Part shown: piece by piece, positions 1 to 63,610 of the stretch
How positions within the stretch are numbered: the first letter of the stretch is position 1
Layout of the letters: every line of letters starts with the position of its first letter
DNA from: Candidatus Omnitrophota bacterium
GTDB taxonomy: Bacteria; Omnitrophota; Gorgyraeia; Aquiviventales; Aquiviventaceae
Length of the DNA stretch: 63,610 nt
Reading direction: 5' to 3'
Assembly (NCBI GenBank): GCA_016190215.1
Contig: JACPRA010000039.1
Span: forward strand, 1-63,610
Translations under genes and position numbers: made by a program
The notes under the pieces: generated by a model
Told to the model about the DNA's origin: nothing
Seen by the model: only the letters and a program-made list of their open reading frames with translations
The model's database searches: none

Positions 1-24
1 GCAGGGGGCGAGGGGCAGGGGACA
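1..24. repeat. G-rich heptamer-array arm (gcagggg gcgaggg gcagggg aca), probably cut by the window edge; inverted partner at 397-430
   Basis: Approximate reverse complement of the C-rich array at 397-430; the two arms bracket the four-helix-bundle ORF. Confidence 0.6.
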
Positions 25-486
25 TTAGAGCTTTCTCCCCAATGTAATAAGCATGGCTCTCAACCGATTGATGCGCGTTGACGTTGTCTCGAGTTCTTGT
101 TCACCCATAAAACCCAACTCTTTAGTTAAGCACAATTGTGTTTCTAGCTCGGCTAGAGAACCAATGGCAATATAGGTGGACTGACGGTATTCCGCACGGT
201 GATTCTTAGAGTGGCCCTCAGCCATGTTCGACGGTACAGATATTGCCGCGCGTTTCATTTGACTTGCTAAAGCGTAACGTTCTTCTGTTGGCAGCTTTCC
301 ACACAGACGATAGACTTCTTTCGTTAGCTCAATAGCTTCTTGCCAAACTCGAAGGTCTCTAAAACTCGCGATGGGCCGCGTATTGTTCGTGGTGCTTTCC
401 CCTGCCCTTGTCTCATGCCCCTTGCCCCTTAAAGATTGCGGACCCGATCCGCACGATGTCCGCGCCCTCTTCCACCGCGACTTCAA
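25..486 (-). CDS. four-helix-bundle protein (23S rRNA intervening-sequence protein family); true start probably near 372
   Basis: Translation FRDLRVWQEA...SVPSNMAEGH...GSLAELETQL fits the four-helix-bundle (S23p-like) family. The body is visibly AT-richer than its neighbours. The ORF-track N-terminus (TTG at 486) overlaps yggS and looks artefactual. No ATG/GTG/TTG lies near the expected start; an in-frame ATC is at 370-372. Confidence 0.75.
   Translation of the reverse strand: MKSRWKRARTSCGSGPQSLRGKGHETRAGESTTNNTRPIASFRDLRVWQEAIELTKEVYRLCGKLPTEERYALASQMKRAAISVPSNMAEGHSKNHRAEYRQSTYIAIGSLAELETQLCLTKELGFMGEQELETTSTRINRLRAMLITLGRKL
397..430. repeat. C-rich heptamer-array arm (cccctgc ccttgtc tcatgcc ccttgcc cctt), inverted partner of 1-24
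   Basis: 7-nt periodicity read directly; overlaps the last codons and stop codon of yggS. Confidence 0.6.
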
Positions 487-1102
487 AATCGTGCGACATG
501 CCCATCGAGAGCTTCAGCTCCCCCGGCGCGCGCGACAGCGACGAGGCGACCGCATCGCGGAGCCGCCGCAACCCCTGAAAACAGGGCCGCGCCGCCTCCG
601 GCGACTCGGCCAAGGGCGCAATCGTCATCAGGCCGGTCAAGTCCAACTGCCGGCAGGCCGCCACGGCTTGGGCCAGGCGCAGCGCCTCTTCCGGAGCGCA
701 CCCGAACTTCGTCGCTTCCCCGGAAACGTTTACCTGCACGAACACGCTCAGCCATTTCCGGCGGGCGGCGGCGTCGCGCTCCAAAACGCCGATCAGCTCC
801 AGGGAATCCACGGAGTGCACCGCGTCAAACACCTCCACCGCCGGCTTGGACTTGTTGCGCTGCAAGTGGCCGATGAGATGCCACCGCGCGCCGGTCCCGG
901 AGAGGATGGCCTGCTTTTCGCGGGCCTCTTGGACGCGGTTTTCCCCCACGTCGGTCAGGCCGCAGCGGATCGCCTCAGCCATGCGGTCCGCGTCCACGCC
1001 TTTGGTCACGCCGATGAGGAGCACTGAGGCAGGGTCGCGGCCGCAGCGCCGGCAGGCATCGGCAAGACGGATGTGGATGTGACGTAAGCGGTCGGCGATC
1101 AC
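413..1102 (-). CDS. yggS: YggS-family pyridoxal-phosphate homeostasis protein
   Basis: MIADRLRHIHIRLADACRRCGRDP..VLLIGVTKG...HLIGHLQRNK...SMGMSHDFEVAVEEGADIVRIGSAIF is the typical YggS/alanine-racemase N-terminal fold pattern; GTG start. Confidence 0.9.
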   Translation of the reverse strand: MIADRLRHIHIRLADACRRCGRDPASVLLIGVTKGVDADRMAEAIRCGLTDVGENRVQEAREKQAILSGTGARWHLIGHLQRNKSKPAVEVFDAVHSVDSLELIGVLERDAAARRKWLSVFVQVNVSGEATKFGCAPEEALRLAQAVAACRQLDLTGLMTIAPLAESPEAARPCFQGLRRLRDAVASSLSRAPGELKLSMGMSHDFEVAVEEGADIVRIGSAIFKGQGA

Positions 1103-1109
1103 GCGGGGT

Positions 1110-1139
1110 ACTCTAGCACAGGCACGGAGGGAGCGTCAA
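1110..1139 (-). promoter_or_regulatory. candidate sigma70 promoter for yggS (TTGACG-18-TAGAGT)
   Basis: Minus strand reads ttgacg ctccctccgtgcctgtgc tagagt, ending 7 nt before the GTG start, so the leader would be very short or absent. Confidence 0.35.
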
Positions 1140-1142
1140 CGA

Positions 1143-1227
1143 AGCACACAGCAGACAGCACACAGCATATAGAATATGACTCCTCTATCGAGGTGTGGTG
1201 TGCTGTAACCTGTGTGCTGTCTGCTGC
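1143..1227. repeat. heptamer-arm hairpin (agcacac agcagac agcacac agca / tgtggtg tgctgta acctgtg tgctgtc tgctgc)
   Basis: A 17-nt perfect complement (ctgtgtgctgtctgctg) sits within longer imperfect arms. The AT-rich loop is about 26 nt. The element abuts the ftsA stop codon (1229-1231). Confidence 0.7.
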
Positions 1228-1228
1228 C

Positions 1229-2398
1229 TTAAAAGTATTCAGTCAGGAGAGACTTGGCGCGGCCCAGCACGCGGTCTACGAAGCCGGCGCTGGAGCTGAG
1301 CTCCGGCGAGACGGCGGACGCGGCCTGGCCGGCGTGCGCGGCCCATAACCATTCCATCGCCCCGATGGCCGGGGTCAGCGCCACCTGGCGGGCGAGGTCG
1401 CCCAAGCGCCCGGCCCGGCTGCTTCGTCCCAGGGCCGCGCGCACCTGTGTCGCCGCTTCGACCCATTCGACGACGCCGTCCACCAGCGCGCCGCGCCCTG
1501 TGACAATCGCCGCGTCCGGCAGCGGCCGTCCGCTGAGCAATTGTGACATCCCGTCGCGCACCGGCTGCAAGTGCCGCTCGGCCAGCTCGCGCACTTCCGG
1601 CTTGAAGGCGGCCAATCCTTCCAGGCACATGGCCAGCGCTTGCTCATGGGTCAACCGGCAGGCCGCCGCAATCTCCTGCACGAGGGCCTGAAACCCCCAG
1701 GGAATGGTCACAGCGGCGGTCAACCGGCTGCCCTCGAAGAGCCCCAGCTCGGTGCTGCGGCCGCCGAGATCAATCAGCATCTGCGGCCCATCGGCCGAAC
1801 GCGCCCCGCGCTCCAGACAGGCCACGGCCGACGCCTGCAGCCCATACAGCAGGCGCTCGACCTCCAATCCCACCGACTCGCAGGCTTGCACCACCGCCTG
1901 CCGCACCGAGACCGGCACCGTCACCAGATGGAACCGGCCGTGCAGGCGCGTCGCGGCCAAGCCGCAGGGGTCGAGCACCCCGTCAAACCCGTTGCCGGCG
2001 TAGCCGAGCGGCTGCAGCCACAGCACATCGCGGTCCAAACTCAAGGCGTGGCTCACCGCCTGGGCTTGGAGCCGCTCAACATCGCGGCGCTTGACCAGGA
2101 CCGGCTCATCCGCCAATTGAATATGCGCGGTCACCTCCTGGTGGCCGAGATCTGGATGGTTCAGGACGACACTCGCCCGCTCCGGCAGCAACGTGATCCG
2201 GCTGTCCTGCAGGGCCTGCTCCAGCACCGGCCCGATGCGGGAGGGCTCCCCGGGCCAGGCCGGCAGGCCCAGCGGAAACGCCGCAACCCCCACTCCCAGG
2301 ATGTCTCCGCCATGCACGGGACCGTACCGCTGGGCCACCACGCACGCGATTTTTGTCGCGCCCAGGTCAATCGCCAACAACGGCCGACGCTTGATCAT
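1229..2398 (-). CDS. ftsA: cell division protein FtsA (actin-like ATPase)
   Basis: N-terminus LLAIDLGATKIACVV, DLGGRSTELGLF phosphate motif, amphipathic C-terminal tail VDRVLGRAKSLLTEYF; sits directly after ftsQ. Confidence 0.8.
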   Translation of the reverse strand: MIKRRPLLAIDLGATKIACVVAQRYGPVHGGDILGVGVAAFPLGLPAWPGEPSRIGPVLEQALQDSRITLLPERASVVLNHPDLGHQEVTAHIQLADEPVLVKRRDVERLQAQAVSHALSLDRDVLWLQPLGYAGNGFDGVLDPCGLAATRLHGRFHLVTVPVSVRQAVVQACESVGLEVERLLYGLQASAVACLERGARSADGPQMLIDLGGRSTELGLFEGSRLTAAVTIPWGFQALVQEIAAACRLTHEQALAMCLEGLAAFKPEVRELAERHLQPVRDGMSQLLSGRPLPDAAIVTGRGALVDGVVEWVEAATQVRAALGRSSRAGRLGDLARQVALTPAIGAMEWLWAAHAGQAASAVSPELSSSAGFVDRVLGRAKSLLTEYF

Positions 2399-2425
2399 GC
2401 ACCCATCCTTGAGTCCCTATCCGTG

Positions 2426-3229
2426 TTACGTTCGCGGCCCGATCACCGGCTCGGGAAACCGCACGTCAATGTAGCGGACCGCCAAGCGGTTGGCGGCAAT
2501 CCGCTCCAGCGCCGCCTTCAGCCGGTCCAAATGCTCCGCCAACTCCGCCTCCGATCCGCAGCGCACTTCAATCTCGTCGTCCATCACAAACAGCAGCTGG
2601 TTCGGATCTCCGACATCAATGGACATCACGCGGTGCCGGCCCAGGGCCGAGGAGCGGCTGAGCTGTTCGGTCACGCGAAACGCCAACTGCAGCCGCTCAT
2701 GGTCGTGTTCCCGGCCTTCCTTCAGCGCGGGCCGCCCCGGGCCCGTCACCCCCTCGAGCATCACCAAGCCGTCAATCGGCGCCGCGGCGGAGTCCGGAAA
2801 CACGAACCCGGCCCGGTCCACCGCATGCCATCCGCCTGTTTTCACTTGTGCGACCGGCAGGCGCTGCACCACGTCCACGCGCAGGGTATTGGGCAGGCGC
2901 CGCGTCACCCGAATGTACTTCAGGGACGGCTGCTGCGCCTTCAACTGGCCGGCCAGGGCGCTCAGGTCTACGTCCCAGATATTGCGGCCGATCACGGTAT
3001 TGGGCACGCGCACCGGCGAATCCGCCGGGGCCTGCACCGTCACGATGCGGAACAACTCCGCCTGCCGCGCCCACGCCTGGCCCGCCACCCAGCAGCCGAT
3101 CAGCACCACGGCCAGCGCCGCCGGCTGGGGATGCCCGGCCAGCCACTCCACCGCCTTCCACGCCGCCGCGACCGCGCGAGGCAGCAGCCCCGGAGCAGTC
3201 CGCCGTCGCCGTCGTCGAGCGTTCGCCAC
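2426..3229 (-). CDS. ftsQ: cell division protein FtsQ (POTRA domain)
   Basis: Arg-rich N-terminus, one TM helix, POTRA-like FRIVTVQ..., position between ddl and ftsA; GTG start. Confidence 0.75.
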   Translation of the reverse strand: MANARRRRRRTAPGLLPRAVAAAWKAVEWLAGHPQPAALAVVLIGCWVAGQAWARQAELFRIVTVQAPADSPVRVPNTVIGRNIWDVDLSALAGQLKAQQPSLKYIRVTRRLPNTLRVDVVQRLPVAQVKTGGWHAVDRAGFVFPDSAAAPIDGLVMLEGVTGPGRPALKEGREHDHERLQLAFRVTEQLSRSSALGRHRVMSIDVGDPNQLLFVMDDEIEVRCGSEAELAEHLDRLKAALERIAANRLAVRYIDVRFPEPVIGPRT

Positions 3230-3231
3230 GG

Positions 3232-4233
3232 TTAGCCTGCCGTCACCAAATGAGACGCCAGCGCCATGCCGATCAATTCCTCGCAGACATCCTCATAGGA
3301 CAATCCCACGCAGGCTGCCGCTTTCGGCAGCAGGCTGGTCGCGGTAAACCCGGGGATCGTATTCACCTCCAGAATCACCGGCGTGCCGTCCGCCGCCAGG
3401 ATGAAGTCCGCCCGGGACACGTGCCGGCATCCCACCGCCTGGTGCGCCCGCAGCCCGGCATCTTGCAGCCGCGCGGCCATCTCCGAGGGGATCTGCGCCG
3501 GCACGATGTACTGCGTTTGGCCCGCGGTGTATTTGGCGGCGAAGTCGAACATCCGCGAGCGGCCGGTAGCGGCCACGGGCTGAATTTCGATCACCGGCAG
3601 GGCGCGGTCGCCCAGCACCCCGACGGTCATCTCGCGCCCGACGATGAATTCCTCAATCAGCACGCGCGCATCATAGCGGGCGGCATCCGCCACGGCCGCC
3701 TCGCACTCCGCGGCGGTGCGCGCCAGCGACACGCCGATGCTGGAGCCCTGATTCGTCGGCTTGACCACCACCGGAAACGCCAGGCGCTCCACGGCGCGGC
3801 GCAGCCGATCGGCCGAGATGGGCCGCTCGATCAGGATGGATGCCGGAACGCGCAGCCCGGCTTCCTCGAAACAGTTCCGGGAGGCGACTTTGTCCAATCC
3901 GATGCGGCTGGCGCGGGGGTCGGAGCCGGTATACGGCAACCCCAGCTCTTCGCAGACCTGCTGCACGGCCCCGTCTTCCCCGAAGGGCCCGTGCAACGCC
4001 ACGAACACGACGCCGGGCCGCGCGGCCTGGAGCGCCTCGCGGGCCGAGCGGACCGCGTCCTCCACGCGGCCCTCTTTCGAAATCACCAGCGAGCGGACCG
4101 GCCATCCCCGGGCGGCCAGCGCCGCGGCTATGCCCTGCCCGCTGCGCAGCGAGATCTCGTGTTCGGAGGACGGCCCGCCCATCACCACCGACACGCTCAC
4201 GCGGGACGAGATCGCCTGCTGCTCTTCCGGCAT
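3232..4233 (-). CDS. ddl: D-alanine--D-alanine ligase
   Basis: VSVVMGGPSSEHEISLRSG, VFVALHGPFGEDG, VVKPTNQGSSIGV, LEVNTIPGFT. The ATG at 4231-4233 overlaps the murB TGA (ATGA). Confidence 0.9.
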   Translation of the reverse strand: MPEEQQAISSRVSVSVVMGGPSSEHEISLRSGQGIAAALAARGWPVRSLVISKEGRVEDAVRSAREALQAARPGVVFVALHGPFGEDGAVQQVCEELGLPYTGSDPRASRIGLDKVASRNCFEEAGLRVPASILIERPISADRLRRAVERLAFPVVVKPTNQGSSIGVSLARTAAECEAAVADAARYDARVLIEEFIVGREMTVGVLGDRALPVIEIQPVAATGRSRMFDFAAKYTAGQTQYIVPAQIPSEMAARLQDAGLRAHQAVGCRHVSRADFILAADGTPVILEVNTIPGFTATSLLPKAAACVGLSYEDVCEELIGMALASHLVTAG

Positions 4234-5144
4234 CAATGCCCTCCTGCTCTGCGGCCGTACCATCGCTCGCCCAACACCCGCACCTCCGGCTCCAGCCACA
4301 CGCCGGCGCGCTGCGCCACCCCCCGCTGGATGTGCTCCATGAGGGAGAGCACGTCCTCGCAGGTCGCCTGCCCCAGATTCACGATGAAGTTGGCATGGCG
4401 CTGCGAGACTTGCGCATCCCCGATGCGCGCGCCTTTGAATCCGGATTGGTCAATGAGCCGGCCGGCCGGCATGCCGGCCGGATTTTTGAACGCGCAGCCG
4501 GCCGAGGGCAAGCAGACATCCTGGGTGGTGTTGCGGTAGCGCAGCGCGCCCTGGATCCGCTCGCTGGAGGCTTCCGGCGTCACCATGGGAAACCGCAGGT
4601 CGGCGCTGACGACCACACCCGGCTCCAGCGCGGTGTATCGGTAGGCAAACCGCAGCTCTCCCGGTGTCAAGTGGCGCACCGCGCCCGTGGTGGTCACCAA
4701 GGTCACCTGGTCCACAAACCGTCCGATGTTTTGCGCGTTCATGGCCAGCGCGCCGCCGATCTGGCCCGGCAGGCCGGCAAGCAGCTCGAGGTCGCCCCAG
4801 CCATGGCGGCACGCCAGCATCACCAGGTGCTGCGTCGTCACTGCCGCGCCGCAGCGCACGCGGGCGTCCGACGCGTCCGGCTGGTCGTTCAAGACCTCGA
4901 CGGTGCGGAAGGTACGGCCTAAATGAATCATCAGCCCGCGCAGCCCGCGGTCGGCCACCAGCAGGTTCGTGCCGCCGCCGACCACGCAGACCGGCACCCC
5001 CGCCCGATGGGCCTCCCCCATCAGCTCGATGAGCTCCTCCATCGTCGAGGGCTCGGCAAACCACTCCGCCGGCCCGCCGATGCGGAAGCTCGTATGGTTA
5101 GCGAGCGGCTCGTTGGACCGTACGCAATCGAGCGGCCACGTCAT
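4233..5144 (-). CDS. murB: UDP-N-acetylenolpyruvoylglucosamine reductase
   Basis: NEPLANHTSFRIGGPAEWF, VVGGGTNLLV, SAGCAFKNP. Start taken at the internal ATG (5144); the ORF-track extension overlaps murC. Confidence 0.88.
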   Translation of the reverse strand: MTWPLDCVRSNEPLANHTSFRIGGPAEWFAEPSTMEELIELMGEAHRAGVPVCVVGGGTNLLVADRGLRGLMIHLGRTFRTVEVLNDQPDASDARVRCGAAVTTQHLVMLACRHGWGDLELLAGLPGQIGGALAMNAQNIGRFVDQVTLVTTTGAVRHLTPGELRFAYRYTALEPGVVVSADLRFPMVTPEASSERIQGALRYRNTTQDVCLPSAGCAFKNPAGMPAGRLIDQSGFKGARIGDAQVSQRHANFIVNLGQATCEDVLSLMEHIQRGVAQRAGVWLEPEVRVLGERWYGRRAGGH

Positions 5145-7770
5145 GGTACAACTCTCCGATGTCGCCCGCGCCGAGAAAGAACACCGTATCTCGAGGCTGG
5201 ATGAAATGCGCCAGAAACTCCCGCAGCTCCTGCCGCGGCACATACCGCACGCACGGGTGCCCGTGCGCTTTAATCAACTCGACCAGCCGCTCCCCGCTCA
5301 CGCCCGGAATCGGCTCTTCGAACGCGCTGTAGATATCGGTGACGATGACGCCGTCCGCGCGGTCGAAGCAGGTCGTAAATTGCTCTTCCAGCATCTTGGT
5401 CCGGGAGAACCGGTGCGGCTGGAACACCGCGATCTGGTGCCGCCCATGAAACGGGTCCGCCGCGAGGGTGGCGCGAATCTCCGAGGGATGGTGCGCGTAA
5501 TCGTCCACCAGCCAGATGTCGTTGGGCAGCTCCACCACCTGGAAGCGCCGGGCCGTGCCCTGGAACGCCAGCAGTGCCTCCCGCACCACCAGCATCGGTA
5601 AATCCAGGGTGAGGCCCACGCTGACGATGGCCAGCGCGTTGAGGATGTTGTGGGTGCCCGGGATCTGCAGCTGGAAGCTGCCCAGCCGCTGGCCCTGGTA
5701 GCTGGCCAGGAATTCGCTGCCCCAGCCGCAGCGGCGGATCCGCGTGGCGCGCACATCCGCGTCGTCGTGCAGGCCGTAGGTCAGCTCGCGGGGATGAGAG
5801 AGCGCCTCCCGCGCGATCGGATCATCGGCGCAGCGGATCAGCGTGCCCTCCGGCCCCAAACGGCTGGTGAACTGGCGGAACGCCGCCACGAGCTTCTCAA
5901 AGGTGTGGTAATGGTTCAGGTGTTCGCGGTCAACGTTGGTCACCACGGCGATGGACGGGGTGAGCAGCAGGAATGAGCCGTCGGACTCATCGGTCTCCGC
6001 CACGAGATACCGGCCGCGCCCGAAGCGGACGTTGCTGCCCAGGGAGAGCATGTGCCCGCCCACGATGACGGTCGGGTCCCAGCCGGCGTGGATCAGGAGC
6101 TGTCCCGCCATGCCGGACGTCGTCGTTTTCCCGTGCGCGCCGGCGACGGCCACCAGCCGCTTGGTGGACGCCAGCTCCGCCAGCAACTCGCCTCGGCTGA
6201 TGGTGGGGATGCCCAAGCTGCGGGCCTTGCGCAGCTCCGGCTCGTTGGACGAGATCGCGGAGCTGTAGATCACCAACCCCACCTCGTCGGTGATATGGCT
6301 GGGGTGGTGGCCCAATCCCACCGTCAAGCCCTGCTGCTGCAGCTCGCGCTGGGACCGGCCGTGCTTGGCATCGCAGCCGCTGACCGCATGCCCGCGTTCC
6401 CGCAAGATTTTCGCCAAGCCGCTCATGCCGATCCCGCCGATGCCGATGAAATGAATCAGCTTGCCGTTGAGCAGCGGCCGCCCCGACCCGGGACTATTGT
6501 GGTAGGTCGGGGGAGCCGGCGGGGCCATGGCGACAACCGCCGGCGGGGTGAGTGGCTCGCGCCGGTTGTCGGAAAGCTGCGGGGCGGCCTTGGCCGGCTC
6601 CGGCGCCGCCACGGCTGGAGCGGCAGGCGCCGCCGGGGCGGCGGACCGCTTGGCTTTCGCCTTGATCCGCCGGGCGACCCCTAGGATCGTCTTGGCCAAA
6701 TGCAGCGTCGCGTGCGGGCGCGCCAGGATCTGCATCCGATCGCCCATCCGGCGGCGCAGCGGCGCGTCGTCCATGAGTTGCCGGACCACGCCGAGCAGGT
6801 GCCGCGGGCTCGTGGTGGCTTCCTCGAGCCAGATGCCCGCCCCCACCGATTCCACCAGCTTCGCGTTCGCCCGCTGATGGCGGGTCGCGTACGCGTACGG
6901 CAGGAGGATCGCCGGCTTGCCGCAGCGCGCCAGCTCCGCCACGGTGGACGCGCCGGCCCGCGCAATGACCACGTCCGACATCGCGTAGGCCAACTCGATT
7001 TCCGAGAGGTGGGAGCGGACCAGGGCGTTCGACACGCCGGCGGCGGCGTACGCCTCCTGCACCGCCGCCTGCTGGCCGGCGCCCGTCAAGTGCACGAATT
7101 GCCACGTCGCGCGCTGCTCGCCGGACAGCTCCCGCAGCAGGCGGGTCACCAGCTGGTTGATCGCCCGCGATCCTTGGCTGCCCCCGACGATCAGCACCGT
7201 CGGCCCGTGCGACCGGCCTCCGAGGCGGGAGGCGCCGGCTTCGCGCCCGATCATGCCGATCGGCTGCCGGATCGGCAAGCCGGTGACGGTCGCGGGCGTG
7301 CCGTTGATCTGCGCCCGGGTGGCCTCGAACGACACCGCCACGTGATCCACCCACGGCAGGAGAAACCGGTTGGCCCGCCCGAAGGTCACGTTCTGCTCGT
7401 GTAATACGATCGGGACGTTGCGCTGCCGCGCGGCCAGCACCACCGGCACGCTCACCCACCCGCCGAACCCGACGACCGCGTGCGGCTGGAAAGTCCGCAG
7501 GTGCCGGTGCGCCATCCGCCACACGCCGCCGGCCGCCCACATCCGCTGCGGGCCGCGGAGCGGGCCGGAGGCCTTGAGGAAGGCGTGGGCGTCAACCGTC
7601 ACGCCGCCGCGCGTCATCAGCTCTTGCACGAGGTCTGCCGTTTGCTTGCGGTGGGCGTAGAGCAGCCGCACCTGGGCGCCCGCCTCCTGCAACGCCCTGG
7701 ACACCTCCAGCGCCGGGATCACGTGCCCGCCGCTGCCTTCCGCCACCAAGAGAATGCGCACGTTCGTCAT
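5098..7770 (-). CDS. murG-murC: fused MurG (lipid II GlcNAc transferase) - MurC (UDP-MurNAc--L-alanine ligase)
   Basis: N-terminal half has RILLVAEGSGGHVIPALEV ... GGSQGSRAINQ ... ARAGASTVAEL (MurG). An Ala/Pro-rich linker of about 70 aa lies at roughly 6465-6669. C-terminal half has IHFIGIGGIGMSGLAKIL ... VAGAHGKTTTSGM ... DDYAHHPSEI (MurC). A single uninterrupted frame covers all of it. Confidence 0.85.
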   Translation of the reverse strand: MTNVRILLVAEGSGGHVIPALEVSRALQEAGAQVRLLYAHRKQTADLVQELMTRGGVTVDAHAFLKASGPLRGPQRMWAAGGVWRMAHRHLRTFQPHAVVGFGGWVSVPVVLAARQRNVPIVLHEQNVTFGRANRFLLPWVDHVAVSFEATRAQINGTPATVTGLPIRQPIGMIGREAGASRLGGRSHGPTVLIVGGSQGSRAINQLVTRLLRELSGEQRATWQFVHLTGAGQQAAVQEAYAAAGVSNALVRSHLSEIELAYAMSDVVIARAGASTVAELARCGKPAILLPYAYATRHQRANAKLVESVGAGIWLEEATTSPRHLLGVVRQLMDDAPLRRRMGDRMQILARPHATLHLAKTILGVARRIKAKAKRSAAPAAPAAPAVAAPEPAKAAPQLSDNRREPLTPPAVVAMAPPAPPTYHNSPGSGRPLLNGKLIHFIGIGGIGMSGLAKILRERGHAVSGCDAKHGRSQRELQQQGLTVGLGHHPSHITDEVGLVIYSSAISSNEPELRKARSLGIPTISRGELLAELASTKRLVAVAGAHGKTTTSGMAGQLLIHAGWDPTVIVGGHMLSLGSNVRFGRGRYLVAETDESDGSFLLLTPSIAVVTNVDREHLNHYHTFEKLVAAFRQFTSRLGPEGTLIRCADDPIAREALSHPRELTYGLHDDADVRATRIRRCGWGSEFLASYQGQRLGSFQLQIPGTHNILNALAIVSVGLTLDLPMLVVREALLAFQGTARRFQVVELPNDIWLVDDYAHHPSEIRATLAADPFHGRHQIAVFQPHRFSRTKMLEEQFTTCFDRADGVIVTDIYSAFEEPIPGVSGERLVELIKAHGHPCVRYVPRQELREFLAHFIQPRDTVFFLGAGDIGELYHDVAARLRTVQRAAR

Positions 7771-7792
7771 CGTCTCGCTGAGAATCTCCCGA

Positions 7793-9001
7793 TCAGTGTG
7801 ACTGTTGTGAACAGGCTTCCGCTGGAACACCACCCAGCCGCGCCGCTCCCTGAGGCGCCGTCCACGGGCGCGATGCCCGCGGCTCCGGCGCGGCCGACTG
7901 GCCGCCCTCCCAGGCCCGCCGTCCATGCCGGCTGGCGTGGATGATCAAGCTGCAGGCGATCAGGCTGCTGACGATGGACGTCCCGCCGTACGACACCAGC
8001 GGCAGAGGCAAGCCCTTGGTGGGCATCAGGCCGGTCACCACGGCCATATGGACGACGGCCTGCAGGCCGATCAGCCCCACGCAGCCGCAGATGAGATACC
8101 GGCTGAAGGGGTCCTCCGCCGCGTGCGCCATGCGCACGCCGCAACTAACGAACAGCGCGAAGAGGCCCAACACCACCGTCGTGCCGACCAGCCCCATCTC
8201 TTCGCCGATGATCGCGAAAATAAAATCGGTGTGCGCCCCCGGCAGGTAAAACAGCTTTTGGACCGACATCCCCAGCCCGCTGCCCCACACGCCGCCCCGG
8301 CCCATCGCGAAAAACGACTGCAAAATTTGAAATCCCACGCCCTGCGGATCCTGCCAGGGATTCAAAAACGCCAGGATTCTCCGCCGGCGATAGGCTTCGC
8401 CCGCCACCAGCAGCACGAGCACCGGCATCGCGGCCGCCAAGGTCAGGCCCAAATGCGACCACGTGGCCCGGGCCACGACCAGCATGATGACCGCGACCGC
8501 GCCCAGGGCGGTGGCGGTGCCCAAATCCGGCTGGAGCAGGATCAGACCGGCCATTAGCCCGGCCACCAGCATCGGCGGCAAGAACCCCCGCCGGAACTCC
8601 TGCAGTTGTTCCTGCCGGCGCGCCAGGAAATCCGCGAGATACACGATCAACGCGAGCTTGGCGAATTCCGAGGGCTGCACGCTCAAGCGGCCGAGCCGGA
8701 ACCAGCGCTGCGCCCCGCCGACTTCCCGGCCAAAGAGCAGCACGGCAACGAGGGCGACGACGCTGATCAGCACCATCGGCTTGGCCATCCGCCGCAGCGT
8801 GGCATACGGCACGGCCAGGCAGGCCAGCGCGCACCCCAATCCCAGGACAATGGCGACGAGGTGGTTCGCCAGGAACTGCCACGTATTGCCGTACGTGGCG
8901 TCCGCCATCATCGCCGTCGTGGAGTAGACCGCCACGCACCCCACGCCCAACAGAGCGGCGATGATCGCGGCCAAGACGCGTCGCAACTCGCGGTCCGTCA
9001 T
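7793..9001 (-). CDS. ftsW: FtsW (SEDS-family peptidoglycan polymerase / lipid II flippase)
   Basis: Multi-TM protein with RWFRLG..SVQPSEFAKLALIVYLA and LPLVSYGGTSIV. ATG at 8999-9001 overlaps the murD stop (ATGA). Confidence 0.9.
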   Translation of the reverse strand: MTDRELRRVLAAIIAALLGVGCVAVYSTTAMMADATYGNTWQFLANHLVAIVLGLGCALACLAVPYATLRRMAKPMVLISVVALVAVLLFGREVGGAQRWFRLGRLSVQPSEFAKLALIVYLADFLARRQEQLQEFRRGFLPPMLVAGLMAGLILLQPDLGTATALGAVAVIMLVVARATWSHLGLTLAAAMPVLVLLVAGEAYRRRRILAFLNPWQDPQGVGFQILQSFFAMGRGGVWGSGLGMSVQKLFYLPGAHTDFIFAIIGEEMGLVGTTVVLGLFALFVSCGVRMAHAAEDPFSRYLICGCVGLIGLQAVVHMAVVTGLMPTKGLPLPLVSYGGTSIVSSLIACSLIIHASRHGRRAWEGGQSAAPEPRASRPWTAPQGAARLGGVPAEACSQQSH

Positions 9002-10425
9002 GAGCTGTGGGCGCGCCGCTCCAATTGCCGGACCATCTGCTTGAAGGCGCGGCCCCGCTCCTGAAAATTGGCGAACATGTCGAAGCTGGCGCAGGCGGGC
9101 GAAAACAGCAGCGTGTCCCCGGCATGGCACAAGCCCATGGCGGCGCTGACGGCCTGCTCCAGCGTCGCGCACTCCTCCACAGGGGCGCTGCCGCCAAGCA
9201 GTTGCCGCAGCCGGTGGCGCACTTCACCGATCAGCACCACCCCGCGCACCCGCTCCTGCGCGATCGCGTCCGGCAGCAGGCGGAAATCCATGCCTTTGTC
9301 TTTTCCGCCCAAGATCAGCACCACCGGGCCCGCGCAGCGCTCCAAGGCGTAGAGGAAACTGTCCGGCGTCGTGGATTTGGCGTCGTTGACGACGTGCACG
9401 CCGCGAATGGTGGCCACGCGTTCCAACCGGTGCTCCAGCCCGCGGAACTGGCGGATCGCCTGGTAGGTCAGCGGATCGGGCAGGCCGAGCGCCCGGCCGG
9501 TCTGCAGGACCGCCTGCGCCGCCAACGGCAAGGCGCGGCAGGTCGCCGGGTCCAACCGAAACCGGCCGGCCTGCTCCGGTCCGCACCGGGGCCCGTACCA
9601 GATCTGCCGGGCCGCCACCCGCGCGCCGATGCGGGCCACCACCGGGTCCTCGCCGTTCAACACGGCGCGGTCGTCCGGACGCATCTGCCGGAACAGCCGC
9701 GCCTTTGCGTCCACATAGTTCGCAAAATCTCCATGCCAGTCCACGTGGTTGGTGCCGACGTTCAAGAACGCGCCGATGGCGGGCCGGAATTCATCGCACC
9801 AGACCAATTGGAATGAGCTGACCTCCACCACCGCCACCGCGCTGGGCGGCAACCCTGGGGCCACCTCGGAGAACGGCGTGCCCAGGTTGCCGCAGGCCGT
9901 GGCCTCGCGGCGGGCCGTCTGGAGGGCGTGCTGAATCATCGTCACCACCGAGCTTTTCCCGTTGGTGCCGGTCACCGCCACGATCTCCGCGCGGCAAAAC
10001 TGAAACGCCAACTCAATCTCGCTGATGATCGGCACGCGCCGCGCCGTCGCCCAGGCCACCGGTGCAGCCGCCGGAGGAATGCCGGGGCTGATGACGACCA
10101 GATCGCACCCCTCGAGCATGTCGGCATGGTGCCCGCCGAGCTCCACCGCTTCGACCCCGTCGGCCAACAGCCCCTGGGCCGCCTGTGACAGCGCCTCCCC
10201 GGCGCCGCGCTCCGACACGCGCACCCGGCAGCCGGCCCGGCACAGCAGCCGCGCGGCCGCCAGGCCGCTTTTCCCCAATCCCAGGACGGTGACGCGGCGG
10301 CCGGCCCAGCTCAACCCGCGCCGGTCGCGCAGAACGTCGGAGGAGCTCTTCGGCTGCTCCCAGGAAGGCATGGTCCCCGGCAACACCAGAGACGACGAGG
10401 GAGCAGCCGCAGCGACCGGCGTCAT
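8998..10425 (-). CDS. murD: UDP-N-acetylmuramoylalanine--D-glutamate ligase
   Basis: VTVLGLGKSGLAAARLL, VTGTNGKSS, NDAKSTTPDS. ATG overlaps the mraY stop (ATGA). Confidence 0.9.
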   Translation of the reverse strand: MTPVAAAAPSSSLVLPGTMPSWEQPKSSSDVLRDRRGLSWAGRRVTVLGLGKSGLAAARLLCRAGCRVRVSERGAGEALSQAAQGLLADGVEAVELGGHHADMLEGCDLVVISPGIPPAAAPVAWATARRVPIISEIELAFQFCRAEIVAVTGTNGKSSVVTMIQHALQTARREATACGNLGTPFSEVAPGLPPSAVAVVEVSSFQLVWCDEFRPAIGAFLNVGTNHVDWHGDFANYVDAKARLFRQMRPDDRAVLNGEDPVVARIGARVAARQIWYGPRCGPEQAGRFRLDPATCRALPLAAQAVLQTGRALGLPDPLTYQAIRQFRGLEHRLERVATIRGVHVVNDAKSTTPDSFLYALERCAGPVVLILGGKDKGMDFRLLPDAIAQERVRGVVLIGEVRHRLRQLLGGSAPVEECATLEQAVSAAMGLCHAGDTLLFSPACASFDMFANFQERGRAFKQMVRQLERRAHSS

Positions 10426-11429
10426 GGCAGTCTCATCGCCGACAAGGCCAGGGCGGCCAATAGCGCGCTGATGACCCACAACCGCACGACCAGCTTGGGC
10501 TCCGCCACCCCGCCGAGCTGAAAATGATGATGCAGCGGCGCGACGCGGAACACGCGCCGCTTGTTGCGAAACCGGTAGGAGGCCACCTGCAGGATCACGG
10601 AGCCGGCTTCGGCGACGAAGACCCCGCCGAGCAGCACGAGGACCAGCGCCGCATGGCCTAGGAGGGCGAGCATGCCCAGCGCCCCGCCCAACCCCAGCGC
10701 CCCCACATCGCCGAGAAACACGGACGCCGGAAACCCGTTAAACCAGAGAAATCCCGCGCACGCGCCGGCCAGACTCGCCGCCCAAATCCCCCTCACCCGC
10801 TCCGGGCCCATCGGATCCTGCGTCCCGCTGAACACGGCGGCCAATCCCAGCGCCGCGAACGCGATCGCCAGGCAGCCGCCGGCCAGGCCGTCCATGCCGT
10901 CCGTCAAATTGACCGCGTGCGCCGAGCCGGCGACGACCACCATCGCCAACGGAATCCACCAGATGCCGGCATCCACCCGGGCGGCCATCCACGGCACGTC
11001 AATCTGCCGGTAGCCCAGCGCCGGATTGGAGAGGAGCCAGCCCATGACACCCCCGATGCCCAACGCGGCGAGAAGCTTCGGCCGGCAGCGCAGGCCGCGG
11101 GCATTCGGGCTGCTGAATTTCACCAGATCATCCACCGCGCCGATCAGCCCGAGCCCCAGCATGGTCACCAAGACCATGCGGCCCTCGGGGCGGGCGAGCG
11201 CCCCGGACCAGGCCGCCACCGCCGACGCCACGCCCAGCACCAAAAGCCCGCCCATCGTCGGCGTGCCCTGCTTGGGCTGCTGATGGGGCTGCAGCGGCGG
11301 GCAATCGTCATACCGCGTCGGCTGGATCCATCCCTGGCGCGCCATCCAGCGGATCGCGCGCCCTCCAAGGACGAGGGTGGCGATCAGGCTGGCCAGCCCG
11401 GCCCACACGATGTGGTCAATGCGTCCCAT
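10422..11429 (-). CDS. mraY: phospho-N-acetylmuramoyl-pentapeptide transferase
   Basis: PTMGGLLVL, VDDLVKF, NLTDGMDGLA, APLHHHFQL. Confidence 0.95.
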   Translation of the reverse strand: MGRIDHIVWAGLASLIATLVLGGRAIRWMARQGWIQPTRYDDCPPLQPHQQPKQGTPTMGGLLVLGVASAVAAWSGALARPEGRMVLVTMLGLGLIGAVDDLVKFSSPNARGLRCRPKLLAALGIGGVMGWLLSNPALGYRQIDVPWMAARVDAGIWWIPLAMVVVAGSAHAVNLTDGMDGLAGGCLAIAFAALGLAAVFSGTQDPMGPERVRGIWAASLAGACAGFLWFNGFPASVFLGDVGALGLGGALGMLALLGHAALVLVLLGGVFVAEAGSVILQVASYRFRNKRRVFRVAPLHHHFQLGGVAEPKLVVRLWVISALLAALALSAMRLP

Positions 11430-12822
11430 GGCCGTTTCGTCCTTGGCACAGCCACTCGGTCACCTGCTCCAGGCGCGCGCCCCGCGATCCCTTGATGAGC
11501 ACGCCGTCGCCCGGCCGGATCAGCGTCGAGAGCATCGGCAGCAGCTCCGACACGTCGGCCGCCGCCACCAGGCGCGCCGGGGCGGAAGGCGACGCGGCCG
11601 CGCCGTCGAGGATCGCCTGCGCGAACGCCCCCACGCCGATCAGCAGCCCGCAGCCGGATGTCGCGGCCAGCTCGCCGATGGACCGGTGCGCGCCCACGGC
11701 GTGCGCGCCCAGCTCGAGCATGTCGCCGGCGATCACCACCTTGCGCTGAGCCTCCACGTCCTGCAGGATTTCCAACGCCCGCGCGAACGAGAGCGGGTTG
11801 GCGTTGTAGCAGTCGTTCACGATCGTCACGTCCCCGCAGCGGAAGACTTCGGAGCGCATCGGCAGCCCGGCGAAGCGGCTGAGCGGCTCTTGCACGGATT
11901 CCAGGGGCACGCCGAGGGCGGACACGCATGCCAGCGCCGCGAGGGCGTTTTCCACGTTATGCGATCCTGGCAGCGACATGACGAACTCGCCGGCCACACC
12001 CCGCAGCCGCAGCGACCAGCCCTCCGGACGCTTGCGAATCGCCACCGCCTGCACGTCGCACCGCTCGGTGCTGCCAAACGTTACCACCCGCGCGCCCTCC
12101 GGCAGGCGCGCCTGGGCCTGCAGCAGCACGTCCAATTGGTCTCCCGGCAGCACGGCGGTCCCGCCCGGCGGCAGCGCCGACAGCAGCGACAGCTTCTCGC
12201 GGAAAATGGCCTCGATCGATCCGAAGAATTCCAGATGGGCCGGCCCCACGTTGGTGATCACCGCCATCGTCGGCGAGGCCAATCCCGCCAGATAGGCGAT
12301 TTCCCCGCTGTGGTTCGATCCAAGCTCCACCACCGCCATCTCATGCGCGGCGGACAATTGCAGCAGCGTCAGCGGCACGCCGATGTGATTGTTCTGCGTG
12401 CCGGCCGTCTTGAGCACCCGGTGTTGGTGGCTGAGCAGATGCGCGAGCAATTCCTTCGTGGTGGTTTTGCCGCAGGAGCCGGTGACGGCCACCACCGGCA
12501 GCGCGAACCGTCGCCGGTGCGCGGCGGCCAGCCGGCCCAAGGCGCGGGTGGTGTCCTCAACCTGGATCGTCGGCACCGAGACGAGCTGCTCCAGCGCGCG
12601 GGAGACCACCAGGCACGCGGCCCCCCGGCCCACCGCTTCGGGAATGAACGCGTGCGCGTCCAGCCGCCGGCCGGTGAGCGCGACGAACGCTTCGCCGGGA
12701 TTGACGCGGCGGGAATCCAGCGCGATCCGCTCCACCGGGATGCGCCGCAGCGTCTCCGGGGCGAGGGCCTGCTCCATCAGCCGCCCCTCCACGGCTTCCA
12801 AGATGCCCGCGACTGTCCACAT
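11416..12822 (-). CDS. murF: UDP-MurNAc-tripeptide--D-alanyl-D-alanine ligase
   Basis: AVTGSCGKTTTKE, NNHIGVPLTLL, VNDCYNANPLS. Confidence 0.9.
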   Translation of the reverse strand: MWTVAGILEAVEGRLMEQALAPETLRRIPVERIALDSRRVNPGEAFVALTGRRLDAHAFIPEAVGRGAACLVVSRALEQLVSVPTIQVEDTTRALGRLAAAHRRRFALPVVAVTGSCGKTTTKELLAHLLSHQHRVLKTAGTQNNHIGVPLTLLQLSAAHEMAVVELGSNHSGEIAYLAGLASPTMAVITNVGPAHLEFFGSIEAIFREKLSLLSALPPGGTAVLPGDQLDVLLQAQARLPEGARVVTFGSTERCDVQAVAIRKRPEGWSLRLRGVAGEFVMSLPGSHNVENALAALACVSALGVPLESVQEPLSRFAGLPMRSEVFRCGDVTIVNDCYNANPLSFARALEILQDVEAQRKVVIAGDMLELGAHAVGAHRSIGELAATSGCGLLIGVGAFAQAILDGAAASPSAPARLVAAADVSELLPMLSTLIRPGDGVLIKGSRGARLEQVTEWLCQGRNGHGTH

Positions 12823-12827
12823 GGCGT

Positions 12828-14375
12828 TTACGCCACCGCCTTCGTGTGCGAGAAAAACCGTTCCATGACGCCGCGGTCGGAAAACGGCACCGTCACGTGC
12901 TCAAAAATCTGCTGCGCTTCGTGGCCCTTCCCCGCCACGAGGACCGCATCCTCCGGCCGCACCATCGCCAGGGCGGCCAGGATGGCCTGCTCGCGGTCCG
13001 CCTGGACCTGGTAGCGCGCGAACCCCGGCGCCAGGCCGCCGCGAATCTGCTCAATGATCGCCGCCGGGTCTTCGCTGCGCGGGTTGTCCGACGTGAGCAC
13101 CACGTGATCCGCCAGCAGGCTGGCGACCCGGCCCATGGCCGGCCGCTTGCTCTGATCGCGATCGCCGCCGCACCCGAACACCACGATCACCCGCCCGCGC
13201 ACCAGATCCCGCAGCGTCAGGAGGGCCAGCCGCAGCGCATCCGCCGTGTGCGCGAAATCCACCACCGCATGCACGCCCGCGTCGTTGGGGATGCGCTCCA
13301 GCCGTCCCGGCACCTGTGGGAACGCCTCGACGGCCCGCTGCACGGTTTCGGGCGGCACGCCCAGCGCCAGCGACGCCGCGCACGCCCCGGCGACGTTCAT
13401 CGCGTTATGCCGGCCCAGCAGCGGCGAATGTATCGGCAGCAGCCCCCACGGCGTGCGCAGCACCACGCGCGTGCCGGCCCAGGTGCACTCGGCCTGCTCG
13501 ATGCCGACGTCCACCGAGGGATCCACACCGTAGGAGAGCACGCGACTCGTACCCGCGCCGATCGGCGCCGGGCCGGCGCGCCATGCCGAGCGTAACGCCT
13601 CAAGGAGGATCCGCCCATAGGCGTCGTCGCCGTTGACGACGGCGTATCCGCCGGGCTTGACGTACGAGAAGATGCGGCGCTTGGCCTCCGCGTACCGCTC
13701 CAGCGTCTGGTGGTAATCCAAATGGTCGGAGCCGAGGCAGGTGAAGATCGCCGCGTCGAATTGGAGCCCGTCAATGCGCCCTTGGTCCAGCGCGTGCGAG
13801 GACACTTCCATGACGCACCATCCCAGGCCTTGGCGGACCATCTGCGCCAGGAAGCGCTGCAGGTCCATCGCGCCGGGCGTGGTGTTGCCGGAGGGCAGGC
13901 GCCGCGCGCCGATCTCATAGGCCACCGTGCCGAGGAGCCCGGCCGGCTGCCCGGCAGCCTGCAGGATCGCGCGCAGGAGATAGACGGTCGTCGTTTTTCC
14001 ACACGTGCCCGTCACCCCGACGGTGCGCAGCCGTTTCGCCGGCTCGCCGAACCAGCGCGCCGCGATGGTCGGCAGCAGACGCTTGGTGTCGTCCACCGTC
14101 ACCAGCGGGCACGGCATCGGCCACGCGGGAGCCTGCTCGGCCACCACGGCGGCCGCGCCCCGGCCCACAGCCTCCTGGATGAAGGCATGGCCGTCCTGGG
14201 AGGCGCCGCGCACGGCGACAAACACTTCCCCGGGCCGCAACTGCTTGGAATGGCAGGTCAGCCCGGCGACGGACACGGAGGGCACCGGTCCCGGAGCCAA
14301 ATCGTGCAAGAGTTGGCGAAGGTTCATTTCACGCGGTTCTTCAAGCTGATCGAACGATTCCTGTGAATCGCTCAC
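12828..14375 (-). CDS. murE: UDP-MurNAc-L-Ala-D-Glu--2,6-diaminopimelate ligase
   Basis: GVTGTCGKTTT, VMEVSSHALDQGR, DFAHTADAL, FGCGGDRD..KRP. GTG at 14375; an alternative ATG at 14327 (MNLRQLL). Confidence 0.9.
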   Translation of the reverse strand: MSDSQESFDQLEEPREMNLRQLLHDLAPGPVPSVSVAGLTCHSKQLRPGEVFVAVRGASQDGHAFIQEAVGRGAAAVVAEQAPAWPMPCPLVTVDDTKRLLPTIAARWFGEPAKRLRTVGVTGTCGKTTTVYLLRAILQAAGQPAGLLGTVAYEIGARRLPSGNTTPGAMDLQRFLAQMVRQGLGWCVMEVSSHALDQGRIDGLQFDAAIFTCLGSDHLDYHQTLERYAEAKRRIFSYVKPGGYAVVNGDDAYGRILLEALRSAWRAGPAPIGAGTSRVLSYGVDPSVDVGIEQAECTWAGTRVVLRTPWGLLPIHSPLLGRHNAMNVAGACAASLALGVPPETVQRAVEAFPQVPGRLERIPNDAGVHAVVDFAHTADALRLALLTLRDLVRGRVIVVFGCGGDRDQSKRPAMGRVASLLADHVVLTSDNPRSEDPAAIIEQIRGGLAPGFARYQVQADREQAILAALAMVRPEDAVLVAGKGHEAQQIFEHVTVPFSDRGVMERFFSHTKAVA

Positions 14376-14388
14376 GCGGTCCTCTCGG

Positions 14389-16143
14389 TTAGGGCGCTCG
14401 CGCCAAGACCGGGGCCGGCTTCAAGCCCCAGTAGGAGGCCAACGATTCCACCACCCGGCGGAACACCGGCGCGGCCACGACACCGCCGAAGTACAGCGGG
14501 CGGGGCTCGTCAATGGTCACCACGACGACGAACTTGGCGCCCTCGGCTGCCGGCGCGGCCTCCGGCACCGGCCCGTAGCCGATGAACGACGCGACAAACT
14601 TGCTGTGGGAGTAGCGGCCGTTGGGCTCGAGTTTCTGCGCCGTGCCGGTTTTCCCGCCCACCGCGAGGCCCGGCACTTTGGCGAGCTGGCCGGTGCCGGA
14701 TTCCACGACGCTGGAGAGCATGGGATGCAGCGCAGCCGCCGTCTCGGGCTTCAGCAGCCGCTCCGGTTTTCCGGCCCGGTGCGCGCGGATCACGCGGCCG
14801 TCCGGCGCTTCCACGCGCTCGATAAGATAGGGGTGGACCGTGAGGCCGCCGTTGGCGATCACCGACATCATGACGGCCAATTGGATCGGCGTGACGGCGA
14901 TTTCCTGGCCGATGGGAATGATGAACGGCGAGAGCTTCGACCAGCGCGCCGGCTTCGGCACGATGCCGCTGACCTCGCCGGGCAGCTCGATGCCTGTCTT
15001 GCTCCCGAAGCCGAACGCCCGGATGTACCGGTAGAGCTCGTCCGGCTTCAGCCGCGAGGCTGCCTTGGCCGTGCCGATGTTGGAGGACATGGCGATCACA
15101 TCGTGGAAAGACAGCCAGCCGTGCGGCCGGTGGTCATGCAGCACGTGGCGGCCGATGGTGGGATACTTGCCGTTCTCGCAGAAAAATTGCTCGGAGGGCT
15201 CGACACGGCCTTCTTCCAGCAGCGCGGCGGCGGTCACGACTTTAAAGACGCTGCCGGGCTCGGCCAAGTCGGTGATCGCGCGGTTGCGCCGAGCCTCGGT
15301 TTTCGCCCGGCCGGCCGCGTGGGGGTCGAACGTGGGGCGGGTCGCCATCGCCAGGATCGCGCCGGTGTCCGGGTCCATCACGATCACGGAGCCGCCCTTG
15401 GCGTGGAACTTTTCGACGCCGAAGCTCAGCGCGTCTTCCGCGATCCCCTGCACCACGCTATCCACCGTCAGCACGACGCTGGAGCCGGGGGCCGCCTCCC
15501 GCTGCACCGTCCACGGGCCGATGAGCAGATCGCCTTTGGCGTCCCGCAGCGTTTCAAAGGCGCCGGGATGCCCCTGCAACGCGCCGTCCAGCGCCAGCTC
15601 CAGCCCTTCCAAACCATACTGGTCAATGTCCACATGGCCCAGCACGTGGCTGGCGAGGCGCCCGTTCGGGTAGACCCGCTGGACTTCCTCCACGACGCCG
15701 ATGCCCTCCGACCGCAGCATCGCCAGCTTCGGCAGCAGCGCCGGATCCACGTGGCGCGCCAGCCAGACAAACCCTTTCCGGCGGGCCAACCGGCGCGCCA
15801 CCAGCGGCTTGGGCTGCCCCAGGAGCGAAGCCATATCTGAAGCAAGGCGGGTGGATGTGACCTGGCGGGGATTGCCGAACACCGAGGGCACGCGCACGCT
15901 CATGGCCAGGATGCGGCCGGTCCGATCATACACCGTGCCCCGCGGCGCCGGGACCGCGCGCGACACCCAATGCTGGGCCGCCGCCCGCCGGGAGAGCTCA
16001 CCGGATTGAATGACTTGCAACCAGAGGCACCGGACCCACAACACGCCCAGCAGCGCCAGGAATCCCGCATAGACGATCAAGAGCCGCCGGCTCGTTTCCG
16101 CCCGGCCCAACGGCGCCACGCGCTCGAGTCCCCATGCCGGCAT
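14389..16143 (-). CDS. ftsI: penicillin-binding protein, FtsI-type transpeptidase
   Basis: N-terminal TM helix, PBP dimerisation region, EPGSVFKV (SxxK), SSN and GKTGTA (KTG) motifs. Confidence 0.9.
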   Translation of the reverse strand: MPAWGLERVAPLGRAETSRRLLIVYAGFLALLGVLWVRCLWLQVIQSGELSRRAAAQHWVSRAVPAPRGTVYDRTGRILAMSVRVPSVFGNPRQVTSTRLASDMASLLGQPKPLVARRLARRKGFVWLARHVDPALLPKLAMLRSEGIGVVEEVQRVYPNGRLASHVLGHVDIDQYGLEGLELALDGALQGHPGAFETLRDAKGDLLIGPWTVQREAAPGSSVVLTVDSVVQGIAEDALSFGVEKFHAKGGSVIVMDPDTGAILAMATRPTFDPHAAGRAKTEARRNRAITDLAEPGSVFKVVTAAALLEEGRVEPSEQFFCENGKYPTIGRHVLHDHRPHGWLSFHDVIAMSSNIGTAKAASRLKPDELYRYIRAFGFGSKTGIELPGEVSGIVPKPARWSKLSPFIIPIGQEIAVTPIQLAVMMSVIANGGLTVHPYLIERVEAPDGRVIRAHRAGKPERLLKPETAAALHPMLSSVVESGTGQLAKVPGLAVGGKTGTAQKLEPNGRYSHSKFVASFIGYGPVPEAAPAAEGAKFVVVVTIDEPRPLYFGGVVAAPVFRRVVESLASYWGLKPAPVLARAP

Positions 16144-16451
16144 CAACGGTCGTCAGGCTCCGCCTGGGCCACCCGCATCCGCGCCGGCGCGTTCGGGAGC
16201 TCAGACCATGCCACCAATTTGTCCTGGTCGCGCCGGTTTCGCATCATGCCCGCCAGCCGGGTCGGCGAATGGAGCGACAGCACGTCGGCGTGCAGCCAGG
16301 CGGTTTCATTTTCCAGCGCATGCAGCCGTTGGACATCGGCGCCCACGCGGTACGCCGCCCGCCAGACTGCCGTTTGCTGGGCCACGCGCAGCATCCCGAC
16401 AGCCACGAGGATGCCGAGGACGAACAGCCAACGCCGCAGCTTCACGGTCAT
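16143..16451 (-). CDS. ftsL: FtsL-like cell division protein
   Basis: About 100 aa, one TM helix followed by a coiled-coil-like segment, sits between rsmH and ftsI with 4-nt overlaps on both sides. Confidence 0.6.
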   Translation of the reverse strand: MTVKLRRWLFVLGILVAVGMLRVAQQTAVWRAAYRVGADVQRLHALENETAWLHADVLSLHSPTRLAGMMRNRRDQDKLVAWSELPNAPARMRVAQAEPDDR

Positions 16452-17395
16452 GCCAGCCGCTCCACCGCGCGCAACCGGGCCGAGCGGCTTCGGGGATGCT
16501 CCGCGATCTCCTGTTCAGACGCGCGCTGCGGCTTGCGGGTCAGCACGCGGTACACGCCCTCCCGGCCGCCGCGCTGAAACGCCTGCTTGACCGCGCGGTC
16601 CTCCAGCGAATGGAACGCGATGATGGCGGCGCGCCCGCCGGGGGCCAGCACGTCGGGCAGCGCGCGCAGTAACGCCTCCAGGGAGGATAATTCATCGTTG
16701 ACCGCGATGCGCAGCGCCTGGAAGGTCCGGGTGGCGGGATGGATCCGCTGCCCGTGCCCGCGGCCGCCCGGCACCGCCTCCGCCACGAGCTGCGCGAGCT
16801 GCGCGGTGGTGCGGATCGGCTCGCGCCGTCGGGACTCGACGATCCGGCGCGCAATGCGCCGCGCCCAGCGCTCTTCCCCCTGGCTGAAGAGCAGCTCCGC
16901 CAGGTCCCGCTCCGGCCAGCGCGACACGATCTCTTGGGCCGTCAGCGGCTGCGCGGGATCCATGCGCATGTCCAACGGACCCTCCCGCAGGAAACTGAAT
17001 CCCCGCTCCGGCGTATCCACCTGGAAGCTCGACATGCCCAGGTCGGCCAGGACGCCGTGGACGCGCGCGAGGCCAAGGGACGACAGCGTGTGGGGCAGGT
17101 CGCGGAAGTTGGCGTGCACGAATTCGACGTGCGGGGCGAATTCCGCCAGGCGGGTCCGAGCGAGGTCGAGCGCCTGCGGGTCCGCGTCGAGACCAATAAG
17201 TCGTCCAGCCTCCATCAGGCGCGGCAGGAGGGCCAACGCGTGGCCGCCGAGTCCGAGGGTGCAATCCACGATCACCTGGCCGGGCTGCGGGGCGAGCAGC
17301 TCCACCACGGCCTCCCGCAGGACGGGATGATGACGCGGCGCGTCATCGTTGGAGCGGAACGCAGAGATCGGCGGTTCCATCTCACACAGCTGCAT
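16448..17395 (-). CDS. rsmH: 16S rRNA (cytosine1402-N4)-methyltransferase
   Basis: HHPVLREAVVELL, DCTLGLGGH, LADLGMSSFQ, SLEDRAVK. Confidence 0.95.
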   Translation of the reverse strand: MQLCEMEPPISAFRSNDDAPRHHPVLREAVVELLAPQPGQVIVDCTLGLGGHALALLPRLMEAGRLIGLDADPQALDLARTRLAEFAPHVEFVHANFRDLPHTLSSLGLARVHGVLADLGMSSFQVDTPERGFSFLREGPLDMRMDPAQPLTAQEIVSRWPERDLAELLFSQGEERWARRIARRIVESRRREPIRTTAQLAQLVAEAVPGGRGHGQRIHPATRTFQALRIAVNDELSSLEALLRALPDVLAPGGRAAIIAFHSLEDRAVKQAFQRGGREGVYRVLTRKPQRASEQEIAEHPRSRSARLRAVERLA

Positions 17396-17468
17396 TACGT
17401 CCGTCGGGTCGTCACCGGCATCGCCGGTTGATCACACGTCGTGTTGGACGGTCTGCCCGGCTTGCGGA

Positions 17469-17906
17469 CTAGTCCAACAGCACGCGTTCTGCCAGGTCTT
17501 CAAAACTTGCTCGCGAGGTCTCGTAAAATTCCCGCCATCGGGCTTTGGCCCAAATCTCCAGGCGGCTGGACACCCCGACGATCACCACGTCTTGCTTGAT
17601 CTGCGCAAACTCTTGAAGGTGCTTGGGAATCAGGAGGCGGCCGAGGCGGTCCAACTGGATTTCCACCGCCCCGGAAAAGAACAATCGGTTGAACTTGCGG
17701 CTCTCGGACTTGGTAAACGAGACATCCTTGAACCGGGCTTCCGCCGAGCGCCATTCCGGCTCGCCGAAGACGAACAAACAGCCGTCCAATCCGCGCGTCA
17801 GAAAGACCGTCTCGACGTGCTGCGCTTCGAACCCTTGGCGCAGCTTGGCCGGAATGATGATCCGGCCTTTCGGATCCATGGCATGCTCGTATTCCCCGTA
17901 AAACAT
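17469..17906 (-). CDS. mraZ: transcriptional regulator MraZ
   Basis: MFYGEYEHAMDPKGRIIIPAKLR plus a second DRLGRLLIPKHL repeat (duplicated SpoVT/AbrB fold); start taken at the internal ATG. Confidence 0.9.
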   Translation of the reverse strand: MFYGEYEHAMDPKGRIIIPAKLRQGFEAQHVETVFLTRGLDGCLFVFGEPEWRSAEARFKDVSFTKSESRKFNRLFFSGAVEIQLDRLGRLLIPKHLQEFAQIKQDVVIVGVSSRLEIWAKARWREFYETSRASFEDLAERVLLD

Positions 17907-17951
17907 TCGTCCTCGCAGGGGTAGCTCACCGCGCGCAATTCCGGTGAGAAA

Positions 17952-17975
17952 CCACTTCTTTCCACTTCTCACCAC
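17952..17975 (-). promoter_or_regulatory. candidate MraZ operator: three GTGG direct repeats at 10-nt spacing
   Basis: Minus strand reads ctGTGGtgagaaGTGGaaagaaGTGGttt, between the predicted -10 box and mraZ. Confidence 0.5.
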
Positions 17976-17987
17976 AGGATGTTTCAA

Positions 17988-18016
17988 ACTATATCGTGTC
18001 CCCCCACCAGTGTCAA
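17988..18016 (-). promoter_or_regulatory. dcw cluster promoter (Pmra-like), TTGACA-17-TATAGT
   Basis: Minus strand reads ttgaca ctggtgggggggacacga tatagt, preceded by an A-tract; about 80 nt upstream of the mraZ ATG. Confidence 0.7.
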
Positions 18017-18084
18017 GGGTGGAAATGATTTTTTTTACGCAACTCTAAGTTTTTCTAGGGGGTATTTGAGATCGGGAGGGCTGT

Positions 18085-18112
18085 GGAAAACTTTTCCGGC
18101 GCGCGGAAAAAA
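18085..18112. terminator. palindromic hairpin after ribF (ggaaaac ttttccg gcgcg cggaaaa)
   Basis: 7-bp stem TTTTCCG/CGGAAAA with a 5-nt loop and T-rich flanks on both strands; lies 13 nt beyond the ribF stop. Confidence 0.45.
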
Positions 18113-18124
18113 TGTGGCAGGATT

Positions 18125-19054
18125 TCAGAAAAACTTGGCGAGGAGGCGCCCCGCCCGGCGCACATCCCGGGCGATTTGGCGCTGGAGCGCCTGAGCGCTG
18201 GAAAACTTCCGCTCATCCCGCAGGCGCGCGCGCAACAGCACCGCGATGGCGCGGCTGTAGAGGCGGCCGCGAAAACCGATGAGATGCACTTCACACACCG
18301 TCGTGGATGCGGTCCGGAACGTCGGCCGCATGCCGACGTTCATGACCCCCGGCCATCGGCGACGGCCGACCCACACCTCCACGGCATACACGCCGCGCGG
18401 AGGGGCCACGCTGCTCCCCACAGCCAAATTCGCCGTCGGAAACCCCAGCCGCGCGCCGCGCCCGGCGCCGCGCACCACGCGGCCGGTGAGCTCCACCGGG
18501 TGCCCCAAGAGCTGCGCGGCGCGCCGCCAGCGTCCCTGCTGCAGCAGCGCGCGAATGCGCGAGCTGGACACCGCCGCGCCGCCCCGCGTCACCGGCGGCA
18601 CGACGACGACGCGCATGCCGTGCGGACGGCTCAGCTCGCGCAGCATGCGCAAATCGCCGCGCCGGTCGCGGCCGAAGGCAAAGGTATCGCCGACGACGAC
18701 CGCCGCGGCTCGCAGCCGATCGCGCAGCACTTCACGCACAAACGCCTCCGGCGTAATGCGGGAAAACGCGCGCGTAAAGGGCAGCACCCACACCACGTCG
18801 GCGCCCAGCGCCTTGATGAGGTCCAGCCGCCGATCCAGCGACGTCAGCGGGGGCGGCGTGTGCGCGTTGAGCACCTGCTGCGGATCGGGATGAAACGTCA
18901 CCACCACGCTCGTCGCGCGCAGCCGGCGGGCCAATCGCACCGTCGTGCGGATCAGCCGCTGATGGCCCGGATGCACCCCGTCGAACATGCCGATGGTCGC
19001 CACCGCCCGCGGCAGCGGTGCTGCGGCAGGCTTACGCCCGCGCCAGATTTTCAT
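18125..19054 (-). CDS. ribF: bifunctional riboflavin kinase / FMN adenylyltransferase
   Basis: ATIGMFDGVHPGHQRLI, FTRAFSRITPEAFV, PTANL, GVMNVGMRPTF. Start taken at the internal ATG. Confidence 0.9.
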   Translation of the reverse strand: MKIWRGRKPAAAPLPRAVATIGMFDGVHPGHQRLIRTTVRLARRLRATSVVVTFHPDPQQVLNAHTPPPLTSLDRRLDLIKALGADVVWVLPFTRAFSRITPEAFVREVLRDRLRAAAVVVGDTFAFGRDRRGDLRMLRELSRPHGMRVVVVPPVTRGGAAVSSSRIRALLQQGRWRRAAQLLGHPVELTGRVVRGAGRGARLGFPTANLAVGSSVAPPRGVYAVEVWVGRRRWPGVMNVGMRPTFRTASTTVCEVHLIGFRGRLYSRAIAVLLRARLRDERKFSSAQALQRQIARDVRRAGRLLAKFF

Positions 19055-19793
19055 GCGACGGCCCCGTGGGGTCGAACGGTTGCAGCGCCTGCAGGGCATG
19101 GGCCGGATCCGCCCGCAGCCATTCCAGCTCCCGCGCCTGCTCGAGGCGCCAGGGTCCGGCGGACAGCCGCACCAGGCGGGCAAGATGGCCGCGCGTGCCC
19201 AGGCGTTGGGCCAGCGTCTCCGCCAGGGCGCGGATGTACGTGCCGGAGGAGCATTCGATGGTGCAGCGGATGGTGTCGGCGGTGCGCTCGACGAGCGCGG
19301 CCTCGGAAATCTCCACGCGCCGCGTCGGCAGCTCCACGTGCATGCCGCGGCGGGCCCACCAATACAGGGGCCGGCCTCGATGCTTCACGGCGCTGAAGGC
19401 CGGCGGGGCTTGGTCCAGCGAGCCGACGAGCGACTGCAGCGCGCCGCGAACGCGGCCGTCGTCGAGCAGGGGCACCTCGGCGGTGTGGCTTGGCGCGCCC
19501 CAGGCATCGCCGGTTTCAGTGTCGAACCCCAGCCGGATCGTCGCGTCATACCGCTTGCGGTGCGACTGCAACACCTGCTGAAACGCCAAGGCCGTTCCCG
19601 CCAGCACGACCAGCACGCCTTCCGCCATCGGATCCAGCGACCCGGCATGGCCCACCCGCCGCGTCTGCAGCGCGCGGCGGAGGATTTGCACGACGTCGTG
19701 GGACGTCGGGCCCTGCGGCTTATTGACGATGAGCACGCCGGTGGGCGCGAGCGCGGTTTCAGGCATGAGGTGGTCGGTTGTCCTGGTGATCAC
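19032..19793 (-). CDS. truB: tRNA pseudouridine(55) synthase
   Basis: GVLIVNKPQGPTSHDVV, GHAGSLDPMAEGVL, SSGTYIRAL. GTG at 19793 or ATG at 19766. Confidence 0.9.
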   Translation of the reverse strand: MITRTTDHLMPETALAPTGVLIVNKPQGPTSHDVVQILRRALQTRRVGHAGSLDPMAEGVLVVLAGTALAFQQVLQSHRKRYDATIRLGFDTETGDAWGAPSHTAEVPLLDDGRVRGALQSLVGSLDQAPPAFSAVKHRGRPLYWWARRGMHVELPTRRVEISEAALVERTADTIRCTIECSSGTYIRALAETLAQRLGTRGHLARLVRLSAGPWRLEQARELEWLRADPAHALQALQPFDPTGPSHENLARA

Positions 19794-20146
19794 GCCGAGG
19801 CCGGCGGACGCTTCAATTGGTCGAGCTTTTCCGCCATCTCGATGGACTGGGCGATGCTCTCGTCATACCGGAAGACCAGCGTCGGGATGACTTTCAGCCG
19901 AAACCGCTTCTTCAGCAGGCTGTGGATGAACCCCGCGGAGCGATCCAGCGCGGCTTGCGTCCCGGCCCGCTCGGCCTCGCCGCCTAAACAACTGAACCCG
20001 ACCTTCGCATAGCTCAGATCGTTGGACAGCTCCACCTTGGTGACGGTGACAAACCCCAGCGCGGGATGCTTGAGCTCGCGGTGGATGATCATGGCGATCT
20101 CCTGCTGCAACTGGCCGCTCACCCGGTCTTTCCTGATGGAACGCAT
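19790..20146 (-). CDS. rbfA: ribosome-binding factor A
   Basis: RVSGQLQQEIAMIIHRELKHP..GFVTVTKVELSNDLSYAKV. Confidence 0.9.
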   Translation of the reverse strand: MRSIRKDRVSGQLQQEIAMIIHRELKHPALGFVTVTKVELSNDLSYAKVGFSCLGGEAERAGTQAALDRSAGFIHSLLKKRFRLKVIPTLVFRYDESIAQSIEMAEKLDQLKRPPASA

Positions 20147-20172
20147 CCTCTACTCCTTCGACAGGTCAACTG

Positions 20173-20257
20173 CGTCCATGGTCGACAGTCCACAGTCTAC
20201 GGTACCAATCGAAAATGATTGCTCGTACTGTGGACTGTGGTCTATGGACTGTGGACG
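20173..20257. repeat. heptamer-arm hairpin (gtcgaca gtccaca gtctacg / gtactgt ggactgt ggtctat ggactgt)
   Basis: Two 33-nt arms are imperfect reverse complements (about 24 of 33 positions by eye). The AT-rich loop is about 19 nt. Lies upstream of rbfA. Confidence 0.6.
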
Positions 20258-20273
20258 CCTTATCGCCAGAACG

Positions 20274-20296
20274 CCCCCCAACCTCCACCCTTCACC
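20274..20296. repeat. C-rich heptamer-like array (cccccca acctcca cccttca cc), direct partner of 21054-21082
   Basis: Shares c(c/t)acccttcacc with the 21054-21082 array in the same orientation; the two flank the nucleotidyltransferase gene. Confidence 0.45.
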
Positions 20297-20331
20297 GAGA
20301 GCGCCATAGAGTTCTAGTGCTAGGCGCTCTC
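20297..20331. repeat. 9-bp inverted repeat gagagcgcc / ggcgctctc around the stop codon of the upstream gene
   Basis: Perfect 9-bp arms and a 17-nt loop that contains the TAG at 20320-20322. Confidence 0.5.
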
Positions 20332-21033
20332 AACCCACCGGCCCAGGCACGCCAGGCATGCCGCCGGATCCGGCTCCTCGAGCATGCGCCGCAGCTCCTT
20401 GCGCGCGCGCCCGAGATTGAGGCGGTCGAGCACGCCGGCGCGGACCGCGGAGCGCAGCTCCCGCGCCGTGCCCGCGTCCAACCGGCCGCGAAACCGCGGC
20501 AGAAAACGGGCCGCCCGAAGAATCCGGCTGGGATCGTCGATGAAGCTGCGCGCATGCAGAATGCGCAGCCGCCGCGCGCGCAAATCCTTCGTTCCGCCGA
20601 AGGGATCCACCAGCCGCCCGAACGCCCCGGGCGACAAGGCCATCGCCATGGCGTTGATGGTGAAATCCCGCCGCCGCAGATCGTCTTCCAGCGTGCCGGC
20701 CGTCACCTTCGGATAGGCGGCCGGCTCGCGATACGTTTCTTTGCGGCAGGTGGCGAAATCCACGCGCTGCAGGAGGGCCGGCGCGTCCCAACTCAGGGTG
20801 GCGGTGCCGAACTGCTCATGCGCGCTGACGGCGGCGTTCCATAGGGCCGCCATCTGCCGCGCAAACGCCACCGCGTCGCCCTCGATGACGAGGTCCACGT
20901 CGGGCGTGTCCGAGCGGCGCAGCAGCCAGTCGCGCACGCAGCCGCCCACCGCGTGGGCGCGCAACCCCTGCGCGTGCGCCAGACGCCCGACCTCCTGCAG
21001 CCAAGGCCGAAGCGCCGGTGGAACGCGCAACAT
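20320..21033 (-). CDS. tRNA nucleotidyltransferase / poly(A) polymerase family protein, short form (head/neck motifs only)
   Basis: GGCVRDWLL..DVDLVIEGD, RRRDFTINAMA, DPFGG..DL, FIDDPSRILRAARF. About 237 aa, much shorter than typical CCA-adding enzymes. Confidence 0.7.
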   Translation of the reverse strand: MLRVPPALRPWLQEVGRLAHAQGLRAHAVGGCVRDWLLRRSDTPDVDLVIEGDAVAFARQMAALWNAAVSAHEQFGTATLSWDAPALLQRVDFATCRKETYREPAAYPKVTAGTLEDDLRRRDFTINAMAMALSPGAFGRLVDPFGGTKDLRARRLRILHARSFIDDPSRILRAARFLPRFRGRLDAGTARELRSAVRAGVLDRLNLGRARKELRRMLEEPDPAACLACLGRWVESA

Positions 21034-21053
21034 ACGCTCACGCGTTGTTGTTG

Positions 21054-21082
21054 CCTTCACCCCTCACCCCCTACCCTTCACC
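21054..21082. repeat. C-rich heptamer array (ccttcac ccctcac cccctac ccttcac c)
   Basis: Four tandem 7-nt units read directly; fills the xerD-to-nucleotidyltransferase junction. Confidence 0.6.
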
Positions 21083-21087
21083 TGTAT

Positions 21088-22021
21088 TTACGGCCTCGGG
21101 TGAAACTGCTCATGCACGCTTTTCAGCCGGGTCGAGTCCACGTGAGTATACCGCTGCGTGGTGGCGATGTTCGCGTGCCCGAGCAGCTCCTGCACCGTGC
21201 GCAGGTCCGCGCCGTGCGCCAGCAGGTGCGTGGCGAACGAATGCCGCAGGGTGTGCGGGCTGACCCGCTTGGCCGGATGGCTCGCGCTCGCGTAGCGGCG
21301 CACGAGCTGCCAGATCCGCTGGCGGGTCATGCCCTGCCCGCGGCGGTTCACGAACAGCGCCGTCGTCTGGGGGGCTCGCGACACCAGCGCCGGGCGCACC
21401 GTCTGGAGGTAGCTTTCCAGCGCCGCCTTGGCCAGCTTGCCCACCGGCACGATCCGTTCCTTGCTGCCCTTCCCGAAGCAGCGCAGGAAGCCGGCATCCA
21501 GGTTCACGCTGGCCACGTCCAAACCGGCCGCTTCCGAGACCCGAAGCCCGGCCCCGTAGAGCAGCTCCAGCAGCGCCATATCCCGCACGGCCAGCGCCGC
21601 CGCCGACCGCCGCCGGCGCGGCGAGGCGGCAGGCTTCTCCGCGCCGACACGCTGCGGCTCCGCCAGCAGAGCGGGGATCTCAGACTCGTTCAACACCGTC
21701 GGAAGCCGCCGCCACAGGCGCGGCGTTTCAATGAACCCGGCGGGATTCTGCGACAGCGCGCCTTGCGCCATCAGAAACTTGAACCAGCTCTTTAAACACG
21801 AGAGCTTCCGCGCCGCCGTCGCCGGGGTCAAGGCTTTGCGCGAGGGTTGGTCCGCCCGCAGCCATTGCAAAAAATCCCGGATCAGGCGCGGCGTTACGCG
21901 CGAGGCCGCCCCCACGCGCCGCGCGCGGCAGAAGGCCTCAAACAGCTTTAAGTCCTGCGCATAGCTGGAGACGGTCGTCGGGCTCATGCCCCGCTCCAGC
22001 TTCAACGCCAGCAGGAAGGAA

Positions 22022-22038
<17 letters not shown>
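21088..22038 (-). CDS. xerD: site-specific tyrosine recombinase XerC/XerD family
   Basis: SPTTVSSYAQDLKLFEAF, ELLYGAGLRVSE, HTLRHSFATHLL..GADLRTVQELLGHANIATTQRYTHV. Confidence 0.85.
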
Positions 22039-24656
<2,618 letters not shown>

Positions 24657-24932
24657 TTAATAGCGGATGTCAAAATCTTTAAACAACTCGACGGGGGGGC
24701 CCCAGACGATCTCGACATCCTTGATGAAATTGGCCATCGGCCCGGTGCGGAGCGCTTGGAGGAGCTGCTCCACGGCCGGCTCTTCGCCTTGCGCGACCAG
24801 CTCCACCCGCCCGTCCCGAAGATTTTTGACCCAGCCGACGACCCCCACGCTGTGGGCCGTTTCATCGGCCGTCATCCGGAACCCCACCCCCTGCACTCGG
24901 CCGCTGTAATACACATGGACCTGCCGCTTCAT
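24657..24932 (-). CDS. acyP: acylphosphatase
   Basis: VYYSGRVQGVGFRMT...GWVKNLRDGRVELVAQGE; about 91 aa from the internal ATG. Confidence 0.85.
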   Translation of the reverse strand: MKRQVHVYYSGRVQGVGFRMTADETAHSVGVVGWVKNLRDGRVELVAQGEEPAVEQLLQALRTGPMANFIKDVEIVWGPPVELFKDFDIRY

Positions 24933-25000
24933 CGAAACCGTCTCATGGGACAATTATTGTAGCAGCCCTGGGCAAAAACGGCTATGCTCGGGTACGGCCC

Positions 25001-26596
25001 ATGTCCCACTCACCTCGCGGCCTGCTCCCCTCGTGGCCACGGCTGCTTCCCTGGCTGATCGTCCTCACCGGCCTGGCCGCCTATGCCGGCAGCCTATCGG
25101 GGCCGTTTCTTCACGACGACATCCTCTCGATCGTGGATAACCCCGGCATCCGCCGCCTCCGGCCGATCGGGGCGGTCCTCGCCGTCCCGCCCGGGATCGA
25201 GCCGCTGCTCCACCGTCCGATCCTCACGCTCTCCTTCGCGCTGAACTATGCCGTCGGCGGACTGCAAGTGTTCGGCTACCACGCGGTCAATCTCGCCATC
25301 CACCTCCTGGCCGGTCTGGTCCTCTACGGGCTGCTCCGGCGCACGCTCCTGCTGCCCCGCCTCCGGGCGCGCGTCGGACACGCGGCGTCCGGCCTGGCCG
25401 CCGCCGCCGCGCTCATCTGGGTGGCGCATCCGCTGCTGACGGAGAGCGTCACTTATATCATCCAGCGGGCCGAATCGCTGATGGGCCTCTGGTACCTGCT
25501 GACCCTCTATTGCCTGGCGCGCAGCGCGGACGCGCCTCACCCGCGCCGCTGGATGCTAGCCGCCGTGGCTTGTTGCGCGCTGGGCATGGGCACCAAGCAA
25601 ACGATGGTCACCGCCCCGGTGGCGGCCTGGCTGTATGACGCCATCTTCCTCCGCCAGGCTGACGGGCGGCGGCGATGGCTCTTGCATGCCGGGCTCATGG
25701 CTACCTGGCTGGTGCTCGCCGTCCTGGTGTTGGGCGGGCCCCGCATCGAATCAGCCGGGCCCGGGCCGGCTTACCTGAGTCCGTGGACCTATGGGACGAC
25801 ACAGCTGGGGGTGATCGCCCATTACCTGCGTCTCGCCGTGTGGCCGCAGGGGCTGGCGTTTGATTACGAGGATTGGCCCGTCTCGCGCAGCGTGGCCGAT
25901 GTGTGGCCGCAGGCCATGCTCGTCGGCGCCTGGCTCATCGCAACCGTGATTGCGCTGCGCCGGTGCCCGGAGCTGGGCTTCCTGGGCGCCTGGTTTCTGC
26001 TGGTACTGGCCCCGACCTCAAGCGTGTGGCCGCTCTTCACGGAAATCGCGGCGGAGCGGCGGATGTACCTGCCGCTGATCGCGGTGGTCGTGCTGGTCAC
26101 GCTGGGGGGATGGCTGGGGCTTCAGCGCCTGCTGCCTGGCGCAGGCCGGGACCGGGTGCGGGCGCGCGTCGGCATCGGCCTGGCCGCCGCGCTGATCGGC
26201 GCGCTGGCCTTCGCCACCACCCAGCGCAACCGGGATTACCACAACGAAGTCGCCATGTGGCAGGACGTGGCCGCCAAGCGGCCCTGGAATGTCCGGGCCC
26301 GCTATAATCTGGCCCTCGCCCTGGATAAAGAAGGCCGGAGTACTGAGGCCATTCCTTACTATCTCCAAGTGCTCCGCCGCAACCCCGCTCACTCAGGCAG
26401 CTACAACAACTTGGGCGTTGATCTGGCGCTCCAGGGCCAATGGATGGACGCGGCGGGGTATTTTTCCCGAGCCCTTGAGCTGGATGGGAACAATGTAGAA
26501 GCGCGCAACAACTTGGCGGCGGTGTGGGTTCAACTGGGCCGGCCGGAGGATGCCGCCCGCCATCTCGAGGCCGCCGGCAGCGTCAGGCGTCAATGA
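25001..26596 (+). CDS. TMTC/PMT-like multi-pass membrane protein with C-terminal TPR repeats (putative protein O-glycosyltransferase)
   Basis: GPFLHDDILSIVDNPGIR N-terminal motif, about 10 TM helices, C-terminal TPR-like YNLALAL..EAIPYY and YNNLGVDL.. repeats. The only plus-strand gene. Confidence 0.65.
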   Translation: MSHSPRGLLPSWPRLLPWLIVLTGLAAYAGSLSGPFLHDDILSIVDNPGIRRLRPIGAVLAVPPGIEPLLHRPILTLSFALNYAVGGLQVFGYHAVNLAIHLLAGLVLYGLLRRTLLLPRLRARVGHAASGLAAAAALIWVAHPLLTESVTYIIQRAESLMGLWYLLTLYCLARSADAPHPRRWMLAAVACCALGMGTKQTMVTAPVAAWLYDAIFLRQADGRRRWLLHAGLMATWLVLAVLVLGGPRIESAGPGPAYLSPWTYGTTQLGVIAHYLRLAVWPQGLAFDYEDWPVSRSVADVWPQAMLVGAWLIATVIALRRCPELGFLGAWFLLVLAPTSSVWPLFTEIAAERRMYLPLIAVVVLVTLGGWLGLQRLLPGAGRDRVRARVGIGLAAALIGALAFATTQRNRDYHNEVAMWQDVAAKRPWNVRARYNLALALDKEGRSTEAIPYYLQVLRRNPAHSGSYNNLGVDLALQGQWMDAAGYFSRALELDGNNVEARNNLAAVWVQLGRPEDAARHLEAAGSVRRQ

Positions 26597-28599
26597 GCCG
26601 GCGCGGGGGCCGCTGAGGCGGAGCGGGAGAGCGATTCGGCAAAAACCCGGCTTGAGAGCACCATGCTGTGAAGCCCGGCGAATTGCAGGCGGTGTTGAAG
26701 CTGATAGGCGGTTTCGTTGTGCAAGAGGGACTGGTACCAGCGCTCCTGCTGGAAGATGAGTTTGTTGGCGAAGAACATCGCTTTGGGAAACTCCCGGCTG
26801 ATGGCCAAGCAGAGCGTCTCGGCCTCGTCGAGCACCTCGATCCCCACGCTCATGCGGTAATCGGCCGCCAGCCCTAATCCCCGGCCGAGCGTGACATACC
26901 GCTGCAGCTCGCGGTCCGTGCGCTCCCGGACGTGATCCACCTCTTCCACGCCTTTCATCGCGGCCGCATCAATCGCCCCAATGGACACAAAGATGAAGTT
27001 CTTGAAATGCCCGGGAAAGAGCTGCTGGATCGTCAGCAATCCGTGGATGCCCAGCCCATCGTAGCGATTCACCAACAGCACCGCCGTCGGCATGGCGCGG
27101 CGGATCGGCACCAGCTTGTCCGGCGCCGGCATGACCGCCCCGTGGATGGTTTCCTCCAGTTGCTTCAAGCTGTCTTTCACGCGCTCATAATGGCCGCGAA
27201 TCCAAAAGCACAGGCCGACGAGGAGTGAGGTGATGATCAGGGTCACCCAGGCTCCCTCGCGGAATTTCTCGATGACGACCACCGTCAGGATCGTCGAGCA
27301 GAGGCCCAGCCCGATGAGATGGATCGGCAGCGAGCGTTTCCATTCCGGCAGCTTCTTGCGCTTCCGGATCCAGAAGCGGGACATGCCGAGTTCCGTGAGC
27401 GAGAACGTTAGGAAGACATTGATGGAATACATCGTGACCAGCGCGGTGATGTTGCCGCGGGTATACCACAAGGTCGCCAAAGCGGCTGATCCGATCAACA
27501 GCACCCCATTTTGGCTAGTCAGCCGGTTGGACAACTGGGCGAACCGGTGCGGCAGCCAGGAGTCCAGCGCCATGTTGGACATGACACGCGGGCCGTCAAT
27601 GAATCCGGCCTGCGCGGCAACGAAGAGCAGCCCGGCTTCCGCCGCCAGCGTCAACACCACGAAGGCGTGGCCCACCGGCAAGCCCCACACGCTCCATTCG
27701 CCCGCGAAGCGCTGCAGGAGCACGGCGTTCATCGTCTTCCCCGGCTCCGGACTGGCGTGGAACAGCAGGTAGCACAGCATGATCCCCCCGGCGGTCAACG
27801 CCAAGGAGATCGCCATGTACAGCATCGTGCGCTTCCCCGTCTCCACCTTGGGCTCGCGCATGATCTGCAACCCGTTGGAGACGGCTTCGATCCCGGTGTA
27901 GGTGCCGCCGCCCATTGCGTAGGCCCGCATGAAGAGAGCGAGCATGCCTCCCAGCCCCAAGGTGGCGAGCCCCGCGTGAAAGTTCTGGCGCACTTCCATC
28001 GCCACCTGAGGCACGGCACCCAGATGGGAGCCGATGCCCCCGAAGATAAGCACCGCGTGCGTCACGATGAAGAGGGCGAAGATGGGCGTGAGGACCGCCA
28101 CTGATTCCCGGACCCCGCGCAAGTTCAGCAGCACCATCAGCCCGATCACCACAGCCTCGGCCAGGAGCTTATACCGCGCGGCCTCGGGCGGGAGCACGCT
28201 GAACACTTGGTCCGCCCCGCCGGCGATGGAGACGGAGATGGTCAAGACGTAGTCCACGAGCAGCGCGGCGCCGGAGACGACCCCGAACTTCGGCCCCAGC
28301 AGGCGGCTGGCGACGATGTACCCGCCGCCTCCGTAGGGAAAGTGCTCGATGATGCGGCTGTAGGCGAAGGAGATGATGAAGACCGTGAGGGCGATGGCCA
28401 GCGTAAACGGCACGGCCAAATACGTATGCTCGCCCAGCGCCCGGAAGGCTTCATCAGGGCCATAGGCGGACGAGGAGAGCCCGTCCGCGCCCAGCCCGAC
28501 CCAGGCCAGCAGCGCCACCAGAGAGATGTTGTGGTAGGTCCGCGGGTCAAAAATGTTGCGCGGCGCTCCCAAGAGCAACCGCTTCAGCCGTGTGAGCAT
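26590..28599 (-). CDS. kimA: KimA-type K+/H+ symporter (APC superfamily) with cytoplasmic C-terminal domain
   Basis: LKRLLLGAP, GADGLSSSAYGPDEA, FPYGGGGYIVASRLLG, ALLVDYVLTISVSIAGGAD, LNLRGVRES, TGIEAVSNG and a C-terminal QERWYQSLLHNETAYQL all parallel B. subtilis KimA as I recall it. Start at ATG 28599. Confidence 0.8.
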   Translation of the reverse strand: MLTRLKRLLLGAPRNIFDPRTYHNISLVALLAWVGLGADGLSSSAYGPDEAFRALGEHTYLAVPFTLAIALTVFIISFAYSRIIEHFPYGGGGYIVASRLLGPKFGVVSGAALLVDYVLTISVSIAGGADQVFSVLPPEAARYKLLAEAVVIGLMVLLNLRGVRESVAVLTPIFALFIVTHAVLIFGGIGSHLGAVPQVAMEVRQNFHAGLATLGLGGMLALFMRAYAMGGGTYTGIEAVSNGLQIMREPKVETGKRTMLYMAISLALTAGGIMLCYLLFHASPEPGKTMNAVLLQRFAGEWSVWGLPVGHAFVVLTLAAEAGLLFVAAQAGFIDGPRVMSNMALDSWLPHRFAQLSNRLTSQNGVLLIGSAALATLWYTRGNITALVTMYSINVFLTFSLTELGMSRFWIRKRKKLPEWKRSLPIHLIGLGLCSTILTVVVIEKFREGAWVTLIITSLLVGLCFWIRGHYERVKDSLKQLEETIHGAVMPAPDKLVPIRRAMPTAVLLVNRYDGLGIHGLLTIQQLFPGHFKNFIFVSIGAIDAAAMKGVEEVDHVRERTDRELQRYVTLGRGLGLAADYRMSVGIEVLDEAETLCLAISREFPKAMFFANKLIFQQERWYQSLLHNETAYQLQHRLQFAGLHSMVLSSRVFAESLSRSASAAPAPAH

Positions 28600-28619
28600 C
28601 GCGCCACCCAAGGCTCCCA

Positions 28620-28815
28620 AGAGTGCGCCCCAGCATCTCGCGTGGCCGCGCTGGGCCGCAAATCGGCCCAGCCCTTCGGGGTGCGGCGGCAGCCGGTCAT
28701 CTCCGTCGTCTCTTCTCCTCAACGTACTCCAGGGAGTACGCCTTCGTCGTCGTTCCTCGGAGCTGACCAGCTGGCGCTCGCACCGCGGCTCGCCCGAGAT
28801 GCTGGGACGCACTCT
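28620..28815 (-). promoter_or_regulatory. 196-nt structured 5' leader of kimA closed by a 21-bp helix (candidate riboswitch)
   Basis: 28795-28815 pairs with 28620-28640 (20 Watson-Crick pairs plus 1 G-U). Internal hairpins include cgtact/agtacg and ctgggcc/ggcccag. Confidence 0.4.
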
Positions 28816-28849
28816 AAGAAAAAATCGCCGCACCAGAAGCACGGCGATT
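28816..28849 (-). terminator. intrinsic terminator-like hairpin (aatcgccg-11 nt-cggcgatt followed by TTTTTCTT)
   Basis: Read on the minus strand downstream of the tonB-like gene, immediately upstream of the kimA leader helix. Confidence 0.55.
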
Positions 28850-28914
28850 GACCGACTGCAACAATTGTCTACTGCAATAGCGTGTAAATCAGTCTAGCAG
28901 AACAGCGCTCCGTG

Positions 28915-29679
28915 TCAACTTGACCCGGTGGCCATGAACTCGATGGGCAGCAGCAGCGTTAGGCTGGACTCCTCGAACGAGGGTGGAAACGGCGGAAACG
29001 GGGTGGAGGTCGTCACCAGCCGCACCGCGGTGTCGCACAGCGACGCGGGGGCTTGCGAACGGCCCTGCAGCCAGGACACGGCGTGGACCTGCCCCGCCCG
29101 GTCAACCGCAAACTCCACGTAGACGACCCCGCCCCCCTTGGCGGCAGTCGTTTCCCAGTGCTGAACATCCGCGGTGCGCTGAACCCGCTCCCGGATGGCG
29201 CTGAAATAGGCAAAGCGCACCGGATCGCCTTGCGCGGCTGCGGTAAGATTTGTCAGATCGATCGCCGCCGACCCGGCGCCGCTGGAGAGCGCCGGCGCGG
29301 ACCAGGACGCTCCTGAGCCGCCCACGGCCACGCGCGAGAGATCCCCGGTGGCCGCCCCGCCCCCCGCGGCCAGGGACCCCGGCCCTCCGGCAAACGCGCC
29401 GGCTGCGGGACCCAGGGCCGGCGCCGGCAGTTGGCCCAACCGTTCCGTGGATCGCGACGGCTCCGGCCGCCATTGCATCCGGTCGGTCGAAGGGGCTTGC
29501 GGTTGGTAGACCAATTTGGCGGACGTGACGGGCTCCGGCAGCATCTCTGAGAGCGCGCCGTGGCGGGACGTCGCCACCAGCGCGCCCAGGATCAGCGCAT
29601 GCCCGATCAGGGAGGCGATCACCGCGCGGAACAGCAGGCGGTCGGCGGAAGGCGCCATCGGGTGCACGATCGGTCCCAT
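28915..29679 (-). CDS. TonB-like energy transducer (C-terminal TonB_C-like domain)
   Basis: N-terminal TM helix LIGHALILGALVA, low-complexity Ala/Gly/Pro middle, C-terminal GGVVYVEFAVDRAGQV...PFPPFP; follows exbB-exbD. Confidence 0.65.
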   Translation of the reverse strand: MGPIVHPMAPSADRLLFRAVIASLIGHALILGALVATSRHGALSEMLPEPVTSAKLVYQPQAPSTDRMQWRPEPSRSTERLGQLPAPALGPAAGAFAGGPGSLAAGGGAATGDLSRVAVGGSGASWSAPALSSGAGSAAIDLTNLTAAAQGDPVRFAYFSAIRERVQRTADVQHWETTAAKGGGVVYVEFAVDRAGQVHAVSWLQGRSQAPASLCDTAVRLVTTSTPFPPFPPSFEESSLTLLLPIEFMATGSS

Positions 29680-29701
29680 CCGGGGGTTGGAGAGGCGCGC
29701 G

Positions 29702-30088
29702 CTAGTCGGCCAGTGTCGCGATGCGGATTTCACCGAACCCGGCGGCGCGGCAGAGATCCCACAGCTCGATCAGCCGGCTGACATAGGCGTTGCGGTCTGA
29801 CCGGATCAGGAGCGGCTGGTTGCGCGGCACCTCCGCCAGCTTCCGGCGCAGCTCGGCCATCGTCACCAGCTCCCGGTTCAGGTAGACGGCGTGCTCTTTG
29901 GTCAGCGTGATGTTCAGCCCCGACTGGTCCATCTGCTGGCCGGTCTGGGCTTTGGGCAGCGCGACCCGGATGCCTTGGTCGAGGAGCGGGGCCGTCACCA
30001 TGAAGATGATGAGGAGCACCAGCATCACGTCCACGAGGGGCGTGACGTTGATCTCAGACGCGAGGGAGTGCGGTGAGTTGGTCTGCAT
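29702..30088 (-). CDS. exbD: ExbD/TolR biopolymer transport protein
   Basis: EINVTPLVDVMLVLLIIFM and about 128 aa. Confidence 0.85.
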   Translation of the reverse strand: MQTNSPHSLASEINVTPLVDVMLVLLIIFMVTAPLLDQGIRVALPKAQTGQQMDQSGLNITLTKEHAVYLNRELVTMAELRRKLAEVPRNQPLLIRSDRNAYVSRLIELWDLCRAAGFGEIRIATLAD

Positions 30089-30713
30089 TCGCTTCGTTCA
30101 CCCGCGCTTGAAAGTCCTGGGCAAACGCGTCCACCTGGCGCGCCAGGCGGCGGTTCCAGCTCAGAAAGGTATTGTAGGCCATCACCGCCGGGATGGCGGC
30201 CAGCAACCCGGCCGCCGTCGTGATGAGGGCTTCGGCGATCGCCGGAGACACCACGGCCAGCGAGGCGGACCCGGCCGCGCCGATCCCTCGGAAGGCATCC
30301 ATGATGCCCCACACGGTGCCGAGCAGCCCGATGAACGGAGCGGCGGACCCGGTGGTCGCCAAAAACGTCAACGACGATTGCAGGCGCTCCAGCTCCGCGG
30401 CGACCGCCTTGGCGACCGCGCGCTCGAATGCCGCCGCGGAGACCTGGCGGGCCGGGTAGGCGGCGAGCAACACCCGCGCCATCGGGCTGATCGGAAACGA
30501 GGGGGCCAACTCCGCCACCGCGTCGAGATCGCCTTGCTGATCGAACAACTTCAGCCACGCCGCCGATTCCCGTGAGGCCGCCCGCAGCAGGCTGGATTTA
30601 TACAGGATGAGCCCCCAGGACACGACGGAGAGAGCGGCCAGGATCACGAGGATCAGCTTGACGATCAGACTCGCTTGAGAGATCAACTGCCATGCGGTTG
30701 GATACATCGTCAT
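30054..30713 (-). CDS. exbB: ExbB/TolQ/MotA-family proton channel
   Basis: Three TM helices and APFIGLLGTVWGIM..F, the hallmark of the family. Confidence 0.85.
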   Translation of the reverse strand: MTMYPTAWQLISQASLIVKLILVILAALSVVSWGLILYKSSLLRAASRESAAWLKLFDQQGDLDAVAELAPSFPISPMARVLLAAYPARQVSAAAFERAVAKAVAAELERLQSSLTFLATTGSAAPFIGLLGTVWGIMDAFRGIGAAGSASLAVVSPAIAEALITTAAGLLAAIPAVMAYNTFLSWNRRLARQVDAFAQDFQARVNEANADQLTALPRV

Positions 30714-30732
30714 TCCCTCATCATGCCTTCTT

Positions 30733-30759
30733 CAAAAATATCGGGGCGGGAGGATTTGG
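30733..30759. repeat. 27-nt direct duplicate (1 mismatch) of the tRNA-Pro 3' end plus flank
   Basis: tcaaaaaTatcggggcgggaggatttg at 30733-30759 versus tcaaaaaCatcggggcgggaggatttg at 30894-30920. Confidence 0.8.
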
Positions 30760-30902
30760 CTCCTCCGCTCCCCGCCTGTGGGCGGGTCGCTCCGGTAGCC
30801 GCCCGGCCCTCCCAAGGATGTCGCTGCTCCCTGTTCAGTCGCAGCTCCATGCAAGTTGGGTCGGGCCTCCCTTCAAATCCTCCCACCAACTTATCAAAAA
30901 CA

Positions 30903-30976
30903 TCGGGGCGGGAGGATTTGAACCTCCGACCTCTTGGTCCCGAACCAAGCGCTCTACCAAACTGAGCCACGCCCCG
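30903..30976 (-). tRNA. tRNA-Pro (anticodon CGG), CCA not encoded
   Basis: Minus strand CGGGGCG TG GCTC AGTTTGGTA GAGC G CTTGG TTCGGGA CCAAG AGGTC GGAGG TTCAAAT CCTCC CGCCCCG A folds as a canonical cloverleaf. Confidence 0.92.
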
Positions 30977-31000
30977 TCGAAACAGAAACCTAATTTTACC

Positions 31001-31306
31001 TTAAAACACCCAGATCCGCCATGCGACGATCCCGCCCGCGACCCATAACACCGCCAGGCCGCCGGCCAGGCCGATTTGTTTCCATCGGCTCCCGGCGGTC
31101 ATCTTCTTGACGCGCGCGTTCACCATCTTGAGGAGCTCTGTGAGGCGCTTCAAGAGCCGACGAGCCCACGGCACCTCCGATGAGAGAATCGCCAGGCCGG
31201 CCACGACGATGGGGAGTCCCGGACCAGGCAGCGGCATGAAGAGCGCGCCCAGCAGCACGATCAGCCCCCCGCCGCCGATCACGAACCAGCGTCTCAGGCG
31301 CTTCAT
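31001..31306 (-). CDS. small PGPGW-type membrane protein
   Basis: MKRLRRWFVIGGGGLIVLLGALFMPLPGPGLPIVVAGLAIL; ATG overlaps the ribE stop (ATGA). Confidence 0.6.
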   Translation of the reverse strand: MKRLRRWFVIGGGGLIVLLGALFMPLPGPGLPIVVAGLAILSSEVPWARRLLKRLTELLKMVNARVKKMTAGSRWKQIGLAGGLAVLWVAGGIVAWRIWVF

Positions 31307-31905
31307 CGGCGAGTGCGGCGGCCCGCCAGCTGCGCGATGAGCTTGGCGAAATAATCCACTTCGATATTCACCAGGTCGCCGGCTTGCAGCCGCCACACGG
31401 TAGTGCGATGCATCGTCTCCGGGATGATGAACACCTGGCACCGGGTAGACGACACCCGGCTCCCCAGCGTCAGGCTCACTCCATCGATCGTGATGGGCCC
31501 TTTGGGCACCAGGTAGCGCCCCACCGAGCGATCCACGGCCAGCTCCAGCCCGACCTCGCGCGCCTTGACGGCGCGCCGGAGCACGCGGCCCATGCCGTCC
31601 ACGTGGCCGAGGACCAGATGCCCGCTCAACCGATCCGTGATCCTCAAGCTGCGCTCCAGGTTCACCGCATCGCCGCGCGCGATCCGTCCCAGCGTCGTCA
31701 GCCGCTGCGTCTCAGGGATCACCTCGGCGGTGAACGCGCTCCGGCCGGCCCGGACGACGGTCAGGCACACGCCGTTGACCGCCACGCTCTCGCCCGCCTT
31801 CAATCCCTCGCAGGCGGCCGAGGCGCGCACCTCCAGCTCCGTCACCGCGTCGCGGCGGCGCACCTGGCTGATCGTGCCGATGTGCTGGATGATGCCGGTA
31901 AACAT
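31303..31905 (-). CDS. ribE: riboflavin synthase
   Basis: MFTGIIQHIGTI, SVAVNGVCLTV, duplicated barrel with ITIDGVSLT. Confidence 0.9.
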   Translation of the reverse strand: MFTGIIQHIGTISQVRRRDAVTELEVRASAACEGLKAGESVAVNGVCLTVVRAGRSAFTAEVIPETQRLTTLGRIARGDAVNLERSLRITDRLSGHLVLGHVDGMGRVLRRAVKAREVGLELAVDRSVGRYLVPKGPITIDGVSLTLGSRVSSTRCQVFIIPETMHRTTVWRLQAGDLVNIEVDYFAKLIAQLAGRRTRR

Positions 31906-31923
31906 CCGCTGTCCTGCTGGGTG

Positions 31924-33024
31924 TTAGCGCGCGCCCGGATAGACGACCGCGGCTTCGCAGACCAAGTCCGGGCCGAGACGCCGCACCTGCAGGCCGCGCA
32001 AGCGCGCGGCCTGGGCCAGCCGCGCGATCCCCGCGCCGCCGACCGACGAAGGGCTGGCGCGCCCGCCCACCAAGAGGGGAGCCAGAATCCACACGGCGCG
32101 ATCCACCAGCCGCTCCTCGAGCGCGCCGGCTACCAGCTCGCCTCCGCCCTCGATCAGCACGGAGGTCGCCTCAAACTGCTCGCTGAGCGCCCGGCACAAC
32201 TGCCGCAGCGGCACGCGCCCGCGCCTGGGCCGAAACGCCAGCACCCGCACGCCCAGCCGCTCAAACGGCTTCCAGGCGCGGGGCGAACGGTTCGTCGTCG
32301 CGATGATCACCGGCGCCGGCGGCGTCGGCCGCAGGCAACGGCTCGTCAGCGGGGTGCGCAAGCGGCTGTCCACGATCACCCTCATCGGCCGGCCGGGCCG
32401 CGCCGGGCGCGCGGAATCACGCACGGAGAGCCGGGGGTCATCTTGCCGCACGGTATTGACGCCGACCAGCACCGCGTCGGCGTCGCGCCGAAGCTCATGG
32501 GCCAGCCGCCGGGATGCCGGCGACGAGATCCAGCGGGATTCCCGAGAGGCGGTGGCGATTTTCCCGTCGAAGCTTTGCGCGATTTTCACCACCACCCAGG
32601 GGAGCTTCCGAGTCATGCGTTTGATAAAGGGCGCGTTAAGGCGCGCCGCCTCCGGCGCTCCGACCCCCAGCGCGACCTCGATCCCCGCCCGGCGCAGGCG
32701 CGCGAGGCCCCGCCCGTTCGTCAGGGGATTCGGATCGCGCATCGCCGCCACGACCCGCGACAGGCCTGCCTTGATGAGCGCTTCGCAGCACGGCGGCGTG
32801 CGGCCGTGATGCCGGCACGGCTCGAGGTTCACGTACAGGGTCGCCCCGCGCGCGTGCGGGCCGGCCTGGCGCAAGGCCTCCACTTCCGCGTGCGGCCCTC
32901 CGGCGCGACGATGATACCCGGCACCCACGATCCGCCCGCGCGCGCTCACGACGACCGCCCCCACCATCGGGTTCGGCGACGTGTCGCCCTGCGCGCGGCG
33001 CGCCAATTGCAGCGCCCGCGTCAT
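31924..33024 (-). CDS. ribD: bifunctional pyrimidine deaminase / uracil reductase
   Basis: MTRALQLARRAQG.TSPNPMVGAVVV, HAEVEAL, YVNLEPCRHHGRTPPC. ATG at 33024 overlaps the stop of the PHP gene. Confidence 0.9.
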   Translation of the reverse strand: MTRALQLARRAQGDTSPNPMVGAVVVSARGRIVGAGYHRRAGGPHAEVEALRQAGPHARGATLYVNLEPCRHHGRTPPCCEALIKAGLSRVVAAMRDPNPLTNGRGLARLRRAGIEVALGVGAPEAARLNAPFIKRMTRKLPWVVVKIAQSFDGKIATASRESRWISSPASRRLAHELRRDADAVLVGVNTVRQDDPRLSVRDSARPARPGRPMRVIVDSRLRTPLTSRCLRPTPPAPVIIATTNRSPRAWKPFERLGVRVLAFRPRRGRVPLRQLCRALSEQFEATSVLIEGGGELVAGALEERLVDRAVWILAPLLVGGRASPSSVGGAGIARLAQAARLRGLQVRRLGPDLVCEAAVVYPGAR

Positions 33025-33869
33025 GAAGCGGGCGTCGGATGCGCGGCTTTCCATGCCTTGAGGGCCTCAACCAGTTCGTACGGAATCGGCGCCGAGCCGA
33101 TCGGGACCCCTTCCCGTGACGTGCCGTGAAAATCGCTGCCGCCGGTCTTCAGCAACCCCAGCCGGTCGGCCAATTTCTTGTAGCGGTTCACCACCTCCGG
33201 CGTGTGGCTTGAATGATAGACTTCCAGCCCCACCAGCCCCTCGCGGGCCCACTGCTCGATCAGCGCATCGTTCTTGACGTAGATCGGATGCGCCAGGACC
33301 GGAATGCCGCCGGCCTCCCGGATCGCCCGGATGGCCTCCTGCGGCGCAGTCGGCGTGCCCGGCACGTAGGCGGGGCCGTTGTTGCCGATGTAGCGGTCGA
33401 ACGCTTCGCGCGGTGTGGCCACATAGCCGTGCGTGACCAGCACCTGCGCGACGTGCGGGCGGCCCACCGCCCCCTCGCCGGCGACGGCGAACACTTCCTC
33501 GATGCTGATGTTCAATCCCAGGGCGCGCAGCCGCTCCACCATCTCATGCGTCCGCCGGATGCGCCGGGTGCGCTGCTCGGCCAGCCGCTGCTGAAACGGC
33601 GCGTGGTGGAGGTCCATAAACAACCCCAGCATGTGCACGTCCACCTCGCCGTTGGGCCCCAGGAGGCCGGCCGACATCTCCAGGCCGGGGATCAGCTCAA
33701 GCCCCTGCGCCGCGGCGAAGGGCGCGGCCTGCTCATACGCGTCCATGATGTCATGGTCCGTAATCGCCATCGCCGACAATCCGGCCTCAACGGCCATCTC
33801 CACGACGCGCTGGGGCGTTTCCGTGCCGTCGGAATAGCGGGTATGCACGTGCAAATCTGCTGTGGGCAT
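33021..33869 (-). CDS. PHP-domain phosphoesterase (TrpH/YciV-like)
   Basis: ADLHVHTRYSDGT, AITDHD, HPIY; AAGGTG Shine-Dalgarno before ATG 33869. Confidence 0.8.
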   Translation of the reverse strand: MPTADLHVHTRYSDGTETPQRVVEMAVEAGLSAMAITDHDIMDAYEQAAPFAAAQGLELIPGLEMSAGLLGPNGEVDVHMLGLFMDLHHAPFQQRLAEQRTRRIRRTHEMVERLRALGLNISIEEVFAVAGEGAVGRPHVAQVLVTHGYVATPREAFDRYIGNNGPAYVPGTPTAPQEAIRAIREAGGIPVLAHPIYVKNDALIEQWAREGLVGLEVYHSSHTPEVVNRYKKLADRLGLLKTGGSDFHGTSREGVPIGSAPIPYELVEALKAWKAAHPTPAS

Positions 33870-33882
33870 GATCACCTTGGAG

Positions 33883-34338
33883 TTACGCGGCGGGCGGAGC
33901 GTCAAGCGCGGCGGACGACGGGGGAACGGACGCAGCCGGCCGCGTCTTGTGGATCGTATCTAAGATGCCGTTGACGAATTTGCTCGATTCCTCATCGCCG
34001 AACCGCTTGGCCAGCTCCACCGCTTCGTTCAGGCACACTTTCGGCGGCACGTCCTCGGTGTAGAGCAGCTCATAGGCGCCCAGGCGCAGGATGTTGCGGT
34101 CCACCACGGCCATGCGGCCGATGTCCCAGTTGCTGGCGTGCGCGCTGATCAAGCGGTCAATGGCGGCCAGGTGGCTCAGCGTGCCTTGCACCAGGCGCGT
34201 GGCGAACTCCTTGATGTCGCCGGCCACCGTCTGCCGGACTTGGAAGTCATGCAGGGCGGCCTGCGGGTCGGCGTGCGTCAGATCCACCTGGTAGAGAATC
34301 TGCAGGGCGTATTCGCGCGCTCGGGTGCGGTTTCGCAT
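33883..34338 (-). CDS. nusB: transcription antitermination factor NusB
   Basis: RTRAREYALQILYQ, RMAVVDRNILRLGAYELLY, PPKVCLNEAVELAK. Confidence 0.9.
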   Translation of the reverse strand: MRNRTRAREYALQILYQVDLTHADPQAALHDFQVRQTVAGDIKEFATRLVQGTLSHLAAIDRLISAHASNWDIGRMAVVDRNILRLGAYELLYTEDVPPKVCLNEAVELAKRFGDEESSKFVNGILDTIHKTRPAASVPPSSAALDAPPAA

Positions 34339-34345
34339 GGGTAAG

Positions 34346-34792
34346 TTAGAGTGTCGCAAGCTGTGTCATCATGTCGAGGGCGGCTTCGGCGGCTTCTTCG
34401 CCCCGGTGGCCGCATCGGCCGCCGGCCCGCTGGCGCGCTTGGGCAAACGTATCGGCGATGATGACGCCGAAGGCCACCGGCACCCGCGTCGAGACCGCCA
34501 CCTGCGTCAATCCGTCGGCGACCGCCTGGCCGATCGCCGCGTACTGGGGGGTCTCGCCCTTGATCAGGCACCCCAGCGCGATCACCGCGTCCGGCCGCCG
34601 TGCTGCGATCGCGGCCGCGGCCGCCACCGGCAATTCAAACGCGCCGGGCACCCAGACCGTGCCGATGTCCTCTGCCGCCACACCGGCCCGCCGCAGCACG
34701 CGGCGCGCGCCGTCAACCAGCTCCGAGGTCACCGCCTGATTAAACCGGGCGGCCACCAGCACGACGCGCCGCGCGCGCCGGTTACGAGCCAT
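34346..34792 (-). CDS. ribH: 6,7-dimethyl-8-ribityllumazine synthase
   Basis: [32 protein letters not shown]. Confidence 0.9.
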
Positions 34793-36005
34793 TCAACAGA
34801 TGGCCCAGCTTCTCGCGCTTGGTGGAGAGATAGCGGGCGTTTTCCGGGCGCGCGGCCATTTCAATGGGCACGCGCTCCACCACGCGCAATCCATAGCCTT
34901 CCAGCCCGACGATCTTGCGCGGGTTGTTGGTCAGCAATTGCAGCTCTTTCAAGCCGAGATCCACCAGGATCTGCGCGCCGATGCCGTAGTCCCGCAAGTC
35001 CGGCTCGAACCCCAGCGCGGCGTTGGCTTCGACGGTATCCATGCCTTCGTCCTGCAGAGCGTAGGCTTTGACCTTGTTGCCCAAGCCGATGCCCCGGCCT
35101 TCCTGGTTGATGTAGAGGATGACCCCCCGCCCCGCCTCGCTGATTTTTTCCATGGCGCGGCGCAACTGGGGGCCGCAGTCGCAGCGCAGGCTGCCGAACA
35201 CGTCGCCGGTCAGGCACTGGGAATGGACGCGCACCATCACGGGGGCGCCGTCATCCACCCGGCCGCGCACCAGGGCGACGTGCTGGCGGTCGTCCACGCT
35301 GGTGTCGTAGAGCATCAGCCGAAACTCCCCGAACTCCGTCGGCAGCTTGGTGCTGGCCATCCGCCGGACGAGCTTTTCGAACTTCCGGCGATAGTCAATC
35401 AAGCTGGCGATCGTGCAAATCTTCAACTGATGCTGCGCGGCGAACTCGAAGAGCTGGGTGGAGCGGGCCATCGTGCCGTCGTCGTGCATGATCTCGCAAA
35501 TGACGCCGGCCGGGTAGACGCCCGCCAGCCGGGCCAGGTCCACGCCCGCCTCAGTGTGGCCGGCGCGGCGCAGGACCCCGCCTTCCTTGGCCCGCAGCGG
35601 AAACACATGCCCGGGGCGGGCGAGATCGTCCGGCTTGGTCTGCGAGTTGATCAAAATTTGGATGGTCCGGGCCCGGTCAGGCGCGGAGATGCCGGTCGAG
35701 ACCCCTTCCCGGGCATCCACGGAGATGGTCCAGGCCGTCTTCATCGGGTCTTGCGAGGGGGACACCATCTGATGTAGGCCGAGCTGGTCCAGCCGCCCCC
35801 CCTCCATGGGGACGCAAATGATGCCCCGGCCGAAGCGCGCCATGAAGTTGATGTGCTCCGGCGTGACGAAGGTGGCCGCCATCACCAGATCGCCCTCGTT
35901 CTCGCGGTCGCCGTCGTCTACGACAATGACCATCCGGCCCTCCCGGAGCTCTTCCAGGATTTCCGGAATGGCATGAAATGTGGAGGTGGCGGAGTCAGAT
36001 GACAT
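34782..36005 (-). CDS. ribBA: bifunctional 3,4-dihydroxy-2-butanone-4-phosphate synthase / GTP cyclohydrolase II
   Basis: [56 protein letters not shown]. Confidence 0.92.
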
Positions 36006-36013
36006 AACAGTTC

Positions 36014-36042
36014 AGTATACGGAAGTTCGTGCCGCGGGTCAA
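36014..36042 (-). promoter_or_regulatory. rib operon promoter TTGACC-17-TATACT
   Basis: Minus strand reads ttgacc cgcggcacgaacttccg tatact. Only 8 nt separate the -10 box from the ribBA ATG. Confidence 0.65.
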
Positions 36043-36095
36043 GCGCACCGGATGATGAATAACTCGTTGTGGATCAATAGGATAGAGATAAAAAA

Positions 36096-39000
36096 CTAGG
36101 CGGGAACGGCGTCGGTATCGGCCGGGGCCGTCACGGCGGCCTCCGGGGCGGCCGCCTCGACAGCCGGCTGGGCGGACGCCGCTGACTCAGCAGTCGGGGC
36201 CGGAGCGACCGAGGGCGTTTTCGTGCGGGTCAATTTGACCGAGACGACCTTGGAAATGCCCGCCTGCTCCATGGTGACGCCGTAGAGGGAGTCGGCCTTG
36301 GTGATGGTCTTCTTGTTGTGGGTGATGAGGATGAACTGGGAGAGGCTCAAGAACTCTTCCAGCACGCTGGTGAACCGGTCCACATTGGCCTCATCCAAGG
36401 GGGCGTCAATCTCATCCAGGATGCAGAACGGCGAGGGGCGCACCTTGAACAAGGCGAACAACAGGGCGATGGCGGTCAGGGCCCGCTCCCCGCCGGAGAG
36501 CAAGCTGATGGTCTGCAGCCGCTTGCCGGGCGGCCGGGCCACGATCTCGATGCCGGACTCCAGCACATCCTCTTCGTCCAGGAGAATGAGGTTGGCCTCG
36601 CCGCCGCGGAAGAGCTGGGTGTAGTAATGCTGGAATTCCGCGGTGATCTTCGCGAAGGTGTCGCGGAACTGCTGGCGCGCGGTCCGGTTGATCTGCGCGA
36701 TGGAGGCCTTCAGGTCTTCCCGCGCCTTCACCAAGTCCTGCTGCTGGGTCTGCAGGAACTCCAGGCGCTGCTTCAAAGTGTCGTATTCTTCCACCGAGCC
36801 GAGATTGACCGGCCCGATGGTGCCCAGCTTGCCTTTGAGCTTCTCCACCTGCTCGGTCAGGGCCTGCCGTTCCTCCTCCGACAGCGGGGCAGCACCCTCC
36901 TGGCCCTGCTGGGCCAGCACCTGCGCTTCGTCAATCTGGTAGACGTCCCGCAGCCGCTCGACGATGCGGGCGCGGCGGAAGCTGCGCTCGGCGAACTGGC
37001 TCTCCTGCTGCTGGAGCGAATGGGTGAGGGCCAGCAAGTCCCGCTCGATGGCGGAGAGTGTCGGCAGCACCTGGTCGCGCGTGAGCTCCTCGGCGTGCAG
37101 CCGGTCCGCCACGGCGGCCACCTGCCCTTCCAGCGTCACGCGCTCGTCGGCCAGCGTCTTGGCGTCCTGCTCGTGCGCTTCCCGCTCCCGCGTCAGCTCG
37201 GCGATCCGCTCGGCACTGGCGCGGTGTTGCGCGCGCTTGGCCTCCACGTCCGACTGCAGCCGGACGTACTCGCTCTGCAGCTCGCTCACGCGCGCCGCCC
37301 CTTCGCGCAGCCGCTCGCGGCAGGCGCCGAGGGCGCCATCCACTTGCGCGCCGGAGACCAGCAGGCTCTGGCGGCGCTGATGCGACTCGTCGTGCCGGCG
37401 CTGGGAAGCCTGCAGCGTCTCCTGCGCCGCCTGATGCCGCGCTTCCGATTCGGCCACCGCTTGCTGGGCATCGGCTTGCGCCTGAGTCAACTGTGCCTGC
37501 TGCGCGCGAAGCTCCTGCAGGTCGAGGGCGTGGGTTTCCAACTCCTCGCGCAAGCGCTTGATGTCATGCGCAAGCTGGGCCGATTGGCTCTCCAGCTTCG
37601 CCAGGGCCGGCACCGCGCGGTCGAACTGCTCCCGCGCCTGCGTTTCCGTAGCCGCGCAGGAACGGCGCATCTCGTCCGCCTGCTGGCACGCGGACTGGCA
37701 GCCGGCCAGGTCGCGCTCCAGGACGCCGAGCTCTTCCGTGGCGCGTTCCCAGCGCTGTCGGCGCCCGACCATGCTGGAGATGCGGGGCGTCCCGCCGGAA
37801 AATTGCCATCCCTGCCCGTCCCACCGGTCGCCGGAGGGGCTGACCCACTGCTTGGGAGAACGAAACGCGGGGTCCATGACGCGGCCGAGATCATCCGCCA
37901 CCCACCACGGGTTCAGCAGCCAGTCCATAAACGGCCGCGCCACAGGGTCGTCTTTCACGAAGGTCAGCAGCGGGCCCAACACGCCGGGCTGTGACGACAC
38001 TCCGGGCGGCACCGGCGCTGCGGACGCCAATTCCGCATCGGCCAGGACGATGAAGCGCGCTTCGCCGAGCTGGTCCGCGCTCAGGAGCTCTCGGCAGCGC
38101 TTGAGCGCGTGCCGGTCCCGGACGACGATGGCGCTCGCCAGCGGGCCCATCGCCGCTTCCAGCGCCCGCTCGTATCCCGGCTGCGCATCCAGGAGATCAG
38201 CCAGCAACCCCAACACGCCATCCGGCGGGTTCGCCAGCAAGGCTTTCACCCCGTCGGGAAACCCTTCGTGGCGCCGCCAGACCTCTTCCAACAACTGCAC
38301 TTGGGCGCGCTGCCGCAGCGTGCGCTCCTGCACTTCCTGCACCCGGCCCAGCGACTCCTGATGGCGGCCGTGCGCCTCGTCCAAGGCGCGCTTCGATTGT
38401 TCCGTCTGCTGCTTCAACGACGACACCTGTTCTTGCGCGGCGCGCCGCTGCTGCTCCACCGCGTCAGATTTCCCCGTCAGGGCGTCGAGCCGCTGCTGCG
38501 CGGCGGCCTGGGCCGCCGTCACGCGGGCCGCCTGCGCATCCACGGCCTGCAGGCGCAGCCCGCAGGAGGCGAACGCGTTGCGCTGCTGCGACGCCTGCGA
38601 CGCGGCCGCGAACAAGGCCTGCTTGGCCTCGTCGATCGCCGTGAGCGCGCCGGCGATACCCTGCTCCAGCGCTGCCACGTCCCGCGTCACAGCCTGGCGC
38701 TGCTCATCCAGCTCGCGCTCCTGCTGTGTCAAGGTCTGCTGCTGCGCGGTCAGCCGCTCCACCTGCTCGGCCGCCTGCTTGCCCCGCTCTTCCAACTGGA
38801 TTTCTTCGCGGCTGAGCTGCTCGCTCTGCTGGGCGAGCTGCTCGAGCCACTGCCCCTTGAGGGCCAGTTGGCTGGCGTGCTGTTCGATGCGGCTGGAGAC
38901 TTCGACCAACCGCGTGCGCGCCTCCTGCAGCTCGGCCTGCACCGAGGAGACGGCGGTCTGGCAGACTTCCAATTGCGTCAGATGCTCCTGGCGGCGGGTT

Positions 39001-39776
39001 TCCAACTCTCCCTGCTGCTGTTTGAGCGTCTCCACCTGAGCCGAGAGCTGCTGGTGCAGCTCTTCGCCCCGGCGAAGCTCGTCGGCGGCCAAGCGTACCT
39101 CGCCGGATTTGAGCTGCTCCCACTGGCCTTGATATTGCCGGGCTTTGGCCGCCTGCCGCTCCAGCAACGCCACCTGCCGGCGGACTTCGGAGGTAATATC
39201 CACCAGCCGCACGAGGTGCTGTTCCACTTCATCGAGGCGGCGCAGCGTCTCTTGCTTCTTGGAGAGGTATTTGGCGACCCCGCTGGCTTCTTCAAACACG
39301 ATGCGGCGCTCCTCCGGGCGGGAGGACAGGATCATGTCAATGTGGCCCTGCTCGATGATGGCGTACGTGCCCCCGCCCAGGCCGGTGCCGAGGAACAGCT
39401 CCTGGATGTCCTTCAGGCGGCAGGGGCTTTGGTTGATGAAGTATTCGCTCTCGCCGGAACGGTAGACGCGGCGGGTGAGGAGCACTTCGGTGAACGCGAT
39501 GGGCAGCAGGCCCCGCTCGTTCTCGATGAGGAGGTTCACCTCCGCCATGGACAGCGGGGCGGCGGTGTCGGTGCCGTTGAAGATGACGTCTTCGAGGCGG
39601 GGGGCGCGCACGTCGCGGGGGTTGTGCTCCCCCAGGACCCAGCGCATGGCGTCGACTAAGTTTGACTTCCCGGAACCGTTCGGCCCGACGATGGCCGTGA
39701 CCCCGGGCTCGAAATGGATGGCGGTTTTCTTGGCGAAGGATTTAAAACCGAAGACGTCGAGGCGCTTGAGACGCAT
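36096..39776 (-). CDS. smc: chromosome segregation protein SMC
   Basis: Walker A GPNGSGKSN, long Q/E/A/L-rich coiled coils, central hinge, C-terminal LSGGERALTAIALLFA signature and Walker B ILDEIDAPLD. Confidence 0.95.
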   Translation of the reverse strand: MRLKRLDVFGFKSFAKKTAIHFEPGVTAIVGPNGSGKSNLVDAMRWVLGEHNPRDVRAPRLEDVIFNGTDTAAPLSMAEVNLLIENERGLLPIAFTEVLLTRRVYRSGESEYFINQSPCRLKDIQELFLGTGLGGGTYAIIEQGHIDMILSSRPEERRIVFEEASGVAKYLSKKQETLRRLDEVEQHLVRLVDITSEVRRQVALLERQAAKARQYQGQWEQLKSGEVRLAADELRRGEELHQQLSAQVETLKQQQGELETRRQEHLTQLEVCQTAVSSVQAELQEARTRLVEVSSRIEQHASQLALKGQWLEQLAQQSEQLSREEIQLEERGKQAAEQVERLTAQQQTLTQQERELDEQRQAVTRDVAALEQGIAGALTAIDEAKQALFAAASQASQQRNAFASCGLRLQAVDAQAARVTAAQAAAQQRLDALTGKSDAVEQQRRAAQEQVSSLKQQTEQSKRALDEAHGRHQESLGRVQEVQERTLRQRAQVQLLEEVWRRHEGFPDGVKALLANPPDGVLGLLADLLDAQPGYERALEAAMGPLASAIVVRDRHALKRCRELLSADQLGEARFIVLADAELASAAPVPPGVSSQPGVLGPLLTFVKDDPVARPFMDWLLNPWWVADDLGRVMDPAFRSPKQWVSPSGDRWDGQGWQFSGGTPRISSMVGRRQRWERATEELGVLERDLAGCQSACQQADEMRRSCAATETQAREQFDRAVPALAKLESQSAQLAHDIKRLREELETHALDLQELRAQQAQLTQAQADAQQAVAESEARHQAAQETLQASQRRHDESHQRRQSLLVSGAQVDGALGACRERLREGAARVSELQSEYVRLQSDVEAKRAQHRASAERIAELTREREAHEQDAKTLADERVTLEGQVAAVADRLHAEELTRDQVLPTLSAIERDLLALTHSLQQQESQFAERSFRRARIVERLRDVYQIDEAQVLAQQGQEGAAPLSEEERQALTEQVEKLKGKLGTIGPVNLGSVEEYDTLKQRLEFLQTQQQDLVKAREDLKASIAQINRTARQQFRDTFAKITAEFQHYYTQLFRGGEANLILLDEEDVLESGIEIVARPPGKRLQTISLLSGGERALTAIALLFALFKVRPSPFCILDEIDAPLDEANVDRFTSVLEEFLSLSQFILITHNKKTITKADSLYGVTMEQAGISKVVSVKLTRTKTPSVAPAPTAESAASAQPAVEAAAPEAAVTAPADTDAVPA

Positions 39777-39910
39777 ATGTAGGGATCGTCACCCAGTACT
39801 CGGTCCACGGTCACGAATAGCGTTACGGTGCACGGCCTTCGATCTTGACATCATTCGTCACCGCATTCCGTCACGTCTAACGTGACCGACCCCCGACTGC
39901 CGGCAACCAT

Positions 39911-40717
39911 TTATCCGACGATGTCTTCCGCTCCGTCAACGCCGATGACATTGCCGGTGATCCAATGCGTCTCCGGCGATGAGAGGGCGACGATCGCCTG
40001 CGCCACCTCGTCCGGCGTCGTCAGGCGATGGTGGGGATTCCGCAGCTTCGCGAACTCGATCATCTGGTCGCTGCCGGGGATCTTGCGCAAGGCGGGCGTG
40101 TCCGTCACCCCGGCGCGGATGGTATTCGCGCTGATGCCGTGCGGCGCCAATTCCATGGCGAGCTGGCGCATATGGGACTCCAGCGCCGCTTTCGCCGCGG
40201 ACACCGCGCCGTAATTGTGCCACACCCGCGTGCCGCCGGAGCTGGTCATCGCGAAAATCTTTCCGCCCTGCCCCAGCAGCTTGCGCCAAAACAGGTCCTG
40301 CACCCAATAGACCAGGCTGTTGGCCATGACGTTCACGGTCATCTCCATCTGGTCCTGCGTGATGGAGTCTTTTGGCTCCGCCGCTAAGTACGGTTTGAGC
40401 GTGCCGAAAGCGAGGGAGTGCATGACCACTTGAACCGTGCCGGAGGGCTGGCTGGCGCGGAGCGTCTGCTCAAGCTGGGTCAGGATCTCCGCCCGCTTCT
40501 CCGCGTCGGCCGCGTTGGCGTTGAAAAACAGCGCCTCGCGCCCGGTCTGCTTGATCTGCTGGATGACCTGTTCCGCATTCGCCATGGTGCCTTTTCGATC
40601 CAAGTGCACCCCGGCGATGTGAAACCCATGCTTGGCCAGCGCGAGCGACGCGGCCGCGCCGAACCCGCTGGAAGCGCCCAAAATCAACGCCCAACGATTG
40701 GAAGAAGGTGTGCTCAT
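39911..40717 (-). CDS. SDR-family oxidoreductase (FabL-like enoyl-ACP reductase candidate)
   Basis: LILGASSGFGAA Rossmann motif, YGAVSAAKAALE (YxxxK); overall resemblance to FabL-type reductases judged by eye. Confidence 0.6.
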   Translation of the reverse strand: MSTPSSNRWALILGASSGFGAAASLALAKHGFHIAGVHLDRKGTMANAEQVIQQIKQTGREALFFNANAADAEKRAEILTQLEQTLRASQPSGTVQVVMHSLAFGTLKPYLAAEPKDSITQDQMEMTVNVMANSLVYWVQDLFWRKLLGQGGKIFAMTSSGGTRVWHNYGAVSAAKAALESHMRQLAMELAPHGISANTIRAGVTDTPALRKIPGSDQMIEFAKLRNPHHRLTTPDEVAQAIVALSSPETHWITGNVIGVDGAEDIVG

Positions 40718-40767
40718 GGTGCGGCTAGATTAGCATCCGCCGCACCGTCGCGCAAGCGCAATTCAAA

Positions 40768-41604
40768 TCAGCTCTTCTGACACAGCAAAACTGTCGCAAA
40801 CGCAGGGCGGCTGTCCGCGGAAGCTGAGGTACCGGTGACCGAGCCGGTGCCACCGGATGCGGTTGACCCAGACACGGCGTGTGGGCCTTGCGTAGTCCAT
40901 CCGCTCATTAAAGGTTCGCCTCCGCCACCTCCATAGGGCCACGCATTATCATTTGTCTGCAACGTGCCAGCAGCGTGCGTGTGGCTCGGCCCCGCGTAGC
41001 TGCCTGTTCCATGCGTATGCGTATCCGATCCGCCGGCCGCAGCGTTGTACGAACCGCCCCCAACCAAAAACCGGCCATCAAGGACCGTAAGTCGCGTATA
41101 GCCAGCCGGACAACTGGCGCCAGTCCACATGATGACGGCGCCTGACGGCACCAGCTTGTTGGCGTCATCGGTGATCGTCGAGGTTGTCGTCGGCTGCGCC
41201 AGCCCTTCCGCCACCGCTGCCCGCAACGCCAGCGGGACGCTGACGATGCGCTGCCGAGGCAGCAGCTCCGGGTCGGTGCCGATCTGGACAGTCAGCCAGC
41301 GCGGCTGGCTCCAGTCTACGGGGACGAGGGAGGTCACTTGGCCGAGGAAGACGGCGAAGTGGCCGCGCGAGACGGGGATGTTCGGTTGGATTTCTTGCCA
41401 AACGACCTGGCCGTCGGTTTCGGCATCGTAGAGCCGGAAGGTCAAGGTGTAGGGCCCCTCTAACGCAATGCCCTGCTGATCCACCGCCTGGCCTTGGTAG
41501 CGGATGAGGGGGGGAATCTCAGCAGCGAGGGGCTGTACGAGGGCCATACTCACGACCCCAACCAAACCCCACGCAAAAACGTGGCGATACCGCCAACTGC
41601 TCAT
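40768..41604 (-). CDS. secreted tail-fibre-like protein, paralog A (shared N-terminal module plus tail-collar-like, HxH-rich C-terminus)
   Basis: Signal peptide. N-terminal ~125 aa are highly similar by eye to the 42140-42988 product. C-terminus VIMWTGASCPAGYTRL..GRFLVGGG..DTHTHGTG..SHTHAAG resembles phage tail-collar / MdpB-type domains. Confidence 0.6.
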   Translation of the reverse strand: MSSWRYRHVFAWGLVGVVSMALVQPLAAEIPPLIRYQGQAVDQQGIALEGPYTLTFRLYDAETDGQVVWQEIQPNIPVSRGHFAVFLGQVTSLVPVDWSQPRWLTVQIGTDPELLPRQRIVSVPLALRAAVAEGLAQPTTTSTITDDANKLVPSGAVIMWTGASCPAGYTRLTVLDGRFLVGGGSYNAAAGGSDTHTHGTGSYAGPSHTHAAGTLQTNDNAWPYGGGGGEPLMSGWTTQGPHAVSGSTASGGTGSVTGTSASADSRPAFATVLLCQKS

Positions 41605-41625
41605 GTCGCTTTCTCCTGCAGTTCA

Positions 41626-41655
41626 CTGCATCATTGCAAGACCTGACCCCTATCT
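41626..41655. repeat. 30-nt repeat ctgcatcattgcaagacctgacccctatct (copy 1 of 4)
   Basis: Near-identical copies at 42090-42119, 43061-43090 and a 22-nt core at 43094-43115, all in the same orientation. Three copies lie upstream of gene starts at 41604, 42067 and 42988. Confidence 0.8.
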
Positions 41656-41689
41656 TCGCGAGTTTCGTTACGGTCTCGGGCGTGCCCGT

Positions 41690-42067
41690 TCAGCATGGCA
41701 CGGCTAGTAACGCCTCCGGTTTTCCCAGCAAGTGGGCCTCCTTTTCAACCAGGATGGCTGTATACCGGCCCTGGAAGACGTGGCCGACCCGGTGGTGGCG
41801 AGCATTGAAGGCTTGGGTGTACGAACCATTCAGGTGGCGCATGCCGATCGACAAGGTCGCCGCCAACGTCTCGATCAGCAGGTGGTAGTGGTTGTCCATC
41901 AAGCAATAGGCATAGCAGCGCCAGGCATAGCGCGACACCGCCTGGGCCAGAAGGCGACCGAAGTGCTGGCGATCTTCCTCGGACAGAAAGATGGCCTGTC
42001 GGGCGTTGCCGCGGCTGGTCAGATGATACACCGCGCCGGGGAACTGAATCCGTAAGGGCCTCGCCAT
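41690..42067 (-). mobile_element. truncated IS200/IS605-superfamily Y1 (RAYT-like) transposase gene
   Basis: RIQFPGAVYHLTSRGN, NHYHLLIE (HUH), HVFQGRYTAILVE (catalytic Tyr region). The frame stops about 10 aa later, where full-length homologs continue (..YIHLNPVRA..). 10-bp inverted repeat tagtaacgcc (41705-41714) / ggcgttacta (42125-42134). Confidence 0.65.
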
Positions 42068-42089
42068 CCTCCTCCTCCTCAACCCGTCC

Positions 42090-42119
42090 CTGCATTATTG
42101 CAAGACCTGACCCCTGTCT
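42090..42119. repeat. 30-nt repeat, copy 2 (ctgcattattgcaagacctgacccctgtct)
   Basis: Direct comparison with 41626-41655. Confidence 0.8.
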
Positions 42120-42139
42120 ACACTGGCGTTACTAACATT

Positions 42140-42988
42140 TTACCGACAACAAACTACAAAGACCGAGCTAGATAAAAATGGATTCTTGTCCGAGCAAGAC
42201 AGATGCTGGCCATTTTCCCCGAACGCTACAACACACCATCGCCCATCATCCTGGCATGCCGACGCGCCAGTACGTCCAGCCTGCAGGTTCAAGGTGAGGC
42301 ACTGGTGCTCATGGGGTTGGGAGGCAAAGCCAGTCGCATCCCTCCCATCCAATAGATCTGCGTCGAGACCCGATCCTGATCCCTGTGGGTTGATGGAGAG
42401 GGGTGGAAAGGTTCCGGTAATGGTTGAGGTAGATTGGGTTCCTGTGTGGTTGGCCCGGTTGAGCAAATCACTGACACGCTTACCATCCACCGTGTCGGCG
42501 TCCAGACCACTGCCTGAGCCTTGGGGACTAATCACGGACGGGGCGAATGTTCCTGTAACCATTGAGGTAGTGATAGGAGTGGTAAGCCTTTCAGCAGCTT
42601 CAGCCCGGATCGCCAGCGGGACGCTGACAATGCGCTGGCGGGGCAGCAGCTCCGGGTCGGTGCCGATCTGGACGGTCAGCCAGCAGGGTTCGCTCCAGTC
42701 AACGCTCGCGAGGGAGGTCACTTGGCCCAAGAAGACGGCGAAGTGACCGCGGGAGAGGGGGATGTTCGGCTGGATTTCTTGCCAGACGACCTGGCCGTTC
42801 GTTTCGGCATCGTAGAGCCGAAAGGTCAAGGCATACGGCCCCTCCAACGCCACGCCTTGCTGATCCACCGCCTGGCCTTGGTAGCGAACCAGGTGGGGGA
42901 TTTCCGCAGCGAGGGGCTGCGCGAATAGAACCCCCAGCAGCCCGACGACGCCCCACGTCATAGCGATGCGATACACCAACTTACTCAT
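42140..42988 (-). CDS. secreted tail-fibre-like protein, paralog B (shared N-terminal module plus GSGLDAD repeats and a Cys-rich C-terminus)
   Basis: Same N-terminal module as paralog A. C-terminus has two SPQGSGSGLDADxxDG repeats, typical of tail-fibre/needle proteins, then a Cys-rich tail. Confidence 0.6.
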   Translation of the reverse strand: MSKLVYRIAMTWGVVGLLGVLFAQPLAAEIPHLVRYQGQAVDQQGVALEGPYALTFRLYDAETNGQVVWQEIQPNIPLSRGHFAVFLGQVTSLASVDWSEPCWLTVQIGTDPELLPRQRIVSVPLAIRAEAAERLTTPITTSMVTGTFAPSVISPQGSGSGLDADTVDGKRVSDLLNRANHTGTQSTSTITGTFPPLSINPQGSGSGLDADLLDGRDATGFASQPHEHQCLTLNLQAGRTGASACQDDGRWCVVAFGENGQHLSCSDKNPFLSSSVFVVCCR

Positions 42989-43060
42989 TTGTTCTTCTCC
43001 TGTGAATTCGGCCTGGCACTATCAGGAACGCCTCCGGTTTTTTCTGACCCCCCGTTTCCC

Positions 43061-43115
43061 CTGCATCATTGCAAGACCTGACCCCTATCTTCAGTGCAAG
43101 ACCTGACCCCTGTCT
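43061..43115. repeat. 30-nt repeat copy 3 plus 22-nt core copy 4 in tandem
   Basis: ctgcatcattgcaagacctgacccctatct tca gtgcaagacctgacccctgtct. Flanked by cgcctccggtttt motifs at 43029-43044 and 43126-43140; a third copy is at 41711-41725. Confidence 0.8.
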
Positions 43116-43147
43116 TACGGTTTTCCGCCTCCGGTTTTCCTGAATCC

Positions 43148-43450
43148 TCATAGATACTCCACCGTCTCTCCGTATTTCTCAAAATTTCCTACCACCGTCT
43201 TGACGATGAAGTCGTAGTCGGCATCAGAAACGGCTTCGTGCTCGTGAGGAGGTAACCACTTTCTATCTTTCGAAGGATAAATCAGTATGCTGGGCTTCCC
43301 GGGAAATCGCTCCATGAATATTTCAATTTTCCTTCCTTTAAACTCGACGAGGACAGAGTCTCTCGTTCCTCCGACAATGTAGCAGTCTTTGGCAATTCGT
43401 ATCTTCAATGCCTGTTTAACATATCCAACTAGCGTTCGGAATAACTTCAT
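43148..43450 (-). CDS. putative immunity protein for the upstream RHS C-terminal toxin
   Basis: 100-aa ORF, visibly AT-richer. Its ATG overlaps the RHS TGA by 1 nt (TGATG). No family recognised; the call rests on position. Confidence 0.55.
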   Translation of the reverse strand: MKLFRTLVGYVKQALKIRIAKDCYIVGGTRDSVLVEFKGRKIEIFMERFPGKPSILIYPSKDRKWLPPHEHEAVSDADYDFIVKTVVGNFEKYGETVEYL

Positions 43451-46400
43451 CACAACCTCCGCAGTACGGTGTTCTTGAAAAACTTCAGGACTGGATTTTC
43501 GATCCGATTGAACACACTATTTACCCTTGGATTCCTCAAGAACGCATATACGGTTCCCTTCGCATTAGCAGCAAAAGTACCTGATGCAGCGTCCCAGATG
43601 CCCTGTGGCAGATTCCTTCTAAGGAATTTTCTTGAGAGAAATTCCAGGCCATTCAACAGCCTGCCTCCAAGCGTTTGTTCCATGAGCTGCCCGACGCGGG
43701 CCCCTCGCGCTACCCCCAAAGCGCCTTCTCCCGAGTACAACACTGTCCGACTGCCAGCATTTAAGGACCCGGCGCCCCCAGCGGCAAGGCTGAGACCAAA
43801 CCCAGCCACTTTTCCCATCTTATAGAGTCCGCTCGATTTGTTCACATACTCGTTTAATCCCAACCGTCCACGAACCCAATCGGTCACTCCGAACGAGAAC
43901 ATATCACCCGTGCCCGCAAAGAAATCCGAAGCTCCTGAGATCAATGGCTCAGCCAGCACAGCAGGGTCGGCAGTTCGGAGCCGAGTTGCCAATTGTTGCA
44001 TTGCTTTGATGTTGAGAACTGCACCCGTACCCACCCCACCAACCTGCGCTGCCTGACCGAACTGTGCGAAGGTCACGCCTGGCAGGGATACCAAGGAACT
44101 GAATGGGGTGGACTCAATCGGACCGGGAGGAAGACTCGGCGAACCTCCTCCCCTTCCGCCGAAGAGCTTAAATCCGAGAAAGATAAGACCGCCGATGATC
44201 CCAATGGCTCCAAGGGCACCTAACCACGGAGCAGCAGCCCCCCACACATCCGATAACGCCGCGACCGCTCCACTGCCGAGACTGACTGGCTCAACCACTA
44301 ATCCTGAGGGATCCGTGAATCGCAGGGGATTATTGCGAACGTAGGCGAAGCGATTGAGGAATTGTGGATCGGCTGGGTTCTGGACGAGGGGGTCGGCGGA
44401 AAGGAAGCGGCCTAGGGATGGGTCGTAGTAGCGGGCTTGGTAGAAGTAGAGGCCGGTTTCAGGGTCGGCGAGCTGGCCGGTGAATTGGTGGGCGACGTCC
44501 ACCGGGCCGGTTTTTTGGCGGACCTCGCCGAAGGGGGCGTAGGCGTAGCGGGCTACGGCGGCGCCGGCGGCATCGGTGACGACGTTGGTGGAGCCCAGGT
44601 GATCCGGGTGGTAGAAGCGCGCGGGGCCACCGGAGGGCTTGGACGCCACCAACATGCCGCCGGCGAAGATGTGCTTCGTGGTGTCGGCCGCGCTGCGCTC
44701 GTACAGATCACCGACGTACGTCGTGCTGGAGGAGGCGGTGGCTTTCTTCACGCGCACGCCGTCGCCGTCGTAGGTCAAGCGGGTGGCGGTGTCTTTGGGC
44801 AGCGGCGGCGCCCACGCGGCTTGGCGGACGGCGTGCAGATAATAAGCGCCGGCCGGGTGGACCTCGGCGGTCTCGACCAGCGAACCGCTGGCTGGGTCGT
44901 ACTCGGCGAAGGCATCGTAATCTTCGCCCCGAACCAGCGGATCCAGCAACCAGCCAGCGGGCTGCGCCGTCAGGGCGCTGGAACCGATAAGGTGCGAGCC
45001 AGGCTCAAGGGAGAAGGCGGGTTTCCTGGTCGGGGTCTTGCCGGTCAGCGTGACTGTCAGGCCGGCGGGAGTGGCGCAGTAGACCTGGTAGCCGCGGCCG
45101 TATTCCAGCGTGGAGAAGTCGTCAAACTGCGGATCGCCGACGTGATCTTCGAGCCGATGGGTCTGCGGGTTGTAGCGGCTGATCTGTTGGATGTCGGCGC
45201 CGAAGGAGGGGAAGACGGCGCGGATGCTGAGGTCATCCGGGATGACCGGCAGGCTGAAGAAGTTCCAGCCGAACTGGAGCGCCACGCTCACCGTCTCCGT
45301 CGTCGGGGCGGCGACATGCACCATCCGGTTGTCGGCGTCCACGTCAAACCGGGTGGCTGACAGTTCGCGGGCGGCGGGGCTTTGCGCGGCGGAGAATTTG
45401 GCGGCCATGCTGCCATTGGCGTCGTACTCAAAGGCCCAGCCTTCGGAGGTGGCCGTCACAGCATGCGGCCGGCGGCCGTTGGGCTGGTCGTAGGAGAGCG
45501 TGGTAGAGCCTTTGACCGTGAGGTTGCCCAACGGATCGTACGCGAACGTCCAGGCTTGATCGGGTTCGTCGGCGCGGGCAAGCCGGTCCAGATCGTCGTA
45601 GGCAAAGGTCTCCACTTCTCCGGCTCGGACGTCCTCTACTCGAGTGAGGTTGCCCACGGCATCATACGCGTACGCAATATCCTGCAGGACGGCCGAGGAC
45701 GCACCGCGGGTGGTCAAATGCGTGGCGCGCAGGGTGCGCGGGTCATAGGCATAGCTGGTGGTGGTGCCGTTGCCCAGCGTCAGCACTGTCGGTTGATCGG
45801 CCGCGTTGTACTCGATGCCCTGGACGTAGCTGGTCGCATCGGACGCCACCGTCTCCACCCCGCCTTGCGCATTGTAGGTATACGCCACCCGCTCACCGTC
45901 GGGATACGTCAGGCTCGTCAGCCGGTCCAATAGATCGAAATTGGCCTCAAACACGTTAGAGGCGCCTTCGATGGTGTGCGTTTCTTTGATCGTCCGGCCC
46001 AGGTTGTCATATTCGAAATGCGCCGAGCTCACCGGGTCTTGGCGGCCCGTCAGGCGGCCAATGGAGAAGGACCCGGCCGAGCCATCATAGGTATAGGTGA
46101 TGGGGCCGGCGTCGGGAATGCCGGAGCCGGCCGGGATCGCAAACTCCACGCGCGTGGGCCGATCCAGCGGGTCGTAGTTGACGCCTTGCTCTACACCCCG
46201 GGCGTCCGTCTGCCGGATAAGGTTGTCCACCGCGTCATACGCCGACGTCCAGCGGCCCATATCCGGATCGTCGAGCTCAGTCCGCCGGCTGAGCGAATCG
46301 TAGGCGGCGCGCGTGACGTTGCCGCGGGCGTCGGTCACCTGAGTCAGGTTGTCGAGCGGGTCGTACTGGTAGGCGGTGCGGAAGATCTGCGAGCCGGCGA

Positions 46401-49400
46401 ACTCCTCCATCTGAGCGAGCCGTCCCTGCGCATCGGCGGTGGAGCGGGAGCGGTGGCCGTTGGCATCGGTGCTCGTGACGGTCCAGTCGTCGTAGGCCGT
46501 GGCCCACGTGGAGCCGTCCGGCTCAACCGTTTCCACAGGACGGCCCACCGCGTCGTACGTGTACGAGACCGCCGCGATGCTCGCGGCCGACGGCTCCTGG
46601 CTCATGGGCACATAGGACGAGGAGAGCGCGGAGCGATACGGAAGCCACTGTTTGGTCACGAGACCACGGTCGTCAAGCTCGGCCGCCCCGGTCACGATTT
46701 GTTGGGCAGGGTCTTCCGCGGGAGCGCGCGTCTGGACGGCGCGGCCCACACCGTCGAAAAAGGTGTAGCTTGTGAGCAACTTCGATTCGCCGCTGCGCTC
46801 CCGGACCTGTGTCGTCACCCGCGAGGGCACTGTGGACACCTCATACGCGAAGGCCATCGTGGGCAACGCCGCGGAGTCATTCGGGCCGATGAGCGCGCTG
46901 GGGCGCCCAAACACATCGTAGCGGGCCTGGGTCGTCACCCCGTTCGGATCAGTGGAGCGGGTCACCAGGCCGAACCGGGCGTCCCGCTCCATCTGCTGGA
47001 CATGGCCGGCGGCATTGGTGAGGCGCACGAGGAAGGCGTGAGACTCGTCATCGTAGCCAAGGGTAGTGGTTCGGGCGAGCGGATCGGTGAGGCGGGTGAC
47101 GTTGCCGTACTGATCGTACGCCAGATGGGTCGTCAGATACTCGTTGGTGGCGTTGAGCCATTCTGACACGGCGGTCAGGTTGCCTGTCGTCGGCGGATCG
47201 GTCAGGGCGGGATGATTGTCGTAGAAGAACCGCTGTTCCTTGAGGCGCGTGGTGCCATCCGGCCCGGCCACGGTAATCACGGCAGGCCGGTTGACGATCC
47301 ATGCCGATGGGTTGAGGGCGTAGCCGACGCGCGTGGTGCGCTCATCCCCGCTCACGCTCGTGTCGCCTTCTTCCGTGATCCGCGTCACGTTGCCGAAATC
47401 GTCGTACTCCAGCGACACGGCTGTCTCTTTCGACGACGCGTTCCCATCTAAGATGGTCTGCGCTTGGCGCTCCAACCGGCAGAAGCTGACCCCGGGGTCA
47501 GGGTCCGTGCATCGCCATGCGCTGGCCTGCTCCGCATAGCGGGCCCCCGACACATCGGTGACGGTGGAGCGCTCGAGGCGGCCTTTCAGGCGGTCATCCT
47601 GATGGAACCGCAACTCCGTGGTGGTGCCCGCGGCGTCGCGCGCCTGCACCACGGCGAACCCACGGAATTCTTTCGTCGCCGGATCGTACCGGCCGCCCTC
47701 GTAGCTGTAGCGCGTCGTCACCTGATGGTCGAGGCCGTCGTCCAGCGTCACGGCATCCACCACCGGCACCACAAAGGGTAAATCCGGCAGCGCATCGTCG
47801 CCGGTGTTGTCCAGGAGCCCGGAGGGGCGGTAGGTGAACGCGGCACTGCCCCCGATCCCATTCATTTGGCGGCTCAGCAGGTCCACGATCGCGCCGGTGG
47901 ATTGCGCCAGCTCGCCGGCGCCGGTGATCGGATCGAACACCCCTGGGTCGGCCAGCCCGTCGCCGTTGAAGTCGCCCACCTGGACCTGGTCGTTGGCGTC
48001 GCGCATGCTGAAGGTGGCAGCTACCGTCCGGGGGCTTCCAAATCCCGCGCCGGTGGCGGGAGCGTAGATCACCTGGCCCGCCGCCCGATTGTAGTACGCG
48101 ACGTCGCTGAGCCCGTCGCCGTTGAAGTCGGCGACAAGATGCTCTTGCCCTGCCCCGAACCCCTCCAGCCAGTTGGCCGATTCGACGAACTGCGATCCGT
48201 TGGAGAGGGCAACGCTGATCTGGCCGGAAGAGCGGTTGGCGAGGCCGATATCCGTCAGCCCATCGCCGTTGAAGTCGCCGGTCAGCGGTTCATGATTCCC
48301 CGAGCCCCAAGTGAGGGCAAAGGAACTCGCCGGCGAAAACACGCTCCCGCTGCTGAGCGCGACGGACCATGCGCCCACATTGTAGGTAGCCAGGTCGGAT
48401 GCGCCGTCGCCGTTGAAATCGCCGACGAACGGAGTGCCGCCGCCGAACGATAGGGCCGGCAGCGCGTCCGGCTGAAAACTCGAGCCGGTGGACCGCGCGA
48501 ACCGCCAGCTCCCGGCCTGATACGTCGCCACGTCGGTTCGGCCGTCGCCGTCCCAATCCCCCAGCACCGGGGCGGTCTGGACGGTGCCGAATCCGGAGAG
48601 CCAGGCGCTTCCCACCTCGAACAATCCGGCCCGGGATGCGGACACCGCCCACGTGCCGCTGGGCTGATCGAAGAAGGCTAGATCGCTGAGCCCATCGCCG
48701 TTGAAATCGCCGGAGAGCGACGGTTGGAGGAACTGCACCGGGTTCATAATGTCCACTTGGCCGGCGGGAGAACCGCTGAGCTGCCAGCCGAAGCCGCTGT
48801 TCTGGTTATAGGAGGTAATTTCAACGAGGTTCCATCCGGCGTTGAGCGACAAGGATTTGGCGGGCCAGCCAGGAATCTCTTGGAGCGTGCCGTTCAGGAA
48901 GACGCGGATCTGGGAATCCTCGGACGTGCTGAACGTGAGCGACGCCGTCTTGGGGCTTGCGACGAACAGATAGGTCCAGAAGTACAGATTCATGTCCCGA
49001 TCAGCGCCGACGGACAGGTTGCCTTGGCCGTTGATATTCCACGTGAGGCCGGGCGCGCTGCCGGAGGGCTGCGTGAACGTCGGAGAGGTTTCGGACCAGC
49101 TCACAATCTGGCTGGGATACAGGGGGGCGCCGTTTTCATCCCCCCAGTCCTTGCTCGCAAACCGCACGTTCCACAAGTTCGAGCCGCGCAACCCCGTATT
49201 CGAGGAGACGATATAGGTGGGTTGCGCGTCCGACTGGTAGGTGAAGGTGGTGGGCGGCAAGGCGGACACGCCGTCCGTTCCCACCTGCGTGACCGATGCC
49301 AGCAGGCTGCGTCCGGTGCGGGGGCTGAGCTGATAGGCCAGTTGATACCGGCGCACGAGCTGATCGGCAGCGGTCACGACGATCTCCTTCAACCGTTTCG

Positions 49401-50181
49401 CGGTCGTGATCCGCGCGCCGCTGCGGGCCGAAGTCTCCGCGTCGGGACGCTCTTCAAGGATGAACTCGACGGCGTTCGACGGAGCCAGCCCGCTCGGCTC
49501 ATGCCCCGCGTAGTCAATCCGTGAGAGATACGATTGCCCGCGGTCCTGCGCGTAGCCGACAGTCAGCGTGTTGCCGTTCGGGGTCATCACCGTTCGCAAG
49601 ACCCACCGGAACACGCCAGCAGGAGCGGCTTGCTCGGTCTCCGGAGTCCCGCCGAAGAGATAGCGCGTGCCGGAGGGATCCCGCGCCTCCCAGCCGTCGG
49701 CGCCCTTCTGCTCCACGCGAAAGAACGCGCCCTCATCCTTCGCCCGGTAGGTGCCGTCCGGAATCCGCGCCAGCTCCAGGCTGATCCCGTGGAGATTCAG
49801 CAAGAACGTGTCGGTGCCGTCGTACCGCGGCACGCCGTTTTTGGTGGAACGCTCGATCGCGCCGACTTCCATATTCCATCCGACCCCCACCCACCCGTTC
49901 CGGCTTGAGGACGCATAGGTCAGGGCGAGGGCAGGCTGCAGGCCGCGCCGGCCCGGCGGGAGGAGAATGGGCACCGACGTGGTCGCGCGCCCGGTGAACC
50001 GATCCGCCTGAAACCCCTCAATCAGCGTGGCGGCAGGCGGCGGCGCGGATCCCGCCGATTCGATGGTCGAGCCCAGGTGAGCCGCTTCAACATGAGGCGG
50101 AAATGCCGCTTGAGCGATGACCAGCGCGAGCGCCGTGACCGCCGCAATTGTTCGTCGGAAAAGAGCGGCTGGAGAATCCAT
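43450..50181 (-). CDS. RHS/YD-repeat polymorphic toxin with Tc-toxin B-C-fusion-like architecture
   Basis: Signal peptide. SpvB-type N-terminus (FTGRATTSVPILLPPGRRGLQPALALTYASS..GWGVGW-like). About seven FG-GAP/VCBS repeats (GDFNGDGLSD). Many YD repeats (YDxxGN). RHS core YYDPSLGRFLSADP...NPLRFTDPSGL. Then a 282-aa AT-richer C-terminal module. Confidence 0.9.
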   Translation of the reverse strand: MDSPAALFRRTIAAVTALALVIAQAAFPPHVEAAHLGSTIESAGSAPPPAATLIEGFQADRFTGRATTSVPILLPPGRRGLQPALALTYASSSRNGWVGVGWNMEVGAIERSTKNGVPRYDGTDTFLLNLHGISLELARIPDGTYRAKDEGAFFRVEQKGADGWEARDPSGTRYLFGGTPETEQAAPAGVFRWVLRTVMTPNGNTLTVGYAQDRGQSYLSRIDYAGHEPSGLAPSNAVEFILEERPDAETSARSGARITTAKRLKEIVVTAADQLVRRYQLAYQLSPRTGRSLLASVTQVGTDGVSALPPTTFTYQSDAQPTYIVSSNTGLRGSNLWNVRFASKDWGDENGAPLYPSQIVSWSETSPTFTQPSGSAPGLTWNINGQGNLSVGADRDMNLYFWTYLFVASPKTASLTFSTSEDSQIRVFLNGTLQEIPGWPAKSLSLNAGWNLVEITSYNQNSGFGWQLSGSPAGQVDIMNPVQFLQPSLSGDFNGDGLSDLAFFDQPSGTWAVSASRAGLFEVGSAWLSGFGTVQTAPVLGDWDGDGRTDVATYQAGSWRFARSTGSSFQPDALPALSFGGGTPFVGDFNGDGASDLATYNVGAWSVALSSGSVFSPASSFALTWGSGNHEPLTGDFNGDGLTDIGLANRSSGQISVALSNGSQFVESANWLEGFGAGQEHLVADFNGDGLSDVAYYNRAAGQVIYAPATGAGFGSPRTVAATFSMRDANDQVQVGDFNGDGLADPGVFDPITGAGELAQSTGAIVDLLSRQMNGIGGSAAFTYRPSGLLDNTGDDALPDLPFVVPVVDAVTLDDGLDHQVTTRYSYEGGRYDPATKEFRGFAVVQARDAAGTTTELRFHQDDRLKGRLERSTVTDVSGARYAEQASAWRCTDPDPGVSFCRLERQAQTILDGNASSKETAVSLEYDDFGNVTRITEEGDTSVSGDERTTRVGYALNPSAWIVNRPAVITVAGPDGTTRLKEQRFFYDNHPALTDPPTTGNLTAVSEWLNATNEYLTTHLAYDQYGNVTRLTDPLARTTTLGYDDESHAFLVRLTNAAGHVQQMERDARFGLVTRSTDPNGVTTQARYDVFGRPSALIGPNDSAALPTMAFAYEVSTVPSRVTTQVRERSGESKLLTSYTFFDGVGRAVQTRAPAEDPAQQIVTGAAELDDRGLVTKQWLPYRSALSSSYVPMSQEPSAASIAAVSYTYDAVGRPVETVEPDGSTWATAYDDWTVTSTDANGHRSRSTADAQGRLAQMEEFAGSQIFRTAYQYDPLDNLTQVTDARGNVTRAAYDSLSRRTELDDPDMGRWTSAYDAVDNLIRQTDARGVEQGVNYDPLDRPTRVEFAIPAGSGIPDAGPITYTYDGSAGSFSIGRLTGRQDPVSSAHFEYDNLGRTIKETHTIEGASNVFEANFDLLDRLTSLTYPDGERVAYTYNAQGGVETVASDATSYVQGIEYNAADQPTVLTLGNGTTTSYAYDPRTLRATHLTTRGASSAVLQDIAYAYDAVGNLTRVEDVRAGEVETFAYDDLDRLARADEPDQAWTFAYDPLGNLTVKGSTTLSYDQPNGRRPHAVTATSEGWAFEYDANGSMAAKFSAAQSPAARELSATRFDVDADNRMVHVAAPTTETVSVALQFGWNFFSLPVIPDDLSIRAVFPSFGADIQQISRYNPQTHRLEDHVGDPQFDDFSTLEYGRGYQVYCATPAGLTVTLTGKTPTRKPAFSLEPGSHLIGSSALTAQPAGWLLDPLVRGEDYDAFAEYDPASGSLVETAEVHPAGAYYLHAVRQAAWAPPLPKDTATRLTYDGDGVRVKKATASSSTTYVGDLYERSAADTTKHIFAGGMLVASKPSGGPARFYHPDHLGSTNVVTDAAGAAVARYAYAPFGEVRQKTGPVDVAHQFTGQLADPETGLYFYQARYYDPSLGRFLSADPLVQNPADPQFLNRFAYVRNNPLRFTDPSGLVVEPVSLGSGAVAALSDVWGAAAPWLGALGAIGIIGGLIFLGFKLFGGRGGGSPSLPPGPIESTPFSSLVSLPGVTFAQFGQAAQVGGVGTGAVLNIKAMQQLATRLRTADPAVLAEPLISGASDFFAGTGDMFSFGVTDWVRGRLGLNEYVNKSSGLYKMGKVAGFGLSLAAGGAGSLNAGSRTVLYSGEGALGVARGARVGQLMEQTLGGRLLNGLEFLSRKFLRRNLPQGIWDAASGTFAANAKGTVYAFLRNPRVNSVFNRIENPVLKFFKNTVLRRL

Positions 50182-53072
50182 CAAGGCGCCTGGGGCGGAA
50201 CCGCCGGCCGCGCCACGTAGACATCCACCGGCTTCGAGGCTTGCCCGCCGAAGCCGTCCCGCACCCGAATCTCAAACCGTCGGCGTCCGAGGATGTCGGA
50301 CGGCGGCGTCCAGGCATGCGCAGCCTGCGGTGTCCAGTCCGCCAGCACTTGACCGTCCAACAGTATTTGGTACATCAGCGGGTCACCCTCGCGGTCGAGG
50401 GCCGTCACCGTGATCGTCGTCGGGATCTCTATGTGGACTTTGGGACCATCCGTCAGCTCGACCGCGGCAATCTCCGGCACCGTGCCGCGCACGACAGTGT
50501 AGGTGCGTACGGTCTGAAAGCCTCGAGGGCTGACGGCGGTGACCGTGATGGTGTTGGGACCCTCCGCCAGCGGCACGGTTCCTTCAAATTTCCGCCCGGC
50601 GCGGCTCGCCGGTTGGCCGTTGATGTCCACCCGGGTCAGGCTGTCATCCACGGTCCCCGTGAACACCAGCGGGGTGAGGTTGGTTTTTGCCGGCGGAGCG
50701 GCCTCCATCACCGGAGGAAGCTGGTCCAGGATGACATTGGCCGTCGCCGACGTGCTGACCACGCCTGAACGGCTCTTCGCGACGATCGCGAAGAGGTTGT
50801 CCCCTTCCGTCAGCCCGACGACCGCCGTCCACGTCGTGGCATCGCCGGCCGGAACCACCTCGACCCCATTGATCCAAATGGAGGTGCCGGGGGTTTTCGT
50901 GCCGGACAACGCGGCGGAATCGGCATCCGTCACGATCAATGATTGTCCGACAGTGGGACGCGGCGGTGGTGCGGTATCCAGGGTGACGGAGATCGCGTGC
51001 GAGGCCTGGTTGCCGGCCGGATCCACCGCTGTCGCCGTGATCGCGTTGGCCCCTTCGGTCAGCGTCATTACCGCAGAGAACGTTCCAAGCGTGACCGGCG
51101 CGGGGATATCATTCACGCGCACGGTGGCTTGCGGGTCATCCACGGTGCCCAACACCGTCAGCGAACTCGTGCCGGAGGGAATCATCGGAGCCTCGGTGGG
51201 ATAGCCAGCCCACAGCGTCAGGATGCCGTTGGTGACCGCCCCCGCCGTCAACGATCCGACGCTCACGACGCTGCGCACGCCTCCGGCCTCCGCCACGCCG
51301 CCACCCACACTGGCCAGGACGTATTGGACCATGGTGAAGACGTTGTTTGACAATAGCGCGATGGGAAACGGCCCGTGGGGCTGTGATGTTTTTGGCGTCG
51401 CGGGCCTGGACCAAAAATAGTTCAACGCGCTGCCGGGCCCCAGCACGGCACCGTCTGTCGGCTGGGTGATCTGAATGCGTGGAGGTGTCGTGTCCGGAGC
51501 CCCGGGCACCGTCAATGGCAGCGTGACGGACGCGCTCCGATGGGTCGGGTCGGACACGATGAACGTCACCGCATGGCTGCCGCCCTGATCCGCGCCCGGG
51601 ACCCAGCGGAAGAACCGTCGCTCGGGATCGAACGCGGCCCCCGTCGGCAGACCGGTTGCACTGTAGGTCAGCGGCTCGTCGTCTTCGTCCTTCCCCTGCA
51701 CATAGAAGACCACAATCTTATTCGGTGCGAGATTACTGGGCGGCCACCGGAGGCCGAAGTCCGTCACCAGGACACTGAAATCCACGGCGCTGATGCGGCT
51801 GTCGCCGTCGAGATCAGCGCGGGGATCATACCGGGCGTCGCCGACGCTCGTCCCGAACGCCGTCACCAGGACGGAATAGTCCACGATATCCACGCCGCCA
51901 TCGCCGTTGATATCGGGGCTGAGAATCCGCAGGGTGGGCGGGTGCGGCTCCGGCGCGATGACCGTGATCGCCAGGGTCTGTGGAAGCGAGGCGAGGTCGC
52001 CGTCGTTGGCCACGGCCGTGAGGGTGTAGGTACCCGCCTGCGTCCGGGCGGGTTGCCAGAAGAAACAAAACCGGTTCGAACCAGGACCGCGATACCCGGC
52101 CACCAGGCGCAGGATATGGATGGAGTCCACACTACTCAGTTGGCCGTCTTGATCCACATCGGCTGCCGCTCGCTGCGCTGGGGTGAGTTGCTGGAGGCCC
52201 ACGACCTGTCGCAGCACGAACAGCGCATCTACACTCTCCACCTGCCCGTTGCGATTCACATCCCCCATCGGATATACCTGCGCGCCGGCCGGCAAGGGCG
52301 TCACCTGCAGGCTGACCCGGTGATCGTCCGGATCGGTGGCGGTCATCAGGACGCTCAGGGACTCCTCGGTCCGAATGGTCCGCGCCTCGAGGGGTCCGAG
52401 AATAGGAGCGCGGTTCCTCGGAGCGATGTCTGGAGCGGGTGTCCCGCTGGACGATGTATCGTTGGAAGAACCCTCGGAGGGAAGAGGCGTTGGGCTCAAC
52501 ACCGGTTGGGTTGCAGGCTTGAAGACGAGAGATGGCGCGGAGGACAGCGTCACCGGGGCAGCAGGTTTTCCTCGTATTCCCCGCGAGGAGGCCATGGGGG
52601 AGGACTGAGGAGTGACCGGCACAGCCTCTGGAACCGGTTTCAATGCGATATGGCGCTGGAGCTGATCTGTCCACGGCGACATCCACGTCGTGGTGGTCGC
52701 TGACTGATAGCCTGACGCGGTGGCTGACACGGTCACCCGCTGCCAACCGTGCGGGTGGGGCATGGTTGTCGTGTAGGCGCCCTCTATTGCCCGCACAGTT
52801 TGGGTCACCTTCGCCCGGGGAAGAGTGATCGTGACGCGAGCCTGCGGCAGGGGCTGCCGCGTAGCGGCATTGATGAGCCGTCCCTGGATCGTGACGGTCG
52901 GGCTGGCTGCGTTCCCGGATTCGGTCGCTTTCGCCTGAACGTCGACAGCACCGGCAAAACCCACGCATACCCCGAGCACGAAACGGCTGACCGCCAGCGG
53001 GCTACAGCCACAATGCTGACGCGGCGGTCGCGTTGAAGAAGAAGCGTAGCGGTCGTATGGCTTGGACATCAT
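50181..53072 (-). CDS. large secreted protein with CarboxypepD_reg-like, cadherin/Ig-like and dockerin-type repeats
   Basis: Signal peptide (..FVLGVCVGFAGAVDVQA). Two pairs of dockerin-like Ca-binding repeats (DVNRNGQVESVDALFVLRQV, DVDQDGQLSSVDSIHILRLV, DINGDGGVDIVDYSVLV, DLDGDSRISAVDFSVLV). Several Ig-like modules (TLTEGANAITATAVD..). Its TGA overlaps the RHS ATG. Confidence 0.7.
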   Translation of the reverse strand: MMSKPYDRYASSSTRPPRQHCGCSPLAVSRFVLGVCVGFAGAVDVQAKATESGNAASPTVTIQGRLINAATRQPLPQARVTITLPRAKVTQTVRAIEGAYTTTMPHPHGWQRVTVSATASGYQSATTTTWMSPWTDQLQRHIALKPVPEAVPVTPQSSPMASSRGIRGKPAAPVTLSSAPSLVFKPATQPVLSPTPLPSEGSSNDTSSSGTPAPDIAPRNRAPILGPLEARTIRTEESLSVLMTATDPDDHRVSLQVTPLPAGAQVYPMGDVNRNGQVESVDALFVLRQVVGLQQLTPAQRAAADVDQDGQLSSVDSIHILRLVAGYRGPGSNRFCFFWQPARTQAGTYTLTAVANDGDLASLPQTLAITVIAPEPHPPTLRILSPDINGDGGVDIVDYSVLVTAFGTSVGDARYDPRADLDGDSRISAVDFSVLVTDFGLRWPPSNLAPNKIVVFYVQGKDEDDEPLTYSATGLPTGAAFDPERRFFRWVPGADQGGSHAVTFIVSDPTHRSASVTLPLTVPGAPDTTPPRIQITQPTDGAVLGPGSALNYFWSRPATPKTSQPHGPFPIALLSNNVFTMVQYVLASVGGGVAEAGGVRSVVSVGSLTAGAVTNGILTLWAGYPTEAPMIPSGTSSLTVLGTVDDPQATVRVNDIPAPVTLGTFSAVMTLTEGANAITATAVDPAGNQASHAISVTLDTAPPPRPTVGQSLIVTDADSAALSGTKTPGTSIWINGVEVVPAGDATTWTAVVGLTEGDNLFAIVAKSRSGVVSTSATANVILDQLPPVMEAAPPAKTNLTPLVFTGTVDDSLTRVDINGQPASRAGRKFEGTVPLAEGPNTITVTAVSPRGFQTVRTYTVVRGTVPEIAAVELTDGPKVHIEIPTTITVTALDREGDPLMYQILLDGQVLADWTPQAAHAWTPPSDILGRRRFEIRVRDGFGGQASKPVDVYVARPAVPPQAP

Positions 53073-53106
53073 TTCGGAAGGTGAAGGCGCTCGCGCGAAC
53101 CAAAAT

Positions 53107-53135
53107 AGCATAGGAAGCGCCCGGCCCGTTGTCAA
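53107..53135 (-). promoter_or_regulatory. strong sigma70 promoter TTGACA-17-TATGCT for the Ig/dockerin-RHS-immunity operon
   Basis: Minus strand reads ttgaca acgggccgggcgcttcc tatgct, preceded by an AT-rich UP-like stretch; lies in the 103-nt gap after the secretin gene. Confidence 0.7.
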
Positions 53136-53175
53136 TAAATATTTCAGAAAATTCAAATCAGTGGGCCAAAAAATC

Positions 53176-55026
53176 TCAACTGGAGGGGTGATACTCCACC
53201 GCCAGCCGGAAGCGCACGGAGTCGGCCGCGACGGCATCGGGAAACGGCGGGAAGGGGGCCAGCGCCTCCAGCGCCTCGCGCGCGGCCTGGACGAACGCTT
53301 CCCCCTGCGCGCTGACGATCTGTGGCGAACCGGTGAGGCTGCCGTCGCGGGCGATCGTCAGGGCCAGCGACACCAAGCCGGGGCCTGCGGCGGCGTGCTG
53401 CAGCGCCTGGGCCAGCCGGGCGCTGATCAGCGCGCGCAGGAGCGCTTGGTACGCCTCCGGCACCGGCGGCTCACGCTCGCCCGCCGCGCGAGGCTCGTCC
53501 GGAAGCGCGGAGTCTGGAAACTGCGTGACGGGCTCGCCGGCGGTGGAGACGATTTGCGGCGTCAAGAAGACGACCAGCTCGGTTTTTCGGCTCGAATCCA
53601 CCCGGCTGCGGAAGGCCGCGCCCAGCAGCGGCACGCGGCCCAAGAGGGGCACTTGGGATTGGGCCCGCTCCGTCTTCGTATCAATCAGCCCGCCGATGAC
53701 CACCGTGGCGCCGCTTTTCACAAGGACGTTCGTTTCCGCTTCCGTCGTCGTCACGATGGGGATGCGGTTCGCCTGGAAGGTTTCCACCTTGGCCGTGCTG
53801 ACCTCCGGCCGGACCTTCAACTGCACGTGGCCGTCCCGCTTGATGCTGGGCGTGACGAACAGTTTCGTCCCCACGTCCACGAATTGCACTTGCGGGGCAT
53901 TGACCGTCGCCCCGGTGGCCGGCACGGTGGTTGTCACCGTGACGACGGCTTCTTTCGTGCCGACCAGGATGCGCGCCTCCTGCTTATCCGAGACGGTGAT
54001 CCGCGGGTTGGAGACCGTGTCTACCTTGCCGAATTTTTTGAGCGCCTCCATGATGACCTGGGTCTGCCCGTTGTCGCTCAAAAACTTCAAGGCCACGCCG
54101 GTCGCGCTGCCGCCGATGATATCGCTGAGCGCCCGGAAGTTGCCTCGCGTCTGCAGGTTCACCCCATCGAACACCCGCTGCCAATCAATGCCGAGGCTCT
54201 CCTCATCCGTCAGCTCCACCTTGATGATCTTCGCCTCGATCAGCACCTGCGCGTCCCGCTCGTCGAAGGCGCGGATCACCTGGTCAATCCGCGCGACCGC
54301 CTCCGGCACATCCGTCACGATGGCCGTATTGGTCCGCGCATCGAAGGTAAAGAGCCCCACGCCGGGCGTCAAGAACTCTTGCGTCTTCTCTTTCAATTTT
54401 TCCGCGTCGGCGTAATCCAGGGGGTACACGCGCGTCTCCGTCGGGCGATCCAGCCACTGCACCAGGCGCTCCATCTCCGCAAGGCGGAGCGGCCCGTCGG
54501 TCAGGATCACGGTATTGGACGGCTCGTCCACCACCACTTGGCCGACCGCCGACTTCAGTTGGTTCAGCACGGTCGCTACTTGCTCCGCCTTGGCATAGCG
54601 CAGCGGGATCACTATGTTGCGCCGGCGCTGCTGGAACGGCTGGCCGTAGAGCAGCTCGTACTCCCGCGCGGTCATCACGCTGATGACGTCGCCGGTGCGC
54701 TCGTACGCCAGCTCGTTGGCCTCCACGATCCGCTCAAACGCTTCCCACACGCCGACGTCCTTGGCGAAGACTGTCACCCGGCCGGTCACGTTATGCCCCG
54801 CCACGAAGCTCAGCCCGCTTTTTTGGGACAACAGCTTCAGGACATCCAGAATGTCCACACCTTTCAAATCCAGGGAGAAGCGCTGGTCCGGGCCGACGGG
54901 TTCCTCACCGGCCGCGGTCTCGGATTGGGCCCATGCCGTCGGGCTGAGCCCGGCCACGGATTCCGCCATGGCGCTTCCGAGGATGAGGACCAGCCACCAA
55001 CTCAGCGCACGTCTCATAACACTCAT
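53176..55026 (-). CDS. gspD: secretin (GspD/PilQ family) with a C-terminal TonB_C-like extension
   Basis: Signal peptide, N-domain repeats, secretin core (VVIGGLI....Q.VPLLG.VPLLG..F, VVFLTPQIV), then about 97 extra residues resembling a TonB C-terminal domain. Confidence 0.85.
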   Translation of the reverse strand: MSVMRRALSWWLVLILGSAMAESVAGLSPTAWAQSETAAGEEPVGPDQRFSLDLKGVDILDVLKLLSQKSGLSFVAGHNVTGRVTVFAKDVGVWEAFERIVEANELAYERTGDVISVMTAREYELLYGQPFQQRRRNIVIPLRYAKAEQVATVLNQLKSAVGQVVVDEPSNTVILTDGPLRLAEMERLVQWLDRPTETRVYPLDYADAEKLKEKTQEFLTPGVGLFTFDARTNTAIVTDVPEAVARIDQVIRAFDERDAQVLIEAKIIKVELTDEESLGIDWQRVFDGVNLQTRGNFRALSDIIGGSATGVALKFLSDNGQTQVIMEALKKFGKVDTVSNPRITVSDKQEARILVGTKEAVVTVTTTVPATGATVNAPQVQFVDVGTKLFVTPSIKRDGHVQLKVRPEVSTAKVETFQANRIPIVTTTEAETNVLVKSGATVVIGGLIDTKTERAQSQVPLLGRVPLLGAAFRSRVDSSRKTELVVFLTPQIVSTAGEPVTQFPDSALPDEPRAAGEREPPVPEAYQALLRALISARLAQALQHAAAGPGLVSLALTIARDGSLTGSPQIVSAQGEAFVQAAREALEALAPFPPFPDAVAADSVRFRLAVEYHPSS

Positions 55027-55628
55027 AGCATCAACTCGATTCGTTCACCGTTCAGCTCCAGCAGCACGCGGTTGTCCAGCACTTCACGCAACACCGCCCC
55101 TCCGACAATGCGCTGCCCTTCCGTGACAAAATAGGTCTTGTTCGTCTGCGCATCCTCGATGATGGCTTGAGGCGGCGCGCCGGAGACGATGCCCATCAGC
55201 GTTAGGCGGCTTGCCAGCGTGATCGCCGCCGCCGAGAGGGCTCCGCCCGGCTCGTCCGTGGCAGCGGACACGCCCGCCCGGCCCGCTGGGGGCGCAAAAA
55301 GCGACGGCGGCACGCGATCCGCGAGGGCGGGAACCGGCGCGGGCTGTGCCGGCGGCTCCCCGATCAGTGCCGCCGGCTCCGGGGGCGGCGCGGCGAAGCG
55401 CACGTCCGGCTGCGGCCGCGCCAGCGTGACGGCCAGCGCCATCAATTCAACGACGAGCAACCCGGCGCCGCCGGCCATGGCGATCCGACTCCACGACAGC
55501 CTGCGCTGCCAGCTCGCCAGCCGTGCCGCGATCGGCGGCCGCGAAGGGCGCGCTGCCGACGTCAACGCCGGGCGCTTGGCCGGGCCCCGGAGGAGCTGCA
55601 ACAGGCGTTCTTCAGGCAACAGCTTCAT
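55023..55628 (-). CDS. GspC/PilP-like inner-membrane secretin-interacting protein
   Basis: One TM helix, Pro/Ala-rich linker, C-terminal LMGIVSG.PPQAIIED..TNKTYFVTEGQRI..AVLREV..NRVLLE, typical of the GspC HR / PilP fold. 4-nt overlap with the secretin gene. Confidence 0.6.
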   Translation of the reverse strand: MKLLPEERLLQLLRGPAKRPALTSAARPSRPPIAARLASWQRRLSWSRIAMAGGAGLLVVELMALAVTLARPQPDVRFAAPPPEPAALIGEPPAQPAPVPALADRVPPSLFAPPAGRAGVSAATDEPGGALSAAAITLASRLTLMGIVSGAPPQAIIEDAQTNKTYFVTEGQRIVGGAVLREVLDNRVLLELNGERIELML

Positions 55629-56448
55629 GCGTCCATCGCGCTTCCGCTTGAATGAGGTTGTTCACCAGCGCCTCGTCCGCGAGGGGGAGATGGTCCATGA
55701 CCATCCGCTCCAGCGCCTGATGGCACAGCAACGTGATTTGGCGGGGATAGCCCTGCGTGGATCGGTAGATGGCGCGCACCGCCTCGTCGGAAAAGAGCCG
55801 CCGGCCCGCGGGGAGCCCGGCGGCGCGAAGCCGGAACTCCACCAGCTCCGCCGTTTCCGCCTCGCTCAGCGGGTTGAGCAGGTACTTGAACGCCGCCCGG
55901 TCGAGAAAATTCCGCAGGCGCTTCAGGCGCGCGAGCAGCTCCATCTGGGCGAAGATCACCACCTGCAGCAGCTTCGACTCGTTGGTTTCGTAATTCAGCA
56001 GCATGCGCAGGGTCTCGAGCATGTCCACCGAGAGCTTCTGGCCTTCATCAATGATCAAGACCGTGGTGGCGCCCTGCGTGACACCCTGCTGAAAGAGGTG
56101 GTGTTCGATCGCTTCCCGGCAGTCGAGGGTGGATTTCAACTGGCCCCGGATGCCGAACAAGCGCGAGAGATGAAAGAGAAATTGATATTCCGAGTCGAAG
56201 GTGGGATTTAAGACGATATGGAAGGCCAGCCGCGCGTCCTGGGGCACCTCGGCCAGCAGGGTGCGGGCCAAGGTGGTCTTCCCGGTGCCCACCTCGCCCA
56301 GGATCACCGACAAGCCCCGCTGGAGGCGAATCGCAATTTCCAAGCGCGTGAGCGCCTGCACGTGCGAGCTGGACCGGAAGAAAAACTTCGGGTCCGGGCT
56401 CGTTGAAAACGGCTCCTTCGCCAGGCCCAATACGGTGTAATAGCTCAT
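55612..56448 (-). CDS. ExeA/GspA-like AAA+ ATPase
   Basis: YYTVLGLAKEPFSTSPDPKFFF....H..AL..L, Walker A GEVGTGKTTL, Walker B LIIDEGQ; no C-terminal peptidoglycan-binding domain. Confidence 0.8.
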   Translation of the reverse strand: MSYYTVLGLAKEPFSTSPDPKFFFRSSSHVQALTRLEIAIRLQRGLSVILGEVGTGKTTLARTLLAEVPQDARLAFHIVLNPTFDSEYQFLFHLSRLFGIRGQLKSTLDCREAIEHHLFQQGVTQGATTVLIIDEGQKLSVDMLETLRMLLNYETNESKLLQVVIFAQMELLARLKRLRNFLDRAAFKYLLNPLSEAETAELVEFRLRAAGLPAGRRLFSDEAVRAIYRSTQGYPRQITLLCHQALERMVMDHLPLADEALVNNLIQAEARWTHEAVA

Positions 56449-56681
56449 GAGGCTTCCAGTAGGCTGCGGATTTCCGCTAAGCGCTTTCCGGATTTCTGCC
56501 AGGCGCGGATCTGCGACAACCGCTCCAGCGTGGTGTGATCGAAATAACGAAACCGGGTTTCCGGGCTTCGTCCAACTTCGCTGATCAGACCCATCTTCAG
56601 ATAAAATTTCACCGTATGAATCGAATGCCCGCTGAGTCGAGCAACATCTTTGAGCAGATAGAGTTCTGTAATAGTACTCAT
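56445..56681 (-). CDS. small MerR-family helix-turn-helix protein
   Basis: LLKDVARLSGHSIHTVKFYLKMGLI....S..G.RYFD..TLERL..I fits a MerR N-terminal HTH; 78 aa with no effector domain. 4-nt overlap with the exeA-like gene. Confidence 0.7.
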   Translation of the reverse strand: MSTITELYLLKDVARLSGHSIHTVKFYLKMGLISEVGRSPETRFRYFDHTTLERLSQIRAWQKSGKRLAEIRSLLEAS

Positions 56682-56703
56682 GAGTACTCTCTAGGTAGAG
56701 AGT
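56673..56703. promoter_or_regulatory. two adjacent perfect palindromes: AGTACTCATGAGTACT (spans the start codon) and ACTCTCTA-CC-TAGAGAGT (5' UTR)
   Basis: Read directly; located between the -10 box and the second codon of the MerR-like gene. Confidence 0.6.
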
Positions 56704-56711
56704 TGATGGAC

Positions 56712-56739
56712 ATTATACCGCCTGTCGCCTGCGGGTCAA
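56712..56739 (-). promoter_or_regulatory. strong sigma70 promoter TTGACC-16-TATAAT
   Basis: Minus strand reads ttgacc cgcaggcgacaggcgg tataat with an AT-rich upstream stretch; lies in the 109-nt gap between the gspM-like and MerR-like genes. Confidence 0.7.
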
Positions 56740-56790
56740 GCGGATAATTTGATCAATTTGAAAAATATCCCGCACACGAACGCCCCGACA

Positions 56791-57315
56791 CTAGGGCACA
56801 CGCAACACCTGAACCAGGAGGCTCGCACGAAGTTCCCGGTCGGCCATCGGCACGCTGGAGAGCTGTACCCGCTCAATGACCAACAATCGGTTCATGCCGA
56901 AAAGTCCGTCCACAAATCGCAACACCTGTTCCTGCGGACCCTCGATTTCCAGCTCCACCTCGCGACCGGTTCCCGCCGCGCCAGGCGCCTGCCGGGGTTT
57001 CAGGCTGAGGGGCAGCGCGACGTTTCGGGAGAGCGCCTCCAACTCGCTTAACACAGCATCAATGCCCTGCTCCTCCGCCGTCACGTAGGGGGCTGCCGCC
57101 CGGTACTCGCGTTCAATGGCCGGCGCCTCTTCCATCAGCCGGTTCAGCGCCTGCAGTTTCTCTGTGCGAGCTTCCACCAGGCTGGTGGCGGCCCGCACGT
57201 CATGCCACAGCGGCTCAACCACACCAGCCAGCAGCATCCAGCCGCCGATGATGATCGCGGCCAACAACCCCAGCCGGCGCTCGCGAGGTTGCAGATCCCG
57301 CATGATGCGCGGCAT
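56791..57315 (-). CDS. GspM/PilO-like assembly platform protein
   Basis: Short cytoplasmic N-terminus, one TM helix, coiled-coil, ferredoxin-like C-terminus; sits directly after the L-like gene. Confidence 0.55.
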   Translation of the reverse strand: MPRIMRDLQPRERRLGLLAAIIIGGWMLLAGVVEPLWHDVRAATSLVEARTEKLQALNRLMEEAPAIEREYRAAAPYVTAEEQGIDAVLSELEALSRNVALPLSLKPRQAPGAAGTGREVELEIEGPQEQVLRFVDGLFGMNRLLVIERVQLSSVPMADRELRASLLVQVLRVP

Positions 57316-58664
57316 TATTGCATCGCCATCTCTACCTCGAATTCCACGCGATCGCCCCCGGAGCCCGGCCGTGGCGTGGCATATTTCAGCGTCGAGCTTT
57401 CCACGCCGTCCACGCGCCCCAACTGTTTGGCGTAATCGAGCACCATCTGAGTCGAGGGGGCTTCTCCGCGCAGTACTAAACTCTGTCGAGCGCGCTCAAA
57501 CGCCACACGCTCCAATACCAGACCGACCGGCGCGCTCCCCAGCACCTCCCCCAGCATCACCGAGATCCGCCGGCGCGCCTCGATCGCCTCGCGCACGTGG
57601 CGGGAAACACGGCGCTGATCTTGCAGGCGGTTCACGTCCGGCTCCAGCGCGCGAATGGCTTCATCAAGCCGGCGCGCCGCCTGCTGCTGTCGGGACAGGC
57701 GCAGCTCCATCCACCCGATGCCCAGCGCCGCGGCCACGCTGAATAGCGCGCCCACGATCATCAGCTCTCGGGACTGCCGGCGGTGGCGCGCCTGGGCCCG
57801 CACCTCAGGCGGAGCCAGGTCCAGCACGTTCGCCAGGTCGGCCACCGCCAGAGCTCCCGCGACCACCGAGGCCCCTTCGATCACACTGACCTGAAGGCCG
57901 CATCGCTGAGCCAACAGCCCGTGCCACTCACTCAATGCGCCGAATCCGGTCAAGACCACGGAGCGCACCTCCGCCTCCGGCAATCCTTTGCGGAGGACCG
58001 CCCGGCACTGCTCCACCTCCTGAACCAACAGCTCCACCGCCTGTTCCGAGGTCGTCCAATCGTGCGCCCCCGCCGCCACCCCGCGGCTCGATAAGATCCG
58101 GCCGCCCTCAATGACCACCACGTCTGTCCGAGTGTCGTCCACGTTCACCACGAGGACGGGTTCGACGATGGGTGCCGCCGGTTGGTTGCGGCGATACCAC
58201 TCCGCAACCCCGGAGGAGCTGACCGCCAGCCGGTCGGGCGCAAACCCAGCCTCGCGAAAGAGCGTGAGGTAGCGTTCCACGACCTGGCGCTGGCACACTG
58301 CCAAGAGAACCGTGCTCACTCCGTCCCGCTGGCTCACCACGGAGAAGTCCGTCACCGCCTGCTCGGCCGGATACGGCAGATGGGCTTTGGCATGGAGGGC
58401 CACCATGCGCCCGAGCTCCTCCGCATCAACTGATGGAAAGTTCACCAAGCGGGTGATGACTTCCTCCCGAGGAATCACACCGATGACCTGGGCTGATCCA
58501 ACCTTGGCCCGCTTGCGCAGCTCGCGCAGCGCGTTGGCCGCGTCCGTCTCGGCATGGCGGCTGGCCGCCATCATTTCCGGTTGAACCTGGCCGCGGCGCC
58601 GCTGAGCCACCGCCATGCGCACGGACGCGCGCGTCCATTCCACCACCACTCGCACCGGCATCAC
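57315..58664 (-). CDS. GspL-like (PilM actin-like domain fused to a PilN-like TM/periplasmic domain)
   Basis: About 280-aa actin/FtsA-like cytoplasmic domain, TM helix LMIVGALFSVAAALGIGW, coiled-coil and periplasmic domain. Confidence 0.6.
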   Translation of the reverse strand: MMPVRVVVEWTRASVRMAVAQRRRGQVQPEMMAASRHAETDAANALRELRKRAKVGSAQVIGVIPREEVITRLVNFPSVDAEELGRMVALHAKAHLPYPAEQAVTDFSVVSQRDGVSTVLLAVCQRQVVERYLTLFREAGFAPDRLAVSSSGVAEWYRRNQPAAPIVEPVLVVNVDDTRTDVVVIEGGRILSSRGVAAGAHDWTTSEQAVELLVQEVEQCRAVLRKGLPEAEVRSVVLTGFGALSEWHGLLAQRCGLQVSVIEGASVVAGALAVADLANVLDLAPPEVRAQARHRRQSRELMIVGALFSVAAALGIGWMELRLSRQQQAARRLDEAIRALEPDVNRLQDQRRVSRHVREAIEARRRISVMLGEVLGSAPVGLVLERVAFERARQSLVLRGEAPSTQMVLDYAKQLGRVDGVESSTLKYATPRPGSGGDRVEFEVEMAMQ

Positions 58665-59629
58665 TCGCGCGCTCCTTCCCGCCAGGCCAGCACGGTGGGG
58701 CGCATCCCTTCCGCGCCTCGGCGCACCACCGCCTCCACGCGGGCTCGGGCCGGCACCGGCCCCTCCACCAGGCCTTCGGCCACCACGAGGAATGTCTTGG
58801 ATGTGACTCCGAACTTCGCCCGGACGTTCTGAAACTCCGAGTCGCCTGGGTCAAACGGCGCCGGCACGCTGGGATCGTCGGTGGCCACGTCCGGCGCGAG
58901 ACGAAGGAAGTAATGCCCGCGTCCGCGAAACGACATCACCGCCTCGATGAGCGCCGGGCTCAGGCCCACGGCTCGCAGCGCCTCCCGCCCGGCGGTATTG
59001 ATATTGACCAAACTACCGGGCTCCAGCCATGGGCTGGCCGCCTGCTGCAACGCCTGGAACATCTCGTCCGTCATCCCCGGAATCTCGCGAAGTTCTTCTG
59101 GCGCGGCAAATGGAGCATCCTTCGGGACATAGGGCGGACCAACGGACGCGGTTTCCGTAGCGTCGGGCGGGTCGCGATAGTCGAGGATGGCCGCCGCCAG
59201 CGCCTCCGGCACGCCCAACCGCGCCAACGTCTCAGGTTCGGCAGTATTGAGATTGATCTTCCGCTCCTCATCGCTCATGCGCACCGTGAGCGTGCTAGCC
59301 ATGGAGCCTGTCCCTGCTGGAAGTTGCACGACCCGCTGGGCGGGATTATCCGGCGCAGCTTCGGGCGGCGCCGCCCAGTCGTCGCCCAACCAGTCCACGG
59401 CGTCGGCCGCGGGCCGGCCGGGAGTCGCGTCGTCCATCAAGCGTTGCAGCGCCACCGTAATGCCGCTGCGTGCCAGCAGGCTGGCCTGGGCCTGGCTCAG
59501 GCGGTATTTCGTCAGCCGCACATCCACCGATAGATATCGCGCGATCGTCACCGCCAACACCGAGAGCACCACCACCAGCCACAATGTGATGAGAAGCAGC
59601 GAGCCGGAGCGCGCACCGAATCGGATCAT
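58661..59629 (-). CDS. gspK: GspK-like minor pseudopilin
   Basis: SGSLLLITLWLVVVLSVLA N-terminus; two helix-hairpin-helix-like motifs INLNTAEPETLARL and VNINTAGREALRAVG. Confidence 0.7.
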   Translation of the reverse strand: MIRFGARSGSLLLITLWLVVVLSVLAVTIARYLSVDVRLTKYRLSQAQASLLARSGITVALQRLMDDATPGRPAADAVDWLGDDWAAPPEAAPDNPAQRVVQLPAGTGSMASTLTVRMSDEERKINLNTAEPETLARLGVPEALAAAILDYRDPPDATETASVGPPYVPKDAPFAAPEELREIPGMTDEMFQALQQAASPWLEPGSLVNINTAGREALRAVGLSPALIEAVMSFRGRGHYFLRLAPDVATDDPSVPAPFDPGDSEFQNVRAKFGVTSKTFLVVAEGLVEGPVPARARVEAVVRRGAEGMRPTVLAWREGARE

Positions 59630-60321
59630 TCCGGAGAGCCGCCGGCGGCGTCCCGCGGGGGCAAAATGCCCGAGGGAATCGCGCACACCCGTCGGAGCGG
59701 CGGTCCGTTGGAGCGCTGGAGGACGACCTCCACCAGGCGCGGCAGCTCAGGCAGGCGATTCCATTGATCGCTCCATGCCGACGGCCCGCCGGCCTCCGGC
59801 GTCGCGACGGCGTAGCGGAACGCGGCGCGCTCGCAGCCCGGCAGCAGCAGACGCGCCAGCGGTTCCTGGCCGGCCCGGGCCTCTGTCGGCGATTGGCTCA
59901 GCCTCCAGAATCCCAACACGCCGTCGCGGGATTCACACACATAGCGCACCCATTCCACCCGCGCGGGGCTGCGGCCGGCGGACATCCAGGTCCGCCACTG
60001 GGCGGCCTCTGAGCCAAATCGGATCGCCGCGCCGCTGACCGAATCCTCCGGCGCCGGAACCTGCTCATCGCGGATGGCGCAGGACAGATCACGTTCCAGC
60101 CGATCGAGCGCGACCCATTGGCGCTGCCGATCTTCAGAGGTTTCCGACACCCGACGCCAGACCATGATCCCGCCCTGCAGATGGCTGAAGAACCCCACCA
60201 TCAGAATGGACGTCATCGTCGAGGCGACCATCAACTCCACCAAGGTAAATCCCAGAGCCGCTCGAGGCTCGAGGCTCGAGGCTCGAGGCAAAAGCGGATT
60301 TATCGACGGCGATTGCTGCAT
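59626..60321 (-). CDS. GspJ-like minor pseudopilin with a 24-aa leader
   Basis: Prepilin motif LG/FTLVELMVA after the leader MQQSPSINPLLPRASSLEPRAAL; position between the I-like and K-like genes. Confidence 0.6.
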   Translation of the reverse strand: MQQSPSINPLLPRASSLEPRAALGFTLVELMVASTMTSILMVGFFSHLQGGIMVWRRVSETSEDRQRQWVALDRLERDLSCAIRDEQVPAPEDSVSGAAIRFGSEAAQWRTWMSAGRSPARVEWVRYVCESRDGVLGFWRLSQSPTEARAGQEPLARLLLPGCERAAFRYAVATPEAGGPSAWSDQWNRLPELPRLVEVVLQRSNGPPLRRVCAIPSGILPPRDAAGGSPE

Positions 60322-60353
60322 GTCCCTTGAGCCTCGAGCCTTCAGCCTTGAGC
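60260..60353. repeat. heptamer-arm hairpin: (gctcgag)x4 / (ccttgag cctcgag ccttcag ccttgag)
   Basis: Complementary 7-nt arrays about 30 nt long. The 34-nt AT-richer loop holds the gspJ-like ATG (60319-60321). One arm is coding (PRASSLEPRAA). Confidence 0.8.
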
Positions 60354-60377
60354 TAAGACGTGTTTTCCCGCAACCTG

Positions 60378-60833
60378 TTAAAACCATTCCGGCGGCACCC
60401 AGTCGGTGGGATAGACGGCGGAGAGCGTCAGGGGAGCCGAAGAAGCTCCCTCCTGGCGCACCGTCAGCTCCAGCTCGCTCAACGGCACGCTGGTTCCCCG
60501 CGCAGGCAGCGCCTGCGCGCGAAGCGTCCAGCGCACCGCCTGGTTGGGCGCGGGAAACAGCACGTCGCGAATATCCCGAGGCAAACCGCGCGGGTCTGCG
60601 ACGAGACGGGCGTCAAGTTCCCGCCACTGCTCCTGGGCCAAGGCCAGCAGCCGGTCGCGCTCGTCCATCACCCGGATGGCGCGGAGTTGGCTGGACAGCC
60701 CCCGGCTGACGAACACGACCCCCACCGCCAGGACGACGGCTGAGAGGACAGCCTCAAGAAGGAGAAACCCGCTCCGTCTCTCCCTGCGAGACGGGCCGGC
60801 CTGTTGTGACGCGCGTTTCACCGGTTGTGTCAT
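60378..60833 (-). CDS. GspI-like minor pseudopilin
   Basis: SG/FLLLEAVLSAVVLAVG prepilin-type N-terminus; about 150 aa; overlaps the 3' end of the H-like gene, so the start is uncertain. Confidence 0.55.
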   Translation of the reverse strand: MTQPVKRASQQAGPSRRERRSGFLLLEAVLSAVVLAVGVVFVSRGLSSQLRAIRVMDERDRLLALAQEQWRELDARLVADPRGLPRDIRDVLFPAPNQAVRWTLRAQALPARGTSVPLSELELTVRQEGASSAPLTLSAVYPTDWVPPEWF

Positions 60834-61290
60834 CCACCGTAATCGTGTAGGCGAGGCCCTCCGCTTGGAGTATCAGCGTCGTGGCCTCGCTGGTCCCATC
60901 TGGAAACATCTGCAGGCAATCGCATGCCGCCCGCACCCCCTGCCTGGTGACCTGTACCGAGAGATTCTTCGAAAGCGGAGGGCCGTCCCGTCCCAGCTCA
61001 GCGTCGGAGCCCTGCGCTGCCGATTCGATCCGGGTCTGATGAGTGTTGGCATCCCACCGCCACGTCAGCGGGCGGGATTGCAGCACCGCCTGCGCCCGAG
61101 CGAGGCGAAGGCTTTGCGCCATCGTATACGCCGCCTGCTCGACCCGAAGGCGATGCGCCGTCTGCTGCAATCTCGGGACCGCCCCCGTCACCAGGATCGC
61201 CAGCGTGGCGGACACCAAGACCACCTCAATGAGCGTAAATCCTTGGAGGGGCACGGGGCGAGGGGCATGGGGCACAGGACTCAACCGCAT
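60754..61290 (-). CDS. GspH-like minor pseudopilin with a 17-aa leader
   Basis: MRLSPVPHAPRPVPLQG/FTLIEVVLV. Start taken at ATG 61290 in the hairpin loop. Confidence 0.6.
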   Translation of the reverse strand: MRLSPVPHAPRPVPLQGFTLIEVVLVSATLAILVTGAVPRLQQTAHRLRVEQAAYTMAQSLRLARAQAVLQSRPLTWRWDANTHQTRIESAAQGSDAELGRDGPPLSKNLSVQVTRQGVRAACDCLQMFPDGTSEATTLILQAEGLAYTITVDDTTGETRVTTGRPVSQGETERVSPS

Positions 61291-61330
61291 GATTCTGTTG
61301 TTTTCACCCTGCCCCCTGTCTCCTGCCCCA
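61245..61330. repeat. heptamer-arm hairpin: (aggggca cggggcg aggggca tggggca) / (ccctgcc ccctgtc tcctgcc cca)
   Basis: A G4-tract array faces a C-rich array. The 26-nt loop holds the gspH-like ATG. The G-rich arm is the antisense of the leader-peptide codons. Confidence 0.8.
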
Positions 61331-61333
61331 TAT

Positions 61334-61765
61334 TCATTGCCAGTTTGCAACGTCGTCGCGTCCCGGCTGGCCGTCCGGACCCAATGACGAGAGATCGTAA
61401 TCCTGACCGTGCTGTGATTCGCGTTGATACAGATACGGCCGCCCCCACGGGTCGTTCGGCAGCCCGCGCTTCAGATAGGGGCCGCGCCACCTGCCCCGAG
61501 TCTCTTCATCCAGCTCCGAGGGCGCATCCCGGGCGATCAACGGATCCAGCCTCGACGGATAGGCGCCGGTGTCCAATTCATACAAGTCTAACGCCAGCCC
61601 GATGGCCGCAAGATCGGAGGCGGCGCGGGCCGTCTTCGCCTGCTCGGTGCGGCCGGCCATCCGCGGCACCACCATGGCGGCCAACACGCCGATGATGACC
61701 ACCACCAGCATCAACTCCACCAGCGTGAATCCCTTGAGGGGCAAGGGGCATGGGGCAAGGGGCAT
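61334..61765 (-). CDS. gspG: major pseudopilin GspG
   Basis: MPLAPCPLPLKG/FTLVELMLVVVIIGVLAAMVVP....A.......DL..I..AL..Y..D.G.YP, then PNDPWG.PY.Y. An alternative upstream ATG at 61843 overlaps the gspF stop. Confidence 0.85.
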   Translation of the reverse strand: MPLAPCPLPLKGFTLVELMLVVVIIGVLAAMVVPRMAGRTEQAKTARAASDLAAIGLALDLYELDTGAYPSRLDPLIARDAPSELDEETRGRWRGPYLKRGLPNDPWGRPYLYQRESQHGQDYDLSSLGPDGQPGRDDVANWQ

Positions 61766-61819
61766 GGGACGACCCCGTGTATCCCAAGAGATTCTGCTTG
61801 GTTCACACCCCTGCCCCAT
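61736..61819. repeat. heptamer-arm hairpin: (aggggca aggggca tggggca aggggca tggg) / (cacacccctgccccat)
   Basis: Long G4-tract array with a shorter C-rich partner. The array covers the gspG start codon and leader codons. Confidence 0.7.
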
Positions 61820-61839
61820 AAGGCATGCGTTGACTGTGC

Positions 61840-63057
61840 TCATTGCACGACCAATCCGATTTGAAACACCGGCAGCAGCATTGCCAACACAATCACCATG
61901 ACCATCCCTCCAACGAACAGCAACAACACCGGTTCCAACACCGTGGTCAGCAGGCGCACGGCGCGCTCGATCTCCCGCTCGTAGACGGCGGCGATCTTCA
62001 GCAGCGCGCCATCCACCGTGCCGCTCTCTTCTCCCACCGCCACCATGTGATGCACCGCCGCCGGAAACGCTCCCGTCGCGGCCAAGGCGCCGGCCAACCC
62101 GGCCCCGCCCCGGATGGCATCCTGGACGCCGACGATCGCCTGCTGCAGCCAGCCGCGTCCCAGGTGCCGGCTCCCCACCTCCAGCGCCTGCAGCATGGGC
62201 ACGCCCTGGCGGACCATGATGCCCACACTGCGCACGAAGCGTTCGATCTCCAGCTTCCGCAGCAGCGCGCCAATCCCAGGAAGCCGCAGCAGCAGCCGAT
62301 CCAGCGCCTGGCGGCGCGCCGGATCTTTCAGCCACCGCATCCCAACACCCGCCGCGCCGATGCCGGCGATCGCCAGCGCCCACCACCAGCGCGTGAATAG
62401 CGCGCTGATGCTCACGAGCAGCCGGGTCGGCCACGGCAGCGCTTGGCCGGACTCGAGAAAGACCAACGACAGCTTTGGGATCACGTACACCAGCAAAAAG
62501 ACGGTCATGCCTAACGCCACGCACAGCACAAAGATGGGATAGGCCGCAGCGCCGGCCACCCGGTCCCGCAGATCAGCTTCATGCTCCCCCAGCTCCGCCA
62601 ACCGGTTGAGGGCGTCCTGCAAGGTGCCCCCGGCTTCTCCCGCGCGGATCATGCTGCGATAGAGCGGCGGAAAGATGTCCGGGTGGTCAGCCACCGCTTC
62701 GCTCACGGACCGCCCCTGCTGGACGGCCGCGGCCAGCTCGTTGATGACCTGCCGAAGCGCGGGATGCTCGGTCTGCTTGGCCAGCAGCGACAGCGCCCCG
62801 GCCACCGGCACGCCGCCGCCGAGCACATCCGCCCATTGCTGCGTCATCGTCGCCAGCGCCCTGACCGAGACGCGCCGGAACGCCAGCCGATGGCGCAACG
62901 AGGCCGGCGCACGGACTTCGGCCACCGACACCGGCACGATTCCGCTTCTTCCTAATTGGGTAATGGCGGCAATCTCATCATCCGCCTCCAGCGTGCCTTC
63001 TACCAGCTCGAATGCGGAGGTTTTGGCTCGATACGCAAATCGGGGCATGCGCGTCAC
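61840..63057 (-). CDS. gspF: GspF/PilC-family platform protein
   Basis: Two repeats of the T2SF domain (SM..AGE.GG.L...L and AVGEESG.VD..L), three TM segments. Confidence 0.9.
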
Positions 63058-63610
63058 GTCACCCGGAGCACTTCCTCAGGGGTGGTCACCCCCTGCGCGA
63101 TCCGCAGCCACCCATCCTGCCTGAGGGTCCGCATGTCGGCGGTTTGCAGCGCCAGGCGCGCCAGCTCATGGGAAGACGCGCGCCGCAGGATGGCTTGGCG
63201 GACCGGCTCGTTGAACACCAAGAACTCATAGATCGCCGTCCGGCCGTGGTAGCCGGTGCCCTTGCAGGCGGGGCAGCCCTGCCCGTAGCGCAGGGTGCGC
63301 GGCGGCGCCTCGCTCAGGCCGAACTCCTCCTGCAGCCCCGGCGGCGCCGGCTGCTCCGCTGCGCAGGCGCGGCAGATCACCCGAACGAGGCGCTGCGCGA
63401 TGAATCCCAGCACGGAGGAGGCCACCAGGAACGGCTCAATGCCCATGTCCAGCAACCGGGTGACGCCGCCGGCGGCATCATTCGTGTGCAGGGTCGAGAA
63501 AACCAGGTGGCCGGTCAGCGCGCTGCGGATGGTGATCTCCGCCGTTTCCGCGTCGCGCACCTCCCCCACCATCATGAGGTCCGGGTCATGCCGCAGCATC
63601 GAGCGCAGAC
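63054..63610 (-). CDS. gspE: GspE/PilB-family secretion ATPase, C-terminal part (5' end outside the window)
   Basis: [38 protein letters not shown], tetracysteine motif CRAC...[11 protein letters not shown]. Confidence 0.9.

Follow-up and report, generated by a model that had tools for sequence, protein, structure and literature searches.

Our analysis suggests that the heptamer hairpins at the starts of the pseudopilin genes gspG, gspH and gspJ are probably tolerated (or mobile) repeat insertions and not start-codon switches. In the explanation that we regard as likely, they are palindromes of heptamer arrays that turn over fast, are translated in frame within the cleavable leader and are tolerated there. 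The window (the whole stretch of DNA analysed here, 63,610 nucleotides of an Omnitrophota contig) carries on its minus strand an Omnitrophota T2SS operon with the gene order gspE-F-G-H-I-J-K-L-M…C-D. Homologue comparison shows that the GspG homologues belong to Candidatus Omnitrophota, and Pfam matches in the operon comprise T2SSG, GspH, T2SSJ, T2SSK, T2SSF, T2SSL/PilM, T2SSM, T2SSC and Secretin. The assignment of the three hairpin-bearing genes to the pseudopilins, made earlier from the sequence alone, is borne out by matches on the minus strand to T2SSG + N_methyl (61334-61765), GspH + N_methyl (60754-61290) and T2SSJ + N_methyl (59626-60321). Cleavage motifs read G|FTLVEL in GspG, G|FTLIEV in GspH, G|FLLLEA in GspI and G|FTLVEL in GspJ, and the full class III signature is present (a Gly at -1, a hydrophobic residue such as Phe at +1, a Glu at +5 and, following these, a hydrophobic stretch of about 20 residues; Pfam N_methyl for G, H and J). 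The genes and the glycine codons preceding the cleavage sites are as follows.

61840..63057, minus strand: gspF, platform protein (Pfam T2SSF, 6e-58); its TGA stop at 61840-61842 overlaps the coupled gspG start
61334..61843, minus strand: gspG, major pseudopilin, long form of 169 aa from the ATG of caATGA overlapping the gspF stop; 38-aa leader, then FTLVEL (Pfam T2SSG + N_methyl)
61730-61732, minus strand: Gly(-1) codon of gspG
60754..61350, minus strand: gspH-like minor pseudopilin (Pfam GspH + N_methyl, ORF list, junction analysis); Gly(-1) codon at 61240-61242
60378..60833, minus strand: gspI-like minor pseudopilin; Gly(-1) codon at 60768-60770, 14 nt inside the gspH 3' end
59626..60387, minus strand: gspJ-like minor pseudopilin, long form from the ATG at 60385-60387 within the last gspI codons (GAATGG); 46-aa leader (Pfam T2SSJ + N_methyl, ORF list, frame conservation)
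60250-60252, minus strand: Gly(-1) codon of gspJ

The deposited GspG call (P0001) starts at the ATG at 61763-61765 and has 143 aa; the 169-aa form is called exactly so in an independent assembly (P0121). An exact look-up of the 143-aa GspG returned no record, and the same protein and the 169-aa form are present in the cluster tables.

Heptamer arrays had been reported for this region, and they are real. TRF recovered period-7 arrays at 60260-60289 (GCTCGAG x4.3, 100%), 60325-60353, 61246-61274 and 61737-61768, and complementary arms were found, giving three leader hairpins.

61737..61823, minus strand: gspG leader hairpin; 5' arm 61802-61823 (CCTTATGGGGCAGGGGTGTGAA), 3' arm array 61737-61768 (ATGCCCC/TTGCCCC x4.6); TRF and inverted repeat search
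61246..61331, minus strand: gspH leader hairpin; 5' arm 61307-61331 (ATGGGGCAGGAGACAGGGGGCAGGG), 3' arm array 61246-61274 (GTGCCCC/ATGCCCC/TCGCCCC); TRF
60260..60353, minus strand: gspJ leader hairpin; 5' arm 60325-60353 (GCTCAAG/GCTGAAG/GCTCGAG), 3' arm 60260-60289 (CCTCGAG x4.3, perfect)

Period 7 alone is enriched in the window (four arrays vs 0-1 for periods 4-12 at the same threshold), and heptamer hairpins supply the strongest local inverted repeats across all 63.6 kb. Taken one by one, the gspJ hairpin alone makes a strong fold (dG -53.7, z -4.4, 0/200 shuffles); those of gspG (dG -44.9, z -2.24) and gspH (dG -40.2, z -2.05) are modest, with 5/200 and 8/200 shuffles, respectively, folding as well. 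The genes gspI and gspK carry no such hairpin, just as had been claimed. In gspI there is no room for an insert because its leader is dual-coding with the gspH 3' end, an arrangement (Gly(-1) at -14) conserved in nine related loci; small hairpins occur at gspH/gspI where the two genes are separated (L007, L083, L086). GC3-based gene calling of the window missed the pseudopilin genes, and the junction-based enrichment (hairpins at 3 of 5 pseudopilin starts vs 5 other sites in an estimated 55 genes) is therefore approximate.

Which start codon is used decides how these structures are to be read. The sequence-only reading had placed the start codons in the hairpin loops. CAT (ATG on the minus strand) does occur at 60319-21, 61288-90 and 61763-65, so that all three genes possess an in-frame ATG near the hairpin apex, and the leaders of 24, 17 and 12 aa deduced from these ATGs for gspJ, gspH and gspG are correct in length and peptide sequence; the gspG ATG, however, belongs to the first unit of the 3' arm (ATGCCCC) and is not a loop base. 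The same reading let the 5' arms fill intercistronic gaps, and here it fails: there is no real gap, the frame of all three genes being open through the 5' arm up to a start that overlaps the preceding gene. These coupled starts are ATG 61841-61843 for gspG (caATGA at the gspF stop), ATG 60385-60387 for gspJ and TTG 61348-61350 within the gspG end for gspH, with leaders of 38 aa in GspG, 46 aa in GspJ and about 37 aa in GspH. For gspH the candidates are thus this TTG (37-aa leader) or the ATG at 61288-61290 (17-aa leader). The leaders are hydrophilic and net positive, with 12/17/24 aa from the apex ATGs or 38/37/46 aa from the coupled starts (gspG/gspH/gspJ). Alternative in-frame starts also exist near the Gly codon, namely a TTG in gspG (giving MPLKG) and a GTG in gspH (giving MPLQG). 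Because either could start past the arm, the argument that the arms have to be coding is strictly binding for gspJ only.

The reading frame across relatives points to the coupled starts. The gspG gene of 13 of 15 close relatives shares its frame with an ATG that overlaps the gspF stop (caATGA), and in all 13 the ORF is open to Gly(-1); between the gspF stop and the glycine codon lie 14, 23, 35, 38, 65, 74, 80, 83, 95, 98, 107, 110 or 113 nt, every one of these values being 2 mod 3. The inserts at this junction comprise at least 11 distinct sequences, for which the chance expectation of a shared frame is about (1/3)^11. Frame is conserved relative to the stop of the upstream gene over insert lengths from 9 to 99 nt, and the loci L161, L162, L165 and L166 show the same in-frame coupled arrangement at gspG. 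The other junctions behave alike: at gspI/gspJ, a start located -7, -4 or -1 from the gspI stop shares the gspJ frame in 10 of 12 loci (distances 11 to 299 nt), and at gspG/gspH the loci fall into two frames (10 and 4 loci), in both of which the starts overlap the end of gspG, the third frame being found in no locus. The pseudopilin leader inserts of the relatives are palindromic, in frame and stop-free within the ORF, the exception being L163, where a TGA in the 5' arm interrupts the coupled frame and an internal start, for which the 3' arm offers an ATG, is required. Since the frame is kept and open from the coupled ATG to Gly(-1) across relatives, the whole hairpin, both arms and loop, is most likely translated, and the coupled start is presumably the one used in the window. 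Internal initiation may also occur in the window, because the L163 allele must start internally.

Comparison of orthologues adds that the inserts come and go. In their orthologous gspG, gspH and gspJ leaders, related Omnitrophota hold hairpins of unrelated sequence, solo arrays or no insert at all. In L005, L083 and L084 the place of the hairpin is taken by a solo array that lacks a partner arm, and the inserts that different genomes carry at one junction are unrelated, except that the family of the 7-nt unit is sometimes shared. An alignment of orthologous pseudopilin genes had been proposed as a check for leaders without the arrays, and such leaders do exist: empty gspG alleles encode MRARRG (L081) and MRGSRMRRG (L087), and gspJ is empty in L004 and L087. 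At gspH, L006 is empty and its close relative L082 has 75 additional nt whose heptamer family is that of L082's own gspG insert; no target-site duplication could be clearly defined in this pair. GspG proteins that cluster at ≥90% identity may begin with no more than MSRRG or MRRG or with repeat leaders of 29-43 aa that are unrelated to one another. Among 139 GspG leaders 61% have at least 15 aa, residue identity is 0.219 at lag 7 and about 0.06 at other lags, and the peptides are hydrophilic with a mean net charge of +4. Unrelated, in-frame and stop-free inserts at the same junctions, their presence or absence among near-identical genes and the completely different leaders of GspG proteins at least 90% identical support the first of two explanations offered by the sequence-only reading, a repeat element inserted into a disposable part of the protein. 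Inserts occupy 11 of 15 gspG junctions, a frequency for which pure permissiveness is not obviously the reason.

The same class of hairpin occurs at unrelated junctions of the window.

22511..22597, minus strand: hairpin in the N-terminus/signal peptide of a putative lipoprotein (22022-22639), in which it is translated; CACAGCA/CTGCTGT arrays, directly after the ligA stop
1143..1226, minus strand: untranslated hairpin of CAGCAGA/CAGCACA arrays that follows the ftsA-like stop (1229) and precedes the yggS-like start (1102); fold z -4.9
20172..20258, minus strand: untranslated hairpin of GTCCACA arrays upstream of rbfA (start 20146); fold z -7.5

The six window hairpins have no shared consensus, and half of them lie inside ORFs. 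Dozens of different heptamer units make up the arrays; heptamer families are shared within a genome, units common to different sites of one locus amounting to 14.5% vs 4.3% between loci. Arrays cluster within the 130 nt that precede prepilin Gly codons, both in the close clade (28 of 40 vs 1.9 expected by bases) and in distant loci (24 of 53 vs 3.0 expected by bases), an enrichment that is less striking per gene junction than per base, since the pseudopilin cluster lies at the centre of the loci. A G-quadruplex reading of the GGGGCAN arrays was rejected as a general explanation, since most families (CAGACAT, CCAAAAT, CGCATTC, CTCGAGG) are not G-rich. Orthologue alignment together with the underlying DNA shows that the lipoprotein hairpin keeps both arms in distant orthologues that are only ~45-50% identical. 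The kept 5' arm, which pure permissiveness does not obviously explain, hints at selection for structure or at homogenisation between the arms.

We therefore propose the following scenario. The three pseudopilin structures are members of a genome- and clade-wide class of heptanucleotide-array palindromes, each consisting of two short imperfect tandem 7-nt arrays in inverted orientation, with solo arrays and plain palindromes also occurring. They lie in frame within the class III leader segment, between the conserved coupled start overlapping the preceding gene and Gly(-1). Ribosomes most likely read both arms and the loop, producing long, hydrophilic, positive leaders with a 7-residue period. 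Prepilin peptidase would then cut even leaders of this length, and because the leader is removed the mature pseudopilin would remain unchanged. A tightly packed genome should offer few harmless places for 20-120 extra bases, so that such elements would accumulate and turn over fast at leaders. On this account the inserts would be neutral or selfish, not regulatory.

The second explanation of the sequence-only reading was a translational operator: translation would start at the ATG near the hairpin apex, and the stem would hide the ribosome-binding region and so tune the amount of each pseudopilin. The in-frame ATGs at or beside the loop of all three window genes agree with it, as do an SD-like AAGGGA 4-9 nt before the gspJ loop ATG (paired in the stem), the deposited GspG call beginning at 61765, the interrupted coupled frame of L163, and L084 and L089, whose only nearby in-frame gspH starts fall inside the 5' arm. 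The apex-ATG geometry, however, is not conserved: L002, L003, L004, L005 and L084 have no in-frame ATG, GTG or TTG between coupled start and Gly, the internal ATG of L001 and L007 is located in the 5' arm, and across the orthologous junctions compared neither a start codon nor an SD recurs at the same place in the structure. Within the window, no SD-like motif precedes the apex ATG of gspH or gspG. Internal initiation would give no reason for the frame to be kept so strictly with respect to the upstream stop, and the solo arrays at the same position lack the partner arm that a stem would need. Nor does the sense RNA have a folding advantage, which is present in 16 of 33 hairpins vs 17 for the antisense (mean difference -0.23 kcal/mol); on the antisense strand each of the six window hairpins is at least as stable as on the sense strand, and the 33 hairpins show no G-U asymmetry that would indicate selection on sense-strand RNA. 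With the loop ATG not conserved, the frame tied to the upstream stop and no strand bias in folding, a setting of pseudopilin stoichiometry by occlusion appears distinctly unlikely. The lack of strand asymmetry also counts against REP-like elements of mRNA processing or stability, i.e. RNase III targets or exonuclease barriers that would bracket gspG and uncouple major from minor pseudopilin amounts, translation being incidental. It is true that gspG has a hairpin on either side in the window as well as in L004, L082, L083, L084, L085 and L089, that each hairpin begins, REP-like, 2-25 nt past the upstream stop codon, that the 20-30 bp stems should fall within the size range of RNase III substrates, and that the lipoprotein hairpin retains both arms. 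In Haemophilus, heptanucleotide repeats reportedly act together with a hairpin of the 5'-UTR that RNase III cleaves (PMC12721329). Orthologous hairpins, however, are not homologous in sequence; a cut inside the hairpin would sever the conserved coupled start from its gene, which fits poorly with frame conservation; and the elements are dispensable, because empty alleles are common among near-identical strains. Since a U-tract is absent they are not intrinsic terminators either, and searches found no intrinsic terminator or promoter at the pseudopilin hairpins and no terminator-like site at any hairpin. Rfam 15 yielded only a tRNA at or above the gathering threshold in the window, and at 60150-61950 only generic hairpin matches to miRNA precursor models (20-35 bits vs a threshold of 90). 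We consider processing elements improbable to the same degree as the operator.

A contingency locus, in which gain or loss of one 7-nt unit between start and Gly(-1) shifts the frame and turns the pseudopilin off or on as in neuO, is very unlikely here. The unit length is not a multiple of 3, the arrays separate the start from the functional part of the protein, near-identical strains have hypervariable leaders, and heptanucleotide SSRs are known phase-variation devices. Such repeats have reportedly been published for neuO and for Haemophilus hmw1A/hmw2A, and in neuO the repeat copy number sets the reading frame. The Omnitrophota arrays, on the other hand, are short (3-5 units) and imperfect and hence ill suited to slippage, the few near-identical alleles include no pair that differs by one unit (L006 equals L082 in length, and L161, L162 and L166 are equal), a complementary arm would be unnecessary, and the same elements also sit in untranslated junctions. 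Truncated GspG calls beginning with 'MLV…' were considered as frame-shifted OFF alleles and rejected: the coupled frame is intact in 4 of 5 distinct junctions, so that these starts are gene-caller choices, and only L163 has a real in-frame stop. A bolder reading, which we hold to be unlikely, is an undescribed small mobile or self-propagating noncoding element made of inverted 7-nt arrays and homing to the first codons of exported-protein genes after coupled starts. Its rapid gain, loss and replacement would make control of pseudopilus and lipoprotein expression hypervariable and possibly switchable, via coupled initiation, mRNA processing or frame.

A literature search found no paper describing Omnitrophota repeats or hairpins of such a kind, which is not proof of novelty; we regard the hairpins as a variant of already known repeat kinds (RPE-, STRR- and REP-like). 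With the REP/BIME elements of enterobacteria and pseudomonads they share imperfect palindromes just past stops inside operons, multiple copies and variability between strains. A consensus common to the whole species, a conserved 5' tetranucleotide and a link to RAYT transposases characterise REPs, which by definition lie outside genes, whereas the six window hairpins show no consensus and many Omnitrophota copies are inside coding sequence. Like the neuO repeats of E. coli K1, the Omnitrophota 7-nt tandem units stand between start codon and protein body and are translated in all three frames in turn. Known contingency arrays, in contrast, are long runs of perfect repeats whose unit number varies from clone to clone; the Omnitrophota arrays have 3-5 imperfect units, show no unit-number variants among the few near-identical alleles and mostly come with a complementary partner arm. 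Cyanobacterial STRR arrays of the older literature may likewise be comparable, as few-copy tandem 7-nt units (TRF) adjoining start codons. TAACTGA repeats of Beggiatoaceae, cyanobacteria and Bacteroidetes form 2-6 tandem, variant-interrupted 7-nt units immediately upstream of start codons, and are strain-specific with indels in 7-nt steps (PMC4679880). They consist of one conserved heptamer with stops in all frames and are intergenic, untranslated and, with one exception, unpaired, whereas the Omnitrophota arrays belong to many heptamer families, are mostly paired as hairpins, stop-free and translated. Rickettsia palindromic elements (RPE) exist in many genomic copies, often in frame in coding genes and translated without destroying the host protein (PMC10969869). 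The Omnitrophota elements are similarly palindromic, multicopy, in frame and translated as an extra peptide. RPEs, however, form 100-150 bp families with conserved sequence and encoded peptide in the body of metabolic enzymes, whereas the Omnitrophota elements (7-nt tandem units, 50-120 nt) differ from site to site and reside in a proteolytically removed segment (class III leader, lipoprotein signal peptide) or in gene junctions. Class III leaders are cytoplasmic and hydrophilic, vary in length from 6 to 26 aa and have a terminal Gly, and the prepilin peptidases that cut them off are promiscuous; those of type IVb and Flp pilins, also Gly-ended and cut by prepilin peptidase, have 15-30 aa (PMC4471445). 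The Omnitrophota leaders resemble the latter in being long, ending in Gly and presumably being cleaved by prepilin peptidase, and those of 38-57 aa exceed the documented class III range of 6-26 aa (PMC4471445). Type IVb and Flp leaders have family-conserved sequences, whereas in Omnitrophota repeats encode the leaders, which change from one near-identical strain to another and occur alongside leaders of 4-6 aa on the same mature protein.

Our results also have a practical side. Gene callers place the start of the same gene in three ways, at the coupled ATG, at the apex ATG or at an internal Met after a GTGGAG pseudo-SD, and pseudopilin N-termini in Omnitrophota MAGs are therefore unreliable. 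The heptamer palindromes add a high-GC uncultured lineage to the few known cases of heptanucleotide arrays clustering at gene starts, and would be the second clear example, after the Rickettsia RPEs, of palindromic repeats inside reading frames, here in a part of the protein that is discarded. The filled/empty polymorphism between strains is natural material on the spread of such elements. An entire candidate phylum appears to tolerate, or to use, repeat-encoded class III leaders of up to ~57 aa on near-identical major pseudopilins, and such leaders would stretch the accepted limits of prepilin peptidases and of SRP targeting.

By Pfam, the minus strand of the window encodes a type II secretion operon at 56.8-63.6 kb, with the genes arranged as follows:

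63054 onward, minus strand: gspE (Pfam)
61840-63057, minus strand: gspF (Pfam)
End at 61334, minus strand: gspG (Pfam)
End at 60754, minus strand: gspH (Pfam)
60378-60833, minus strand: gspI
End at 59626, minus strand: gspJ (Pfam)
58661-59686, minus strand: gspK (Pfam)
After gspK, minus strand: PilM/GspL-like gene and GspM-like gene (Pfam)
Beyond the GspM-like gene: ExeA-like ATPase, GspC and secretin GspD (Pfam)

A few kb from the secretin gene, 43450-50271 (minus strand) encodes a 2273-aa protein of Tc-toxin/RHS type with SpvB, TcdB_toxin_midN, FG-GAP and RHS-repeat domains. The homologues of GspG, like the nearest genomic loci, all come from Candidatus Omnitrophota MAGs, predominantly from groundwater.

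The sequence-only reading had described 7-nt arrays paired into hairpins at gspG, gspH and gspJ, and this observation is real. TRF detects period-7 arrays at 60260-60289 (a perfect GCTCGAG x4.3), 60325-60353, 61246-61274 and 61737-61768, a repeat search recovers the complementary arms, and the ATG coordinates and leader peptides given for them are correct. The heptamer pattern taken whole is far from chance: no tandem period other than 7 is enriched in the window, and the heptamer hairpins are the longest local inverted repeats across all 63.6 kb. Folded as single-stranded RNA, the hairpin of gspJ stands out clearly (-53.7 kcal/mol, z -4.4); those of gspH and gspG show only a moderate gain over shuffles (z about -2). 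Heptamer hairpins are not special to pseudopilins, as three further sites combine array, loop and complementary array, and solo arrays without a partner arm also occur:

1143-1226: heptamer hairpin between ftsA-like and yggS-like genes
20172-20258: heptamer hairpin upstream of rbfA
22511-22597: heptamer hairpin directly after the ligA stop
405-430 and 21057-21082: solo arrays

Each site has its own heptamer, yet families recur: GGGGCAN is common to gspG, gspH and 405-430, and CAGCA(C/G)A to 1143 and 22511. Between hairpin 1143-1226 and the GTG start of the yggS-like gene (1102) lies a sigma-70-like TTGACG-18-TAGAGT with an extended -10 TG (1110-1139, minus strand). Its -10 box ends just 8 nt before the start codon, which suggests a leaderless or near-leaderless yggS-like transcript beginning right after the hairpin.

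Where translation starts decides how the leader hairpins are to be understood. Each of the three window genes has a frame that stays open across the 5' arm as far as a start overlapping the end of the preceding gene (coupled start):

61841-61843, minus strand: gspG coupled start, ATG of caATGA at the gspF stop
61348-61350, minus strand: gspH coupled start, TTG inside the gspG end
60385-60387, minus strand: gspJ coupled start, ATG inside the last gspI codons

Orthologous loci were fetched to decide the start (80 from species-representative genomes, 80 from metagenomes); the closest clade at gspF/gspG comprises 15 loci and has a common GspF C-terminus. Between the gspF stop and the codon of Gly(-1), the last leader residue before the cleavage site, these loci have 14 to 113 nt. 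In 13/15 loci this distance equals 2 mod 3, which matches the frame of the ATGA start, and all 13 frames are open; the two exceptions differ in their junction (an extra inserted gene in L083, a TAA stop and own ATG in L089). Four additional contigs fetched later behave identically. One locus, L081, is an uninterrupted site (ATG-AGG-GCG-CGA-CGA-GGA, MRARRG↓FTL), and the other close loci carry at this empty spot inserts of 9 to 99 nt that are all multiples of three, stop-free and unrelated in sequence:

L001: GAGTGCG/CGCATTC arrays
L004: GGGGCAA/CCACGCC arrays
L006 and L082: GGATTTT/CCAAAAT arrays
L007: GCTCGTG/CCTCGAG arrays
L002 and L003: plain palindromes
L005 and L084: solo arrays

Given at least 11 independent insert sequences, the chance of such frame preservation is about (1/3)^11. 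In L002, L003, L004, L005 and L084 there is no other in-frame ATG, GTG or TTG from the coupled start to Gly, so the insert must be translated there. At gspI/gspJ, the gspJ frame matches a start lying -7, -4 or -1 relative to the gspI stop in 10/12 loci, with distances that run from 11 nt in an empty site (MALSRRG↓LTF) up to 299 nt. The gspG/gspH junction provides weaker evidence: there are two ancestral frames, each with starts overlapping the gspG end, and the third frame is never used. In an independent assembly the window's own GspG (P0121) is called from the coupled start, with 169 aa and a 38-aa leader.

Translation of both arms and the loop is thus the most economical reading. The alternative, a start codon held in the hairpin loop that sets pseudopilin stoichiometry, places the start at an apex ATG, and this ATG is not conserved among orthologous junctions. 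For gspG and gspJ such a mechanism is probably wrong; for gspH the data speak neither for nor against it. Internal initiation must, judging from L163, occur in at least some alleles, since the 5' arm of this locus is interrupted by a TGA and its 3' arm supplies an in-frame ATG. A regulatory hairpin more generally gains no support from our tests: the sense strand folds better in 16/33 hairpins and the antisense in 17/33, no U-tract was found at any hairpin, and no Rfam family matched. Orthologous hairpins are also not homologous to each other. Occupancy of the gspG junction in 11/15 loci and a retained 5' arm at the lipoprotein gene described below nevertheless keep the door open for this option.

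Several GspG database entries (L161-L166; P0122, P0128, P0140, P0144) begin at a Met within the transmembrane helix (ELMLVV), and the GTGGAG of Val-Glu codons 5 nt before this internal ATG mimics a Shine-Dalgarno site; these truncated calls are annotation artefacts. L164 (1-160) has two gspG-like genes in tandem, and the GCGGATT/AATTCGC heptamer hairpin that parts them is once more in frame with a TTG start, which here overlaps the NWE* end of the upstream gene. In close relatives GTGYTATACT, which resembles an extended -10 box, is kept 8-13 nt 5' of the gspF start, whether or not a heptamer hairpin precedes; in the window, the overlap of gspE with gspF accounts for its absence:

L001 1826-1835, L004 3722-3731, L006 3668-3677, L007 3682-3691: GTGYTATACT
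L082 2668-2677, L084 1477-1486, L085 171-180: GTGYTATACT

The sites of insertion are informative in themselves. Of the arrays with at least 3 units, 28/40 in the close clade (1.9 expected by bases) and 24/53 in distant Omnitrophota (3.0 expected) lie within the 130 nt preceding a prepilin Gly codon; since the pseudopilin cluster sits at the centre of these loci, the enrichment is smaller on a per-junction count. In nine loci (among them the window at 60754-60770, L001, L003, L004, L006, L081, L082, L084 and L085) the gspI Gly(-1) codon begins 14 nt before the gspH stop in another frame, so the gspI leader is dual-coding. This dual-coding overlap is conserved, and gspI never carries an insert in these loci; in L007, L083 and L086 gspH and gspI lie apart and small hairpins occur there. 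The gspE/gspF hairpin of L001, L006 and L084 occupies a true intergenic gap and is untranslated. The common denominator is a harmless place, either an intergenic gap or a removable N-terminal targeting segment. The other option of the sequence-only reading, insertion of a repeat into a protein segment that can be spared, is well supported, and the phenomenon is clade-wide and hypervariable. A '23S rRNA-intervening sequence protein' gene (small, four-helix bundle, bAvd-like; 25-486, minus strand) adjoins the solo GGGGCAA-type array 405-430 at the yggS 3' end. Genes of this family are also inserted in L083 (about 3480-3900, between gspF and gspG) and L166 (1456-1812, after gspG), and thus seem to move into junctions also used by hairpins.

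Outside the pseudopilins, one hairpin may even have acquired a function:

22022-22639, minus strand: putative lipoprotein gene with hairpin 22511-22597

Translation of this ligA/lipoprotein hairpin yields the n- and h-regions of the putative signal peptide, whose hydrophobic core is encoded by the (CTGCTGT)n array of the 3' arm. AVCCLL and the TGCTGTN array are kept in 8/8 orthologues found (45-73% identity), and the non-essential 5' arm (HSTQHTAH) in at least 4/8; in L170 the hairpin again follows an ATGA-coupled start. The repeat arm seems to have been co-opted as a working signal sequence.

Leaders of the 139 GspG proteins of the family span 4 to 57 aa (61% of at least 15 aa). Residue identity stands at 0.22 for lag 7 and at about 0.06 for the remaining lags, which is the mark left by 7-nt units translated in each of the three frames. 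The leaders carry a mean net charge of +4 and are hydrophilic, as expected for class III leaders (PMC4471445). Within GspG clusters at >= 90% identity leaders are unrelated, one cluster holding MSRRG beside MRRADPRLQTSDFRQSHLKSGVSGLKSHG and a single cluster four different leaders. The gspH site is empty in L006 and has 75 extra nt in its close relative L082, with the heptamer family of L082's own gspG insert, and a heptamer is shared (<= 1 mismatch) by 14.5% of site pairs within a locus vs 4.3% between loci. Together these comparisons indicate that elements are rapidly gained, lost and replaced, and that they are copied or homogenised inside a genome. In L001 (4457-4576) the gspJ leader holds a nearly perfect, in-frame translated, non-heptamer palindrome of about 50 bp (junction dG -112 kcal/mol); such sites thus accept palindromes generally, not 7-nt arrays only. 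Four distant gspG loci (L019, L044, L056, L077) have a second prepilin-like motif (K/NGFTPLE or GFAPLE) in extended N-termini, 30-45 residues before the real SLTG↓FTL site, which looks like a duplication of the cleavage-site module; heptamer arrays are not its cause.

Among the papers covered by our literature search, none describes these elements. Nearest in behaviour are the Rickettsia palindromic elements, palindromic inserts in the reading frame (PMC10969869), and nearest in composition the heptanucleotide direct repeats adjoining start codons in Beggiatoaceae, cyanobacteria and Bacteroidetes (PMC4679880). REP elements resemble the hairpins in position, and neuO-type heptanucleotide repeats resemble the arrays in their 5' coding location. 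Each of these systems has at least one defining feature that the Omnitrophota elements do not share: the latter have no conserved element sequence, use many heptamers, are paired into hairpins and would be translated, then discarded. They matter mainly for repeat biology, for Omnitrophota annotation and for the limits of class III leader processing.
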